A DNA stretch of 64,000 nucleotides from Acidobacteriota bacterium (GTDB lineage: Bacteria > Acidobacteriota > UBA890 > WLXD01), in contig CBDFKD010000002.1 in NCBI GenBank assembly GCA_965248695.1, forward strand, positions 2,720,001 through 2,784,000, in the 5' to 3' direction. The notes beneath the pieces are model-generated. The model saw only the letters and a list, made by a program, of their open reading frames with translations. It did not search any database and was not told the DNA's origin. Position numbers and translations under genes: made by a program. This document shows positions 1 to 64,000 of this stretch, piece after piece; position 1 is the stretch's first letter, and every line of letters begins with the position of its first letter.

Positions 1-3000
1 GATCTCTCCTCCACTGACCGCCTCCGGCAACTCTCCAAAGTTCAGCACAATCCCCTCCCCAGGATCGTTCACTTCATCCGCCAGCACCTCCACGGAAATC
101 GTCCCCTCACTCTCGCCTTCCTCAAACACCACCTTCGCCGGCACTCCACTGTAGTCCTCGTCAGTGGTCCCTCCTTTAGGCGCCACCACCAGCGGTACTT
201 CCACCCGCCGGTCCGGCGTCGGCGCCATCTTCACCTCGATGTCGGCCTGCTGGCCTTCCCTAATCTGGTACTCCGCCTGCCCAAAGCTCACCTCGAGCTC
301 CACCAGTCCTTTGTCCTCCAGCGTCACTGTCGCCACGCCCGGCTCTCCTGCCAGTACTATCTCCGGCAGTTTCCCAAATCCCAGCTCCACCGTCTCGTCG
401 TCCCCGTCCCCGTCATGGTTGGCCTCTATCGTGAACGTCTGTTCCGTTTCCTCGGCCGGGAAGGTCAGCGTTCCGGTGCCCTCCTGCGCATCCCGCTCCT
501 GCAAACCATCTAGGGTATAGTCGGCGACTTCCGTCGTCTCCGGCCGCCTCACCCGGATCGGGATCGCCAGCTCCTCGTCCCAGCCCTGGCTCAGCTTCAC
601 CGTCACCGTCACCGTCTCCCCACCTTCCCTCGCCGTGTAGCTCTCCTCCTGATAGCTCACCACCAGCTTCGTCTCCACTTCGAAGGCCTCCGCCGCCGGG
701 TTGCCGTTGCCGGCCACGTCCTCGGCCACGTCCCCGGGGACCTCAACCCTCACTTCACCGATCCCTTCGGGCGTGATCGTCGCCGTGTACTCCTGCGACG
801 AGACTTTGATAAAGTTCGAAGCCGTTCCATTAGTGACTCGGATATCTTCAAGCTCAAAGCCTTCCACCGGCTCCGAGAAGGCGATCGTCACTTCGAACCC
901 CGCAATTCCCACCGGCTCCGTCGGCCCTTCGATCGTTACCTCCGGCCGATCCAGGTCCGCCTCGATCACCAGAGGCTCCGCCGCCCGGTTGCCGTTGCCG
1001 GCCCCGTCCCGAGCCACGTCCTCCGCAACCTCCACGGTCACCTCACCGGTTGCTTCGGGCGTGATCGTCGCCGTGTACTCCTGCGACGAGACTTTGATAA
1101 AGTTCGAAGCCGTTCCATTAGTGACTCGGATATCTTCAAGCTCAAAGCCTTCCACCGGCTCCGAGAAGGCGATCGTCACTTCGAACCCCGCAATTCCCAC
1201 CGGCTCCGTCGGCCCTTCGATCGTTACCTCCGGCCGATCCAGGTCCGCCTCGATCACCAGAGGCTCCGCCGCCCGGTTGCCGTTGCCGGCCCCGTCCCGA
1301 GCCACGTCCTCCGCAACCTCCACGGTCACCTCACCGGTTGCTTCCGGCGTGATCGTCACCGTGTAAGCCCGTGAGGACACTCTGTTGAAATTCGACGCCG
1401 TCCCGTTGCTGACCTCGATATCTTCCAGTTCAAAGCCTGTCACCGACTCGGGGAAGCGGATCCTCACATCGAACGCACCATGCACCGGTCCCGTGGTCTC
1501 GCTGGTGATCACCACCTCCGGTCGCATCAGATCCGCGTTTATCATCAACGGCGCGCCCGGCATATTGCCGTTGCCGACCCCGTACTCGGCCACATTCGCC
1601 GCAACCTCCACGATCACTTCACCGCTCTTCGAGGGAGTGATCCATGCCTTATAGGTCGTCCCCGACCCACTGAAGTCGGTCACCGAACCATTCGTGACCG
1701 CGATCTCGCTCTGATCGAAACCCGTCACCGCCTCGCTAAAGATGATCGTCACCTCGAACGCGCCGCGCACCGGAGCTGACACGTCCGTTTGAATCGCGAC
1801 CGTCACTACCTTTTCGTTGTCGGCCTCGGTCGCCGTGACTGGATAGATAAAAATATCGTAATAGTCTTCGTCGCCTGCCGTGACGTGAGAGAAGATCGCG
1901 ACGCCATCCACCTCGTCGGCGTCGTCCTCGGCCGCCGAGACCGTCACCGTCTGCTCCGTATTCCAGTTCAAGTCCGTGAAGAGCAACGTAACCGAATTAA
2001 AGGCCGTATCCATATCCGTTTCCGAGGTCACCGTCAGGTCGGCGTCACTCCTTTGGTCCGGGGTCGCCTCGACCGTGACATCATCGTTCAGTGGCTTGGT
2101 GCCAAGCCTCACCGTGTAGGTCGCCGAGCCGCCTTCCGGCACCGACAGTGTGGTCGGCGAGATGATCACGCCGATCGTGTCGTTGTCATCCTCGGTTGTC
2201 CTGACGCCGGGGGCCGAAATGCTGTGATAGACGGTGCCGGGGCTGATCACCTGATGGGTAAACAGGGCGATGCCGGCCTCGCCGTCGTCATCTTCGGCCG
2301 CCAGGATCGTCACCGTCTGCTGCATGCTCCAGTTCGAGTTCGTGAAGGTCAGCGTATCCGCACTCGCCGTCAGATCTTCGTCCCCGAACGACCGCGTCAC
2401 CGTGATCGTGACATCGGCCGTCGGCTGGGTGTCGAGCACCACCGTGTAGCTCGCCGAGCCGCCTTCCGGCACCGTCAGTTCCGTCTCCGAAACCATTACG
2501 CCGGGCGGATCCTTGTCGTTCTCGGTTGCTGTGACGCCGGGGGCCGGAAGCCCGTCATAGACGGTGCCGGGGCCGGCCACAGCATGCGTAAACTGGGCGG
2601 TGCCGTTCTCACTGTCGGCGTCTTCGGTCGCCAGGATCGTCACCGTCTGCTGCGTACTCCAGTTCGAGTTCGTGAAGGTCAGCGTAACCGGGCTCGCCGT
2701 CAGATTCTCGTCGTTCCCGGACGACCGCGTCACCGTGATCGTGACATCGGCCGTCGGCTGGGTGTCGAGCACCACCGTGTAGCTCGCCGAGCCGCCTTCC
2801 GGCACCGTCAGTTCCGTCTCCGAAACCGTTACCCCGGGGCCCAGCGCGAAGGCCAAGTTCGGCCAGGCGAGCCAGGCCAGACAGGCGGCGCCGGCGAATA
2901 TGCCTGCACGGCACCAGCCGCGACGGCTGCACGCGAAGCGATGGGCTTGGTGAACCAGCCCCGCCGGTGGCTTGGGAGCGCGAGAGCCTTCCCCCTGGGC

Positions 3001-3111
3001 CGCCGAGGCGGACTGGCTCCCTTTGGCATCAGGCCTCCATCGGCTCGATTGCCTGATTGGAGGCGGGTAGGACAGCACGGCGGCACGAACTTGAGATTTT
3101 GATCTGGACAT
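1..3111 (-). CDS. Large secreted adhesin-like protein with Calx-beta/cadherin-like and bacterial Ig-like repeats (runs off window start)
   Basis: Hand translation from ATG at 3111 gives a signal-like region (AACLAWLAWPNLAFA), then repeated GVTVSETELTVPEGGSASYTVVLDTQPTADVT modules and FEVTIAFSEPVEGFELEDI...NYTATITP Ig-like modules. Absent from the ORF track because the stop lies outside the window. Confidence 0.85.
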   Translation of the reverse strand, partial: MSRSKSQVRAAVLSYPPPIRQSSRWRPDAKGSQSASAAQGEGSRAPKPPAGLVHQAHRFACSRRGWCRAGIFAGAACLAWLAWPNLAFALGPGVTVSETELTVPEGGSASYTVVLDTQPTADVTITVTRSSGNDENLTASPVTLTFTNSNWSTQQTVTILATEDADSENGTAQFTHAVAGPGTVYDGLPAPGVTATENDKDPPGVMVSETELTVPEGGSASYTVVLDTQPTADVTITVTRSFGDEDLTASADTLTFTNSNWSMQQTVTILAAEDDDGEAGIALFTHQVISPGTVYHSISAPGVRTTEDDNDTIGVIISPTTLSVPEGGSATYTVRLGTKPLNDDVTVEATPDQRSDADLTVTSETDMDTAFNSVTLLFTDLNWNTEQTVTVSAAEDDADEVDGVAIFSHVTAGDEDYYDIFIYPVTATEADNEKVVTVAIQTDVSAPVRGAFEVTIIFSEAVTGFDQSEIAVTNGSVTDFSGSGTTYKAWITPSKSGEVIVEVAANVAEYGVGNGNMPGAPLMINADLMRPEVVITSETTGPVHGAFDVRIRFPESVTGFELEDIEVSNGTASNFNRVSSRAYTVTITPEATGEVTVEVAEDVARDGAGNGNRAAEPLVIEADLDRPEVTIEGPTEPVGIAGFEVTIAFSEPVEGFELEDIRVTNGTASNFIKVSSQEYTATITPEATGEVTVEVAEDVARDGAGNGNRAAEPLVIEADLDRPEVTIEGPTEPVGIAGFEVTIAFSEPVEGFELEDIRVTNGTASNFIKVSSQEYTATITPEGIGEVRVEVPGDVAEDVAGNGNPAAEAFEVETKLVVSYQEESYTAREGGETVTVTVKLSQGWDEELAIPIRVRRPETTEVADYTLDGLQERDAQEGTGTLTFPAEETEQTFTIEANHDGDGDDETVELGFGKLPEIVLAGEPGVATVTLEDKGLVELEVSFGQAEYQIREGQQADIEVKMAPTPDRRVEVPLVVAPKGGTTDEDYSGVPAKVVFEEGESEGTISVEVLADEVNDPGEGIVLNFGELPEAVSGGEI
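765..1343 (-). repeat. Near-exact 288-bp (96-aa) tandem duplication of an Ig-like domain
   Basis: cttc(g/c)ggcgtgatcgt recurs at 765, 1053 and 1341; intervening sequence is essentially identical. Confidence 0.9.
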
Positions 3112-3184
3112 AGAGAGATGTCCCCTAAGACGGCTCAACACTCGGATTTTCTATAGTAGCTATTACCATGGGTCAGGACCATAT

Positions 3185-3551
3185 ACTGAGGCATCGAGGC
3201 GAGCCTGGCCGCTCCGACGCAGATGAACCCCGGTGGCTTCTCGCGAGCAGCCACTCAGGAGATCGGGTTCGTGAATCATCATCGAACTAAACGGGGAAGG
3301 GGAGACCGTTCACCGACCCCATCTCGGCCGGAATGTGGCAAGGGGTTGAACCGCCTAACCACCTTAGGGTGAGCACCGCCACGAAACGGAGAATAGGGCC
3401 TGTGGGGCACCGACAACACTCGTGGTCCACGCCGGCGCGGATCCCGGCGGCCCAGCATGCTGACGGGCCTGCTGGTAGACGAGCAGGGGGACCCAAACCC
3501 CAAAAACGGTGCCAGGGTGATGATGAGAAGAGTCTGACCCCCATCAGCACT
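3185..3551 (+). other. Structured non-coding element, possibly a transposase-less IS110-type relic
   Basis: No credible ORF; several hairpins (ggtggct..agccact, cagcatgctg, cctgct..agcagg); orphan AGGAGA-N-GTG; abuts a truncated TonB gene. Confidence 0.3.
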
Positions 3552-4372
3552 TTAAACTCCGGCCCGGGTGTTGGGATTACGGAAGAAGAAACCGCCGGTC
3601 ACCTTCTTGCGTGCGTAATTCGTGTGGCCGTACAACTGCACGTTGTTGTCAAGCACGTGGCCGAAATTGCTCAAGAATTTGAAATCGTCGTCAATATCTG
3701 GAGAGCCCCAGATCTGCGCGGGGTCGGCAACGTGTGTATTGCCGCCTGCAATCAAGAGAGCAGCGTCGCTGCGCTGCACACTTCGACTCGTGGGGTCGGT
3801 GCTGCTGTACTCGATACTGAGGTTGGCGAAGCCGTTGTTGCCGAACGGCAAGCCGACGTTGCCGGAAATGGTATACGTGTAGCCGTCACCGGCGCTGAAG
3901 CTTCCGGTGCGGACCTCTAGGCTTCCACCGGAAGAGTCGTCCTTGAGCTGTAGGTTCAACACGCCGGCGATGGCGTCCGAGCCGTACTGCGCCGAGGCGC
4001 CGTCACGCAACACTTCCACCTGCCGCAACGCGATCGCCGGGATCGTCGAAACATCTGGCCCCTGTGCGCCATCGGCAACACCGTTACCCAACCAAGTGAT
4101 GACCGCCGCCCGGTGGCGGCCCTCCCGTTGACCACCACCAGCGTATGATCGGGCGCCAGACCACGCAAGTTCGCCGGACGAATGATCCGGGCCGCATCGC
4201 CGACCGGTTGAGGGTTGACATTGTATGACGGCAGGACGGTTCTTAACTGGTCGGCGATATCGGTACCGCCCTGACTCATCAGGTCAACGAATGAGATGAC
4301 GTCAATGGGCACAGCCGACTTGGTCACTGTCCGTGGCTGTGCGCGGGTGCCCACGACGACGATTACCTCATC
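3552..4372 (-). pseudogene. TonB-dependent receptor fragment (plug and start of barrel), frameshifted near 4125
   Basis: [27 protein letters not shown] and VEVLRDGASAQYGSDAIAGVLN plug motifs; truncated at both ends. Confidence 0.85.
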
Positions 4373-4379
4373 TAAGGCC

Positions 4380-4960
4380 TGGAGGTCCGGACAAAACGCC
4401 GGCAGCAAACGAGCCAGCCACGTGCGCTTGCTCGTGCCGGCGGCCGAGGGGCCCCAACGAGCGCTGGGCCATGGACTTCGTCGCCGATCGGCTCGAGAGC
4501 GGCCGGCAGTTCAGGGTGCTGACGGTGGTCGATCACTTTAGTCGTGAATGCCCGTTACTTGAGCCCGGCGCGTCGATCACCGGCAGGGCAGTAGCGCGGG
4601 CGCTGGAGCGCGTGTCGTTCAACCGGCCGCTACCGCGGGTGATCACGGTCGACAATGGCTCAGAGTTCTACTCGCAGGCGATGGACTCCTGGGCCTATCG
4701 GAGAGGCGTGCAGCTGCAGTTCATCCGGCCGGGAAAGCCCGTGGACAACGCGTTCATCGAGAGCTTCAACGGTCGGCTGCGCGACGAGTTCCTCAACGCC
4801 AATCTGTTCTTGTCAATCGAGGACGCTCGCAGTCTGGAGGCTCGATTACAATGCCCACTAGGCCCCACAGCTCACTGAACGATCGAACTCCTACGGGATT
4901 CGCCAGGGGCTGGCAACGGGAGGCCTCAGAACGCCGGATCCTAAAGCGCTGACTGGTACC
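4380..4960 (+). mobile_element. IS3-family transposase OrfB fragment (rve core) and right end
   Basis: [37 protein letters not shown]. Confidence 0.85.
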
Positions 4961-5197
4961 GAAAACGGATCCGGATGTAATCTCACGATCTGGGTCAAGA
5001 ACGGGAGGTCAGAATGCCGAGTAAGAGGCACAGCGCCGAGCAGATCGTACGCAAGCTCCGGGAGGCTGAGGTGGAGCTGGCTCGAGGGGCGACGGTCAAG
5101 GATGCCTGCCGCAAGCTAGCAATCACCGAGCACACCTACTACCGGTGGCGGCGAGAGTACGGCGGACTGAAGCTCAACCAGGCCAGAAAGCTCAAGC
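4960..5197 (+). mobile_element. Partial copy of the IS3 element at 15482 (left end and OrfA N-terminus)
   Basis: Sequence matches ~15494-15731 (MPSKRHSAEQIVRKLREAEV...). Confidence 0.9.
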
Positions 5198-5454
5198 GCC
5201 TGCGGATACTGGCCAAGAGCTTCGCGAAGACGGGCCGTGTGGCGCCCTCAAGGGGCCCACGGCTGCGCCCGGGCGCGCAATTGGTGCGCCAATGGCGAGG
5301 CGAAACCTACCTGGTCACCGTGACCGAGAGCGGCTTCGAGCATGCCGGTGAGCTGTATGGCTCCTTGAGCAGCATCGCCCGGCGCATCACCGGCGCCCAT
5401 TGCTCCGGCCCTCGCTTCTTCGGCATTCAGAAGGCCTCCAAACGCTCATCGTGA
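5198..5454 (+). pseudogene. DUF2924-like protein C-terminal part, fused in frame to IS3 OrfA
   Basis: LRPGAQLVRQWRGE...FEHAGELYGSLSSIARRITGAHCSGPRFFG, typical of DUF2924 genes upstream of serine recombinases. Confidence 0.75.
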
Positions 5455-6188
5455 ACGAAACGGCTCCTGCCTGCCGCAACGGCAACGGGCACCTGCGCTG
5501 CGGTATCTACACCCGCAAGTCCCACGAGCGAGGACTAGATCAAGCCTTCAACTCCCTGCACGCTCAACGTGAGGCCTGCGAGGCCTATATCGGAAGCCAC
5601 AAGCACGAAGGCTGGCGCTGCCTGCCGGACAGGTACGACGACGGTGGCGTCTCAGGCGCCACGATGGATCGGCCAGCGCTGCAGCGTCTGCTGGCCGATG
5701 TCCAAGGCGGCCGCATCGACCTGCTCGTGGTGTACAAGGTGGACCGGCTGAGCCGGGCCCTGTCGGATTTCGCCCGGATTGTAGAGATCCTCGAGCGGCA
5801 CGGGGTGTCGTTCGTGTCGGTGACCCAACAGTTCAACACCACCAGCTCGATGGGGCGCCTGACGCTCAACGTGCTGTTGTCGTTTGCCCAGTTTGAGCGT
5901 GAACTCACTGGGGAGCGCATCCGCGACAAGATCGCCGCCTCCAAGAAAAAGGGGCTGTGGATGGGCGGCCGCCCGCCCCTGGGCTACGACGTGCGGGACC
6001 GGAAGCTGGTTGTTAACAAAAAGGAGGCGGAAACCGTCCGCTATATCTTTCGCCAGTACCGTCAGCTCCGATCGGTGCGCGCTCTACGTACGCGGCTTGT
6101 AACCGCGGGCGTCACCAGCAAGCGCCGGGTGCTGCGTAACGGCACCCTCACCGGCGGCAAGCCGATCAACCGGGGAGCGCTGTACTAG
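5451..6188 (+). pseudogene. Large serine recombinase, N-terminal catalytic part (truncated)
   Basis: GIYTRKS, YDDGGVSGATMDRPALQRLL, VVYKVDRLSR, FAQFERELTGERIRDK; ends abruptly at CTAG. Confidence 0.85.
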
Positions 6189-6391
6189 CCCGTCGATGAA
6201 CATGAACCGCGGCGTCTGGCTCACGGCTTCTCCGTTCGGCACGATCAGCGGACTCATACCCGAGGACCGCACGCCGCGCGCAGGAATCAGCGAATGAGCC
6301 GCTGGTTCGTCCGGTGCTCGCGTGAGCAACCGTAACAGCTTGGTCGCGACGCGCCATGGGGCTGCTACCATGCGCCGACGGAGCGACCTGG

Positions 6392-7765
6392 ATGATAAGA
6401 ACCCGCTACACGAGGCTCGCGTTGGCCGCCGCGTTGGCGGCGCTCGGCTTGCTTGTCGGTTGCGGGTCCGACGACGACGGCCCTGCCAAGCGTCGTCCCC
6501 AGGACGAGCGTCGGCGTCAGTGGAGTGGCATCTCCTACGCCGATCGCACGGTGGTCGAGCGCCTGCCGTCGAAATCCTCCTCGGGTACCGGCTTCGACCG
6601 GGAGCGTGTCTGGAGCGGTGAGGACGACTGGGAGCCGTACGTGGCGGTCGACGCCGACCGCGGATTCGTCTACCAGTTCGCCACCCGCTGGGTCGCCCCG
6701 AGGTACAAGATCGTCGTTCGACGCTCGCTCGACGGCGGTGCCAGCTGGGATGCGGACCAGCTCATCTACGCGTCGGAGGTAGGGCAGGCGGATCCCTACG
6801 CGAAGGTGGCCGACGACGGGACCGTCTACGCGATCTGGCTCGAGGGCTGGGACACGGTGCTGTCCAAGTCGGACGACTTCGGCGAGACGTGGAGCGCGCC
6901 CGTTTCAACGTTGGGCTCGATTCGTTCGAGCGACTTTCCGAGCATTGCGATCTCCGGCGACGGGCGCGATGTGTACGTTGCCTTCAACCGGAGTGGGGTG
7001 AGCTACATCGTCGCGTCGCACGACGCTGGCGCGACGTTCTCGGAGCCGGTGAGGACCAACACCGACGGCCTGTGGTGGTGGCACGGCGGTGGCGACGTCG
7101 CACCCGGAGGGGACGTCTACTTCGGCGCGAGCACAGAGCGCCGCTCCGGCGGCGGCCCTGTGAGCATGTACGTCCTGAAGTCGAGCGACGGTGGTGCGTC
7201 GTGGCAGGCGATCGAGCTCGATGTGTCTGCCGAAGTACCGGATTGCACGTGGGCTCCGGGTTGCTACTTCGGGTACCTCGTCGGTGTCCCGAGCGTCGGA
7301 GTCGACGTCGCCGGTGTGGTGCTGGCGGTGTACAACGCGGGCAGGGCCGACGGCGCGCCGCAAGGTGTTTGGGTCCGGCGCTCGGTCGACGGAGGTGCCA
7401 GCTGGAAAGGTCGACGACGACTCTCGAGGCGTTGGCCACGCGCACACCATGGCTTCACCGACGTCGAGGCCGGTCCTGCCGCCGGCGACTTTCGGGTTGT
7501 CTGGCAAGGGAGCTCTCGCGACCGCGAGGACGCCTGGAACACGTTTTATCGCCGAACCTCGGACGGCGGAGTCAGATGGGGGCGGATTGTGCGCCTTTCA
7601 GACCTCGGCACCGGAGCACCCTACAAGTCGCCGGCCGGATACCGATTCCCCTACGGGGATTACTTGGCGCTCGCCGTCGACGCGCAGGGCGTCGATCACG
7701 TGATCTGGGGCGAGGGCACGAGCTACGAGGGTCCTGGAGGCGTCTGGTACACGCGCCGGCGCTGA
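6392..7765 (+). CDS. BNR/Asp-box repeat (sialidase-fold) lipoprotein
   Basis: Lipobox LLVGC; six Asp-boxes (SLDGGASW, SDDFGETW, SHDAGATF, SSDGGASW, SVDGGASW, TSDGGVRW). Confidence 0.85.
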   Translation: MIRTRYTRLALAAALAALGLLVGCGSDDDGPAKRRPQDERRRQWSGISYADRTVVERLPSKSSSGTGFDRERVWSGEDDWEPYVAVDADRGFVYQFATRWVAPRYKIVVRRSLDGGASWDADQLIYASEVGQADPYAKVADDGTVYAIWLEGWDTVLSKSDDFGETWSAPVSTLGSIRSSDFPSIAISGDGRDVYVAFNRSGVSYIVASHDAGATFSEPVRTNTDGLWWWHGGGDVAPGGDVYFGASTERRSGGGPVSMYVLKSSDGGASWQAIELDVSAEVPDCTWAPGCYFGYLVGVPSVGVDVAGVVLAVYNAGRADGAPQGVWVRRSVDGGASWKGRRRLSRRWPRAHHGFTDVEAGPAAGDFRVVWQGSSRDREDAWNTFYRRTSDGGVRWGRIVRLSDLGTGAPYKSPAGYRFPYGDYLALAVDAQGVDHVIWGEGTSYEGPGGVWYTRRR

Positions 7766-7789
7766 TTGGAGAGAGCCCGCGACCGGGCG

Positions 7790-7990
7790 TCAGCGCGCGA
7801 CTTCGTGACCGGTCGTCATTGTCGCGAACGCGTTGCGGAACCGGGCGCCCTCGCGCGCGACGCGGTCGATACTCGGCGTCTCGACGAACGGGTGGCCGCC
7901 GGCACCGTAGTCGTCCCAGCGCATGTCGTCGATCAGGACGACCACCATGTTGGGGCGCGGCTGTGGCGGCACCCCGGCTGCCAGGGCGCG
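7790..7990 (-). pseudogene. Sulfatase N-terminal fragment
   Basis: PRPNMVVVLIDDMRWDD...ETPSIDRVAREGARFRNAF. Confidence 0.75.
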
Positions 7991-8452
7991 CGTCGCAACT
8001 CGAAACCGGCTGAAGTCCTGCGCGCTATGTATATGCCAGATTGGCCATGAAATATCGTTCCGGGTGCGATACTCGACTGTAGCCTCCGCGCTGTTGAACG
8101 ACAAGCCCACAAAGCGAATGTCCAGTGCCTCAAGATCACGGGCTACATCCGCCCAGACGGGCAACGTCTCGTGGCAGAACTGACAAGTCACCGTGAGAAA
8201 CGCTAGGATCCCGCCTTCTTCGCCAAGCATGGTGGCTACCGTGATCGGCTGGTCTTTATCAACCGCAACGAGCGCATCTCCGGCGTCAGCCAGCCCGTCC
8301 CCGATGGCGTACCCATCGATAGCGGGTCTTTCCGGGTTCCGCGAGGCGAGAGCTGCTCGCAGCTGGCGATTCTGTTCGATCAGTGCCCAACCACTGACCG
8401 CGACACCGACGGCGACTAGAAAGAGGCCAATCGTCGCCGCCCAAGGTGGCAC
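7990..8452 (-). pseudogene. TlpA/redoxin-like membrane-anchored thioredoxin-fold protein, 3' end replaced by the sulfatase fragment
   Basis: N-terminal TM helix, TCQFC CxxC motif, VGLSFN. Confidence 0.6.
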
Positions 8453-8484
8453 CAGCGGCGAGGCTGGTCTGCGGGCTACCGACG

Positions 8485-10705
8485 GGTACTGTCAAGTTAA
8501 CAACGCGAGATCGGAGCCGGGCGAGCTGAGGGCCTGGAACCGGGGGGTTGCCCTAGGCGATGACTACCTCTGTCCAGGTCCCAAAGGCGCGAGCCCGAAG
8601 CAACCGGTGGTTCGCGGATCGTAGTCGGTGCCGGCTCAGGTTGAAGAGATTCCGGACACCACCGTGCACCGACAAGAACTGCTGCGCCTGAGCAGCGGAT
8701 TTGAACCTGCGCAGAGTTATTTGCAAATGTTGTGGATCGGTGGATTTGTTCAGGCGGCGTCTTCGCTAGCGATCAGGTGAACTCCATCGACGAATGTGGC
8801 GCCCTCGAGTACGAGGGCAGTGAGGTGAGGAGCGTTGATGCGGCGCCATCGTTGCTGTGCCATCTCCAGGAGCTTGAATGCCATCGTCAGCGCCTTGGTG
8901 CGTGAGCCGGCGCCCTTGGTGACGCGTTGTCTCAGGCGTACGGTGGCGAACGCCGACTCGATCGGGTTGGCCGTGCGCAGATGAACCCAGTGGTCGGCGG
9001 GGAAGTCGTAGAACGTCAGCAGCTTGTCGGAGTCGCGTTGCAACGACGCCACGGCCTTGGAGTACTTGGCGCCGTAGTCGGCTGCGAACCGCGCCATGCC
9101 CTCCTGAGCATCCTCGCGCGTTGGCGCACCGATGATCTCGTGCAGCGCGCGCTTGGCTTTGGCCTGCAGCCGCCTCGGTAGCTTGTCGAGCACGTTGCCA
9201 AGCCGATGCACCCAGCATCGTTGCTCTCGAGTCTGGGGCCATACATCCCGCACCGCCGCCCAGAACCCCAGCGCCCCATCACCCACTGCCACGAGCGGCG
9301 CCCGCATGCCTCGACGCTTCAGCTCCCGGAGCACGAACGCCCAGCTCTCGGTGCTCTCTCGATACCCGTCCTCGACCGCGATGAGCTCCTTGGTTCCGTC
9401 CGGCAAAACGCCCAGGATCACCAGCGTGCACAGCCGATCATCCTCGAGTCGAATGTTGAAGTGCACACCGTCCGCCCACACGTATACGTACTGCTTGGTG
9501 GACAGATCCAGCTTCCGGAATGCCTCGTACTCCGTGCTCCAGGCGTTCGTCAGCCGGCAGATCGCCGATGCCGACAGCCCGCTGGCTTCCTGTCCCAGTA
9601 AGATCGGCAGCGCCTCCTTGAAGTCGCCCGTCGACAGGCCCCGCAGGTACAGCACCGGCAGCACCTCCGCCACCTTCGGCGAGCGCCGCATGTAGGGCGG
9701 CAGGATCCGACTGCTGAACCGCTGCCTCAGTCCCTGCTCGTCGAGCCGCTTGTCGTTGACCCGTGGCGCGGCTACTTGCACCGTCCCGCACCCCAACGTG
9801 ATCTTGCGTGCGCGAGCCCGACCGTTGCGTACCACTTGCCGACGGCCGGCTTCATCCAGTTGCCCGGCGTGGCTCTGGATATACTCCTGAACCTCCCACT
9901 CCAGTGCTGTTGCCAGCATCTGCAGCGCGCCCTGCCGGGCGAGCTCATCGACGTCCAGTGTCAGCTGTCCTTCCTCCGCGTCCGATCCACCGATAATCTT
10001 GAGCACGGGTGGCGTCTCCTTCCCGGCCTCCACAGCCGGCTGCTGGTTGTTGATGATCCCAGCGAAGGTTACGCTGCCTTTCTTTTTCCTCCCATCCACA
10101 ACTTCCGGTTATATCTCACCTGCGCATCTGCCTCTCTCTTTGCCGGGTCGGCTGATGCGAGACCTCTGCTCGGTTGTTCGCGTAGCACGCTGTGACACGC
10201 TCCACGGAAGGCATCATACTCCTGTGCGCCGCCCCGTAGCTTCTAAGCTTGTCGGTGATCAACCATCGAGGTTCGCTCCCCTGCCCCTTCAACAGCTTGC
10301 GAAAGAAACGCTTGGCAGCGTAGGCGTTGCGACGTCGTTGGACCAAGATGTCGATTACGTCGCCCGTCTTGATCGACTGCACGCCACAGATAGTGGCGTT
10401 CCCCGCGTATCGTGACGAACACCTCGTCCAGAAACCACGTGTCACCCAGCCGGCCGTGCCGACGCCGTAGCCTAGCCGCATACTTGGGCCCGAACTTGAC
10501 GCACCAGCACCGGATTGCCTCGTGCGAGACCGTCACACCTCGCTTCGCCAAGAGATCCTCGACGTCGCGAAAGCTCAAGCTGAACCGGTGATATAGCCAC
10601 ACGGCGTGGCTGATGATCCCTGGCGGAAAGCGATGTCGATGGTAGCGCTGCCGATCGTTGCTCATCACCGGACTGTGCCAGGCTGCCGGTTAACTTGACA
10701 GTACC
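8485..10705 (-). mobile_element. IS6-family element interrupted by IS256; transposase in pieces at 10668-10118 (frameshifted) and 8713-8553
   Basis: Perfect 16-bp TIR GGTACTGTCAAGTTAA at 8485 and its reverse complement ending 10705; YHRHRFPPGII, WFLDEVFV, LWRAVDQDG, ITDKLRSY, NNRAEVSH. Confidence 0.9.
8714..10117 (-). mobile_element. IS256-family element (transposase 10099-8750)
   Basis: Mutator-family motifs (YVWADGV, VGDGALGFW, QRCWVH, TANPIES); imperfect TIRs; 9-bp TSD ACCTGCGCA at 8705-8713 and 10118-10126. Confidence 0.95.
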
Positions 10706-10958
10706 TGCCTGAACCCGCATCTGTTCCTGTCGATCGAAGATGCGCGTCAGAAGCTCAAGGCCTGGAGGATCGACTACAACGACCAACGACCCCACAGCTC
10801 CCTGGCCGACCGAACTCCTACGGAGTTCGCCAGGGGCTGGCAGCTGAGGGCCGCGGAAGCGCCGAGTGTCCACCTCTGACTGGGTCAGAAACCGGGGGCA
10901 GGTCAGAGCCTCAAATCCTAACTCTCAGACTGGCCCGACTATTGGCGGGCAGGTCAAC
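10706..10958 (+). mobile_element. IS3-family 3' fragment followed by two tandem right ends (..GGCAGGTCA)
   Basis: WRIDYNDQRPHSSL tail homologous to ~4800-4920; GGGGGCAGGTCA near 10904 and GGGCAGGTCA near 10956. Confidence 0.75.
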
Positions 10959-11096
10959 GACGTATCAAAGCTGCTCGGGTCGAGCGAGGACCACTTTCCA
11001 GTTGAGTTTGAGCCGCGTGCGGAAACGCTTGCCACCGGGGACTTGGCGTCCGGTCTGGTGCTCGGACAAAGTGTAGATATCTCGCATGCAGGTCAC

Positions 11097-12560
11097 CTAG
11101 CGTATATACCCGAGCGCGCGTAGTTGCTCTAGCAACGTTTCGTTCAGTTTTACGCTTCTGTCGCGCCCGCTGCGACCTTTGGTGACTGTGTCGTCCGTGA
11201 TCTCATGCAGTTGCGCATGCATTTGATAGGAGAGATCGCGATTTATATAGTGCACATCGGTAGTTTCACCGGGATCGAGTTCAAGTTGGTAAAGTTCCGT
11301 GTGACCGGTTCCGATGTCCGTCCAAATTTTCCACGGCCAGGCGATTGCTGCCTTTTTCTCAGTGCCATACAGCGTGCCCTCGGCTACGAGGAACCGGTCG
11401 AAGAAGCTTGACGAAGCACCAGGGGAACGCGGCCCCTTGGTGAGTACCGGCCAAAGCGAAACGCCGGCGCTACAGCCCCAGCGATGGCGGCCTCGCTGTG
11501 CTGCGCGCGCGCATGTTCTACCGTTAGGCAATGAGAACGCAGCTGCTTCAAGTAACGTCGGGAAGATATCGAGAGTCGTCACCGGCAGCGCATAGCGTCC
11601 AGGCTCTATTCTTGGCCCCCATACGATAAACGGAACCCGCAGCAGTTCATTGAACATCGTGTTCCCGTGTCCAATGCCGCTGTTGTGGTCGTTGAACGAT
11701 TCGCCGTGATCAGAGGTAACAATAACGATTGATCGGTCCCACAATTCCTGCTCTTCTAACGCAACGAAAAAGCGTTCGAGTTCGTAATCAGTGAACGCGA
11801 TTTCCTCATCGTAACGATCCAGGACTTCACGTACACTGCCTTGTTCAACGTTTTCCATAAAGCGGCCGAAGAACGGCGGTGGCGCCTTATAGGGCTCGTG
11901 CGGATCGATGAGGTGAACAACAAGAAAGAAGGGCTGCTGCGTGTCTTTGCGGGCCTCAAGCCAGTCAATCGCGAGATTCACAGTGGTATCGGCAGTGCGC
12001 GAGTTCGGTGCCTTGGCAAAAAAGTTGTAGTGGTCAAAGCCCTTTTCGAAACCAAATTCCGGCGCTAAGAAAGTATTGCTAACGATAGCTGTTGCAGCGT
12101 AGCCGACACTACGTAAAATTTGTGCGCTCGTAGGCAACCCCGGATCGAGCTTGACAAATAACTTGTTGCCTTTTCTTAGTAAGTCATCAACCTCAAGTTT
12201 GAGGGCATCAACCTCATTTGGCCTTGAGTTGGTCATGCCGTGAGCGACGATACCCGCGCCATGTCGTGTCGGTAGATGACCGGTGAACATCGAGCCCATT
12301 GCGGGCGCTGTCCATGACGAGGACGAAAACGCACGCTCAAACACAGCCGCATTACGCGCGCGCTCATCAAGGAAGGGCGAGGTAGGTCGTTCGTAACCGT
12401 AGGTGCCGAGGTGGTCGGCACGTAGCGTGTCAACGACGATCAGAATGATGGCAGGACGGTCGTCGCCAATTTCACCACCGCAGGTAGCGAGTGCGAGGCC
12501 TAATATCGCAGTCGCTATCAGCAAGAGTAAGCAACTGCCTAAGGTCAGGGATTTTCTCAC
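11097..12560 (-). CDS. Sulfatase-family hydrolase
   Basis: IILIVVDTLRADHLG, SSSSWTAPA, HLIDPHEPY, TSDHGE, C-terminal QLRALGYI; N-terminal signal/TM. Confidence 0.9.
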   Translation of the reverse strand: MRKSLTLGSCLLLLIATAILGLALATCGGEIGDDRPAIILIVVDTLRADHLGTYGYERPTSPFLDERARNAAVFERAFSSSSWTAPAMGSMFTGHLPTRHGAGIVAHGMTNSRPNEVDALKLEVDDLLRKGNKLFVKLDPGLPTSAQILRSVGYAATAIVSNTFLAPEFGFEKGFDHYNFFAKAPNSRTADTTVNLAIDWLEARKDTQQPFFLVVHLIDPHEPYKAPPPFFGRFMENVEQGSVREVLDRYDEEIAFTDYELERFFVALEEQELWDRSIVIVTSDHGESFNDHNSGIGHGNTMFNELLRVPFIVWGPRIEPGRYALPVTTLDIFPTLLEAAAFSLPNGRTCARAAQRGRHRWGCSAGVSLWPVLTKGPRSPGASSSFFDRFLVAEGTLYGTEKKAAIAWPWKIWTDIGTGHTELYQLELDPGETTDVHYINRDLSYQMHAQLHEITDDTVTKGRSGRDRSVKLNETLLEQLRALGYIR

Positions 12561-12663
12561 GTTGTAATATCCAGTGTATTGGAGAGGGGCGGTTACGAGA
12601 AGATGTTCAACCCTGACCTGCCCCCGGTTTCTGACCCAGTCAGAGGTGGACACTCGGCGCTTC

Positions 12664-13790
12664 TGACCTGCCCCCCAAAGCTGGACACATCAAAACGAGA
12701 AAATCTCGGGGTATGAGTGCTCATCCTTCGGCAACCTGTTGGAGCTGTTGGACATACACAGCCGGAGCTAGATATCCCAAGGAAGAATGCGGTCTCGTTT
12801 CGTTGTACTCCCGGCGCCACCCCTCCAGCTGTTCCTGGGCCTCAGAGAGGCTCAGGAACCAGCTCTGGCTCAGACACTCGTCCCTGAGTTTGCCGTTGAA
12901 GCTCTCGATCCATGCATTCTCCACCGGCTTGCCCGGCCGGATGAACTCTAGCTGCACGCCGTGGCGGTACGCCCACGAGTCCATCGCCTGGGAGTAGAAC
13001 TCCGAGCCGTTGTCGACGGTGATGATCCTCGGTAGCGACCGCTGCAGCGAGAGCCGCTCGAGCACCTGCGCGACCCGCTGCCCGGTCATTGACACCCCGG
13101 CCTCCAGCACGGGGCACTCGTGGCTGAAGTGGTCCACGACCGTCAGCACCCGGAAGTAGCGGCCACTGTCCAGTCGGTCCGTGATGAAGTCCATGCTCCA
13201 GCGCTCGTTCGGCGCACTGGCGGCCGGCAGCGATACCCGCGTGTGGCTCGCCCGCTTGCGGCGGCGTTTCACCCGGATCGACAGCTCCTCCTGCCGATAC
13301 AGTCGGTAGATGCGCTTGTGGTTCACCTGCCAGCCTTCTCGTCTCAACATCACCCACAATCGTCGGTATCCGAACCGCGGTCTCGCCGCCGCGAGCTCTC
13401 GGAGCCGCTTCCGGAGCACTGGATCATCCTGCTTGCGGCTCTGGTACCGATGGCTCGAACGTCCGAACCGGATCAGCCTGCACGCTCGCCTCTCGCTGAT
13501 CTCGAATGCCTCTCTGAGGCATCTCACGAGCCGGCGTTTGCGTACAGCTGCCGCAGCTCTGCCACGCCCATGCCGGCGAACTTCCGCCGCCACGCGTAGA
13601 ACGTCTGCGGCGCCACCCCCATCTTCCGGCAGATCTCCCGCACCGGCGTCCCCGCCTCCGCCTGCCTCAGCGCGTACGCGATCTGCTCGTCCGTGTACCT
13701 CTTCTTCTTCATCCGTCCTCCCGGTTCGAGGACTACGGTACACGCCGATGTGTCAACCTCCACCCGGACCAGTTTTCGGGGTTTGGGTCA
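12664..13790 (-). mobile_element. IS3-family element with internally deleted OrfA (OrfB ~13545-12721)
   Basis: Ends TGACCTGCCCC and GGGTTTGGGTCA; MKKKRYTDEQIAYALRQAE; [30 protein letters not shown]. Confidence 0.9.
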
Positions 13791-14077
13791 GTTTGGTCAC
13801 GTGCACCGGGGAGTGTCGGGACACTGTGCCGTCAGCCAGTTCGCCTTTTGCCGATATTTAGACTCTACTGCTCTCCAATCGGGCTGTGCCAGCGGCCTTC
13901 GACTCGCGCTTGCCTAACATTTTACTACAGTTGGCAACCTTTCGTTACTCCACGTGTCGAACCTGCTCGGTCCGGCGATAGGGAGATTTTCGTCGGGGGG
14001 GGGGGGACGAATCACTCTTCCGCCGCGAGACACCGATCTGCCAGATTCTCGGACCCTGATAACTCCATAGCTGCTGG

Positions 14078-15037
14078 TCAGAAGTGATACTTCATGTTAA
14101 GGCTGATTCCCCAGAACTGAATGTCACGCGTCTTTACATAGTAGGTAACGGGGACCGGCGGGTTACCGGCTACCGACGCATGATCGCGGAGAGAATCATA
14201 TGCTGACTCGCCATCGAATTCACGGAAACTCGCCCATCGGAACTTGAGCCCGAGGGTGACCAGATCGTTGACCGGATAATCCAGGCCCGCCACCGCCTGG
14301 TAGCCGAGCAGCGGATCCGACAATTTAGCTCTGTCAGTAGTGATCGTGCCGGCAATTTCCCGGTTTAACGCCTGGGCTGTCGCCAGCGCATCACCACTCA
14401 ACCCCTCGGTATCGAATACCGTGATGTTCTCGGGGTCACTCGTCCGGTGCCAGAGAGTCCGGTACGCAAGCGAGACTTTCGCAAAGCCGACTCCAATCCC
14501 CAGATACGGCGTAAACTTCGAATCAGAGCGAAAGTCGTAGTACATGTTGGCAAAAACGTTGTGCGACAATACGTCATCGACTCCATCCATGACAGTCTGG
14601 AATCCCGGATCCGTGCCGGGGTTATAGTTTGTTGCGGAATCATAGGGAACATCCGTGCTCTCATGGGTTGCGCTGCGATAGAAATATTCGCCCTCCGCCC
14701 TGAAGTTCCCCAAGCGATACCCCAAGGCCAAACCAGCCAGGATTCCCCTGCCGCCATCAAACGACTCGTCCATAGGGCCCCAAGCTGAGGGGGCATTGCC
14801 ACATGCTCCTTCTTCTACCTGAAAACCGTCTGGGTTTATGGTCTTGTCGCATCGGATCGCTGAATGCGCCGCATCCGCACTTGATACCCAATCATCCAGT
14901 CCCCCGGTCTTCACGTCCATTTCCGGAGCTACCGCAACCCCCAGGTCAATCCCCATGTACCAGCCGTCCTGGGCCAACACCGGGCCGGAGGAGACCACCA
15001 AAGCGATCACCAGGAGGACGAGCAAGAGTTTCTTCAT
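14078..15037 (-). CDS. Outer-membrane beta-barrel protein (opacity/OmpA-like porin family)
   Basis: Signal peptide, GWYMGIDLG, FRAEGEY, FTPYLGIGVG, terminal Phe (MKYHF). Confidence 0.8.
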   Translation of the reverse strand: MKKLLLVLLVIALVVSSGPVLAQDGWYMGIDLGVAVAPEMDVKTGGLDDWVSSADAAHSAIRCDKTINPDGFQVEEGACGNAPSAWGPMDESFDGGRGILAGLALGYRLGNFRAEGEYFYRSATHESTDVPYDSATNYNPGTDPGFQTVMDGVDDVLSHNVFANMYYDFRSDSKFTPYLGIGVGFAKVSLAYRTLWHRTSDPENITVFDTEGLSGDALATAQALNREIAGTITTDRAKLSDPLLGYQAVAGLDYPVNDLVTLGLKFRWASFREFDGESAYDSLRDHASVAGNPPVPVTYYVKTRDIQFWGISLNMKYHF

Positions 15038-15145
15038 GATGCCACCCCTCTTTACTTTTCGATTCGGAATTTCCTAGTTTAAGGTCTTTACTAGCTGTCT
15101 TCCCATCGGGTCTATTCGATCTCGTACTGAGACGAAAACCTTATT

Positions 15146-15481
15146 GGCTTAGAGGACAGAAAGTCGATGGACATCGTAGAGATCTTCGAGCGGTTCCCAA
15201 CCCAGGAAGATTGCATCGCTCATATGGAGCATTCCCGCTGGGGCAACAAGCCCGTCTGCCCCTATTGTGGCTCTCTCAACACCGCTCCCTGCGAGCATCG
15301 GCACCGCTGCTACGACTGCATCACTTCGTTCAGCGTAACTGTCGGCACGATCTTCCACCACACGCACTTGCCGCTTCAGAAGTGGTTCCTGGCGATCATG
15401 CTCATGCTGAACGACAAGAAAGGGCTCTCGGCACTTCAGCTGTCCCGCGATCTGAACGTGAACAAAAACACTGCTTGGCGC
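15146..15481 (+). mobile_element. IS1595-family transposase N-terminal fragment, cut by IS3
   Basis: RWGNKPVCPYCG...CYDC zinc ribbon, TVGTIFHHTHLPLQKWF, KKGLSALQL. Confidence 0.85.
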
Positions 15482-18112
15482 TGACCTGACCCCCGAAAAC
15501 GGATCCGGATGTAATCTCACGATCTGGGTCAAGAACGGGAGGTCAGAATGCCGAGTAAGAGGCACAGCGCCGAGCAGATCGTACGCAAGCTCCGGGAGGC
15601 TGAGGTGGAGCTGGCTCGAGGGGCGACGGTCAAGGATGCCTGCCGCAAGCTAGCAATCACCGAGCACACCTACTACCGGTGGCGGCGAGAGTACGGCGGA
15701 CTGAAGCTCAACCAGGCCAGAAAGCTCAAGCAACTGGAGAAGGAGAATGCCCGGCTCAAGAGGCTGGTGGCGGAAAAGGAACTCGACCTGTCGATCCTGA
15801 AGGAAGTGGCGGAGGGAAACTTCTGAGCCCAGCTCGGCGGCGAGAGGCGGTGGCACATGTACGGGGGCGGCTGGGCGTCTCGGAGAGGCGGGCGTGTCGG
15901 GTACTGAAACAACCACGCACGACACACCGGTACGTGCCAAGAGAGCCGCAACAGGAGCAGATTTTGACGGAGCGGATCGTGGATTTAGCCCGACAGTACG
16001 GGCGCTACGGATATCGGAGGGTGACAGCGTTGCTGCGCATGGAGGGCTGGTCCGTGAACCACAAACGAGTGCAGCGTATCTGGCGGCGCGAAGGGCTGAA
16101 AGTACCGAGAAAACAGCCCAAACGAGCACGGCTGTGGCTGAGCGATGGCTCCTGCATCCGGCTGCGCCCACAGCACCGGGATCATGTCTGGGCGTATGAC
16201 TTCCTGCACCACCGGACGCACGACGGTCGGGCTATGAGGCTGCTGACGATCGTCGATGAGTACACACGAGAAAGCCTGGCGATCCATGTAGCGGATGTGC
16301 CCCGAATGTCGTGGAAATTGGATGAGCGTCTCCTCCGCGACGACGGATGATCCTATCGGTTAGGCGGCCTGTTTGTCGGGGCCGCACGTGAGCTGAGCCA
16401 AGAACCGGTGGCCATCGATGCGTCGCATGCGGATCTGGCCGAAGGCGACCAGGCTCCACAGCAACGTCACCCCAGCGGCCTCGGTCGAGAACGAGCCCTG
16501 CGTCTTGGTACGACGACGGAACTCCCGGTTCAGGTTCTCGAGGGCGTTGGTGGTGCGCAGCGTCTTCCACATCGGCTTCGGGAACTGGTAGAAAGTCAGC
16601 AGGTTCAAGCCGGCCTCCTGCAGGCTCCGGGCCACGGCGGGCACGAGGGTCGACCACTTGCGTACGAAGGCGGCGTAGGCGGCTCTGGCCTGGTTGCCGT
16701 CATCGGCCCGGACGATCGCATCCCAGTCCCGCTTCATCTCCGCACGTGCATGAACCGGGCAGTGGTCGCGTAAGTTGCTCCACTTGTGTTGTGTGCACCG
16801 CTGCACCGACACATCGGGCCATACCTCGATCGCCTTGGCCAGGCCCTTGTGGCCGTCGGCGATCAGCACCTCCGGCGCCTGCAGCCCTCGTCTCACCAGC
16901 GACTCGATCAGTCCTTGCCAGTGCACCGCTGCCTCCGAGACCGCCAACTGCAACGCTACCAACACCTTCTGGCCGTCGGGCTGGACCCCGAGCACCGCCA
17001 GTACCGGCGCCGACACGACCCGCCTCGCCAGCCTGACCTTCAGATGGAACCCGTCCAAATACAGGATCCAGTACCGCTCGCCTGACACATCTCGCTGTCT
17101 CCAGCGCTCGAAGTACGCCTTCAGGCGCCCCACCACCCTGGAGATCGTGCTCTTGGTCAGGTGCGCCTTGCCCAGCAGCGGAGAGAGCGCCTTGCGGATC
17201 CGCCGGGTGTTGGCTCCCGCCAGGTATGCTCCCAGGATCGCCTCGTCCACCTGCCGGGCTCGCCGTGCGTACCGTGGCAGGATCGCGCTGCGGAACTCTC
17301 GGGTGCTGCCGTCTTGCCCCACGATGCGCCCCCGCGGTATGTCCAGCTCCTGGAGCCCTTGGGCTGTCGTCACCCGACGCCTTTGGCTGCCGTTGCGGTA
17401 GCCTCGCCGCTGCCCGTTGCGCTCGTATCGGTCGCAACCCAGCGCCTCGGTGAGCTCCTCGTCAAGCGTCATCTGGATCGCCTCGCGGATCCTGGTGCGC
17501 AACAGCGCCTGTACGTCCTGCCGGAACTCGACGAGCCCGGTTCCCTCCGTGCTAACCTGCTTCACGGCGTAGCCTCCTGCCGCTCGTGGCGGCTTTGTGT
17601 TTTTCCTACTCGGAGGTTACGCCATCTTTATTTCCACAGGACTCGGGCCGGATCCCATGTAGCACGGAAGCTCAACTCTGAGGACGTGCTGGAGCAGCTC
17701 GGGAGGTTGTTCGTACACCGGGGCATACCTGAGCACATCCGGTCGGATAACGGACCAGAGTTCACCGCCGAGGCGGTTCGCGACTGGCTGGGCCGGTTGG
17801 GCGTGGGGACGCTGTTCATCGAGCCGGGCTCGCCGTGGGAGAACGGTTACGTGGAGAGCTTCAACGGCAAGCTACGCGACGAGCTGCTGGATGGAGAGAT
17901 CTTCTACACGCTCAAGGAGGCAAAGGTTCTGATCGAGAGATGGCGTCAGCACTACAACCGCATGCGACCGCACAGCTCGCTGAGCTATCGGCCGCCCGCA
18001 CCCGAAGCGACGTTGTTGAAGCCGGCTGCGCTCCGCTTCGCCGGCCTCAACAACCTCTTGTCAGCACCGAGTTACTGAGATAAGACATGGTACTAACCGC
18101 GGGGTCAGGTCA
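15482..18112 (+). mobile_element. IS3-family element (OrfA 15548-15826; OrfB split by IS256)
   Basis: TIR TGACCTGACCCC / GGGGTCAGGTCA; G-GGA-AAC slippery site near 15814; YGYRR, WAYDF, IRSDNGPEF, ESFNGKLRDE. Confidence 0.92.
16293..17655 (-). mobile_element. IS256-family element (transposase 17565-16360)
   Basis: LYLDGFHLK, IADGHKGL, QRCTQH, TTNALENLNREF; TIRs beginning GGAT; 8-bp TSD CATGTAGC at 16285-16292 and 17656-17663. Confidence 0.93.
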
Positions 18113-18399
18113 TGACGGCCAAGGCTGCTGCCAAAGACAAGATGAAGGGGCGGCACATGCGCGCCTTTGTGCGGGAGCGAATTGACACGTCCAAGGCCAG
18201 CCTGATCCGGAGAGGGAGACGGAAACGGGGACGCGGAAAGGGATCGGGACGTCAGCGACAGCATCGCCCTGGCGATCCGTGGAGGCAAGATCCGGTTCGA
18301 TAGCGTCGATGTCGCCGGCTTCGGCTTCGAGGGAGACCTAGCGTTCGACGAGTACATGCCCCTCGAGGACTGGCGTTACGAGGAGCGATCGCCGGGGTA

Positions 18400-19030
18400 G
18401 TGTGCGACGATACCCTTCCCGGTTCGCGATCTCGTCGTTCCGACCGGTCATCTCCCAGCGAATCAGGGAGATCGGGATCATTCCGGAGCTCCAGAACGCG
18501 TCCATGAAGTCTCGCAAGACGAAGTCGTCGCCGAGCTCGTGGCCGCGCTCCTGGATCAGCCCGTTGATCTGCTGCTTGCCGAGCACCATGCCGGTGTGCC
18601 AACCCGGGGTGCGTAGCGTGGTCTCCATCTCGAACCAGACTTCGTGGCCCCCTTCCACCATCCAGCTGTACGGAGTCTGCTCGTAGCAGAAGCGATTCGC
18701 CTCCGGGAGGGTGAGCTCGTTGGCGTGCATCTTCAGGTCCGCCATGGCGCGTACCGACCGGAACGCGGTGGCGATGTGGACAAGCTCGCGAACGCGGGGG
18801 AACGCGTCGAGCAATCCGACGTTCATGAGCAGCTCCTCGAGGGCGAACGCCTGGCCCTCGGAGCGCACCATGTCGATCTCGAACAGGCGCGCCTGCCCGC
18901 GCAGCGGTCGGTCGTCGTGCCGTCGCCGGAGCTCGTCGAGATTGTGTCCGAGCATGTTGTGGGCCAGCTCGGGTAAGGGGTTGCGGTCACGGTGCTGCTC
19001 GAAGAAATCGGCGACGCCGCCCGGATTGTC
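18400..19030 (-). pseudogene. DUF885-like protein C-terminal fragment
   Basis: EGQAFALEE, RAMADLKMH, GDDFVLRDFMDAF..GMIPISL. Confidence 0.6.
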
Positions 19031-19034
19031 GGGC

Positions 19035-19820
19035 GAGGTAACGGTCCAACCGCGCAACAAGGGCGTCACCAACATCGTGCTCGCGAGTCTGGATGAAGAG
19101 ATCGAAGTGAAAGCAGGACAAACCGTTGAGCTGTTCGTCAACTACACCGACCCCAACAACAAGGACGCCCACATCGGGGGCGCGGAGATGATCGTCCCCA
19201 TAGCGGGGACCGATTACACGGCCTGGGACGGTGCCGACGGCGCGGGCAGTCTCATTACCTCCCAGGTTGACCTGTCGAGCACGGAGTTTTCCGGCTCCGA
19301 CTGCAAGATCGTGGCCACCAACAATGCGGCCACGACGGGTTATCTACGCGGCCCCGGCGCCGTGGCCGGCATGCAGGTACGGGGCAGGCCGCTGTATCGG
19401 TACTCTCCCGTATCACGCCGCGGCAAAGGCTCGGCCGACAGCATCACTGACTACGGGGAGCGGTGGTTGCGCATCGACATGCCCTATCAGGACAACGTGG
19501 AGGTGGCGCAAGACGTGGCGAACTTCATCGCCAATCTCCACGACGGGATCCTCAATATCCCGACCGAGGTGGCGCCGATGACCGAGAGGCCGGAGGTGTT
19601 GGCCTCGTGTCTGTCGGTGGATATCGGCTCCAGGGTCAAGGTAACCGAGCAGGAGTCTGGGGTGGATGGCGCGGAATTGTTCGTCAACGGCCTCCGTGGC
19701 CGGGTGCTCAACAACGTCGTGAGCTTGGAGTGGATCGTGGCGCCGGCTGATACGACGGCCGTGTTCATTCTGGATGATCCGGTGGCCGGGATCCTGGACG
19801 CCAACGCACTGGGGTACTGA
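19035..19820 (+). CDS. Phage tail protein, C-terminal fragment
   Basis: DSITDYGERWLRIDMPY..DIGSRVKV..FILDDPVAGILDANALGY resembles siphovirus tail/baseplate C-termini; 5' end lost at a junction. Confidence 0.6.
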   Translation, partial: EVTVQPRNKGVTNIVLASLDEEIEVKAGQTVELFVNYTDPNNKDAHIGGAEMIVPIAGTDYTAWDGADGAGSLITSQVDLSSTEFSGSDCKIVATNNAATTGYLRGPGAVAGMQVRGRPLYRYSPVSRRGKGSADSITDYGERWLRIDMPYQDNVEVAQDVANFIANLHDGILNIPTEVAPMTERPEVLASCLSVDIGSRVKVTEQESGVDGAELFVNGLRGRVLNNVVSLEWIVAPADTTAVFILDDPVAGILDANALGY

Positions 19821-20062
19821 TGATGCACCGCTACATACTGGGCATTCGGGACCAGCACTTGGTCGTTGACGAGACCAGGTTGCTTGCCAAGCTCGACCAA
19901 CAGGTCGCCAAGTCACAGCGTCTGGGAGCGCGCATCCAGGTGCACCCGGAGGGCGAGGAGATTGTGGCGTACTGCAACCACGGCCGCTGGGTGGCGGACT
20001 GCCCGTGCGGCGGGGGCGTGGCGGTGGAGCCGGAGTTTGACAAGGCGATGGCAATGCCTCTG
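19820..20062 (+). CDS. Phage hypothetical protein (Cys-containing), probably truncated
   Basis: AYCNHGRWVADCPCGGG; TGATG coupling to upstream gene. Confidence 0.5.
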
Positions 20063-20700
20063 AGACCATCGATGGGGCCACCACGTTCGTGGTGAACTAC
20101 GAGGATCAGGCCGTTGTCCTCGCGTGCGACGGGACCAACTGGGAGACGCTAGCGCGGACCAGCACGCCGGTCTCCGCAATGGCCTTGATCGCCGCGGCGA
20201 CGCCAGCCAGCGGAACGATCTCGATGAGCTCCCTCACCACCACCGACTACGACGCGCTGTGGCTGGTGGTTACGGGTCTGGAGTCCGATACCGATCAGGA
20301 TGAAGTAGAGATGCAGCTCAATGCCACCACCGCGGGCTACCACTATGCGGACGAGATCGTCAGCGAGACGACCATCGAGCAATCCTTCGGCGCCGGCAAC
20401 GCCGGCTCGATCAAGCTGCTGTCCAATAGCGTCGGGGCCCGGAGGCTGGGCAATGCCGCCGATGAGGGGGCGTTCTTTTCGGTCTGGATCGACAACGACC
20501 ACCACGCCAACGAGTTTCTGGTGTTTTACCAAGGCTCCTATGTGGACGCTGACGGCAGGCTCTGGTCCTCGCTCGGCGGCAGCGGCTGGGTGGATCTGGG
20601 CACCGCCACCTCGATCACGCAGATTGACATCAAGGCCACCACGGGCAACCTGGATGCAGGCACAGCACGTTTGTACGGGCTCCGAAAGGCGGCGGCATGA
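20062..20700 (+). CDS. Phage tail fibre-like protein fragment
   Basis: VLACDGTNW, SITQIDIKATTGNLDAGTARLYG beta-rich tail-fibre-like C-terminus. Confidence 0.55.
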   Translation, partial: ETIDGATTFVVNYEDQAVVLACDGTNWETLARTSTPVSAMALIAAATPASGTISMSSLTTTDYDALWLVVTGLESDTDQDEVEMQLNATTAGYHYADEIVSETTIEQSFGAGNAGSIKLLSNSVGARRLGNAADEGAFFSVWIDNDHHANEFLVFYQGSYVDADGRLWSSLGGSGWVDLGTATSITQIDIKATTGNLDAGTARLYGLRKAAA

Positions 20701-21125
20701 ACTACAAGCTCCTGGTGCGGGATGAGGACGGAGAGATCCTGGCCTCAAGGCGCGCACCGAAACAGCCGGATGGCTCCTATGAAGGGCAGCCCCTGGACTA
20801 CGTCGCGCCCAACGATCCGAAGGCCGTGCGCTACGGCATCGACGAGGTTGTGGCCACGGACGTGTGGACGGGCTCCGGCGCCCTGCGCTCCGGCTACTCG
20901 GTGGTTGTGATCGACTCCGCAGTGCACCCGAAGATGACAGCGCACAAGGTGCTGGAGGGGCAGCTGGTGGACAAGAGTGCCTCGGAGCGGGAGGCTTCGG
21001 AGCGGGCCTCCAAGCCGGCCGAGGAGCGCCGGCGCGAGGATGCGCTCGCGTGGCTGGCAGAAAACCCCGATGCGTTGGTGCCCGCCTCACGAGTGTTGCA
21101 GTTGATGGGGCAGGCGGATGCATGA
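20697..21125 (+). CDS. Phage hypothetical protein (tail-fibre associated)
   Basis: ATGA-coupled to the fibre gene; coding-like composition. Confidence 0.55.
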   Translation: MNYKLLVRDEDGEILASRRAPKQPDGSYEGQPLDYVAPNDPKAVRYGIDEVVATDVWTGSGALRSGYSVVVIDSAVHPKMTAHKVLEGQLVDKSASEREASERASKPAEERRREDALAWLAENPDALVPASRVLQLMGQADA

Positions 21126-21234
21126 GGGGGTCGCGCAGCTGGACTACGAGGCTCTGGAGCGGCGTGGGCGATCTGCTCGGGCTAGGGCCAATGGACCTAT
21201 ACGTCAAGAGCGTGGAGCCGAGGAGAGGGGCCGA

Positions 21235-21423
21235 ATGACGGTGCAAGCCGAGGAAGCTGAGCGGCAGCCTGTTACGGACTACAGCCCCCGTTGCTGGAAG
21301 TGCGACCGAACATTGGCCGGACACGTCACCCGTCCCTGGTCGCTGCGTTGCCGCAAATGCGGCACGCTGAACCATCGTCGAGTTGCTATCCAACAACACG
21401 TCGAGCAACATAAGCACCTGTAG
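21235..21423 (+). CDS. Mu Com-family zinc-finger regulator
   Basis: RCWKCDRTLA...LRCRKCGTLN matches the Com CxxC..CxxC pattern; GAGGAGAGG RBS upstream. Confidence 0.75.
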   Translation: MTVQAEEAERQPVTDYSPRCWKCDRTLAGHVTRPWSLRCRKCGTLNHRRVAIQQHVEQHKHL

Positions 21424-21466
21424 CGGACCCAGCGTCCCGAACCGCACATCCAAGCGGACCGAGCGT

Positions 21467-21504
21467 CCCGTGCGCAAGCACCTTTCGCACGGGGCTTTCT
21501 TTTT
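21467..21504 (+). terminator. Rho-independent terminator
   Basis: Stem CCCGTGCG / CGCACGGG followed by GCTTTCTTTTT. Confidence 0.7.
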
Positions 21505-21511
21505 GGGTGAC

Positions 21512-22540
21512 CTGAACCGCCGGCATTTTCTACAGACAAGTGCCTGCGGCTGCGCACTGCTGAGCGTGGGCGAGCTATCGCCACTGCTGGCCCCACGCAT
21601 GCGCGTGGGTCCCTTCGTACAGGAACTGCTCACGTACCGGCGCGCCACCCAGCTGCGACTCGTGCGTCAGGCCCAAGAGCTCGGTCTGGATGCCCTCGGC
21701 TTTTGCCTGTGGCCCATCGTGCCGGGGGGCGTGGAGATAATCCGCTACCCGGTGCCGTATGCCGGCTACGACCTGTCCCGGCCCACGGTGCCGTACCAGC
21801 GACGCCTGCACGAGACCGTGAGTGCCTCGGTGGCGGCCGGCATCCGGCCCTACGTCTACGGGCCGATGTTCCCGGACCTACGCCGTTACCACCCGATGTT
21901 CGAGCGCATGAGGTTCGGTGGCCGCGGCATCCGTGCGGCGGACTGGGCCACTTGGAGCCCGCTGGCGCACGATGCCTGGAGCCATTTCCTGTTGCGCATC
22001 CACGCCGAGTACGGCGACGCACTCCGCTACGTGGATGGGGTGGAGCCATTCACGCGCTACCTGCCGCCGCCGCCGAACCACTTCACGGCTCAGATGAGGC
22101 AGGCGCTCCCGGGCATCCTGTCGGCGGGCATCCACGAGCGTCACTTTAACCCCGGCGACTCCGACATCCCGCATGCCCGCGTCGTGGCTTCCGACGGCTG
22201 GGGCCGCAGCACGCGGCGCTGGCACTGGGGCCGCCCGACAACAGGGACGGGGCCTGTTCACCGCCCCTTGGCGGGCCTACCGGGCGATCGTGCTTCCCCA
22301 TCCGATCAACGCGGCGCCGAGGCCCAGGTGGCCCAGTACTTCGTCACCACGGCTCGGGTGGCCTGGTCACAGGGGGCCCGGATGTTCCTGGTGCTGCACA
22401 CGGCGGGCTGGTCGGTGGCCAACGGAAAGGAAGCGAAGGCGCAGGCGGCCAACCCGGACAACTACCAGGGACACCCCGCGGTGGTGAGCCTGCACGCGCC
22501 ACCGTTCGGGCGCATCTACCAGGAGCTCGCGGCGGCATGA
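21512..22540 (+). CDS. Phage hypothetical protein with twin-arginine-like N-terminus
   Basis: NRRHFLQTSACGCALL; open frame to 22540, coupled to the next gene; start codon uncertain. Confidence 0.6.
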   Translation: MNRRHFLQTSACGCALLSVGELSPLLAPRMRVGPFVQELLTYRRATQLRLVRQAQELGLDALGFCLWPIVPGGVEIIRYPVPYAGYDLSRPTVPYQRRLHETVSASVAAGIRPYVYGPMFPDLRRYHPMFERMRFGGRGIRAADWATWSPLAHDAWSHFLLRIHAEYGDALRYVDGVEPFTRYLPPPPNHFTAQMRQALPGILSAGIHERHFNPGDSDIPHARVVASDGWGRSTRRWHWGRPTTGTGPVHRPLAGLPGDRASPSDQRGAEAQVAQYFVTTARVAWSQGARMFLVLHTAGWSVANGKEAKAQAANPDNYQGHPAVVSLHAPPFGRIYQELAAA

Positions 22541-22857
22541 GCGAGCAGCGGCAAGGTCGAGTCGAGGAATGCCTGCTCCAGGTGAGCAAGGAGCTTGCGG
22601 GCCTCAAAGGCAGCACCAAGGCAGCTATCGGGAAGCTCAGTGGTGAGGTAGAAACGCTCAACGAGCGGCTATTTCTGGGCAACGGCGGCAAGAGCATGAT
22701 GGCTCGCATGGAGCGGCTTGAGCAGTCCCAGATGACCAGAGAGCAGATCGAGCAGGTGGAGGCGGATCGTCGCTGGCACGTGAGGCACCTGTGGGCGGCG
22801 ATCGGAGCCGTGGTGGCCACGATCGTAGCCGGTTGGATCTTCGGAGGAGGGAGCTGA
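22537..22857 (+). CDS. Phage membrane protein (coiled coil plus C-terminal TM, hemolysin/holin-like)
   Basis: NGGKSMMARMERLEQ followed by LWAAIGAVVATIVAGWIF. Confidence 0.6.
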   Translation: MSEQRQGRVEECLLQVSKELAGLKGSTKAAIGKLSGEVETLNERLFLGNGGKSMMARMERLEQSQMTREQIEQVEADRRWHVRHLWAAIGAVVATIVAGWIFGGGS

Positions 22858-23063
22858 TGATGACTGAAGTTTCGTTGTCCCAACGTGTAATGAAGCATCT
22901 GGGCCCGTGGCAGCGCGCGCAGTCGCTCGCAGTGCGGATCGCCAAGGCGGTGGTGCTGGTGTGCCTAGCGTTTGGCGTGGTGTTCGCCGGCTTCTTCGGC
23001 AAGGTGCTGATCGTCGTCGTGCTGCTCGGCTGGGCGGCGCTGGCGGTGCTGGTGGGGCTATGA
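22857..23063 (+). CDS. Small two-TM protein, candidate holin
   Basis: Two hydrophobic helices, Met-Met dual start, position before the lysin. Confidence 0.5.
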   Translation: MMTEVSLSQRVMKHLGPWQRAQSLAVRIAKAVVLVCLAFGVVFAGFFGKVLIVVVLLGWAALAVLVGL

Positions 23064-23094
23064 GACTCGCCGGCCTGCTCGCCTGGGGGCTGCC

Positions 23095-23986
23095 ATGAGA
23101 GCGGCGCTCACGCTTCTGAGCCTGGCCATCTTCGGGGTGGCACTGGTATCGGCCGCCGGGGCGATGCTGACGCAGGAGTCCGCCCTGGGGCCCGTGCCCA
23201 GCGACTACGGCATCGTGCTGCACTCCCTGGGCGGCAAGTTCGTCGTCATCGCGGCAGCCGTGGTGTTCCTCATGATGCTCGACGCGATCTTTATGCCGTA
23301 CCTGAGAATCGAGGATGCGTTCTATTGCCGTGAGCCGTGGTCGAGCATGCCGCCCGAGGTACGAGGGGCGTTCATCTGGGGCTGGTTCACCGTCTTTGCC
23401 GCGATCATCCTCGGGTTCGCCTGGGGTGGGTCGTGGTGGACGCTGGGTCTGGAGTCGCAGAAATCGGGGAATATCATTACTTGCCCTCTCGCAGCCGGCG
23501 GCCCTACTGGCCATCTTCGCTGTTGAGGTACAGCTGGCCGACGTGCGGGAGTGGTCCGATCGGCTTGCTGCACAGATCCAAGTGGAGTCGGCCTGGCGAC
23601 CCGAGGCGCGCTCGAAGTATGCGGCAGGGCTAGCCCAGTTCACCCCGGCGACGTGGAGCGACATCGCCCCGTACACCGAGCCGTCATGTGCCGGCGCCCC
23701 CGAGACCGACCCGGCCTGCTCCGTACGGTCCCAGATCGTGTACATGCGCCGGCTGCTATCCCGCTACCGATTCTCCGCCACCGAGGCGGAGCAGTGGGCC
23801 TTCGCCTGGGCTGCCTACAACGGCGGGCCGGGGTGGATCAGTCGCGAGAAGACACGCTGCAAGAGACAGCCCGGTTGCTCGCCCGGCCGCTGGTTCGGCC
23901 ATGTGGAGCGGCACTGCCTTCGGGCCAACTGGGCGTGCCGGGAAAACCGCGCTTACCCGCGCAAGATCCTCGCACGGCTGCCGTGA
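23095..23986 (+). CDS. Endolysin: lytic transglycosylase (SLT) with upstream multi-TM region; appears frameshifted between ~23430 and 23520
   Basis: AAQIQVESAW, AGLAQFTPATW, AAYNGGPG, ENRAYPRKI; TM ORF 23095-23526 overlaps the SLT frame. Confidence 0.8.
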
Positions 23987-24060
23987 GGGTTAGGCTTCGA
24001 GCGGCGCCGACCGGATAAGTTCTTGTCCCTCAATCACTTACGTGCCCCTTCGAAGCAAGC

Positions 24061-24753
24061 ATGAGACTCCGCACCGCCATCCCGATCATCGCGCTGGCAG
24101 CCCTTGCGGGCTTCGGCGTCGGATGGTGGCACTTCGCACCCTCGCTGCTGTCGCCTGAGGGGCTGCTGGGGCTGGCCTCGGGCCTACTGGAGCAGCAGCG
24201 CCGCGAGTCGCTGGCCGAGTACGAGGCAATGCAGGCGGAGCACGAGGAGCAGATCGCCGCCTATGAGGCCCACCTTTCCGCCACTGAAGAAGCGCTCGGC
24301 CAACTCAGTCTCCGGCTCGCCGAGCGCAATGCAGAGGCGGTCGAGGCGGAGCAGGCCCTCGGGCGCACTCTCCAGCTGGCGGCACAGCGCGAGGCGCAGC
24401 TACGCGACGAGATCTTGGAGGCCGCTCCCGAGGTCGAGGCACCTTTAGAGGAGCTACAGGTACAGCACCGCGGCGTGGTGAAGGGGTTCGAGCTACGGGT
24501 CAAGGCGCTGCAGCAGAGCGTTGAGACCCGCGACCAGCTGATCGTGAACCTGGGGGAACAGCTCGACGCCACTCGCCAGCTATACGAGACAACGCAAGCG
24601 CGGCTCGACCTGGCGGAGGCGCGGCGTAAGAGCCTCGAAGGCCGGCGCGTGCGGATCGCTTGGCCTGCCGTGCTGATCGGCGGGATACGCGACTTGAGCG
24701 GCACAGATGGTTGGAGGGCTGGTGTCGCCGTCGGGATCGCGATTACCTGGTAG
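24061..24753 (+). CDS. Rz/spanin-like protein (N-terminal TM plus long coiled coil)
   Basis: Follows the endolysin; TM then helical heptads; hydrophobic C-terminus. Confidence 0.55.
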   Translation: MRLRTAIPIIALAALAGFGVGWWHFAPSLLSPEGLLGLASGLLEQQRRESLAEYEAMQAEHEEQIAAYEAHLSATEEALGQLSLRLAERNAEAVEAEQALGRTLQLAAQREAQLRDEILEAAPEVEAPLEELQVQHRGVVKGFELRVKALQQSVETRDQLIVNLGEQLDATRQLYETTQARLDLAEARRKSLEGRRVRIAWPAVLIGGIRDLSGTDGWRAGVAVGIAITW

Positions 24754-24777
24754 GCGGCGTACTGGCCTAGCAGGTTT

Positions 24778-25002
24778 TCACCGCACAATGTCCTTATCGG
24801 GATCGAGCTCGCGCTCGGCACGCTCGATCAGCCTGCGTACATCGACGCGCTCTTCCTCCATGATCGCACCTGCTTCGAGAAGCCGCTTCAGGCGGCGTGC
24901 GATCGCCGCAAGAGCTTCGGCTTTGCCGTCCTTGTGATACCTGGTCGAAGGCGTCGTCTCACCCGGCATCGGATATTTCGTCGTCGTGGTTGGTGTCTGC
25001 AT
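24778..25002 (-). CDS. Phage hypothetical protein
   Basis: GGAGGAAG RBS before ATG at 25002. Confidence 0.45.
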   Translation of the reverse strand: MQTPTTTTKYPMPGETTPSTRYHKDGKAEALAAIARRLKRLLEAGAIMEEERVDVRRLIERAERELDPDKDIVR

Positions 25003-25270
25003 TTCTTCCTCCGTCTCGCGCTCCGGCCACAGCGTCGACCTTGTCCATGATGCGGCGCAGCACGGCTGCACGGATAGGCTCCGGCGTGCGGAGTCCGGTC
25101 CGATACCGCGACAACGTCATCACGGCAACGTTGCCGTCCAGCCCCATGCGCTCGAGCTCGCGGTTCATCAGGAACTGAAGATCCTTGAGCATCATCGGCC
25201 GCCAGGGTTTGCTCGGCGATCGATGACGCTGCATCCACGCCTTGAGCTCGTCGGGACTCGGAGGCTTCAT
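24959..25270 (-). CDS. XRE-like HTH protein
   Basis: VAVMTLSRYRTGLRTPEP recognition-helix pattern. Confidence 0.55.
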   Translation of the reverse strand: MKPPSPDELKAWMQRHRSPSKPWRPMMLKDLQFLMNRELERMGLDGNVAVMTLSRYRTGLRTPEPIRAAVLRRIMDKVDAVAGARDGGRNADTNHDDEISDAG

Positions 25271-25366
25271 GGCCAACAGTCTAGGTCTCCCGCCAGGGCC
25301 ATCGCCGCTCTCTGCGTCTCCAGTATACCGGCACCTATCGCTGTATCCGATGCAGGTCACGGAACC

Positions 25367-25813
25367 TCACATAAGCCCCCGGTCCCGCAGCGACACCCAC
25401 TGCCCGCCATCGGGGCCGGTGCCGATGATGATGTGGTCCAGGACACGGATATCGATGAGCTCGCCCGCCTCCATCAGCCGGCGAGTGGTCGACACATCCG
25501 CCTGGGACGGCGTGATGTCGCCGGACGGATGGTTGTGAGCGAGGATGATCGCTGCAGCGCCCGCGTACAGGGCGGCGGTCAGGATCTCCCGAGGGGCCGC
25601 TGCCGCCTGGTCGAACCCGCCCTCCGAGACGACCTCGTAGCCGATCGGCTGGAGCTTCGTGTTCAGCCAGAGCGCCACCAAGCGTTCCTTCGCGGTCTGC
25701 TGCGGAATGGCTTCGACGGCGAACGCGGCCGCGATTGCAGGATCGGTCATCGGCCCTGACATCGGCGCGACCGCATCGCTGGCGAACACTAGCTGAAACC
25801 TCTTGATCTCCAT
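25367..25813 (-). CDS. radC: RadC-like JAB-domain protein
   Basis: KERLVALWLN, PREIL, IILAHNHPSGDITPSQAD, VLDHIIIG. Confidence 0.9.
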   Translation of the reverse strand: MEIKRFQLVFASDAVAPMSGPMTDPAIAAAFAVEAIPQQTAKERLVALWLNTKLQPIGYEVVSEGGFDQAAAAPREILTAALYAGAAAIILAHNHPSGDITPSQADVSTTRRLMEAGELIDIRVLDHIIIGTGPDGGQWVSLRDRGLM

Positions 25814-25840
25814 CGACTGTCTCCAACTTTCCGTGTCTTC

Positions 25841-25882
25841 TATAATGTATTCACTATACCGACGTATAATAAATAGTCAAGC
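25841..25882 (-). promoter_or_regulatory. Sigma70-like promoter for the radC operon with overlapping palindrome
   Basis: TTGACT-16 nt-TATAGT on the minus strand; palindrome TATAC-GTCG-GTATA overlaps the -10. Confidence 0.6.
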
Positions 25883-25948
25883 TAGAAATGGTGGATTCTC
25901 AAGAAAACAGGCGCGCATACCGCTGCCCTTACGAGCGGCGGGGTCAGG

Positions 25949-26179
25949 TCAGGACAGGCCGGACTCGAGCAACGCGCCGGCTCCTGCCGCCGTTGTGATG
26001 CCGTTCGGGGCGCAGCCTGGTGCCAATCCGGCAGGCCTACCCAGCAGAGCTTTGAGTTCCACCAACGACACGTCTGACGTGTCTGCAGTTTCTGTGGGCT
26101 TCCCCTTGGGCGTTGACGCCACGGCAGGGATCGCCGCCACCGCCATCACCACGGTGAGCGCGAGAATCCGTCTTAGCAT
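25949..26179 (-). CDS. Small secreted cargo protein
   Basis: GGAGGA RBS, signal peptide MLRRILALTVVMAVAAIPAVA. Confidence 0.5.
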   Translation of the reverse strand: MLRRILALTVVMAVAAIPAVASTPKGKPTETADTSDVSLVELKALLGRPAGLAPGCAPNGITTAAGAGALLESGLS

Positions 26180-26191
26180 GAAATTCCTCCC

Positions 26192-26419
26192 GGTTCATCG
26201 GTCCAGGTGGGGTTGTGGGCACGTACGCTCTTCATCGTCTGAACGTTCATGGGCTGTTCCCTCCTCACGGCAGCGACCTTGCCATCCACCTCACCTCGCC
26301 CACGAGCACCGCATCGTCAGGCCAGGGCTCAGCGGTCCAGGTGGGGTTATCGCTGACCAGCAGCCAGTCACGCCTGCCTTTGGCGGCGCGCTTCGCGTTC
26401 ATGCTGCCGCTGCCGTGAG
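26192..26419 (-). repeat. Relic cI S24 3'-end copies R3 (~26265-26410) and R4 (26192-26215), plus a duplicated start of the 28592 gene
   Basis: Translates AKRAAKGRRDWLLVSDNPTWTAEPWPDDAVLVGEVRWMARSLP*; 26215-26309 matches 28556-28651 with one indel. Confidence 0.85.
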
Positions 26420-26670
26420 ACCAGAACGTATCCAAGCGCGGTGTTGAAAGCTACGAGGAACCCGACGCCGGCACTAAACAAATTGCCGTTGGGTGCGAGC
26501 AGTTGTGCAATGGCTATCGTGGTGCAGGCAAGAAACAAGGACCCATGAAGTACGCGGAGCCAGTATGGATTCCGCGCGAGCCACTGGAACGAGCTGGTCG
26601 CCAGGTACAAAGCTGCGGGCAAAAGCACCGCGAAGCTCATCAATATTGCGACTGCGAACCAGTCGTTCAT
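26368..26670 (-). CDS. Three-TM membrane cargo protein
   Basis: Hydrophobic helices; lower GC than the phage backbone. Confidence 0.55.
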   Translation of the reverse strand: MNDWFAVAILMSFAVLLPAALYLATSSFQWLARNPYWLRVLHGSLFLACTTIAIAQLLAPNGNLFSAGVGFLVAFNTALGYVLVSRQRQHEREARRQRQA

Positions 26671-26738
26671 TCGGTATCGGCTGGCAAAGTTAGTCGCTGC
26701 GCCCTGGCCGCAGGTGCGCAGTTCGTTTCTCTCCCTAG

Positions 26739-27233
26739 CTATTCCCGATCATCGCCTACCGTAGCTTGGGGGGAGGAAGGTGCATCCACAGCCGCTTCAG
26801 TGGCTGGCGGTTCCTTGAGCGGCGTTTCGACTGAGATCGGCTTTGTCTGCGGTGCACCACCCTCATTCCGGCGCATCAGCACCAGCAGGACAACACCGAT
26901 CAAGATCAGCGCGGGTACATCGCCGATAAGGTTGGCCGACTCCGCAGGGTCGTTGAGTGCCTGCCAGGCCATCAGTAGTCCATGTGCCAAGCTTGACCAC
27001 GCGGCAAAAGCGATCAGGCTGGTGTGCTCGGTCGGGTTTCGCGACGCCCTAAGCAAGAATACGCCCAGCACCGCGAATGTAAGGAGGATCATCTGTTCGT
27101 ACTCGGCCTGGCGAGGCTCCCACATGAACCCTGCCGGCCAAACGACCGTGAGCGGATACAGCCCGACGATAAAGATAACTCCGACGACCGTGAGTACTAT
27201 GCTCAATGTTGATCGCTGACTGCCGATAGCCAT
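26739..27233 (-). CDS. DUF6632-like membrane protein (cargo)
   Basis: WPAGFMW..YEQMIL..LGVFLLRASRNP..HTSLIAFAAWSSLAHG; GGAGG RBS. Confidence 0.7.
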   Translation of the reverse strand: MAIGSQRSTLSIVLTVVGVIFIVGLYPLTVVWPAGFMWEPRQAEYEQMILLTFAVLGVFLLRASRNPTEHTSLIAFAAWSSLAHGLLMAWQALNDPAESANLIGDVPALILIGVVLLVLMRRNEGGAPQTKPISVETPLKEPPATEAAVDAPSSPQATVGDDRE

Positions 27234-27409
27234 CTCTCTGCCTCCATTGCTGCTAGCTACTAGCCGATACAGAACAGGATCCGATAGTTGCCAACTCGTA
27301 GTTGCCGATACGTACTGCTGGTCAACTGGTGTTGTTGTCGAGTCTGTAGCCTCCCTATTCGTTCACCGATCCTCGGGGTGAGGTCAGCCAGTAGAGTGTA
27401 GAGTCTCCT

Positions 27410-28159
27410 CTAGCCGCCCGATCTCCCTTCAGGACCTCGACGCGGTCGCTCTCGACGCAGCAGCTTGAGCAGGTACCGATCGGGTTCTTCGACCTCGTTC
27501 AGGTGCCGGCGCGCTTTCCTTGCGAAGCGTTCAGCATCCTCATTGGTCCACTGTCGATTTGCCCCGCGCCCGTGTCGATTCGCCTCTCCGCGCCAGATGG
27601 TCAGCGCCGCGTAGCCCCAGAGACCAGCGATTGCAGAGCGAACCTCATCCACGAAAATGACGTCTGGATTCTGCTCCAAGAATCTCTCAAACCGACAAGC
27701 TTCGTCGATGAGCACTCGCACGGGCTTTCCGTCGCTTTCGATGTACTCCCCCTCCCAGACCAGCCTCTTCCACCTAAACCACGGAACGTGCTTGCCGTCA
27801 GGGAACTCCTCCAGGTACCCATCAATGAGTCGAAGATGGGGCGTGCGGTCCTTCCAGCCATGAACGAGCCCCTGGACATCTAGCGCCTTCTTGTAGGCGT
27901 CTTCCCGGTCCGAGATGGCCTCCACGGTCGCTATGGCCTCGGAATTCTCCGCTGCCATTAGCTGCACCGTTTCTGCTGACATCGGCCACGGGTTGGCCAG
28001 AAGGTCAGCCGTCAGGCGCTTCATTTCCTCCACGCTCCTCGCAAGAGCATCCTCACCGGCGGGTGGTGCCTGGGCGGGCGCGAGCATGGCTGCGAGGACC
28101 AGGCAGATCGACACTGCCCGAACGGGCGTGGTGGACAACAGCTCTCGTAGGTTTGCCAT
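27410..28159 (-). CDS. Hypothetical exported helical (TPR-like) cargo protein
   Basis: Signal-like segment; YLEEFPDG and FLEQNPD TPR/BamD-like motifs. Confidence 0.55.
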   Translation of the reverse strand: MANLRELLSTTPVRAVSICLVLAAMLAPAQAPPAGEDALARSVEEMKRLTADLLANPWPMSAETVQLMAAENSEAIATVEAISDREDAYKKALDVQGLVHGWKDRTPHLRLIDGYLEEFPDGKHVPWFRWKRLVWEGEYIESDGKPVRVLIDEACRFERFLEQNPDVIFVDEVRSAIAGLWGYAALTIWRGEANRHGRGANRQWTNEDAERFARKARRHLNEVEEPDRYLLKLLRRERPRRGPEGRSGG

Positions 28160-28191
28160 TACATCCTCGCTGCTAGATAGCGGGCCCTTTC

Positions 28192-28350
28192 TCACGGCAG
28201 CGTCCTCGCCATCCACCTCACCTCGCCCACTAGCACCGCATCGTCAGGCCAGGGCTGCTCGTTGGTCCAGGTGGGGTTGTCGCTGACCAGCAGCCAGGTG
28301 TGGTTGGGGCCCTTGGCGGCGCGCTTCACGACCAAGCTCTCGTCTTTGAG
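28192..28350 (-). repeat. Relic cI S24 3'-end copy R2
   Basis: DESLVVKRAAKGPNHTWLLVSDNPTWTNEQPWPDDAVLVGEVRWMARTLP*. Confidence 0.85.
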
Positions 28351-28592
28351 CTTACGCGGGGCCATCTCTTTGCGATCCGGTGTCGGGCCTTCTGACCGCC
28401 GACATAACTCTCGACGTAGCCGCAAGCGACGCAGACGTAGTTGTCCAGCGCAACGCTCCCAAAGTACAGCCCACCGATTGGGATGGTGTTCGAGCCCATA
28501 GTCCCGGTCTTGCTAAAGACGTTCGCGCCACTGTGCACCTCTTCGGAACCGCAACGTGGGCACGTACCGCTCTTCATCGTCTGAACGTTCAT
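28326..28592 (-). CDS. Small zinc-ribbon cargo protein
   Basis: MKSGTCPRCGS...YVCVACGYVESY; GGAGGG RBS directly after the relic stop. Confidence 0.75.
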   Translation of the reverse strand: MNVQTMKSGTCPRCGSEEVHSGANVFSKTGTMGSNTIPIGGLYFGSVALDNYVCVACGYVESYVGGQKARHRIAKRWPRVSSKTRAWS

Positions 28593-28606
28593 GGGCTGTT
28601 CCCTCC

Positions 28607-28680
28607 TCACGGCAGCGACCTTGCCATCCACCTCACCTCGCCCACGAGCACGGCGTCGTCGGGCGAAGGGATTGGGTGGG
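28607..28680 (-). repeat. Relic cI S24 3'-end copy R1, immediately after the resident cI stop
   Basis: PDDAVLVGEVRWMARSLP*. Confidence 0.85.
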
Positions 28681-28681
28681 C

Positions 28682-29536
28682 TCACAGCAGTATCTTCCCC
28701 GTCCAAGCGACCTGCCCGAGGATCTTGGCTTCCCGTGGCAGGCCTAGGGTCGGGTACTCGGACTTGTCCGGGTTGTCACTGGCGAGCGCCCAGGCTCCCT
28801 GATCGTTCCGCATCAGCCGCTTGACGACGCTGCCGTCCTCGGTCCACACGGCGAAGATGCGGTCATGGATCAGAGTGGTGCGCCGATGATCGACCAGGAT
28901 CATCGCTCCGTCCTCGATGCCCGGCACCATCGACTCACCCCATACCTCGAAGGCGTTGCAGTGCTCGGGAAACAGCCCGTGCCGGTTCGACCACACCGTC
29001 GGGAAGGCGATGTAGCCGGTGACCTTCTCGGTGATGAAGGCTCCCGCGCCAGCGGCAATGCCAACGTCGCCGCGTCTCGGGAAGACGCTGAAGTCGTGCT
29101 CGAAGGTGGCCAGACGGGGGTTGCCAGCGTAGTCCTCAGGGAGAGGGATGGGGGCGACGTTGCCGTCCGAGAGGTCGTCGGCGGGCGGCGGCAGGCGCGA
29201 GAGGATGTCGGCGTACTGCGCGTGCAGTTCCTCGCGTAGCGCTTCGGTCTTGGCTCGCAGCGCCGCCAGCTCGTCGCGGCTCGGTTCGTCGCTGGCGTCA
29301 CTATCGCGCGCCTCCAGCTGCGGCTCGGAGCCGTTGCGCGGCGGGCCGACGTAGAACTCCAGGCCCAGGGCGTCGCAGAGGGCCTGAATAGTCGATCCAC
29401 GGAGATCCAGTCCACGTTTCAAGCTCCGGACGGCGCTTTCGTGCCCCACTGCCGCGATAGATACCTCCCTGGCAGAACGGTTGCTTCGCTCCAGGGCTGC
29501 CAGGATTTCAGCGGGGTACTTAGCCGAGTAGGTCAT
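28682..29536 (-). CDS. Phage CI-like repressor (HTH plus S24 autopeptidase)
   Basis: N-terminal HTH, AAGAG cleavage site, GESM (Ser) and VVKRL (Lys), SDNP; divergent from the cro-like gene. Confidence 0.9.
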   Translation of the reverse strand: MTYSAKYPAEILAALERSNRSAREVSIAAVGHESAVRSLKRGLDLRGSTIQALCDALGLEFYVGPPRNGSEPQLEARDSDASDEPSRDELAALRAKTEALREELHAQYADILSRLPPPADDLSDGNVAPIPLPEDYAGNPRLATFEHDFSVFPRRGDVGIAAGAGAFITEKVTGYIAFPTVWSNRHGLFPEHCNAFEVWGESMVPGIEDGAMILVDHRRTTLIHDRIFAVWTEDGSVVKRLMRNDQGAWALASDNPDKSEYPTLGLPREAKILGQVAWTGKILL

Positions 29537-29613
29537 ACGGTCCCTACCTATACCACTAATTTTTGCATCGGGCTTCACTCGACTTCGGGGTTTTATGCCC
29601 TATTCTCTGGGGC

Positions 29614-29868
29614 ATGAACTCCCTAGAAGCGAATCTCGTTGCACTCGCCGAAACCTACGCCTCGCACCGAAGTGTGACCTTGTGGAGGGTCGGTCACCAG
29701 GCAGCGAACCGTGGGTCGTTCTTCGTCGATCTGAAAGGCCAGAAGCGCCACTGCCAGACCAATACGTATAGCCGCGTTCTCCAGTGGTTCTCAGACCACT
29801 GGCCGGCCGACCTGGAATGGCCGGCGGAGATCCAGCGCCCGGAGCCGCGGCAGGGAGAGGCGGCGTGA
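29614..29868 (+). CDS. Cro-like phage regulator
   Basis: Divergent from cI; LAETYA..GSFF..LQWFSDHWPADLEWP. Confidence 0.75.
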   Translation: MNSLEANLVALAETYASHRSVTLWRVGHQAANRGSFFVDLKGQKRHCQTNTYSRVLQWFSDHWPADLEWPAEIQRPEPRQGEAA

Positions 29869-30012
29869 GCGGTGCGCGGCTTCGCGATCGTCGTTTGCTC
29901 GCAGTTTTCGGCCGATGGGTCTGGAGAGCGATCTGCTGGAAGCGCCGTCTTCACGGTCGCGTCGAGCGAGCACTCGGGATCTACGAACTACGGCGCTCTC
30001 GGCGCGACACCC

Positions 30013-30300
30013 TCAATCCTCTGGAGATGCATCGCGCTGCGCTTCTTTCTTCGCGGCTTGCCGCATCTCGGCGAGGACCTCTAGGAACCGGCCGTCCTTC
30101 CACTCAGACAACGCGTGATCGTCCAGTCGCGCTGCCTCCAAGTCCTCCAGAGACAGAGAGCCGTTCGCAACAAGAGCATCCCGAAGCGCGATCCAGTCGG
30201 CCTGAAGCGAAAGGTACAGGCCGATGATGAAGCCGTGTCTGCCCGAAGGCGACATTTCGATCGGCTCTCTGTTGAAGCGTGGGGCGTCGTCGTTTTCCAC
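30013..30300 (-). CDS. Antisense hypothetical cargo protein
   Basis: Helical, natural-looking translation (LYLSLQADWIALRDALVANG); start uncertain. Confidence 0.45.
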   Translation of the reverse strand: MENDDAPRFNREPIEMSPSGRHGFIIGLYLSLQADWIALRDALVANGSLSLEDLEAARLDDHALSEWKDGRFLEVLAEMRQAAKKEAQRDASPED

Positions 30301-30387
30301 AGTTCCCGGGGCTGTGCTGGGTGGTTGGTGTCGAACTGCCCACGCTAGCACGGCCTCGGAGGCCTTCTCACAAAAGGAGGTGGGGTA

Positions 30388-30570
30388 GTGGCCCCGATCA
30401 CGATGACCTACGAGCTGGCCATGGGTGCGAGCAAGGACGCAGCTAACCAGAGCATGGGCGCGGCGGGCCGCTCCAAGTGGAGCCGACAGGACTACAGCGT
30501 CGCCGTCGAGACGTTTGAGCGCCTGTGGCCATTGGAGGCGGATCTGCGCAGCCAAGGAGAGATGGCGTGA
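30388..30570 (+). CDS. Small phage early protein
   Basis: AAGGAGGTG RBS; TYELAMGASKDAANQSM..WSRQDY. Confidence 0.65.
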   Translation: MAPITMTYELAMGASKDAANQSMGAAGRSKWSRQDYSVAVETFERLWPLEADLRSQGEMA

Positions 30571-30587
30571 GCGTGGAGGTGCGGCGG

Positions 30588-31266
30588 CTAGTCGACCTCG
30601 CCGGCGGCGGCAGCGCGCTGTTCGTGCGCCAGCTTGACTCGCTCCGGCAGCGTGAAGGTGTAGAGCAAAAACAGCTCGGCGAAGCTCTGAATCTGCTTCG
30701 CGCTCATTTCGTCGAACGTTTCCTCGTGCGCCGCTTTGTTTCCCTGGAGGCGAATGATGTGCGCCAAAGACTTCATTGCCGGAGTGATCTCGTGCCGTTT
30801 GGCGAGGGCGTCGATACGTTTCACGAGCTGCATCTTTTTGAAGTCCGCACCTTCAGGCGGCGATCTCCGTGGTGGCCCACTCCAGAACCTTGCGGAACAT
30901 TATGCCGGCGCTTGTGAAGTGCTGGCGACGCAGGTTGTCGGCCGCCTCCTTGTAGTCGTTCGCGATGCCATCGGGCACATGCTCGGGCACGTCGATTGGC
31001 TGCGGCTTCGGGTGTATGGCAATCAGTTCGAACTCATGGTCTTGCGGATCTCCTGAATAATTGCCTGGACTACTTTCCTTCGGGCCCTTGAACTTAACGG
31101 CGACACCTTCTTGACACTTACGGCATACGAACAAGGTGTTCCACTCCCTCAGGCGACGATTCGATTGCTCCTCCAGCGAGACAGGTGGGCACTCGAGCTG
31201 ACCGCCGAACATGAACCCCGTGCGCTCCGATGCACAGTGGGGGCAGTCTAGGACCATTTCAGGCAT
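30588..31266 (-). CDS. DUF4145 (HEPN-like) protein with N-terminal zinc ribbon; single frameshift near 30860
   Basis: CPHC..CRKC, YKEA...AGIMFRKVLE, IRLQGNKAAH (RxxxNxxxH). Confidence 0.8.
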
Positions 31267-31641
31267 GTCGAACCTCTCACCGCATATCAGGGAGCTGAAT
31301 AAAACGCTGGCCCCGGAGTACGGCCCGGAGACACCGAGCGAGGCCGTGAGCCGGCTGCTCGAACACTACCAGCGGCTCGATGAGCAGGGCCAGCTCGCGT
31401 TCGTGGCGGCGCTGATTGGTGACGCCGTGACGCAGCGAATGATCGCGCGCCCGGAGCCGCGGCAGGGAGAGGCGGCATGAGCGACACCGCCCAGGTCGAC
31501 GTATCCGTGCATTCCGAACCGCTGCTTACTGCGCTGTCACGGCTTACCGAGCTTGCGAAAGGCTTTCCGGAGCTTGTCGATCGCCTTATCGACCTTACGC
31601 ATCTCTCGCCGGAGTTGCTCGGCACGGTAGTGCGTGACGAG

Positions 31642-34386
31642 TGCGTATTTCGGTGATGCCGAATCGGTTGTTTCGGTCATCGCGATCACTCGTTTCGGGT
31701 GATCGCGATCAGGGCATCGGAGCGAAGCGACGTTGTGTTGGGATGTTAGCGGATCACCTTGGGTGAGTCAGAAGTAGTAGTAGAGGCGGTGGAGGCTGTG
31801 GGGGACGCGAAGCGTCCTCCAAGGAGCGGTGGGAAACGGATGTTTTCCATGGCTCCGGCAGGATCCACAGGTTGCCGGAGCAGCGCGAGGATGCTCATGT
31901 GGCTTTGTCCGCATCGCGCAGCTTGGCGGCGGCGGCCGCCTTGCGCAGCGACCGGCCGGTGAGCTTGATCTTGTAGGCAGCGTGGATGAGCCGGTCGCAG
32001 ATGGAGTCGGCCACGGTGGCCTCCCCGAGTGCCTGATGCCAGGCAGAGATGGGCAACTGACTGGCGATCAGAGTCGAGGCGCGTTCATGGCGATCTTCGA
32101 TCACCTCGAGGATGTCGCGCCGTTCCATGTCGTTGAGCGGCGTAAGCAACCAGTCATCGATCACCAACAAGTTGGTTCTGGCGAGTCGGTTCATCAGACG
32201 GGTGTAGGAGCCGTCGCCACGGGCGACGGCGAGTTGGTGAGGGAACCGGGCGGCGCGCACGTACAATGCCGTGAACCCAGATCGGCACGCCCTGTGCGCC
32301 AGTGCGCAGGCCAGGAACGTCTTGCCGGTGCCGGTGGGTCCGGTGATCAGCAGGTTCAGGTTCTGGCGCAACCACTCACACGATCCCAGCGACAGCACCA
32401 CCTGCCGGTCCAGCCCGCGGGATGCCTTGAAGTCGACATCTTCCATGCAAGCGGCGACGCGGAGTTTGGCGCGTTGGAGCCGGCGAGTGAGCTTACGCCG
32501 CTCGCGTGCGGTGTACTCGGCCTCGATCATCATGCCGACCCGATCCTCGAACGGTAGATCGGCGTACTGGCTCGTGGACAGCTGCAACTCGAACAGCTCG
32601 GCCATCGCCCCCATCTTCATGGCCAGCATCTTGTCGATCGTCGGTTGCCTCAGCATGAGCTGGACTCGGCGTAGTAATCAGCACCGCGGATGTTCTCGTG
32701 GACTGGCACTGCGGGAGTTCGGTGCTGTTGCGCGGGCTGCCGATCCAGGCCCGAGGAGAGGATGTTCTTGATCGTGCCGTAACGGCACGATCCGAGGGTC
32801 TCGGCGCGCGCGCTCGCTGCCTCCAGTCGTTCCGATCCGTAGCGCTTGCTCAAGCGCATGATCCCCAAACAGGAGCGATACCCCTGTTCCGGATGAGGGA
32901 AGGTGGCCATGATCTGCGCCACCACCCGAGCGGTGGCAGGACCGGTGCGCCCGGCCCAGCCGATCAGACGCGACGGGGTGCATTGCGCATGCGCCCGATG
33001 CGAAGCGGGCATGTGCTCGGCACAAGTGGAGTGGCTGCCTTTGCCCACGAGACGGCGGTGGCCGCCAACTCGGTTGCCCTTGAAGTACAGCTCCACGGTC
33101 AGAGCGGTGAAGCGTGCCTCCACCTGCTGATGAACCAACTGATAGGGCACCGAGTACCAGTTGCCGTCAACCTGCACGTGGTAGTCGATGTTGACCGTGC
33201 AGCGGAGCCACTCGGCCATCTCATAGGCGGCTGACGGCAACGGCTGCAGCAGTGGCCGGTCCAGACGCTCGTACAACTGTCGTCGGGATGCGCCGAGCTG
33301 CTGCATGGGCTTGTCGTTGATGATCTCGAGTTGCTCGCGGATCGCACCGTTCAGCTCGGCCAAGCTGAAGAAGGTGCGGTTGCGCAATACGGCCAGGATC
33401 CAACGCTGCGCCAGTAGCACGGAGCTCTCCACCTTGGCCTTGTCGCGAGGCTTGCCGGCGCGCGTCGGGATCACCGCCGCACCGTAGTGCTCGGCCATCT
33501 CGGCGTAGCTGCGGTTCACGGTCGGCTCATACCGGCAGGCCCGAGTAACGCCGCTCTTGAGGTTGTCCGGAACGAGGATCTCAGCACTCCCGCCGAAGTA
33601 CTCCAACATCCGCACATGCGATCCGATCCACGAGGCCAGATCCTGGCCAGCGCTTGCCTCGGCGTACACGTAGGAGCTGGCGCCGAGCACCCCGACGAAC
33701 AACTCGACGGTACGGGCATCACCGCTGTGGCGGTCAACGACGCTCGGTCGCTTGCCGGAGTAGTCCACGAAGATCTTGTGGCCGGCGCGGTGCACCTGCC
33801 GCATCGATGGGGACAGCTTGCGCCGGAAGCGTCGGTATCGCTCGCAGAACTGCGTGTAGCGATATCCGTCAGGGTGATCCTCCAGGTACTCGTGCCACAG
33901 CAGTTGTAGCGTCACCCCGGGGCGCCGCAGCTCCCGGTGAACCCAGGCCACATCCGGCGACGGGCGCGGGTTGCTCGGTGGCGCCGGCGCTCTGAACAGC
34001 TTCCCCTCCAGCGCGATGTCATCAAGCTCTGCCGGCAGCGGCCAGCTCAGCCCGGCCGCCGCGGCGCGCTGCAGGTAGTCGCTCACGGTCGAACTGCTCA
34101 CGCCACACGCGCGGGCGATCTGGCGGTGCGGTAGCCCTTGGAACTTCAGCCGCAGGATCTGTCGAACTTGTCTCATCGGTAGCCTCTTGGTTGCCATCCA
34201 TCGCTCCTCCTGGCGTTAGGAGGCGCCATGGTGCCGCACTTGCTACCGATGGATCCCTGCTCTCAGATCCTCGCGATCGGCTCCGAAATGAGCGATCGCG
34301 ATGGTCCGAAACCAGTGATCGGCATCAACCGAAATCCGTGATCGCGATAAACCGAAACGGGCGATCGGGATGCTCCGAAATACGCA
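31642..34386 (-). mobile_element. IS21-family element: istA 34197-32650, istB 32656-31895
   Basis: TGCGTATTTCGG / CCGAAATACGCA ends with internal repeats; IstA FVDY, VPDN, PRDKAKVE; IstB GPTGTGKT, LLVIDD; no TSD visible. Confidence 0.95.
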
Positions 34387-34512
34387 CTTGCGCGTGCGCA
34401 GGGGCACGCCCAGCCGTTTAGCCTGGTTGGGCCAGGCTCTCAGGTCCACTTCCCAGACCTGTTTGTCCCGGAAGGTGCGCTGCGTCGGTTCCGGTGAAAA
34501 CAGCTTGCTCAC
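34387..34512 (-). pseudogene. Phage integrase N-terminal stub cut by IS21
   Basis: MSKLFSPEP..KQVWEVDLRAW is homologous to MTKPFNPVP..RKWEVDCRPW of the integrase at 55717. Confidence 0.65.
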
Positions 34513-34675
34513 GTACCCACTCCTGTGTGATGTCAGGATCGAAACGCCAGCGCGATCCTACTCGAATGGCGGGGATGGCTCCTTGAATGGCGAGATCTCG
34601 CACGGTACGCGGAGCCATCTGGTAGAAGGCAGCCGCTTGCCGTAGCGTCCATAGCACGCGCTCCCGTTGAGCCAT
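34418..34675 (-). CDS. Excisionase-like HTH protein
   Basis: LWTLRQAA..GAIPAIRVGSRWRFD. Confidence 0.8.
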   Translation of the reverse strand: MAQRERVLWTLRQAAAFYQMAPRTVRDLAIQGAIPAIRVGSRWRFDPDITQEWVREQAVFTGTDAAHLPGQTGLGSGPESLAQPG

Positions 34676-34985
34676 CAGGACCGCACCGCCTGTAGCGGGA
34701 TCAGCTCCGCGTCGAACAGTTGGACGAACAGCTCCGCCTGACGCGACCACGGCTCGGGTATGTCATTGAAGTCCTTGGCATCGAACGCCGCGTGCATCGG
34801 ACAGTTGTCCCAGGTGTGGCAGTTCCAGACCTCGGGCGTGGCCACCGCTTCCAGAGGCTTGCCGCCGGCCGTCAGAAGTGCCGGTAGATCCGCTACGTAC
34901 TCCGACCACTTCTGCCCCGTCGGCATAGTCGTCTCGGCAGACAACTTGGCTCCCCGCAGGTTGGCTCCCCGCAGGTCGGCTCCCA
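34675..34985 (-). pseudogene. Pentapeptide-repeat protein C-terminal fragment
   Basis: GADLRGANLRGAKL plus a C-terminal domain almost identical to that at 56419-56650. Confidence 0.85.
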
Positions 34986-35525
34986 GCGGGCACGATCCGC
35001 ATACCGGAGCGGTGCTGTGGGAGTTCGACTGGCCGGGGATCTCGTCCGCCGACTCCAACGTCTCGCAAGCGGTGCCGGTGGGCTCGAACCGTGTCTTCAT
35101 CTCCAAGGGCTACGGCGGCGGTGCGGCACTGTACGAGCTCGACCCAGCGGCCGCGGGCACATTCACCGGCCGTCAGCTCTGGCACCAGCCGCGCGTGCTG
35201 CGCACCAAGCTCACCAACGTCGCCATGCGCAACGGCTACGCCTACGGGCTGTCGGAGGGCATCCTCGAATGCGTCGACCTGGCCACCGGCGAGCGCGTAT
35301 GGAAGGCCGGCCGCTACCACCACGGCCAGATCCTCATGGTGGGGGAGGTGCTGCTGGTGCTCACCGAGGACGGCGAGATGGTCATGGTCGAGGCGTCACC
35401 CGAGAACCGCAACAACGTCCTCGGCCGCTTCCAGGCGATCAACGGCCACACCTGGAACAACTTCGCGCTCTACGGCGACATCCTGCTGGTGCGCAACGGG
35501 CAGGAGGCCGCGGCGTATCGATTAC
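34986..35525 (+). pseudogene. PQQ-binding-like beta-propeller (BamB-like) C-terminal fragment
   Basis: HDPHTGAVLWEF, LECVDLATGERVWK, TWNNFAL..LLVRNGQEAAAY. Confidence 0.7.
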
Positions 35526-35624
35526 CTGGGCACCGATCAAGGTCCAGATGACCTCGGCATCCGCCAGCTCGCGCGCTACGGAGCACAGAGTCGGCCATGG
35601 CGGCACGTTCGGAAGTCGCAGCAT
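35520..35624 (-). pseudogene. Nucleotidyltransferase-like toxin N-terminal stub
   Basis: PPWPTL..WTLIGAQ, coupled to the upstream HTH gene as in type IV TA pairs. Confidence 0.4.
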
Positions 35625-36310
35625 CAGCTGGGCCAGAGTCTGTCGAGTAGCTCCTGGCCGGCCCGTTGACTGCGACCGTCGTCAGCTTCGATGAGATCCA
35701 GTGCGACGACAAGCGACCAGACAGCCGAGCTGTTCGCCGGAAGCCGTTCGCCATCCTCCGTGACGTGGATGAACAGGTTGGGTGCCTCGGAACGGGCCCC
35801 GAGGGGATAACTTCGCTCCAGACCGGACCAGTTCGAGCTCGAGACATATGCCTCGAGCTCGCCCAGGGACGAGACGTCGGCACCATGCGCCGCTGCTGCA
35901 CTGACGCCGGCCTCGTGCAGCTCGGGCTCTTCGGCGAGACGGTCGATAGACGCCGGGTGCGCCCGGTAACGTCGTAGCTCGGCGCGTGACTTCAGTTTTG
36001 CCACCAGCTCAGCGCGTGGCGATGTTCGCAGCCGCCGTTTAAGCTGAGACTGGTGGGATGCGGACAGCCATTCGGGCGCCTCGCCGACAATCAGGTGCAA
36101 GAGCGCCCAGGACACAGACTGGTTGAACGGCCTGCCGGGAGCCCTCGATGCTCGCAGTCGATCCTCGACAGCTCGCGCCTGCAGTACCCACCGTCCACCG
36201 ACGCGCTGGGCATCGATCACCCCATCCCGGATCAACGCCCTGACTCGTTGGTCAGTTACGCCGAGATGTCGGGCGGCGTCTGGAACGGAAAGCAGCTCGG
36301 TCGCGTACAT
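35624..36310 (-). CDS. Excisionase-type HTH protein, probable type IV toxin-antitoxin (AbiEi-like) antitoxin
   Basis: LSVPDAARHLGVTDQRVRALI; GVSAA..LEAYV..VALDLIE..RSQRAG. Confidence 0.7.
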   Translation of the reverse strand: MYATELLSVPDAARHLGVTDQRVRALIRDGVIDAQRVGGRWVLQARAVEDRLRASRAPGRPFNQSVSWALLHLIVGEAPEWLSASHQSQLKRRLRTSPRAELVAKLKSRAELRRYRAHPASIDRLAEEPELHEAGVSAAAAHGADVSSLGELEAYVSSSNWSGLERSYPLGARSEAPNLFIHVTEDGERLPANSSAVWSLVVALDLIEADDGRSQRAGQELLDRLWPS

Positions 36311-36448
36311 GGCACAATCTCTTACTAAAATTATTCTTAATAGTTAGGTTTATTAAATTCGCCTGCATGAGAGCAGCCAACGCTGCGTTTCTTAAGTGTG
36401 TGAAGGCGTGCCTAAAAGCAGCGCCGCCGACGGTATAGGCGAATCGAA

Positions 36449-37531
36449 TTGGAGCCTTGGGGGAAGGAGACTCAGGAAATAGTGGGTGTCCGTCATGGGC
36501 ACTCGCGACCATTCAGAAGCTATGCCTTGATCATCACAGTCGGGGTGTTAGTCGTCGCCGTTTTCGCGGAGGCGTCTATAAGACAGGTCGGTCGGCCGCA
36601 CATCGATGCGCAGACGATCCTACGAGGGACGGTTGCCGACTTGCAATCGGGAGCGCGAATTCGAGCCGCCCATGTGCTCGCGAGGGGGATCGGTCGCGGC
36701 ACGACGAACAACCACGGCGTGTTCAAGCTGCGAAGATCGCCACCCGTCGTCGCCGGCACCTACCCCTTCACCATCCGAGCCTCTGGATATTGGCCGCGCA
36801 GAGCATATGTGCAGATTCCACCAGCAGGAGGGCGAGTACGAACTGATCACAGTCTGTTCCCGCGCCCAGGCCCGGCGCTTAAGTTCTTTGATCGAGCGAT
36901 TCGCGACTCCCTCAACGGGCTGACCACTCGCTGGGTGGCGGCTCCACCGATGTTCGTGGTGGCTGATTGGCGTCTTGGGTGCGTTGTTGGGACACCTATC
37001 GCATGCGAGACATGGGTTGTTACTTCCGAGCCGATCACGGCTCAATTACGCGCGTGGTACGAGGAGATCGTTCTTCAAGACGCGCCGATCCTGACCGGCG
37101 GGTTCGCTTCCGGTTCTCTCGGCACGTGGTCGCTCCAGCCTGGTACCACGCTCTCGCAACAGGAGCTCTTAGAAAACGGGCGCTACCTGTTGGCTGAACA
37201 TACCGATCTTCAGCTTCTGTTTAGCGGTCCACGAGCTGAGGGTGGAAAACCGATTGTTACCCAGGCGCTGATCATCTCTCGCGGCGACTTCACCCGGTGG
37301 CTTGTACTGCGTCTATTCGCCCAGGGGCTTGGTTACCGCGGTTTGGCAACTGCGCAAGATTGTGCGGATTGGCTCCGCCTCAGCTTACGTACCTCGGCAT
37401 GCGAGAGCCATGCTGATAGAGCTACTCGGAACGACCGCATATACGGAGCTGCGCTCTATGCGCGCCCGGCCGGGAACCGGTGGCCGGACGAGGACCCTGA
37501 TCCGGATTGCGCAACGTGCGAAGCCACGTAA
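36449..37531 (+). CDS. Secreted protein with carboxypeptidase-regulatory-like (prealbumin-fold) domain
   Basis: Signal/TM, LRGTVAD...TTNNHGVF..GTYPFTIRASGY; start uncertain. Confidence 0.6.
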   Translation: MEPWGKETQEIVGVRHGHSRPFRSYALIITVGVLVVAVFAEASIRQVGRPHIDAQTILRGTVADLQSGARIRAAHVLARGIGRGTTNNHGVFKLRRSPPVVAGTYPFTIRASGYWPRRAYVQIPPAGGRVRTDHSLFPRPGPALKFFDRAIRDSLNGLTTRWVAAPPMFVVADWRLGCVVGTPIACETWVVTSEPITAQLRAWYEEIVLQDAPILTGGFASGSLGTWSLQPGTTLSQQELLENGRYLLAEHTDLQLLFSGPRAEGGKPIVTQALIISRGDFTRWLVLRLFAQGLGYRGLATAQDCADWLRLSLRTSACESHADRATRNDRIYGAALYARPAGNRWPDEDPDPDCATCEAT

Positions 37532-39387
37532 GCGTTGAGACCACACGCACGACGGCCGGGGCACCGGGTGCGCGTGCGCTAACCGTAGTATTGGGCGTGT
37601 TCGTAGCCGTGGCGACTTCGCATGCCCGCAGCGTGGTCCCAGGAAGTAGTACCCAGTTTCGCGCCGAAATCTTGCAGCGCGTCGCCTACACCATCGTCTT
37701 GGACGCTGCAGATGCCCCAGTTTCTCACCTACAAGAAACGGACTTCCGCATCTTCGAGGGCGACGACGAGCGGTCCATCAATATGTTTCTTGCGCCCACC
37801 TCCACCGGACTGGACTTGGCCGTGCTGCTGGATCGGTCCTCGACCATGTCGGGGCGCACCAGAGAGGTACAAGACTGGACCGTCCGTATCCTCGATGGAC
37901 TCCGCTCGACAGACTGCGTAAACGTTCTCTGGTTCAACGAACGGGTCCATAGCAGCGGCTGGCAGCAACCGCATGAAACCGAGCTGCGACAGTTTCTCTC
38001 GGAGGTAGAGTTCGGCGGTGATACGGCACTCTACGACGCCATTCTCCAGGCCCAGAGGGCATTCGTGGTTCGTGCCCACTTCAGCGCGGCGGGATCGAGC
38101 CCGCATAGGGCGCTCGGCTATGGCTATAGCAACCGCGCTACGGATCCTGTGTTCCCATTCAGACCCTTGCTCTCGGGTGGGGCCGCGCTTCCTGGAAGAT
38201 CAAGTGGTGCTTGCAGTGCAAGCGTGTTGCATCCTGGCGATCGGCGCCAAGCCATCTTGATGCTGACCGACGGGGAAGACACGGCGAGCCAATCGAACTT
38301 TGGCGAAGTACTGCTCGCTACGGCTTTCTTGCGCGTTCCGATCTTCGCTGCCGGTTTGGCGCCACGCATGTCCAGCAACGAGCGTTTCGATCTACTACGT
38401 CGATTCCGCCGAAAGAACCAGGATAACCGCTGGAGGCTGCACGCGAGCGCGGGCAATTTTCGCCGGGCGGACGTTATCGAGCCGATCGTGCGCGCGTCGG
38501 GAGGGTCGGTTCTGGACGCCATGTCGACGCAGCAAGCGTATGAGGGGCTGGGCGATCTTCTGCGGGCATTCTACATGATCGGCTTCCCGAGCGGCGAACC
38601 GGGCGTGATTCGCAACAATCTGCCCGTGCGCGTTGAAACCATCGTTGAAGGCGTGCGCGTAGAAGCGCAGACTGCCTACCCTATTGCCGGGACATCGCAT
38701 GCTGCCACCGCCACGATGGCTGTCGTTCGCGGACTGGAACACCTCGGCAGCGGTGATCTCGGAGCGGCGCAGCGTGAGTTTGATGTTGCGATCGGACAAG
38801 ACGCCGAACTAGGCGCAGCGCAGTACGGACGGGGTCTGGTACTGGCTCGACTGGGGCACGCAACTCAAGCACGCGCAGCCTTGCGAAAAGCAGCTCAGCT
38901 TGCCCCGTGGCTGAGTGACGTACATGCGCAACTTGCGGTGGTGGAGAACCAAGCTGGAAACCACGAACTGGCGTCTGCCTACGCACGGCAAGCAGTAGAC
39001 GCCGATCCCGATGCTATCTGGACAATCGGTAATCTTCTTTCCGACGATAGTAAGAATCGCGACCGACGTCTGGTGCACCTTCTTCACCCGCGGGCACAGA
39101 CTGTCGAGGCACAGCTTGTCATCGTTCGAATCCTCGCGAGTATCGGAAGAGCGATTCTGAATGACCATAATCTCGGTTTGGCCGCCCACCCCGAGCACGC
39201 CGAGTTAGGGCTCGTCTTGACCATCGACGAGCTGACTAGGGGGTTGCCGCGTCGGCTTGTCGCAACGGTTGAGGTGTATGGCCACTCGGGTAATCGGGTC
39301 GTAAAGAGTAGCTTGAATGTCGATGACGTTGACCGCATTGACCGAATCGATGCTGCCGCAGCGCGCTTATTGGGCGCCTGGCGTTGA
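37507..39387 (+). CDS. VWA-domain and TPR protein
   Basis: LLDRSSTM MIDAS-like, TALYDAI, LTDGED, TPRs (AQYGRGLVL); start uncertain. Confidence 0.8.
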   Translation: MRNVRSHVSVETTRTTAGAPGARALTVVLGVFVAVATSHARSVVPGSSTQFRAEILQRVAYTIVLDAADAPVSHLQETDFRIFEGDDERSINMFLAPTSTGLDLAVLLDRSSTMSGRTREVQDWTVRILDGLRSTDCVNVLWFNERVHSSGWQQPHETELRQFLSEVEFGGDTALYDAILQAQRAFVVRAHFSAAGSSPHRALGYGYSNRATDPVFPFRPLLSGGAALPGRSSGACSASVLHPGDRRQAILMLTDGEDTASQSNFGEVLLATAFLRVPIFAAGLAPRMSSNERFDLLRRFRRKNQDNRWRLHASAGNFRRADVIEPIVRASGGSVLDAMSTQQAYEGLGDLLRAFYMIGFPSGEPGVIRNNLPVRVETIVEGVRVEAQTAYPIAGTSHAATATMAVVRGLEHLGSGDLGAAQREFDVAIGQDAELGAAQYGRGLVLARLGHATQARAALRKAAQLAPWLSDVHAQLAVVENQAGNHELASAYARQAVDADPDAIWTIGNLLSDDSKNRDRRLVHLLHPRAQTVEAQLVIVRILASIGRAILNDHNLGLAAHPEHAELGLVLTIDELTRGLPRRLVATVEVYGHSGNRVVKSSLNVDDVDRIDRIDAAAARLLGAWR

Positions 39388-39419
39388 CGAATCTGACAGT
39401 GCCCGGATAGCCTTCGCCG

Positions 39420-39638
39420 GTATGGAAGGACCGCATCAGGGCGCTCGTAGAAGAGCGCGGCACGACGCTCACTCAGGTGGCGGAATCCATGCCGACACCG
39501 GCTGGCCGAACGAGCTTCTGGCGCGTGGTGAGCAGCACGCGGCCGACGAAAGATCCTCGTGCTTCGACCCTGCAGAAGATCGCCGGCGCCCTCGGCGTCA
39601 CCCTCAGCGAGCTGCTCGAAGGCGTCGAGTTCGACTAG
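39420..39638 (+). pseudogene. Cro/C1-type HTH protein (no clear start)
   Basis: RIRALVEERGTTLTQVA...PRASTLQKIAGALGVTLSELL. Confidence 0.65.
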
Positions 39639-39889
39639 CCGGACAGGACCAGCCGAAGCCAGCGGGACACGACCGAGCCACCGGCCGCCCCGCCATCCCC
39701 CTGAACGCGGTTCAGCCACAGGAGAAATCGATGTCGAACGAGAACGTTACGGCGTATTCCAGCGTCGCCCCTCAGCCCGATGCCGTGCTGATACCCTTCC
39801 TCCTCACTGGGCGCCGCTGGGGCGGGCGCTCTCGTCGACGACGAGTTCGCCCATTCCCAGGACCACATCACGCCGCGCTACGTCGAAGT

Positions 39890-40147
39890 AAGGGAGAGCA
39901 AGTTGTCGAGCGCAGTTGCTGTCCCCAAGCCGATGTGGTAAGCGCTGCGCTCCACGACCGCGCTGGAGAACCTGAACCGCGAGTTCCGTCGTCGCACCAA
40001 GACACGCAGGGCTCGTTCAGCACCGAGGCTGCGGCCGTCACGGTGCTCTGGGGCCTCATCGCCTTCGGGCAGATCCAGCCCCGGCGGATTGTCGGCTACA
40101 ACCACCTTCCGTACATCACCGCCCGGCGCTTCGCACGCCACCGATGA
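39890..40147 (+). mobile_element. IS256 transposase 3' fragment related to the element at 16293
   Basis: ALENLNREFRRRTKTQGSFSTEAAAVTVLWGLIAFGQI. Confidence 0.8.
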
Positions 40148-40828
40148 GCATCGCGGGCCAAGCGACCCTGATCTGCCGTCCGGTGAGGCACTGAATGCGA
40201 GCATCCGCCTCGTCGTAGCGGTGCGCTCAGGGGATTCCTAATGCTGGACTTAGTGCAGCTTCTTGGCCGTGAGCGAGGTCGCACCATAGAACTCGCGCCT
40301 AGTAACGCCAGCCTAACGCACCATTCTCTTGATCCCCTTCCGCTCAAACTCGGCGTAGCCAGCGTCCACCGTTACGACTCGGCGCCGCGGGGCGCATATA
40401 TTAGCCGCGAAAGACGTAGTGGTGTTTGGGCGCACGAGAAGGCATGTGACACTACCTCCAGGGATACCCGTTTTACCCGCCGCAGGCGTGGCCGGATGAA
40501 CTCTTGTCGCGAGGCGGGTACGTTCCTCCAAGCGGAGCATCTACGCTGAATCTATACCACGAAAGCGTAGCGATGTGTTGACTTCCGGCCCCTTCACCAT
40601 GCCGCGGTGCTCCGTCTCCAGCTGCGCAAGGGGCGCCTCGCAGATCTTGGAGCTGCGGTACAGCCTTGACGCGAGTTTCGCGCGTCTGAGCCATACCTCT
40701 GGCCAATGCTGCTGCCACAGCGGGATATAGATGAACGGCGACGCTCAATCGCCAGCTTGAGCAGCGGGACGCTGAAGCGGCGGGGCGGCGCGGTGGACGC
40801 CAGGTCCGAGCGCGGCGCCGCCGTCCGC

Positions 40829-41070
40829 GCAGCTGGTCGAGCAGATCAAGAGCGCTGTGTGTCGCGGGCAACTAGGTCCCGGGGACCGCTTACCGTCGAT
40901 TCGACAGCTTGCCAATGAGCTGCGACTCAACCACGCCACAGTAGCCAACGCATACCGGTCGCTGGAGCATGACTCAATCATTCGGACCGAACGCTATCGG
41001 CGGGTCATCGTCCATCCGAACGCCCAGGCCAACAGCGCTAGCGGCGTTGCGCGCCGCGCAGGCATCGCGG
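40829..41070 (+). pseudogene. GntR-family regulator fragment
   Basis: QIKSAV..GQLGPGDRLPSIRQLA..NHATVANAY. Confidence 0.75.
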
Positions 41071-41079
41071 CAACCGGGC

Positions 41080-41322
41080 TCAATCTTGTTCTGGCCGCTT
41101 CCACGGAGTCCAGTCGATGCCCATGACGTACTTCTGCATCCATCGGATCTCTTCGACGTCGCGGGTGCGCTGGTGCCTCGGCTCGCGGAACCCGTGCGGC
41201 TCGCGCGGGAAGCTCACGTAGCGAACCGGCGCCTTGCCGATGTCCTTCAGCGCGGTGAAGAACATCATGCTCTGTTGCGGGGTGCTGACTAGGTCGCGCT
41301 CACCGTGCAAGAGGAGCGTCCC
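41080..41322 (-). pseudogene. S9 prolyl oligopeptidase C-terminal fragment
   Basis: TLLLHGERD...FPREPHGFREP. Confidence 0.75.
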
Positions 41323-41544
41323 TAGCCTACACGGCGCCGGCTCGACTACAGGGTAGCTTGGGTGGCCAAACCCGTACCACCGAAAGGGGCTCGAGAGACG
41401 GTCGCCCGGACAGCCGGCACCGGAGCATATCCGTGGTGTCTCTGTTGGTATCAGGGGCAGCATTGGGCACCGCTAAAGCCCTGAGAATCAAAGAGATATA
41501 GGGCTACGATCTCGAAGACTCCCACAGAAGTCTCGATGGCTTGG

Positions 41545-41790
41545 GTGGTAGGCGGTGCACCCAGTCTGGCGCGAACCCGTCTCTGGCTGATTTCCCTGTA
41601 AACAGGGAGACAACAGGGAAAATTCGCCGATTGGGGCTCGAGTTGGCGGGTCGAGAGCCTGCTAACCCACTGATATTATGGGGTTTGCGGCCGAATTCCC
41701 TACGCAACGGAACAGGGAATTTTGGCGGCCCTAACAGGGAAATCTCGGAGCCAAACAGGGAAATCTGTACGCGGAAACAGGGAACGGCCT
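41545..41790. repeat. Terminal region of the serine-recombinase element with a phased AACAGGGAA array
   Basis: AACAGGGAA at 41711, 41733, 41754 and 41776; TCCCTGT-AA-ACAGGGA palindrome near 41593-41608. Confidence 0.8.
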
Positions 41791-41805
41791 CCGTAGCCGG
41801 AACGG

Positions 41806-42622
41806 CTAGGGAAACCCCAGAAGCTGCCGCTGGGCGGTCCACTGTCGCGGCAGGCGGGTGTCGCGCATGAGCTTGTTGGCGGTGAGCTCCGGTGGTTGGT
41901 GCCCCTGAAAGATGGCTGCAACGATGTCGGGCGCCAGGAAGCTCAGCCGCAGCAGCCGGGTGGCGTAGGAGGGCACGATGCCCTCCGCCTCGGCGATCCT
42001 GTGGATACCGAGGTCGGGGTTGCGGTGCAGTCGATCACGGATCCGGAAGGAACGCACCAGCAGCCGCATCACGCTCGGGTCTGGTTTGGCCTCCTTGCCG
42101 GCGCCGGGGACGATCAGCCGCACGGCCATGCCGGTGCGCTTGAGCACGGCGGGAACCTCCAGGACGATGGAGTCGAGGGTAGAGGTTAATCGGGGCACCG
42201 GCCAGGCATCGGGCCCCGAGCACACCGCCTCGGTGACCCGGTCCGCGGCGATCTGGATCTGGATGCAGCCGGGCTGGATGATGACCCGGCGCAGGAGGCT
42301 GTTCAGATACGCCCTGGCTTGCTCCAGCTGCAGGCTCGGCCACCGTTCGGCGGAGCCGCTGGGCGCCGGCAACCAACGCCGCCTGTACTTCGGCATCCGG
42401 ATATTCTTCATCCATCACTGCGCTTACGGCGGCCGGGTCGGTGAGCCATTGCCGTAGGCGGGTGGTGACGACAGCCTCCAGATCCGCCGCCGGGATGCGC
42501 CACCCCGTACGGTCGGGTCTCTTTCCCCCAGTGATCAGTTGGCGGGAGACGTAATAGCGGTAGCATCGTTTGTTCTTGAGCGCATGGGAGGGCGTGAGGC
42601 GTTCGCCGCACTCATCCACCAA
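41806..42622 (-). pseudogene. Large serine recombinase C-terminal part (frameshifted)
   Basis: LTPSHALKNKRCYRYYVS, RIPAADLE, LKRTG, YATRLLRLSFLAPDIVAAI..G.QP..LP..W..Q. Confidence 0.8.
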
Positions 42623-43397
42623 GCCTTACGGTTCGATCAAGGACGATGGAGAATCGCAGCGATAACCCGGCGCACTTACAAGGACCTATTAGTTGAAGTA
42701 ATTTACATCCGCTTCACGGTCGAAAACAACCCCGGCGCCGTCGGCGCCGCGGTTTCCCGGGAAGCCCGCGCCGTTCGTTTCATCAGATCCGCGGATCAAG
42801 TATCTTTGGACTTAGCGTCCTAGAGCAGTGGTGCGGAGCTGGATGCTTCGGAGCAGTTGGCCAGCTTCGCACACAGCCGAGCCCGGAGGTTGAAGAGCGT
42901 GAAGCTAAGACATCTGCGCAGACACCAGACACCCTCGCCGTCGAGAACGACAGTCGGTTTGCTTCTCTTCCTGTCGCTGCTGTTGCTAGTTCAGCTGCTC
43001 GGTTCAGGACGCCCGCTTTCTGAGCCGCAATCGCTAGTTGCCGTCGCTGCAATGGTATTTCTAGGATCGCTGGCACTATGGACCTGGCGCTCGATGCAAC
43101 GTGATGGTGGGCGGTAGCCGCCCTTCTTATCGCAGCACGGAAGCTAGACATCCACACGTCCGGATAACATGGCATGTGGCACGTCGCATTGGAACTCCAC
43201 CAGCGGGTACTATGCGTGGTGCGACCGCCCGCCGAGCCATCGCGCGCGCCAGGACGCTGTGGGGTTCGGCGTTCCGTATCAAGACGTCTCGTATCGGGGC
43301 TGGTGGACCCGGGACAGCGTCTTCGGCATCTACCGCGTCGGCGAGTGGAGCCCGGAGTTGCTGCGCCCGGGGCAAGCCAACGGTTACGTCAGCTTCT

Positions 43398-43605
43398 CAA
43401 TGCTGCTGCCACAGCGGGATATAGATGAACGGCGACGCTCAATCGCCAGCTTGAGCAGCACGAGCGGTAGCGTGGCGAGGACGTCACCCGCGAGCGAATA
43501 TGCTGCCAGCGAAGCCCCCATGGCGAACAGGGCGCACGGCACCGCGGCGGCTCCCAGCATCTCGATGACCGTCGCCAGCGGACCTGGCAGATGAACGCCG
43601 AGAAG
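43398..43605. repeat. Duplicated segments: 43398-43460 matches ~40704-40765; ~43448-43605 matches part of the AEC gene (~47087-47243)
   Basis: Direct identity; pieces joined at the shared AGCTTGAGCAGC. Confidence 0.85.
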
Positions 43606-44971
43606 TGGAGTTACCCCGTTTCGGTGGACAGTTGAACGCTTGGATTTGAGGTCGTAGTCGTAGTGCTGTGGGAACTCGTGGGAGCCGCAGAGCGGCTTCC
43701 AAGTGGCGGTGCGGATCGCGGCGCGATCTGCATGGGTACGGCAGTTTCCACAGCCGGTGACGGGGTCTCGGAGTAGCTCCTCTCGTAGGCGATTGGGGAT
43801 TGGTTTCCGAGCGCCGAGTGGCGCCGTCGTGGGTTGTAGAACCCCTCGATGAACTCGAACACGGCCATGCGGGCTTCGACCTGGCTCTTGAAGCTCTGCC
43901 GCCATAGCAGCTCCGTCTCTAGCGTCGCGAAGAAGCTCTCGGCCATGGCGTTGTCGTAGCAGTCGCGAGCTGATCCGGTCGAGGGACGTACACCGAGCTG
44001 CTTGCAGCGGTGGCCGAAGGCGATCGAGGTGTATTGCGTGCCCTGATCAGAGTGGTGGATCACGCTCTCAGGTCGGCGTTGCCAGATCGCCATGTTGAGC
44101 GCCTCAAGCACCAGTTCGGTACGCAGGTGGTTGGCCATCGACCAGCCCACCACCCGCCGGCTGAAGGCATCCATCACCACCGCCAGGTACAAGAACCCCG
44201 ACCACGTAGAGACGTACGTGATGTCGGCAACCCACAGGCGATCGGGTGCACCGACCGCGAAGTCACGTTTCACCAGATCGGGCACCGGCTGCGCGTCAGT
44301 ACCGCGGCGCGTCGTGCGCAGCCGACGGCGGCGGCTGACACCCTCCAGCCCCGCCTGGCTCATCAGCCGTGCCACGCGTTTGCGCCCCACCCGAACGCCG
44401 TCGGCGGCCAGTTCCGCGTGTACCCGAGGCACGCCATAGGTCGCACGGCTAAGTCGATGGATCGTCTCGATCTGCTCACGCAGCTGTGCATCCTGTCGTG
44501 CTCGCATACTGCTAGGGCGTTGTCGCCACGCGTAGTAGCCGCTGGTGGAGACCTCCAGCACTCGGCACATCGTGGCGATCGGATAGCAGGCCTGGTGAGC
44601 TCTCACGAACCCGAAGACTTCTTGGGTACTGCGCCGGTCTCCCGAGCGAACCAGGCCGCGGCTTTTGCCAGGATCTCCCGCTCCGTCTTCAACTGGCGGT
44701 TTTCCCGGCGTAGCCGCCGTAGTTCTTCCTTGTCCTGGCTACTCAGGCCAGCCGCGCTAAGCCCGTCATCTCGATCCGCCTGCTTGATCCATGTACGGAT
44801 CGTCCAGTACGAGGGCTCGAACTCCTCGGCGAGCTCCTGCACGCTGCGTCCTGCCCGCGCTAGCTCGACGATCTGCCGACGAAACTCCGGCGGATAAGGC
44901 GGTCGTGTTCTTCGCATCGCAGACTCCTTTGGCGTTAGCCATAAGGTGTCCACGGAAGCGGGTCAACTCCA
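43606..44971 (-). mobile_element. IS3-family element (OrfA ~44917-44603, OrfB 44606-43611)
   Basis: TIR TGGAGTTACCCCGTTTCGGTGGACA / TGGAGTTGACCCGCTTCCGTGGACA; WVADITY, HHSDQG, DNAMAESFF. Confidence 0.93.
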
Positions 44972-46036
44972 GATCAGATCGAGGGCGCGGACTGGGACTA
45001 CGGCACCGAGCTCGGCTACCTGCGCGAGCTAGTGGACTACTGGCTCGCCGAGTATGACTGGCGAGAACAAGAACGACGCCTCAACGCGTTCGACCAGTTC
45101 ACCACCGACATCGACGGGGTGCGCGTTCACTTCATCCATCAGCGATCGGAAGAGCCCGGGGCGCTGCCGCTGGTGATCAACCATGGATGGCCGGGGTCGG
45201 TGTTCGAGTTCGTCAAGATCATCGGACCATTGACCGACCCGGTGGCCCACGGCGGCCGCGCCGAGGACGCGTTCCACGTCATTTGCCCCGCCATTCCGGG
45301 CTACGGCTTCTCCGGCAAACCGAATGAGCGCGGATTCAACGTCGGCCGCGTCGGCGAGATGGTCGCTCACCTGATGGCGCGCCTCGGCTACGCGCGCTAC
45401 GGAGCTCAGGGCGGCGACTGGGGAGCATCGGTCACCGCGTGGCTGGGCCGCAGCGCCCCTGAACATGTCGTCGGCGCGCACCTCAACTTCGTCTGGCTTC
45501 CGCCCCCGGCTGGCGTCGACGACCCTACCGCCGGCCTGTCCGCTCGGGAGCTCGAGTGGCTGGAGCAGAACCAGTCCTGGATCGAGGAAGAATGGGCCTA
45601 CGGCCAAATCCAAGGCAGCAAGCCACAGACGCTTGGCTACGGCCTCAACGACTCGCCCGTGGGACTGGCCGCCTGGCTGGTGGAGAAGTTCCGCTCCTGG
45701 AGCGACAGTAACGGCGACGTCGAGAGCCGATTCAGCAAGGACGAGTTGATCACCAGCGTGATGCTCTACTGGGTGACGGAGTCGATCACCTCCTCCGCCC
45801 GGCTGTACTACGAGTCACGCCACACCAGCAATCCTGGAGTCGGCGGCCGGGTGACGGTACCTACCGCTTACGCCGTGTTCCCGAAGGAGGTTGTGAGGTC
45901 GCCGCGTAGCTGGGTCGAGGCACGCTACAACCTAACCCGCTGGACCGAGATGCCCCGAGGCGGCCATTTCGCAGCGCTCGAGGAGCCGGAGTTGCTGGTC
46001 GCCGACATCCGCGCCTTCTTCCGCGACCTCCGCTAG
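44972..46036 (+). CDS. Epoxide hydrolase (5' end truncated by IS3)
   Basis: YDWR, HGWPGS, PGYGFS, QGGDWG, GGHFAALEEP. Confidence 0.9.
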   Translation, partial: DQIEGADWDYGTELGYLRELVDYWLAEYDWREQERRLNAFDQFTTDIDGVRVHFIHQRSEEPGALPLVINHGWPGSVFEFVKIIGPLTDPVAHGGRAEDAFHVICPAIPGYGFSGKPNERGFNVGRVGEMVAHLMARLGYARYGAQGGDWGASVTAWLGRSAPEHVVGAHLNFVWLPPPAGVDDPTAGLSARELEWLEQNQSWIEEEWAYGQIQGSKPQTLGYGLNDSPVGLAAWLVEKFRSWSDSNGDVESRFSKDELITSVMLYWVTESITSSARLYYESRHTSNPGVGGRVTVPTAYAVFPKEVVRSPRSWVEARYNLTRWTEMPRGGHFAALEEPELLVADIRAFFRDLR

Positions 46037-46155
46037 CGTGCGACGGCCCATCTGGACCGGGGTCACGGCGGCGAAGCTGGCGCTCTCGGTAGCAGTCATG
46101 GTGGCGTGAAGACGCCACAACTGGCACGCTACGATCCACGCTCCAAGAGGTGGCC

Positions 46156-46806
46156 ATGCAACGCTGGACGCTGTTCTGGACATTCGCCGCCGTGATGACG
46201 GCGATCACCGTGTGGGGACTGGTAGCCGGCGCCGCGGACGAGGACACGGCGCGGTTGCTTGTTCGCTGGACCATCCGAGCAGCCGTGGTGCCCTTCTTGC
46301 TGGCTTTCGTGGCCGCCGCCGTCGGGACGTTGGCGCCCGGTCGCACCGCCGAATGGTTGCTCGACAACCGCAAGCACCTCGGACTCGCCTTCGCCTACGG
46401 CATCGCGCTGAACATGGCGGCGATCGTGTGGCTGGGAGGCTTCAACCGCGGCGTCTACTGGAGCGGATTGTCGATCCTGGATCGAGTTGAATCCTACGGC
46501 GGCCTGGCAGTCGTGGTCGCGCTGTCGCTCACCTCCTTCGACCGGCTCAGCCGGCAGATCAGCCCCGGCACCTGGCGGCTGCTGCATACGCTCGGCATGT
46601 ATGGGCTGTGGTGGGTGTTCTTCAGAACGAACTGGCTGTACTCGCTGTCGGCGGTGCGGCGCGGTCTGATAGCGGAGCGTTGGCTCTATCTGTTGATCAC
46701 TTCGTTGCTGATCGCCACACTATTGCTGCGCCTGTGGGCAGCTATCGTCCGACGCCGCAGCGGAGCGCCAGATGTGCTTCCCCGAGAACCAGCCTTGAGC
46801 CACTAG
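46156..46806 (+). CDS. Ferric-reductase-like (MsrQ-like) membrane protein
   Basis: NRKHLGLAF, LSLTS, WRLLH. Confidence 0.65.
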   Translation: MQRWTLFWTFAAVMTAITVWGLVAGAADEDTARLLVRWTIRAAVVPFLLAFVAAAVGTLAPGRTAEWLLDNRKHLGLAFAYGIALNMAAIVWLGGFNRGVYWSGLSILDRVESYGGLAVVVALSLTSFDRLSRQISPGTWRLLHTLGMYGLWWVFFRTNWLYSLSAVRRGLIAERWLYLLITSLLIATLLLRLWAAIVRRRSGAPDVLPREPALSH

Positions 46807-46856
46807 TGGCCTGCAACAGATACAGAGCCGCTAGGTTCGCTCGGCAACGGCGAGGC

Positions 46857-47792
46857 TCAGCCTCGGAACAGATACAGAGCCGCTGAAATCGTCACCACCG
46901 AGATCGCCGTGCTCAGGAAGATCGTACGGGCGGCGATGCCCGAAGCAGCCTCGTACGTCGACGCCACCAGGTAGACGTTGATGCCGGTAGGCATGGTGGC
47001 CATGAGAACCGCTACCGACACCCAAAGCCCCTCCAGCCCGAGTACCGGCACTGCCAACACCCACACCAGGAGCGGGTGCACGATGAGCTTGAGCAGCACG
47101 AGCGGTAGCGTGGCGAGGACGTCACCCGCGAGCGAATATGCTGCCAGCGAAGCCCCCATGGCGAACAGGGCGCACGGCACCGCGGCGGCTCCCAGCATCT
47201 CGATGACCGTCGCCAGCGGACCTGGCAGATGAACGCCGAGAAGGTTGGCGATCAAGCCGGCCACCAGAGCCAGGAAAATAGGGTTGCGAAACAGGTCGGT
47301 GAGAACGATGCGTAGCTGTGCGACCACCGATACCTCGCCGCCACGACCGATCTGGATCAGGATCATTGTCAGCACCATCAACGTGGCCGAGTGAAACAGC
47401 ACCAGGAGAAAGATGGCCAGGGCTGCTTCCGCACCAAGCACGGTCAGAAGCAACGGGATCCCCAGTAGAACCGTGTTGGAAAACCCGGCTGCCATACCGC
47501 AGATCGCCTGGTCGTCGAGCGCGCAGCGGAACGAGAAACGCCCGACGCCCACACCCAGCGCGAAGACGCCGAGCGCACCGCCGTAGTACGACAGCAGGAA
47601 CCCCCACTCGATCGAGGCCGGGAGCTCGGCACGAAACAGGTGCCCGAACAGCATCGCCGGTATGGCGAAGTGGAACACGAAGAGGACCAGACCCCGCACC
47701 GCCGCTGGCTCGAGGACGCGACGCTTCGCAGCCGCGAAACCCAACAGCACGATGCCGAAGACCGGCGCGACGATTCCGAGGACGGTAATCAC
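46857..47792 (-). CDS. AEC-family (auxin efflux carrier) transporter
   Basis: FAIPAMLF, SNTVLLGIP, NPIF, ALFAMG, LKLIVHP, MPTG. Confidence 0.9.
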   Translation of the reverse strand: MITVLGIVAPVFGIVLLGFAAAKRRVLEPAAVRGLVLFVFHFAIPAMLFGHLFRAELPASIEWGFLLSYYGGALGVFALGVGVGRFSFRCALDDQAICGMAAGFSNTVLLGIPLLLTVLGAEAALAIFLLVLFHSATLMVLTMILIQIGRGGEVSVVAQLRIVLTDLFRNPIFLALVAGLIANLLGVHLPGPLATVIEMLGAAAVPCALFAMGASLAAYSLAGDVLATLPLVLLKLIVHPLLVWVLAVPVLGLEGLWVSVAVLMATMPTGINVYLVASTYEAASGIAARTIFLSTAISVVTISAALYLFRG

Positions 47793-47817
47793 GAGCCCGC
47801 CCGCTTTCGGTCGCTAG

Positions 47818-47981
47818 CAGGCCGTGGTGAAAGTGTGGTAACCCTTCGGGCGACTGGGGGTTGCGCGCGCAGGCTGCGTCGTTTGTCGTCAACGATGGGG
47901 TAACCATCGCCTCCTCCTCTCTCCTGGCCTGCGCCTCGCAAGACCCTGTCGCCAGACCCGCCACACTTTCACCACGGCCTG
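47818..47981. mobile_element. MITE with TIR CAGGCCGTGGTGAAAGTGTGG, flanked by CTAG on both sides
   Basis: 21-bp TIRs; CTAG at 47814-47817 and 47982-47985; longer copy at 53794. Confidence 0.85.
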
Positions 47982-49109
47982 CTAGAGGATCTGGCTCAGC
48001 GCCCGGCTGAGCGCCTCGACCGTACGGTCGACATTGTGCAGCTTGTCCAGCCCGAACAGCCCGAGCCTGAACGTACGGAACGACTCCGGCTCGTCGCAGC
48101 GCATCGGGACCCCAGCGGCGATCTGCAGACCATGAGCAGCAAACTTCTTGCCGTTCTGGATGTCAGGGTCATCGGTGTAGCTCACCACTACGCCGGCAGC
48201 CTGGAACCCTTCAGCGGCGACGCTTTTGAAACCCAACCCGGTCAGCAGGGCGCGCACCTTGTCGCCGAGCTCCTGTTGCTCGGCGCGGACCTTGTCGAAC
48301 CCGTACGCTGCAGTCTCCAGCAATCCATCGCGGAAGCGCGTCAGCGAGTCGGTCGGCATGGTGGCGTAGTAGGCGTGCCCGCCCCGCTCATAGGCAAGCA
48401 TGATGTCCAGCCACTTGGACAGGTCAACCGCGAAGCTGGTGCTGGAGGTGGCCTCGATCCGCTCTCGAGCGAGCGCACCGAGCATCACCAGCCCGGCGCA
48501 AGGCGGTCCACTCCAGCCTTTTTGCGGCGCGCTGATCAACACGTCGACGCCAGACGCCTTCATATCGACCCACATCGCGCCCGAGGCAATGCAGTCGAGA
48601 ACGAACATGCCTCCCACCGCGTGCACAGCATCGGCCACTGCGGCGAGATAGTCGTCGGGCAGGATTATTCCTGATGCGGTCTCCACATGCGCCGCGAAGA
48701 CCACGTCCGGCTGTTGCTCGGCAATGGTCGCCACGACTTCTTCAATTGGCGCTGGCGCGAACGCCGGTTGCGGATCACCATCGGTGGGTCGCGCTTTCAA
48801 CACCGTACAGGCGGAGGGAATGCTCCCCATCTCGAAGATCTGTGACCAGCGAAAGCTGAACCAGCCGTTGCGAATCACCAGGCACCGTTTATCGGTGGCG
48901 AACTGCCGTGCCACGGCCTCCATCCCGAACGTCCCTCCGCCCGGAACCACGACCACGGCATCGGCGTTGTAGGCCTTCTTCAGTGTGGTGGAGATGTCGT
49001 TCATCACCCCCTGAAACGCGCCCGACATGTGATTGAGCGAGCGGTCGGTGAACACCACCGAGTATTCCAGGAGGCCGTCAGGATCAACGTCGGGGAGCAA
49101 GCCTGGCAT
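47982..49109 (-). CDS. Class V aminotransferase (alanine/serine-glyoxylate aminotransferase-like)
   Basis: LLEYSVVFTDRSLNHMS, HVETASG, LDCIASG, SAPQKG PLP lysine. Confidence 0.92.
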   Translation of the reverse strand: MPGLLPDVDPDGLLEYSVVFTDRSLNHMSGAFQGVMNDISTTLKKAYNADAVVVVPGGGTFGMEAVARQFATDKRCLVIRNGWFSFRWSQIFEMGSIPSACTVLKARPTDGDPQPAFAPAPIEEVVATIAEQQPDVVFAAHVETASGIILPDDYLAAVADAVHAVGGMFVLDCIASGAMWVDMKASGVDVLISAPQKGWSGPPCAGLVMLGALARERIEATSSTSFAVDLSKWLDIMLAYERGGHAYYATMPTDSLTRFRDGLLETAAYGFDKVRAEQQELGDKVRALLTGLGFKSVAAEGFQAAGVVVSYTDDPDIQNGKKFAAHGLQIAAGVPMRCDEPESFRTFRLGLFGLDKLHNVDRTVEALSRALSQIL

Positions 49110-49257
49110 GTTCGCGTCCGGGTGGAAGAAGAGATGTGCAGAGGGGCATGGTGAGATTGTGGTACGTCTGGCTTAGGGCGACTACTTGTACGCTTCGGTT
49201 GACGACCCTGCCTGAGCTGTCGAGAATCAGCAAGCCTTCAACGCGGAGATAGTGACC

Positions 49258-51207
49258 ATGAAGCGACTCTTCTTGCCTGGCGCCCTGGTAGCGCTTCTAG
49301 TGGCGTTGGCCGCGTGGGCCGCACCGTTGCCGCCAGCAGCAGGCGAGCCGGGGCAGCAGGGCTGGAGCCCGGCGGGCCCCGCCACACCCGCCAGCATGGT
49401 GCTGGACTACGAGATGCGGTGCGCCACCTGTCACGACAACCGCAGCGCCGACAACCGCGCACCCAGTCGCGCCACGTTGCGACAGCTACCGCCTGAGCGC
49501 GTGCTCGCCGCCGTAACAACCGGCCCGATGGTCGAATTCGTCCAGGGTCTCCGGGAAGAGCAACTCGGGGCGCTGGCCGAGCTGGTCACCGGCAAGCCGT
49601 TCGGAGGGATCGCCGACCGCACGGCCGCGGCAATGAGCAACCCCTGCGCCGACCCTCTGAGGTTGGACCGCCCCTTCGAGCAGCCGGGATGGAACGGTTG
49701 GACCCCCGACCCGACCCGTTCCCATCGCTTCCAGCCCAACGACGCGGCCGGCTTGACGGGATCGCAGATCTCGCAGTTGAAGTTGAAATGGGCCTTCGCA
49801 ATACCGGGCGCCGCTTCCGCGGCGTGGGCGCAACCGACGATCGTCGGCGGAACGCTGTTCATCGGTAGCGACAACCAGTTCGTCTACGCGCTCGATGCCA
49901 AGAGCGGGTGCGTGCACTGGTCGTACCAGGCACCCGGGCAGGTGCGCACGGCCGTGAGCATCGGTGCCGTGACCAACGTCCCCGGTGTTCGCTACGCCGC
50001 TGCGTTCGGCGACTACATGGGCTACGTGACCGCGGTCAACGCCGAGACCGGCGAGGAGCTCTGGTCGGTGCGGCCGGATGACCATCCGGCAGCCAAGATC
50101 ACCGGCCCGCCAGTGCTCGACCCATCGCCCGGTGGGCTTCTGTACGTTGGCGTCTCGTCGTGGGCGCAGATCCCTGCTCGGCAGATCAGCTACGAATGCT
50201 GCACGTTCCAGGGCAGCCTCACCGCGCTCGAGTTGGGCACCGGCGAGCGCGTCTGGAAGACCTACACCATGTCGGAACGCCCGCGCCCGTTGCGCCAGAA
50301 CTCTGCCGGCACGCAGCTCTACGGCCCCTCGGGGGCCGCAGTGTGGAACGCCCCGACGCTGGATCTGGAGCACCGCAAGCTCTACTCGACAACCGGCACC
50401 TGCTACATCTCCGAGTTCTTCGACGATCCCATCGGCTTTGATGACGGCACCTGCGTCTCGGTCATGGCCTTCAACATGGACACCGGCGCGCGCCTGTGGT
50501 GGACCCAACTGGTGCCCAACGACCGCCACGATGGTGGCTGCGGAACCACCGTCGATGAGCGACGCTTGAACTGTCCCGGCTTCGTCAACACCCCCGACGA
50601 CGATCCGTCGGGATCGCCGGTGCTGCATCGGCTCGCCAACGGCCGGCGGATCATCATCCAGGGTCAGGAGAGCGGCCGCGTCACGGCTATCGATCCTGAC
50701 AACCGCGGCGCCGTTCTATGGGTCGCGCAGGCCGGCGACGAGCTGGCGCCCAGCGACGCCGGCTTCGGCGGCGCGTTCGACGGCGACTACTACTTCAAGC
50801 CGGTGCCACAATCCGACGGCACCGGCAGCATCGCCGCACTTCGCGTCGAGGACGGCTCACGCGTCTGGAACACCAAGCTGTCCAAGCCGACCGACTGCGC
50901 CGATCCGACGGAGACGATGACCTGCCACTCAGGCAACTGGGCCGCGGCGACCGCCATCACCGGCGCCGTCCTGACCGGTTCGCGCAACGGCGTTCTGCGC
51001 TCCTACTCAACCGAGGACGGCGGCATCTTGTGGGAGTTCAACACGGCGCGCGACTTCGACACCGTGAACGGCGTGCCGGGCTTCGGTGGCGGCTTCGGCG
51101 GCGCCGGGCCCTCGATCGTCGACGGCATGCTGTATGTCGGCTCCGGCTACGCAATCCTCGGCAACGCACCCGGCAACGTGCTGCTGGCGTTCGGTCTCGA
51201 CCAATGA
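49258..51207 (+). CDS. Quinohemoprotein dehydrogenase (PVA-dehydrogenase-like; heme c plus PQQ propeller)
   Basis: Signal peptide, CATCH, LKLKWAF, ALDAKSGCVHW, YECCTFQGS, GAAVWNAP. Confidence 0.88.
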   Translation: MKRLFLPGALVALLVALAAWAAPLPPAAGEPGQQGWSPAGPATPASMVLDYEMRCATCHDNRSADNRAPSRATLRQLPPERVLAAVTTGPMVEFVQGLREEQLGALAELVTGKPFGGIADRTAAAMSNPCADPLRLDRPFEQPGWNGWTPDPTRSHRFQPNDAAGLTGSQISQLKLKWAFAIPGAASAAWAQPTIVGGTLFIGSDNQFVYALDAKSGCVHWSYQAPGQVRTAVSIGAVTNVPGVRYAAAFGDYMGYVTAVNAETGEELWSVRPDDHPAAKITGPPVLDPSPGGLLYVGVSSWAQIPARQISYECCTFQGSLTALELGTGERVWKTYTMSERPRPLRQNSAGTQLYGPSGAAVWNAPTLDLEHRKLYSTTGTCYISEFFDDPIGFDDGTCVSVMAFNMDTGARLWWTQLVPNDRHDGGCGTTVDERRLNCPGFVNTPDDDPSGSPVLHRLANGRRIIIQGQESGRVTAIDPDNRGAVLWVAQAGDELAPSDAGFGGAFDGDYYFKPVPQSDGTGSIAALRVEDGSRVWNTKLSKPTDCADPTETMTCHSGNWAAATAITGAVLTGSRNGVLRSYSTEDGGILWEFNTARDFDTVNGVPGFGGGFGGAGPSIVDGMLYVGSGYAILGNAPGNVLLAFGLDQ

Positions 51208-51746
51208 CCTCTGACAATCCACTAGCGCCCGTGTCGATCGCCGGCCTTGTTGCCTTCGCCCTCGCGCTCGGCAGCGCCCCCGGCGCGATCGCCGGGCCCG
51301 AGCTACCACCGGTATTCGGCGAGCTCGTCGGCCACTGGCGCGGTGAAGGCACGCTCATGGGGCGGCCGGCCGTCTTCGATATGGAATGGCGTAGCGCCCT
51401 GAACGGGCGTTTTCTCGTTCTCCAGTTCTCGAACGGGTTCGCGGCTGACGAGTCAGCAGCCGCCGTACCTGTGCTGACAGCAACCGCGTACTACCGGCCC
51501 AGGCCCACCGATCCGGGAACGGCGGACGGTACGTGGTTCGACACTCGCGGCGTAATGTTCCCCCTGAGCGTGACCGTAACGCCGACCGCTCTGGTCACGC
51601 TGTGGGGCGAACCATCGACAGAGCGCGGGCGCACGACGTATCGGATCGTCGGGCCGGACCGCGTGGACGTCGTCGACGAGGTCATCCGGGGCGAACGATA
51701 TGAGCTGTTCGGACAGGCCAGCTACACACGCCTGCCACCGAGCTAG
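51204..51746 (+). CDS. Secreted beta-barrel hypothetical protein (DUF1579-like)
   Basis: Signal peptide, LVGHWRGEG, LNGRF, WFDTRG. Confidence 0.6.
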   Translation: MTSDNPLAPVSIAGLVAFALALGSAPGAIAGPELPPVFGELVGHWRGEGTLMGRPAVFDMEWRSALNGRFLVLQFSNGFAADESAAAVPVLTATAYYRPRPTDPGTADGTWFDTRGVMFPLSVTVTPTALVTLWGEPSTERGRTTYRIVGPDRVDVVDEVIRGERYELFGQASYTRLPPS

Positions 51747-51766
51747 CTCCCTCGGGTTGTTGGCCG

Positions 51767-52420
51767 TCAGACTTCCTCGTCCCCGTGGCGAATGCGGTCG
51801 TACGGCTGCACCACCGACGAGGCGATATTGCTGAGGTGGGCGCTCACACGACCGAGAATGCGTACCGCGCTCGAGTAGACCACCGCGGGATCGGCCGGCA
51901 AACCGCTGGCCGCCAGGCGAGCCATGAACTCGCGAACGGCGATCTTGGTCTCCACGTGGCGCTCGATCACTTGGCTGGCGCCTTGAGCGTCGTCATCACC
52001 GAAGGCGGCCGCGCAAGTCTCGAAGCTCGGCCGGATGGTCGCCGCGATGCGGCGCAGGTCATCGGCAAACTCGCCTTCGAGCTTTCCTTTCTTGAGTTCC
52101 ACGAAATCGCCGAGACCGCGCGCGAAATCGCCAAGCCGCTCGGCGTCCTGAACGATCGACACGAGCACCAGGCTGGCGACAAGGTCGTGCTGTGGGTCGA
52201 CCGCAAGGTGTTCCAGCACCGCGCGACGCACCTCACGCTCGCCGTCGTCGATGCGGTCGTCGAGCGCGTCGAGGTCAACGTCCGTTGAAGCGTCGTCGAG
52301 AAGCATCGCCATGGCGAGGTCGTACATCTCGGCGGCATGGGTGAGCATCCCCGAGATTGTCTCGAAGGCTTCGTCGATCAGCGTTGATTGGGCTCGCGCT
52401 CCGAACAGGCGCTCGAACAT
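51767..52420 (-). CDS. PhoU-domain protein
   Basis: DDRIDDGEREVRR, DAERLGD, RVSAHLSNIA; downstream of the Na/Pi symporter. Confidence 0.85.
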   Translation of the reverse strand: MFERLFGARAQSTLIDEAFETISGMLTHAAEMYDLAMAMLLDDASTDVDLDALDDRIDDGEREVRRAVLEHLAVDPQHDLVASLVLVSIVQDAERLGDFARGLGDFVELKKGKLEGEFADDLRRIAATIRPSFETCAAAFGDDDAQGASQVIERHVETKIAVREFMARLAASGLPADPAVVYSSAVRILGRVSAHLSNIASSVVQPYDRIRHGDEEV

Positions 52421-52433
52421 CTCAGCTCTCCGG

Positions 52434-53549
52434 CTACAGGGTGCCGCTCACCAGCAGCAGCGACAATGGCACCAAGAAGAAGACCACGATGATGTACGCG
52501 GCTGCCAGCAGCCGGTTGCGACTCCCCAGGCGTCCCATGGAGCGCGCCATCATCAGCGGGATTTGCCGTATGGGCGGCGGCACGAAGATCAGCAACGTCG
52601 CCGTGATGTTGAACATGACATGCGCGAACGCGACCGTCACGGCAGCGGGGTTCCCGGTGGCGAGCGCCGCCAGCATGGCGGTGATCGTCGTACCGAGATT
52701 GGCGCCGATGGTAAGCGGGAACATTTGCTCCAGTGTGACGATGCCTGCCCCGACCAGCGGAATCATCACCGATGTCGTGATCGAGCTGCTCTGCACCATC
52801 ACGGTCATTATCGCGCCGGCGACCACGGAAGCCACCGTGGAGCGCAATAGCGTCGCGTGCAGAACACGCTCGGCGCGCGCTGACATGATCGCCTTCAACA
52901 CGTCGACCAGGAACTTCAGGCAGGCCATCAACAGGGCAATACCGATGATCAGCGCGACCACCCCTGAGTCACCGACCAGGCTGACGACGCCTTCGGCTAC
53001 CGGACGCACGATGGCACGTAGCGGATCGAACAGGTTGATTCCGGCGGTTCCCGCGAGGCCCTGCTCGAGCGCCTCGGCGACCCGGGCCAGGTAGCCCGTG
53101 GCGATCTCGATGGGCAGCATGACTCCCACGGCGAGCAGGTTGAAGAAGTCGTGCACGGTGGCGCCGGCGAACGCCCGCTCGAACTCTTCGCGCCGGGTAA
53201 CGTGGGCCAGCGAAACCAACGTGTTGGTAACCGAGGTACCGACGTTGGCCCCCATGATGATCGGGATGGCGCCCTCCACGGTGAGGGCGCCGGCGGCCAC
53301 CAGCCCCACGGTCATCGACGTCGTCGTCGATGAGCTCTGCACCAAGCTGGTGGCCAAGATGCCAACGAAAAGCCCGACCAGCGGGTTGGCAGTCTGCTCG
53401 ATGAGCATCTCGGCGAAGCCGCGCCCGAACAACTTGAAGGCCAGGCCCATGAGGTCGAGCCCGACGAAGAAGCCGTACAGCAGCGCCAGCAACGCCAACA
53501 GCCGCAGGAGCCCGCCCCAGCGAATGTCAGGAGAGGTGCTAGCGGACAT
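52434..53549 (-). CDS. Na+/Pi cotransporter (NptA family)
   Basis: Duplicated QSSS..GAN(V/L)GT motifs, ATVHDFFN. Confidence 0.92.
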   Translation of the reverse strand: MSASTSPDIRWGGLLRLLALLALLYGFFVGLDLMGLAFKLFGRGFAEMLIEQTANPLVGLFVGILATSLVQSSSTTTSMTVGLVAAGALTVEGAIPIIMGANVGTSVTNTLVSLAHVTRREEFERAFAGATVHDFFNLLAVGVMLPIEIATGYLARVAEALEQGLAGTAGINLFDPLRAIVRPVAEGVVSLVGDSGVVALIIGIALLMACLKFLVDVLKAIMSARAERVLHATLLRSTVASVVAGAIMTVMVQSSSITTSVMIPLVGAGIVTLEQMFPLTIGANLGTTITAMLAALATGNPAAVTVAFAHVMFNITATLLIFVPPPIRQIPLMMARSMGRLGSRNRLLAAAYIIVVFFLVPLSLLLVSGTL

Positions 53550-53793
53550 CGGCGGCAGGAGGGTCGTGGATCATCAACCCGCGAAGAAGAGGCAAAACGC
53601 CGAGCACAGGAGGCTCCGAGAACGCCTGAATCAGGTCGTCGGTTGGAATCTACCCCTAGCTGTCGGTCGGCGCAAATCCAGGCCATGGCGGCCCTCTCGC
53701 AACCAATAGAGAGGGTACGATCTGATGCTCGTGACCTGCACCAAGCTCGATCAAGCTTGACGATGCGACGGTGCGGGGACGCGCTCGACGTAG

Positions 53794-54064
53794 CAGGCCG
53801 TGGTGAAAGTGTGGTGGGTCTGGTTACGGCGAGTTGGGGCCAGCTGCAAGGCGGCCTGACGCACACGATGCCCTAGCCATCGTCGAGGAAAGCCAACGCC
53901 GCAGATGGCCCCAAATCGCCGTAACCCTTCGGGCGACTGGGGGTTGCGCGCGCATGCTGCGTCGTTTGTCGTCAACGATGGGATTACCATCGCCTCCTCC
54001 TCTCTCCTGGCCTGCGCCTCGCAAAACCCTGTCGCCAGACCCACCACACTTTCACCACGGCCTG
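53794..54064. mobile_element. Longer copy of the CAGGCCGTGGTGAAAG MITE
   Basis: Same TIRs and shared internal sequence with 47818-47981; flanks GCTCGACGTAG / CTGCGTCGAGC form a palindrome. Confidence 0.85.
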
Positions 54065-54084
54065 CTGCGTCGAGCACACCCTGT

Positions 54085-54615
54085 ATGTCCGCACTACACG
54101 CTACCGACGACACTCCGCTTCGCCGGTTGTTCGGCTTTGCGCGACCCTATCGACGCGACGCCTATCTGGCTACAGCGTTCTCGCTGCTCAACAAGTTCTT
54201 CGACGTGCTCCCCGAGCTTCTGATCGGGGTCGCCGTGGACGTGGTGGTGAACCAGCGCGACTCGTTCCTCGCCCGGCAGGGCATCGCCGACCCGACCCAG
54301 CAACTGGTAGCGCTCACGGCAATCACGGTGTTCGTTTGGGTGTGCGAGTCGTACTTCGAGTACCTGTACGCGCTCAAGTGGCGCGGGCTTGCCCAGGACC
54401 TACAGCACGCGCTGCGCCAGGCCGCCTACTCCCACATCCAGCGATTGCCGCCGGGGTTCATCGAGCGCGAGCGTAGCGGCCGGCTGATGGCGCTGCTGAA
54501 CGAGGACGTCAACCAGGTCGAGCGCTTTCTCAACACCGGAGCCAACAACCTGATCCAGGTATTCTTCTCGTCGCTACTCGTGGGCGCGGTGTTCTTCGCG
54601 GTCACCGCGAGCGCT
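54085..54615 (+). pseudogene. ABC transporter (permease/ATPase) N-terminal part, truncated by the phage block
   Basis: LLNKFFDVLPELLIGVAVD, LQHALR..YSHIQ, GRLMALLNEDVNQVERFL. Confidence 0.85.
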
Positions 54616-54619
54616 TACT

Positions 54620-55717
54620 CTACTTGGGATATTCTGAATGTGGTACCGATTTTATACCATTTCGGGCATCATCGCCATGCAAAACAGCTCCCCATTGCGC
54701 CGACGATTCCCGGATCAGGCGGTCGTCATCGTGCACGTACAGCATCGTCGTCTTGATGTCCGAGTGCCCCATCGCACGCTGCGTTCCCACGAGGTCTCGG
54801 TACGCCATGAACGTCCCGTACGTGTGCCGGAACGTGTGGATCGTAATGTCCTCGGGCAAGCCCAGACGTTCTCGATCCTGCTGCCAAAGCCCCTGCACCC
54901 TTCGCGTCCTCCACGGCATCAACCGGGAATCGCCCCGCGCCCTCGCGTCGGCCACGAGCTTCCGAAAGTGTGACACCGCATCGTGACCGTGGATTGGCAC
55001 GATGCGCTCCTTGGACCCCTTGCCCACGACGACCAGATGCGGCGCCGGAGTGTCGAGCTTCACGCTGTCGGTCGGCAGCTCGGCGAGCTCGGAAGCCCGA
55101 AGCCCGGTGAGCAAGTACGTGAACCACACATCACGGTAGCGTGCTTCATGGAGCACCCTGTGGCGCTCCTGGTCGGTTAGCGACCGGCGCTCGCTTGACG
55201 GTGCCGGTGGCACGAGGCCTTGGACTGGATTGGAGTCGAACAGCCGCAGCTTTAAGCCCCAGCTGAATGCGCTCTTGAGAGCTGTCATGTAGTTATGCGC
55301 CGTGTTCGGCGCGTACCTCGTGACGAGGTACTGGCGATACTCCTCGATCGCCCCCGGCGTCACCTGGTCCATGTAATCAACGCCGATGCTCCGCGTGAAC
55401 GGCAGGAACACCTTCGCCAACGCGAAGCCGTAGTGCCGAACGGTGGTGGGGGCCAGGTGCGAGCGGTCACAGGATCTAAGGTATCTCTCGATGTAGCCGG
55501 AGACCGCAGCCTCGGGGGAAGCGAGTTTGCGGCCCGTCCTCTGGGCGATCACTAGGTCCTGGCACCAAGACAGGGCTTCGGCCCGGCTCTCGAACCGGCG
55601 GCGATTCGGCTCCCCCAGAGCCTTCATCGTCTCGCCCCACGGGCGACAATCTACTTCCCATTTCCGCCGGCCGCGGTGTCGGCACTGTCTCGGCACGGGA
55701 TTGAAGGGTTTGGTCAC
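54620..55717 (-). CDS. int: Phage tyrosine integrase
   Basis: TGLRASEL, GKGSKER, HTFRH, MGHSDIKTTMLY. Confidence 0.93.
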   Translation of the reverse strand: MTKPFNPVPRQCRHRGRRKWEVDCRPWGETMKALGEPNRRRFESRAEALSWCQDLVIAQRTGRKLASPEAAVSGYIERYLRSCDRSHLAPTTVRHYGFALAKVFLPFTRSIGVDYMDQVTPGAIEEYRQYLVTRYAPNTAHNYMTALKSAFSWGLKLRLFDSNPVQGLVPPAPSSERRSLTDQERHRVLHEARYRDVWFTYLLTGLRASELAELPTDSVKLDTPAPHLVVVGKGSKERIVPIHGHDAVSHFRKLVADARARGDSRLMPWRTRRVQGLWQQDRERLGLPEDITIHTFRHTYGTFMAYRDLVGTQRAMGHSDIKTTMLYVHDDDRLIRESSAQWGAVLHGDDARNGIKSVPHSEYPK

Positions 55718-55880
55718 GCACCCACCTCCGTAGGAGCTCGGGATCGAATCTCACCTGCCGGCCGATCCTACAGCATGGGATCATGCCGTCTCGGGCGTGC
55801 TGGCGGACGGTCTCCGGCGTGAGGCGCAGATACTCTCCGGCGTCTTCGGCCGTCCAGAGCAGGCGCGCCGGCTCGGTCAC
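55476..55880 (-). CDS. Excisionase-like HTH protein overlapping the int start
   Basis: LWTAEDAGEYLRLTPETVR..IPCCRIGRQVRFD. Confidence 0.8.
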   Translation of the reverse strand: MTEPARLLWTAEDAGEYLRLTPETVRQHARDGMIPCCRIGRQVRFDPELLRRWVRDQTLQSRAETVPTPRPAEMGSRLSPVGRDDEGSGGAESPPVREPGRSPVLVPGPSDRPEDGPQTRFPRGCGLRLHREIP

Positions 55881-56287
55881 TTGCTGCGCCTCGCCCGAAG
55901 CGTCTCGATATGGACCGTCTTGAGCAAGCTGTCGAACTCCTCGCGGTGCCGCGCCACGAGTGTTCCGATGGCGCGAAACTCCGTCGCCAGCTCCTCGCGC
56001 CTCGCCGTCGGTCGCCAGGTGCCGCAGCGCTTGATCTCCCGATACACGGCGCTTACCGCGTCCCCAGAAAGGTTACAGAACTCCTGTCGTCGCTCATGAG
56101 CTTCCGGCCTTTCCCAGCACGTCATGCAGGTCGTCAACGCGGCGCGCTTCTGACCCTGTAGCTGCAGCTTCTTGGCGAACTGCTCGTACCTCAGCGCCGT
56201 TGCAACATCACGGCCGCATTCGGTAATGCTCGCGGCGGCGCGCCACGGCAGCTGCGCTCGGAGAATATGGTCAAGTTGCTCGGTCAC
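55877..56287 (-). CDS. Phage hypothetical protein (Cys-containing)
   Basis: HILR..TECGR..TCMTCW; GTGA-coupled. Confidence 0.65.
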   Translation of the reverse strand: MTEQLDHILRAQLPWRAAASITECGRDVATALRYEQFAKKLQLQGQKRAALTTCMTCWERPEAHERRQEFCNLSGDAVSAVYREIKRCGTWRPTARREELATEFRAIGTLVARHREEFDSLLKTVHIETLRARRSK

Positions 56288-56396
56288 TTGCTGGCGCTCT
56301 CGGTGTCCTGCCAGGTTGGCTCCGCGCGCCAGGGTGCCGCTTCAATCTCCTCGGCGCGTTGGATGGCGGCGTCGCGCTCGCGTTGGGCGTAGCGGC

Positions 56397-56915
56397 TCAC
56401 GGTGTCGCCTCGGTTGGCCGCACCGCCTGTAGCGGGATCAGCTCCGCGTCGAACAGTTGGACGAACAGCTCCGCCTGACGTGACCACGGCTCGGGTATGT
56501 CATGGAAGTCCTTGGCATCGAACGCCGCGTGCATCGGACAGTTGTCCCAGGTGTGGCAGTTCCAGACCTCGGGCGTGGCCACCGCTTCCAGAGGCTTGCC
56601 GCCGGCCGTCAGAAGTGCCGGTAGATCCGCCAAGTACTCCGGCCACGTCTGCCCCGTTGGCAGAACTGTGTTGTTCGACAGGCCGGCGAGCTGGAGGCTG
56701 GCACCCTGGAGGTTGGCTCCCTGAAGGTCGGCTCCCCGGAGGTTGGCTCCCCAAAGGTTGGCTTCCGACAGGTCGGCTCCCCGCAGATCGGCACACTGGA
56801 GGTCGGCATCCCTAAGCTTGGCTCCCTGGAGGTTGGCTCCCCGGAGGACGGCATCCCGGAGATCGGCACCCCGAAGGTCCGCACCCGGCCCTATCTCGTA
56901 CCCGTTGACTGTCAC
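56397..56915 (-). CDS. Pentapeptide-repeat protein with Cys/His C-terminal domain
   Basis: Run of A(D/N)LxG-type pentapeptides, then [12 protein letters not shown]. Confidence 0.85.
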
Positions 56916-57139
56916 GACGCCCTCCGCGTTGTCTGATTCAGACTCGCCCCGATCCGCACCACGAGCACTTCGCACAACGCCCGCTCGCTCGGGTGCAGCC
57001 GCCGTCTCTGCCTCGTTGCAATCGAGTCCAGGACCTCCAGCTCCCATTCCGTGAAACGCCGGTGGCTCGCATCCAGCAGAAGCTCGATCAGCTCGCCGTC
57101 GGGTAGCTCGGCGAGATCGAGGCTCGGTCGTTCGCTCAC
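56912..57139 (-). CDS. Phage hypothetical protein
   Basis: GGAGG RBS, GTGA coupling. Confidence 0.55.
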
Positions 57140-57849
57140 GATGCCTCCTTCACGCCGGCTTGCCCCAGCGTTCGATAGTCGGGCGTTGCGAACACGACCT
57201 CCTGGCACGTCTCGCTGAGCCGTCCCGCGACACGCTCTCCGACGTGACGGGCTCGATCTCGCTGATTCAGGTTCGTGGTCACGATCGTCGCGCGCATCTC
57301 GTCGTAGCGCTGTGTGAGCACGTACACCAGCTGCTCCACGGCCCAGTCCGTCTCGCGAATCGCCCCCAGGTCATCGAGCACCAGAACGTCGGCGCCGACG
57401 ACGCGATCCAGCATGTCGCCGACACGCACGCCCTCAGCCTCGATGGCGTCCTTGAGCTCTTGGATCAGGCGCGCTGCGCGCACAAAACGACCGCGCAGGA
57501 CATGGGCGGATCGCAGCGCTCGGAGGGTCGCGACGGCCAAGTGTGTCTTGCCCGTGCCGGACGGCCCGGACAGCAGCAAGCCCCGCCCCGATGGCTCGAA
57601 GCGTTCAACGAACTGCTGGCACTCGGCCAGAGCCTCGGCGGTGTTTCCGCCGCCTGGCTGGAACGTCTGAAACGACGAGCTCAGGAACCGCGCCGGCACG
57701 CCGCGGGAGGCTAGCACGGCCTTCGGCGACAGCTTGCAGGCGCAGCGCGCCATACCATCTTGCGGCGTCTCCACCCAGCCGACCCCGTTGCACGCCGGAC
57801 AGGCTGGCTGCGTCGCTGGGCTTGTGGTTCCGGTTGCGGTTTCGATCAT
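57136..57849 (-). CDS. DnaC/IstB-like helicase loader
   Basis: [29 protein letters not shown]. Confidence 0.9.
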
Positions 57850-57908
57850 GTTTTCCGGTCGGTGGCGGTCGTCACGTGGGGGCGGTTGGCATGCGGTCTG
57901 GCGGCTAG

Positions 57909-58952
57909 CTACGGCGGCTTGTTGGCCTCTTGGCGGATCGCCTTGATGGCATCCCAGTCGGGCTGCTGTCCGGCATCGAGCGCCGCGTTGGCCTGCCGAC
58001 GCCACTGCTTCTCGCGCTTGACCCGGAGTGCCTCAGCCTCCCAGTCCGTCTCGCTGGGCGCGGCCGGCCCGCTGCCGGTTTGGATCTTCGGTGGCGGATG
58101 CACGGCGTTCCAGGTTGCCGCGTTGAACACGGCCTGCGGCGAGCCCACGTGCCGGCCCGAGACGGCAACGTGCTCGATAACCGCGAGCGCTTCCTGGACC
58201 GTGCCGCCGGCCTCAAAGCGCTCTTGCAGGTACCGGGTGCCGGAGCCGGGAGTCGCAGTGCGGCAGAAGCGATCGTTGAAGACGGCCAGCACTTCCAGCA
58301 TCGCCTCGTCGTGCTCGCCCTGGCCGGCGGGCGGTGGCTTGCCGGTGGTGGCGGTGGTGGTGGCGGTGGTGGTGGCGGCGGCGGTCGGGTCGCGCCCCGA
58401 CCCTGCATTCGAGCACCGAGGTTTCTGACCACCACCACTTGGTGGTTCTGGTTCTGGTTGTGAAGGTGAAGGTGAAGGTGAAGGTGAAGGTGGTTGGCAT
58501 GTTTTTGCCATTGGCAAATGCATGGTTTTGCCATAGCTTTTGCCATAGCTTTTGCCATAGCTTTTGCCATAGCTTTTGCCATGGCTTTTGCCATCACTTT
58601 CGCCGTTCTTTTGCCATCGAGACTCTGCGCCTTTCTTGCCGTACTCCGCACGCTTCCGGCGTAGCTCCTTGGCTCGTTCAAGCTCTTTCGTGATCCGGGT
58701 ATGCGTCAGGCAGCCATCGATCTCCGTGAAGTAGCCGGAGATTCCGGGCCACAACGACTTCCACTCCTCAATAGACACGCCGAGCATGCGGGCCAACCGC
58801 GCCGAATCGGCGGATATCGCTCCGTCCTTTGCCCAGAGATTCCAGAGCAACAGCGTGTACGCACCGTGCTCTTGGAGCGTCAGGTCCATCGTGTCCGCGA
58901 GGTAGTCGCTCACGTAGAACGGCATGAACGCCTTCACCCCCCTACCACTCAT
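57909..58952 (-). CDS. Phage replication initiator (DUF1376/YdaU)
   Basis: FMPFYVSDYLADT..LTLQEHGAYTLLL; GKKGAESRW; internal repeats. Confidence 0.85.
   Translation of the reverse strand: MSGRGVKAFMPFYVSDYLADTMDLTLQEHGAYTLLLWNLWAKDGAISADSARLARMLGVSIEEWKSLWPGISGYFTEIDGCLTHTRITKELERAKELRRKRAEYGKKGAESRWQKNGESDGKSHGKSYGKSYGKSYGKSYGKTMHLPMAKTCQPPSPSPSPSPSQPEPEPPSGGGQKPRCSNAGSGRDPTAAATTTATTTATTGKPPPAGQGEHDEAMLEVLAVFNDRFCRTATPGSGTRYLQERFEAGGTVQEALAVIEHVAVSGRHVGSPQAVFNAATWNAVHPPPKIQTGSGPAAPSETDWEAEALRVKREKQWRRQANAALDAGQQPDWDAIKAIRQEANKPP
58503..58618. repeat. 12-bp iteron-like array (CTTTTGCCATAG) inside the initiator gene, probable phage origin
   Basis: Six tandem units at ~58525-58596 plus degenerate copies and palindrome TTTGCCATTGGCAAA. 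Confidence 0.8.
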
Positions 58953-59208
58953 TGCTCACCTCGCTCGGCAACCACGGCACCCCCCGCTCCCAGAGCGCCG
59001 CTAGCTGCTCGGTGTCGCGAGCGGCATAGGCGCGCACCAGCTGTGTCAGCAGTGCCGCGTCCATGCCGAACACGTTGTCGCGCATGTACCAAGCCGGTGC
59101 TCCGCCGTAGGCAGTGACCTCAGCAGACTTGCCCCGTACGGACAGCACGCGTTTCACCGCGGCTTTCCCATCCGCCTCCCGGCACAGCACCAGTGGGTGC
59201 CCTTTCAC
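58942..59208 (-). CDS. Phage hypothetical protein
   Basis: Coupled ORF in the early operon. Confidence 0.5.
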   Translation of the reverse strand: MKGHPLVLCREADGKAAVKRVLSVRGKSAEVTAYGGAPAWYMRDNVFGMDAALLTQLVRAYAARDTEQLAALWERGVPWLPSEVSNEW

Positions 59209-59726
59209 GCGGCCACCCCCGGTCCATCCCGCCCTACCAACGGTCCCAGCGCTTGGCGCGACAGCCACACGAGCGCGAGCGCCAGTGCGGCCCACTCGTC
59301 AGCGACGAGACCGTACAGCGGCCCCGGCGATGCCTTGGTGCCCACAGCCTCCTTACGAGAGCCGCCGTACAGATCCATCAGTGCCGCCCGCACGTTGGCA
59401 TCCTTGGCGCGTGCGCTACGGCACAGTGCTGTCTTGACCTGCACACGGCTCAGCAGATCGAACGGAACCGAGCGCTGGCGGCAGACTCCTCGGATCTCGC
59501 CGATGTTCTTGACGGTGTCGAACACCTCACGTCCGACCGGCATTCCGTAGGAGACAACGTCCTCAACGACGACTTGTTGCGTCGTGGTCTCATCGACACC
59601 GTTGATCGCTTGTTTCAGGTGCCCCATCGGGCAGTTGCGCTCATGCGCGCGCACCTCGCCGCACTCGTCGCACAACACCCACGAGCCACCCTGTGGATCG
59701 GGGTCGATCGCTAGGACAACCTGCAC
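59205..59726 (-). CDS. RuvC-like Holliday junction resolvase (phage type)
   Basis: VLAIDP, VVVED, SYGMPVGREVFDT, DEWAALA. Confidence 0.75.
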   Translation of the reverse strand: MQVVLAIDPDPQGGSWVLCDECGEVRAHERNCPMGHLKQAINGVDETTTQQVVVEDVVSYGMPVGREVFDTVKNIGEIRGVCRQRSVPFDLLSRVQVKTALCRSARAKDANVRAALMDLYGGSRKEAVGTKASPGPLYGLVADEWAALALALVWLSRQALGPLVGRDGPGVAA

Positions 59727-59748
59727 CGTTACGCCGCCTCGTTGACCG

Positions 59749-60357
59749 TCATCTTTGTCTCTCCAGTGGTCCAGCTTCGTAGAAGGGCACGTCGGCGGCG
59801 GTGATCGGCGGCGGCTCGTTGTCCGCCGGTGGCGGTGGTCCTGCCGCGGGGGCCGCCCCAGGCGAGGCCACCGGTGGCGGTTGTTGTCCCGCCGCCGCTG
59901 CAGCCGCCCGCAGCATCGATCCGTATCGTGCCTGTAATCCGTTCACTGTCTCCTCGGAAGCCCCCGAGCGCGGCTCGTATTCCTCCGGGTTCATCCACGT
60001 GGCCCGGTACTGCGTGCGCCCTTCGTACGTCTCCCCCTTCACCGTGATCTGCACCACCACGTTGGGCGGCGGACCACCGAACACGTCGCGCAGATCGCCA
60101 CTCCAGCCCAGCGAGGCCGCCAACTGCTCCACGGGCCCGGCGTTGAGCCTTCCATCCCGCCTCACCACCCACCAAGAGCCGTAACAGGTGTGCGGCTCGT
60201 ACTGTGCCCAGTCGTGCCACTGGCCAGAGCCGTCCCATTCCGACAGGATCTCCAACTGCAACGACACCGCTGCCGCTTGAGACTCCTTGGCATCCTGTAC
60301 GTTCCAGCTCACCGGACGGGCCTTGAAGATGCCCTCGCGATCTAGTTGTTGACTCAT
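59749..60357 (-). CDS. Putative phage ssDNA-binding protein
   Basis: Follows the Sak4-like gene; OB-like body, Pro/Ala linker, DVPF tail. Confidence 0.65.
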   Translation of the reverse strand: MSQQLDREGIFKARPVSWNVQDAKESQAAAVSLQLEILSEWDGSGQWHDWAQYEPHTCYGSWWVVRRDGRLNAGPVEQLAASLGWSGDLRDVFGGPPPNVVVQITVKGETYEGRTQYRATWMNPEEYEPRSGASEETVNGLQARYGSMLRAAAAAAGQQPPPVASPGAAPAAGPPPPADNEPPPITAADVPFYEAGPLERQR

Positions 60358-61181
60358 TACTTGCCTCCGAAAATCTGATCCCACACCGCGCCGTCTTGCG
60401 CCGAGGTGTAGGGCATGGGCTCGGGCAGAAGCGTGCGCGACTTGGCCACATGCGTAGGCATCTCCGCCGGGTAAATGCTGCGGGTGCCCGCGCCGATCCC
60501 CTTGCCATCCTGCGCCATTACGTCGTAGCTCAAGAACAGGACGTGGTCGGCCCACTGAAACACCTCGTCGCGGATCGAGCCCTTGCCCGAGCGGGGCTTT
60601 TGCAGATGCGGCTCGTACCGGATCCAGTCCTCGCCCGCGGGGTTGGGCACGTTCTCGATGCAATTGTGGGCAATGAGAATCACGTTGCGCCCAGCGCGTA
60701 CCTGCCGGTCCAAATCCGCCAGCAGCAACAGATACGTCTCATATACGTGCTGGTAGCCCTTGCCAAAGCCGTACTCCTCGATACGGCTCACACTTCGGCC
60801 CTTTTCGTGCTTCACGGTGGCGAGCGTATGGGCCACCGCCAACCTCTCGACTCTGGTGGCGGAGTCGATGATGACCGTGCCCGCACCCTCCAGCGCATCG
60901 GAATGCAGGCAGGCACGTAGCGCACTGAAGGATCCCAATTGTTCTTGGTGGATACCTTCCACGTCGTCCAAGTGCCAGGCACCCCCTTCTACGTCCAGCA
61001 CCACGGCCCCTGGAGCCAGCGATGCCAGTGTCGTCTTGCCGATGCCTCCCGTGCCGTACAGCAAGACGCGCTGCGGTTTGTCGCGTCGGGTGATGGCCCT
61101 GGCGAACTTGTCTGGGGCTTCAGGGACCGGCTGCGGTCCTGTCGTTGCCGCCGGTGGCGGTAGCGGTTGCGTGGCTTTCAT
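60357..61181 (-). CDS. Sak4-like AAA_24 recombinase
   Basis: LYGTGGIGKTT, LDVEGG, IIDSA, YGFGKGY, ILIAH, AKSR. Confidence 0.85.
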   Translation of the reverse strand: MKATQPLPPPAATTGPQPVPEAPDKFARAITRRDKPQRVLLYGTGGIGKTTLASLAPGAVVLDVEGGAWHLDDVEGIHQEQLGSFSALRACLHSDALEGAGTVIIDSATRVERLAVAHTLATVKHEKGRSVSRIEEYGFGKGYQHVYETYLLLLADLDRQVRAGRNVILIAHNCIENVPNPAGEDWIRYEPHLQKPRSGKGSIRDEVFQWADHVLFLSYDVMAQDGKGIGAGTRSIYPAEMPTHVAKSRTLLPEPMPYTSAQDGAVWDQIFGGK

Positions 61182-62185
61182 GCCCTTACCTCCTGAGGTT
61201 GCCCACTAGCCTGGGCGTGGCGTGTCGGGCTAACTCCCGACTCAGCAAGCTCCGGGTGAACGTCATCCACCCGGACAAATCCGGAAGGAGTCACCTCCTC
61301 CAGGTCACGGTTGGTGCAGATCGGCAAGTACCGGCACGACCCAAAGTTGGAGAAGCACGCCCCGGGATTCCGGTACCAGTGGCCAGCCTTCTGAGCAGCG
61401 CGCATCGCTAGCTGCTGCTGCCATAGCTCGGCAGCGCATTCTTCGAGGTCCTGGTCTAGGCGTGCTATCTCGATGCGCGTGAAGTAGTGCTCGGGGCGCT
61501 TGTCGATGGCCTCGGCGACGCGCATCGCGTACTCCGCTGGCGTCTCGTCCCTGTCGCGCTGCTTCGCGTACAGCTGTCCGTTGCCCTTGTACTTGCGCTT
61601 GTCCTCGGGTGTCGCCTTCAACGGCCGTAGGCCCGGCCGTCGCGTCACGTCGTACAGGATCGTGTCGATATCAAAGCCCAACTCGCGTGCAGCCAACATG
61701 TAGATTGACAACTGCTGGTCCAGATGCAGCCGTGTCCAGTAGTCCGATCCCGGGCTAAAGTCCTGCGATGTGGTTTTGCTCTCCTTGAGTGCCAGACGAC
61801 CGTCCGGCAGCCGCACCATGCGATCGATCACCCCTGCGATGTCCCACACCGAAGTGGGAGCGCCCGTCTCAGGGTTGCGCAGCGGCAGATTGAATTCGTA
61901 CTCCGACTCCACGCTCTCCAGCTGGTGGTCGGCCCATCGCAGTTGGTAGGCGTTGACCATCGCGGCCACCAGGGCGAGGTCGTACGGATCCTCTACAGCC
62001 GCCTCCATTACGGCATCCAGATCACCACCCTTGTTGATCGTGTCCAGGGCCAGGTGGAACGCTGAGCCAACGCGCAGTGCCAGCGAGTCGCTGTCGGGCA
62101 CCAGGCCGAGCTCGTAGCGGATGTAGTGCTTGTGCGGGCAGGACCGAAAGGTGGCCAGACGCGAGTGCGTTAACGTCTGCTTCAT
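61178..62185 (-). CDS. PD-(D/E)XK (Cas4/RecB-like) exonuclease
   Basis: SCPHKHY, GSAFH, AGVIDR, ESKTTS, QLSIY, C..C..C. Confidence 0.85.
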   Translation of the reverse strand: MKQTLTHSRLATFRSCPHKHYIRYELGLVPDSDSLALRVGSAFHLALDTINKGGDLDAVMEAAVEDPYDLALVAAMVNAYQLRWADHQLESVESEYEFNLPLRNPETGAPTSVWDIAGVIDRMVRLPDGRLALKESKTTSQDFSPGSDYWTRLHLDQQLSIYMLAARELGFDIDTILYDVTRRPGLRPLKATPEDKRKYKGNGQLYAKQRDRDETPAEYAMRVAEAIDKRPEHYFTRIEIARLDQDLEECAAELWQQQLAMRAAQKAGHWYRNPGACFSNFGSCRYLPICTNRDLEEVTPSGFVRVDDVHPELAESGVSPTRHAQASGQPQEVRA

Positions 62186-62616
62186 GACGCCCTCCGCCCA
62201 TGCCACACTATCCGGCACTCATCCGAGCAGAAGTACTGCTGTTTGCCTCTCAATACCGTGTGGCACACACCACAAAGCGGCCCCGGGGGCGCCACGGCTG
62301 CCGTGCACGGGTCTTGTGCGGGATACACGATCCAGACAGCGGCCTTGCGGCCCGAACGCGTCCTGCGCGTGTAGGTGGCCTTGAGGATCCGACCGAGCTT
62401 GTACAGCTCCAAACGCCGAGGTCTCTGTGTGGAGGGGTTCATCCTGAGTGCGTGCTGGATCTCCTCGTCGGTGGCCCCGTACGGGCAGGAGGCGATGTAG
62501 GCCAGCACCCGGGCTTGGAGCTTGCTGAGGGAATCCACGATCGCCTCGGCGGCGGCCCTGGACTCCTCGGAGTGGCGCTGGTACGGAGGGGTCGAAAACA
62601 GCGACGTTTGCGTCAT
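62182..62616 (-). CDS. Phage winged-helix protein with C-terminal zinc finger
   Basis: GATDEEI..STQRPRRLEL..TRSGRKAAVW; CGVC..FCSDEC. Confidence 0.7.
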   Translation of the reverse strand: MTQTSLFSTPPYQRHSEESRAAAEAIVDSLSKLQARVLAYIASCPYGATDEEIQHALRMNPSTQRPRRLELYKLGRILKATYTRRTRSGRKAAVWIVYPAQDPCTAAVAPPGPLCGVCHTVLRGKQQYFCSDECRIVWHGRRAS

Positions 62617-62810
62617 GCCGCTCGATCCTCCGGGTTCTGCAGCCCCTCGTGGCGCCGCAGCGCCTCCATGTACTCGGGCGATAGCTGCCCCAGCCGAAAC
62701 GGCCGGCGACGGCGAGTACGGAAGATCTCCCGGGCCGTGTGGATGCACACCGCCAGGCACCACACCGCGAAGGCGGCCAGCCCAGCGCTTACCCACCACG
62801 GGTTGCCCAT
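62613..62810 (-). CDS. Small phage membrane protein
   Basis: Single TM, coupled start and stop. Confidence 0.5.
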   Translation of the reverse strand: MGNPWWVSAGLAAFAVWCLAVCIHTAREIFRTRRRRPFRLGQLSPEYMEALRRHEGLQNPEDRAA

Positions 62811-63424
62811 TACGCCACCTCGCCGTTGAGGTATTGGAACAACCGAGTACGCTGCCAGTCGGGTTCGACACCCCTGGCGACACCCCAGGGGGCATCCCTG
62901 GTGACATCCCTGGCGGCAGCCCTGACGGCATCCATGGGAGCATCCCAGACGACGGCATCCCAGGCGGCATTCGTGGCGGCAGCCCTGGTGGCTTCCAACT
63001 CATCGCTATCCGCTTCGCCTGCGGCGAACCGCCTGGCGACCTCGATGGCTTTCCACGAACGCTTGTCCTTGCAGTCGGCGAGCTTCAGCGCTCGCTCAGT
63101 GCAGTCGCAGGCAAACAGTCGCTGGGTGCGCGCATTCCATGTCTCGACGCGCTCGACTAGTCGAGCCTTGCGGGCCACCACCTTGTCGGCGCGCTCGATG
63201 ATCCGGCCCTGGTACTCGGCGACGTACAGCTCTGGACCCGACCACTCGTCGAGCAGGTCGGTACCGCGACACAGGTGCAGTTCGTAGGGCTCTAGCTCAC
63301 CCTTGACCGCGAACCACTTCCCCGGCTTGCCGTTCTTGGGCAACCCCCACTGACCCGTACCGCCATTGCAAGGCTCACCCTCAGAGCCGGTGTACTTGTA
63401 GAGCAGATCTGGCGTGTACTTCAT
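62810..63424 (-). CDS. Phage hypothetical protein with Ala-rich AAWDA-type tail
   Basis: RLFACDCTERAL..AIEVARRFAAGEA..AAWDA. Confidence 0.7.
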   Translation of the reverse strand: MKYTPDLLYKYTGSEGEPCNGGTGQWGLPKNGKPGKWFAVKGELEPYELHLCRGTDLLDEWSGPELYVAEYQGRIIERADKVVARKARLVERVETWNARTQRLFACDCTERALKLADCKDKRSWKAIEVARRFAAGEADSDELEATRAAATNAAWDAVVWDAPMDAVRAAARDVTRDAPWGVARGVEPDWQRTRLFQYLNGEVA

Positions 63425-63966
63425 GCCCCCATCTGCCTCTCGTCGGGCCGCCAGTTCGTCGCCGCGTTGACCCTCATCGTTGACGCGGAACGCAGCAGGA
63501 TCGCCTTGAGTCGCTCGCAGCAGGACGCCCACTGTCGCCACTCTTGTATGTCGATCACGCCGTCCACGAACGCCAGCGATCCAAGCGATTCCAACGTGCC
63601 TGCCGTTTGCGTCATATCGGCAGTCATCGCGTGGCCCGAGGAGTACGGTGGCAGCGGTTCGGTCAGGTGTTGCTCGTGCAGGTACCGGGCCGGGGCCGTG
63701 GCGTAGTACCGCTCTTGCCCCAGAGCCACCGATGCCTCGATGATCAGATCCAACCTCGCCAGCGGGCTGCGCACGCCGGTGTCGGTGTGCTCGCCGACCG
63801 GCCGCTGCCACTTCTGCACCAGCGAGGCCGATAGCCCGAGATGTCGGGCTACGCCGTTGGTGTACGGGCCGATGCAATCGCGCATCGCATCCCACGGGTA
63901 GGTACCTGCCGGGTCGCGGGGTGTGTCCTGTTGGCTTGATATGGACATCGTTGTCTTCTCCGTCAT
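63421..63966 (-). CDS. CII-like phage regulatory protein
   Basis: VARHLGLSASLVQKW..SPLARL..DGVIDIQE. Confidence 0.6.
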   Translation of the reverse strand: MTEKTTMSISSQQDTPRDPAGTYPWDAMRDCIGPYTNGVARHLGLSASLVQKWQRPVGEHTDTGVRSPLARLDLIIEASVALGQERYYATAPARYLHEQHLTEPLPPYSSGHAMTADMTQTAGTLESLGSLAFVDGVIDIQEWRQWASCCERLKAILLRSASTMRVNAATNWRPDERQMGA

Positions 63967-64000
63967 CGAGCCCACCCCGACTACGGATAACGCCGCTCCG

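Follow-up and report, generated by a model that had tools for sequence, protein, structure and literature searches.

Why should the repressor gene of a prophage be followed by a row of unrelated genes that are separated from each other by 3′ ends of a different repressor gene? Such a row was identified in the analyzed stretch of DNA (64 kb in total, referred to below as the window). The minus-strand order given in the preliminary description was reproduced and its ORFs were confirmed: repressor, relic R1, zinc-ribbon gene, R2, gene for a 250-aa protein, DUF6632 gene, gene for a 100-aa protein, R3, a stub of the zinc-ribbon gene, R4 and gene for a 76-aa protein. The best explanation, to which we would give about an even chance, is that the row belongs to a degraded Mu-like prophage and makes up its leftward repressor operon, in which foreign "moron" genes were stacked by successive module replacements. 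The features of the locus are as follows.

29563..29868, plus strand: divergent early gene, in the position of Mu ner (PHROG 7669, E 7.7e-28)
28682..29578, minus strand: resident S24 (cI/LexA-type) repressor gene (Pfam Peptidase_S24, PHROG 4)
28607..28663, minus strand: relic R1, final 18 codons and stop codon of another S24 repressor
28326..28592, minus strand: zinc-ribbon gene, 88-aa ORF with two CxxC pairs, its RBS within the sequence trailing R1
28192..28344, minus strand: relic R2, final 50 codons and stop codon, other repressor type
27410..28162, minus strand: cargo, 250-aa protein with an N-terminal hydrophobic (signal-peptide) segment, predicted to be helical (GC3 0.69)
26739..27233, minus strand: cargo, DUF6632 membrane protein of 164 aa with hydrophobic segments (Pfam DUF6632, E 1.6e-31; GC3 0.67)
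26368..26670, minus strand: cargo, 100-aa membrane protein with three hydrophobic segments (GC3 0.68)
26265..26402, minus strand: relic R3, final 45 codons and stop codon, other repressor type
26215..26264, minus strand: RBS and stub of the zinc-ribbon gene, 50 nt (39 nt identical to 28568-28606, then 11 nt)
26192..26214, minus strand: relic R4, 8 mid-tail codons of the same tail type
25949..26179, minus strand: cargo, secreted 76-aa protein, signal-like segment at the N-terminus
25367..25813, minus strand: RadC-like JAB-domain gene, downstream of the array (Pfam RadC, E 2.8e-37)

The resident repressor (298 aa; the ATG at 29536 is its likely start) matched Pfam Peptidase_S24 (PF00717) over residues 174-290 (E 8.6e-18) and the PHROG 4 transcriptional repressor (E 6.7e-24). 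Its translation contains G-E-S-M and V-K-R motifs, which we take to be the Ser-Lys catalytic dyad. No HTH family was matched in Pfam and a PDB sequence search was likewise empty; the N-terminal region is conserved in the repressors of L001, a Mu-like prophage in a Pseudomonadales MAG, and of the isolated Mu-like Rhodovulum phages RS1 and vB_RhkS_P1. Judging from its similarity to these proteins (35% identity and E 8e-27 with L001; local tblastn E 3e-17 with vB_RhkS_P1 and 2e-12 with RS1), the resident repressor is a member of a Mu-like phage repressor family.

A homolog of the divergent PHROG 7669 gene also adjoins the L001 repressor gene (tblastn, E 3e-15). The repressor and this neighbor are the only Mu-type remains in the window; PHROG and NCBIfam searches recognized no Mu late genes there, and the IstA/IstB pair at 31895-34197, whose orientation is wrong for Mu transposase A/B, resembles IS21. 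The surroundings are IS-rich and decaying, with this IS21 pair, several IS3 and Mutator transposases and a frameshifted DUF4145 gene (30588-31266). The host element of the array is a decayed remnant of a prophage, probably a Mu-like one, in an IS-rich region, and its expression in a lysogen at the present day is uncertain.

R1 begins 18 nt past the resident stop codon and lies in the frame of that codon, which we take to be chance (1 in 3). An extension of R1 further upstream was unsupported (728/2000 and 1096/2000 shuffles matched the alignment score). R2 and R3 start at almost one codon position, and the left boundaries of the relics as a set differ: 18 codons in R1, at least 50 in R2, 43-57 in R3, and 8 internal codons in R4. 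A weak tblastn alignment (E 0.013) carries R3 out to 26438. R4 abuts the stub on one side and the RBS of the next gene on the other; the stub-R4 junction, with an overlap of 2 nt, looks like an ordinary illegitimate join, and the stub has a 1-nt deletion between its 39-nt identical part and the last 11 nt.

Shuffling analysis indicated that these repeats are not expected by chance. A 23-mer of the tail has three copies in 64 kb, all in the array (a number reached in 0/100 shuffles), a 15-mer has three copies versus 0.14 expected, and the 39 nt comprising the RBS and zinc-ribbon start are present in two identical copies. The array repeats are absent from the rest of the 64-kb window. The longest exact shared run (84 nt) links R1 and the zinc-ribbon start with R3 and the stub, which are 95% identical over 102 nt.

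The relics had been described as C-termini of S24 proteins of another type than the resident repressor, and BLASTP bore this out: R2 aligned with residues 247-297 of the 298 in the resident protein (E 8e-7, 35% identity) and with the L001 repressor (E 6e-5), and the relics are colinear with the extreme C-terminus of both. In the comparison with S24 HMMs proposed at the same time, the R2 peptide (56 aa) brought up a single Pfam family, Peptidase_S24, which was matched over positions 74-110 of 116 with an E-value of 0.05, below the cut-off; R3 by itself had no Pfam match, and R1 and R4 are assigned solely via their identity to R2 and R3. R1-R4 are genuine S24 C-terminal tails, of a type distinct from that of the resident repressor.

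R3 and R2 share 82% protein identity and are separated by two indels of exactly 3 nt. Within the last 19 codons of R1-R3, five of the six variable sites are synonymous third-position changes (neutral expectation 25%, P = 0.005). This synonymous excess, together with the 3-nt indels, argues that the relics acquired their differences while they were still functional genes and not at their present site. Across the full 43-codon alignment of R2 and R3, 4 codons differ synonymously and 8 non-synonymously, and third positions are not enriched overall (5, 6 and 7 differences at the first, second and third positions); the signal of selection is confined to the conserved tail and the in-frame indels. 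The relics derive from at least two once-functional alleles, the distinctness of the R1 and R3 donors being less clear because of their 84-nt identity.

The GC3 of the cargo genes is 0.67-0.72, versus 0.80-0.89 for the resident repressor (0.80), RadC (0.85) and relics (0.83-0.89; R2 0.89, R3 0.83). The genes between the relics are compositionally foreign. The DUF6632-like label given earlier to one of them was confirmed by the Pfam match listed above, whereas the "TPR-like" label of the 250-aa protein found no support: Pfam, PHROG, NCBIfam and PADLOC returned no match, the AF2 model is helical with a mean pLDDT of only 54, and its closest atlas clusters consist of hypothetical proteins, most often from Acidobacteriota (score 0.95). 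The zinc-ribbon ORF, whose last codons enter R2 out of frame, had Pfam matches below the cut-off (Zn_ribbon_13, E 0.002; Lar_restr_allev, E 0.003), and its atlas look-alike clusters are 76-83 aa long. The 100-aa membrane ORF matched DUF7549 below the cut-off (E 4e-4) and its 3′ end enters R3 in a different frame. The 76-aa protein matched no family in Pfam, PHROG, PADLOC or NCBIfam.

The suggested defense function gained no support, as 0/5 cargo proteins match PADLOC; the envelope-type cargo may benefit the lysogen through exclusion or surface conversion. Scans of the region revealed a single promoter-like site (25853-25880, 10/12 positions, before the RadC gene) and, within the zinc-ribbon gene, a single site resembling a terminator; both were at the level of shuffles, so that no promoter or terminator of the cargo's own, a moron criterion, was detected above chance. 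The layout permits co-transcription of the cargo with the repressor, and the cargo may be expressed with it.

A scan for related loci identified one with relics, L001, a prophage that encodes Gam, GemA, Mor and the Mu I and T proteins. Its repressor gene (GC 0.72) is followed, with a start-stop overlap, by a cargo ORF with a GC content of about 0.59-0.62 (0.61 when compared with the 0.72 of the repressor gene; background 0.75-0.80). 3′ of the cargo lies a relic with the tail type of R1-R4, 19 codons long, and then a second, 24-nt copy (88% identity). The succession of repressor, low-GC cargo and relics in this independent genome parallels the array of the window. In RS1 and vB_RhkS_P1 one hypothetical gene lies directly 3′ of the homologous repressor gene, which makes this slot an ordinary cargo position. 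These two phages are without relics, which are present in 2/4 examined loci of the repressor family.

How could such an array arise? We infer that DNA of a related phage, carrying a repressor gene and its own downstream cargo, recombined with the resident prophage. One end would be formed by homologous recombination on the regulatory side, the other by an illegitimate join within the last ~60 codons of the resident repressor gene. The old repressor gene would be lost apart from its 3′ tail; this tail, still ending in its stop codon, would be displaced downstream along with the RBS behind it and the earlier cargo. Repeated rounds would yield a repressor gene followed by an alternation of cargo and tails; in the latest event a repressor of a new tail type, that of the resident gene, would have arrived and left R1 behind. 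The position of R1 directly behind the resident stop codon is compatible with such an immunity replacement. The 84 bases that are identical in R1 and R3 make it likely that tails later underwent homologous exchange. Minor decay is likely too, as in the loss of 1 nt from the stub and the truncation of R4.

The preliminary description had proposed both this import of repressor-plus-cargo modules into the cI 3′ end and an immunity switch recorded by the array, along with an age order of the cassettes; the age order gained no support from this single genome. The import of modules agrees with the multi-allele relics, the foreign cargo and the L001 layout, but an intact donor repressor with the relic tail was not found: a genome scan with one peptide pattern matched 14 stretches, the 1 confirmed being a relic, and tblastn of R2 gave zero matches in 50,697 phage and 72,556 plasmid records. 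As to immunity, the switch of type between R1 and the resident repressor stands, but three or four switches are not needed, since all relics are of one tail type and only the last step is a type switch.

The four junctions all fall within the last ~60 codons of a gene of ~280-300 codons, against the prediction of random illegitimate joins; this clustering near the gene end needs selection or a hotspot.

An unlikely alternative is local duplication and scrambling in a dying prophage, in which a repressor-tail-zinc-ribbon unit was copied in place and then broken by foreign DNA and deletions, with no repeated import of modules. The 84-nt identical run with its zinc-ribbon starts, counting against module replacement, could be the product of such a duplication, and the IS-rich decaying neighborhood suits it. 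However, copying in place does not agree with the two in-frame indels and mostly synonymous tail changes between R2 and R3, with the different gene and leader that R2 precedes compared with R1 and R3, or with the independent presence of the layout in L001.

It is more doubtful still that the relics were retained for a function, whether as a site acting in cis, as the coding sequence of a small peptide or as a handle for recombination, through which phages swap cassettes by homologous exchange in the manner of orphan Rhs/CdiA modules. The tail core is recognizable in two very different genomes (63% vs 77% GC) despite full repressors that are only 35% identical, the three longer relics are open to the original stop codon, and R2 and R3 contain in-frame ATG codons. 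Yet no convincing Shine-Dalgarno sequence precedes these internal ATGs, the RNA folds no better than shuffles (z -0.16 to -0.82), Rfam yielded no match up to E 1, the short pieces R1 and R4 have differing boundaries, and RS1 and vB_RhkS_P1 manage without relics.

We consider it quite improbable that alternative cargo alleles of co-occurring strains or phages were strung serially by the assembler. Short near-identical repeats between cassettes (23-84 nt exact) are places where graph bubbles can mis-thread, but longer and more identical repeats are resolved in the window (158 nt at 100%, 244 nt at 99%, 288-nt tandem units at 91-99%), the sequences flanking the 84-nt repeat differ in all four cases and yield a consistent gene order, and a comparable layout is present in the independent assembly of L001.

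Integrons and islands accreted in tandem at the 3′ ends of tRNA genes are known ordered rows of cassettes beside a fixed gene, and the array resembles both in its order next to such a gene and in the repeats of a gene end or site between cassettes. Unlike integrons, it is without an integrase, attI/attC-type structured sites or a single crossover point; no recombinase was found between 24 and 32 kb of the window and the inter-cassette folds were not above shuffles (z -0.16 to -0.99), so that the earlier view of an integron-like array does not stand. Least probable of all is site-specific capture of cassettes at one fixed point of the repressor tail by a recombinase acting in trans, integron-like or att-like, since the classic gene-end signature of direct repeats flanking inserted DNA and the nearly identical starting codon of R2 and R3 are offset by the boundaries of R1 and R4 elsewhere, the lack of attC-like hairpins, the illegitimate appearance of the stub-R4 junction and the location of the nearest tyrosine recombinase gene (54620-55717) in another phage-like region.

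Closer parallels to module replacement are found elsewhere. Orphan 3′ ends with partner genes occur behind rhs and cdiA genes. The orphan immunity-gene arrays in T6SS clusters of Vibrio cholerae are proposed to arise by homology-facilitated illegitimate recombination, with shifted 3′ ends and older partner genes left behind, and Rhs loci are cited likewise (PMC5361080). The array shares with Rhs/CdiA and T6SS arrays (i) one complete gene and, behind it, 3′ fragments of its homologs that each have a downstream gene of their own, (ii) fragments from different alleles, and (iii) a proposed origin through homology at one end and an illegitimate join at the other, which places the newest module beside the intact gene (PMC5361080). 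It differs in that what was displaced is the gene of a phage repressor and not of a toxin, that the element is probably a Mu-like prophage, that the partners are unrelated cargo, not cognate immunity genes, and that the pattern so far comes from two loci.

Lambda rexAB are lysogen-expressed genes downstream of a prophage repressor. So are epsilon34 genes 44 and 45 (PMC2629481), and in Fc02 exclusion genes lie in the repressor transcript, upstream of the repressor gene (PMC9936078). In Pseudomonas Mu-like phages, the variable accessory regions have flanks without a common recombinase target (PMC4378225). As with these genes, the cargo described here would be transcribed with the repressor, and its composition differs from that of the phage backbone; unlike there, it is interspersed with repeated repressor 3′-end relics, which those descriptions do not report (PMC2629481, PMC4378225, PMC9936078).

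Within the single window, the array is an evolutionary scar in a dead prophage, and its pattern suggests the traces of gene modules replaced again and again, not an integron of a new type. We put forward only tentatively that Mu-like temperate phages recurrently stack lysogen-expressed cargo in this way without a recombinase: breaks would fall in the last strands of the old repressor, its tail, RBS and cargo would survive downstream, and retained tails would serve as homology handles, giving an ordered infection history and a phage counterpart of the Rhs/CdiA orphan arrays. If general, this would explain how the slot for cargo downstream of prophage repressors, where exclusion and conversion genes are known to lie, comes to grow, and would extend the principle of C-terminal displacement from toxin loci to phage immunity regions; relic repressor tails would be a simple sequence signature for locating such cargo. 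The acquisition of phage accessory genes has been called "mysterious" (PMC4378225).

A scar similar in kind to those on the repressor side is present in the divergent early operon. The last 12 codons of the gene at 29563..29868 and the next start are repeated at 31441-31483 (43 nt, 93% identity), the two copies being 1.6 kb apart.

The array lies on the minus strand downstream of the resident repressor gene, where cargo genes, foreign-looking in composition, alternate with leftover 3′ ends of another repressor gene (relics R1–R4).

Features of the array and its downstream neighbour, in the direction of reading
28682–29578, minus strand, S24 repressor, 298-codon ORF with the likely ATG at 29536 (Pfam Peptidase_S24, E 8.6e-18)
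28664–28681, minus strand, spacer of 18 nt following the resident stop codon
28607–28663, minus strand, relic R1, 18 codons and a stop
28326–28592, minus strand, zinc-ribbon gene, with its ribosome binding site (RBS) within the sequence trailing R1
28192–28344, minus strand, relic R2, 50 codons and a stop
27410–28162, minus strand, 250-aa gene, no family assigned
26739–27233, minus strand, DUF6632 gene (Pfam, E 1.6e-31)
26368–26670, minus strand, 100-aa membrane gene, whose 3′ end overlaps R3
26265–26402, minus strand, relic R3, 45 codons and a stop
26215–26264, minus strand, zinc-ribbon stub, the same RBS and approximately 50 nt of the gene start
26192–26214, minus strand, relic R4, 8 mid-tail codons
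25949–26179, minus strand, 76-aa gene with a signal-like N-terminus
25367–25813, minus strand, RadC-like gene, neighbour downstream of the array

The ORF map and these coordinates agree with the order of genes and relics downstream of cI given in the preliminary description. The resident repressor also matched PHROG 4 (“transcriptional repressor”, E 6.7e-24), and a PDB sequence search with this protein gave no match. Its TGA codon (28682–28663 region) is in frame with R1, and read-through would add 24 residues duplicating the last strand; this shared frame was taken as a coincidence.

R2 is colinear with residues 247–297 of the 298-aa resident repressor (35% identity, E 8e-7) and also aligns with the repressor tail of L001, a related prophage locus (E 6e-5). 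The S24 character ascribed to the relics from the outset was recovered from Pfam in part: the 56-aa R2 peptide (E up to 10) matched only Peptidase_S24 (positions 74–110 of 116; E 0.05, below the cut-off), whereas R3 alone gave no match. For R1 and R4, the assignment rests on their identity with the other two relics, R2 and R3. The relics share 82–94% identity among themselves and only 37% with the resident tail, as their initial portrayal as near-identical copies unlike that of the resident cI had it, and at the sequence level they represent tails of a different repressor type. GC3 alternates along the array: the relics (0.83–0.89) resemble the resident repressor (0.80) and RadC (0.85), and the values of the cargo genes are 0.67–0.72.

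Within the 64-kb window, a tail 23-mer has three copies, all in the array, a number reached in none of 100 shuffles, and a mid-tail 15-mer occurs three times (0.14 expected). The RBS and start of the zinc-ribbon gene (39 nt) are present in two identical copies. Moreover, an 84-nt identical run is common to R1 with the adjoining gene start (28568–28651) and R3 with the stub (26226–26309), these segments being 95% identical over 102 nt. Permissive tblastn across the window revealed no relics in addition to R1–R4. A longer R1, reaching up to the resident stop codon, was rejected, as its alignment score was matched by 728/2000 and 1096/2000 shuffles.

The last 19 codons of R1–R3 contain six variable sites: five synonymous third-position changes and one Ser/Thr replacement. 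With a synonymous share of 25% among the possible single-base changes in this stretch, five out of six corresponds to P = 0.005. Two indels distinguish R2 from R3, each exactly 3 nt long and located inside a cluster of amino-acid changes; over 43 aligned codons the two relics show 4 synonymous and 8 non-synonymous codon differences, distributed by codon position as 5, 6 and 7, i.e. with no overall third-position excess. A rival explanation of the array is local duplication within a decaying prophage. The conserved core with synonymous changes, together with variable loops carrying in-frame indels, argues that the relics diverged as working alleles, unlike decaying dead copies; for the pair R1/R3, local duplication or later mutual exchange is possible, because these two are so alike. 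The relics might also be a retained functional element; folding of the relic stretches gave no structured-RNA signal (z-scores −0.16 to −0.82), and they had no match in Rfam.

A third explanation, site-specific capture, would be in keeping with the integron-like arrangement originally envisaged, which was not borne out: the left boundaries of the relics differ (18 codons in R1, at least 50 in R2, 43–57 in R3 and 8 internal codons in R4). The zinc-ribbon and membrane ORFs each enter the next relic out of frame, for a few to approximately 20 codons, and the zinc-ribbon stub carries a 1-nt deletion and joins R4 with an overlap of approximately 2 nt. These junctions look like ordinary illegitimate joins rather than the products of a single crossover site. 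Nested Mu transposition capturing an outer left end was considered and rejected, since the cargo–relic gap (0–18 nt) leaves no room for an inner end. Assembly chimerism is less likely, given that longer and more identical repeats were resolved in the same window.

Related loci were sought in several ways. Neither blastn of region 25900–29600 nor tblastn of R2 (E up to 1) identified a match among phage and plasmid records, and the zinc-ribbon protein had no match in phages. Species-representative genomes were scanned with the peptide pattern LVGEVRWM, which yielded 14 stretches, one of them confirmed: L001, in a Pseudomonadales MAG. This locus is a Mu-like prophage (Gam, GemA, Mor, an AAA+ B-like protein, and the Mu I and T head proteins) encoding an S24 repressor (8318–9151; 35% identity to the window repressor, E 8e-27), beside which, as in the window, is a divergent neighbour of the PHROG 7669 type. 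A 274-codon cargo ORF with an N-terminal hydrophobic segment lies directly downstream, its start overlapping the repressor stop, and has a GC content of approximately 0.59–0.62, compared to a background of 0.75–0.80. It is followed by a stop-terminated relic of the same tail type (10001–10057; 19 codons), set apart from the window relics by changes that are synonymous or conservative and by a length difference that keeps the frame, and then by a second copy (24 nt, 88% identity) 154 nt beyond the first; permissive tblastn found no further relics past this copy. Thus, the layout of repressor, foreign cargo and relic(s) recurs in an independent, distant genome. The L001 cargo showed no similarity to the 250-aa protein (E 1.5) and had no PADLOC match (0/1).

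The best-covering phage matches of the resident repressor were the repressors of RC1 and RS1, Mu-like Rhodobacter/Rhodovulum phages (27% over 72% of the query). RS1 and vB_RhkS_P1 each carry a single hypothetical gene 12–18 nt behind the repressor, toward the genome end, and a relic tail was found in neither phage. Relics are therefore present in two of the four examined loci of this repressor family (the window and L001).

In L001 (10212–19412), the relics are followed by an opposite-strand NYN/LOTUS-domain gene and then by Mu-type late genes (protease I, major head T, gp36, tail terminator, tape measure). Portal and terminase genes are missing in between, which suggests that a first Mu-like prophage adjoins a second, truncated one or has inserted into it.

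In the array, an intact gene precedes 3′ pieces of homologs that stem from different alleles, and each piece has downstream genes of its own; the Rhs/CdiA orphan arrays and the T6SS immunity arrays of V. cholerae have this layout too. For both of these systems, the proposed process is sequential displacement through homology-facilitated illegitimate recombination (PMC5361080), and by analogy we propose that the same process may have generated the repressor-tail array. Incoming repressor-plus-cargo modules would (i) find a homologous anchor on the regulatory side and (ii) be joined illegitimately, at their other end, inside the resident repressor tail; in the last such event, a repressor with another type of tail would have come in, leaving R1. 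All four joins fall within the last ~60 codons, possibly because longer repressor fragments are selected against, because the tails were trimmed later or because there is a hotspot.

Cargo behind a prophage repressor is well known, as exemplified by lambda rexAB. Other cases are epsilon34 (PMC2629481), Pseudomonas Mu-like phages (PMC4378225) and Fc02 (PMC9936078), and toxin loci are known to carry displacement arrays. Full-text literature searches, supplements aside, returned no description of repressor-tail relic arrays, an absence that is weakly founded.

Of the five cargo proteins that are complete, four contain hydrophobic segments (N-terminal or multiple). None of the five matched PHROGs, NCBIfam or PADLOC, the last result giving no backing to the suggested defence function; their position and envelope localisation suggest a possible exclusion or surface-conversion role. 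The zinc-ribbon protein showed sub-threshold Pfam similarity to Zn_ribbon_13 (E 0.002) and Lar_restr_allev (E 0.003), and the length of its Atlas look-alikes (76–83 aa) indicates that the 88-aa ORF is nearly complete. The 250-aa protein, initially termed TPR-like, could not be shown to be a TPR protein: it has no family match, and its AF2 model is helical with a pLDDT of 54. The proteins nearest to it in the Atlas are hypothetical and mostly from Acidobacteriota, a weak hint at the host. All genes of the array have one orientation, the RBS of the zinc-ribbon gene is a good one, no terminator-like sites above chance were found in the array, and the only promoter-like site precedes RadC. Judging from this layout, the cargo may be co-transcribed with the repressor.

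The window element is a prophage remnant, in which no Mu transposase or Mu late genes were recognisable. Its early region is interrupted by an IS21-type IstA/IstB pair (31895–34197, minus strand; IstA with Mu-transposase C-terminal and rve domains), and the region is flanked by IS3 and Mutator transposases. The IS21 region had no match among plasmid records. A DUF4145/PHROG 1305 gene (30588–31266, minus strand) is broken into two ORFs that lie in different frames, one of 137 aa (profile positions 17–137) and one of 81 aa (positions 146–219), and is likely a frameshifted pseudogene. The end of the PHROG 7669 gene (29829–29871, plus strand; last 12 codons, RBS and overlapping stop/next start) recurs 1.6 kb downstream at 31441–31483 with 93% identity, as the in-frame end of another ORF (31211–31480), and a third, shorter copy (30553–30573, plus strand) lies between the two. 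These repeats are a scar of the same kind as the relics, across the immunity region from the array.

A second phage-like module (54620–62218, minus strand) encodes a tyrosine integrase, a DnaC/IstB-like ATPase, DUF1376, AAA_24 and a PD-(D/E)XK nuclease; no S24 tail relic was found in it. A 300-nt direct repeat (90% identity) links the right side of IS21 (34681–34980) with this second region (56418–56717), where the second copy passes into a 15-nt periodic repeat (56646–56900; 12 overlapping copies), as in pentapeptide-repeat proteins. Tandem repeats near the window edge (643–1653 and 1911–2838), with units of 288 nt (up to 99% identical) and ~330 nt, probably encode a repeat-domain protein. 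Near IS3-type transposases there are a perfect 158-nt direct repeat (43448–43605/47086–47243) and a 146-nt one (97% identity; 47838–47983/53921–54066) with copies several kilobases apart, possibly representing IS ends or miniature elements.
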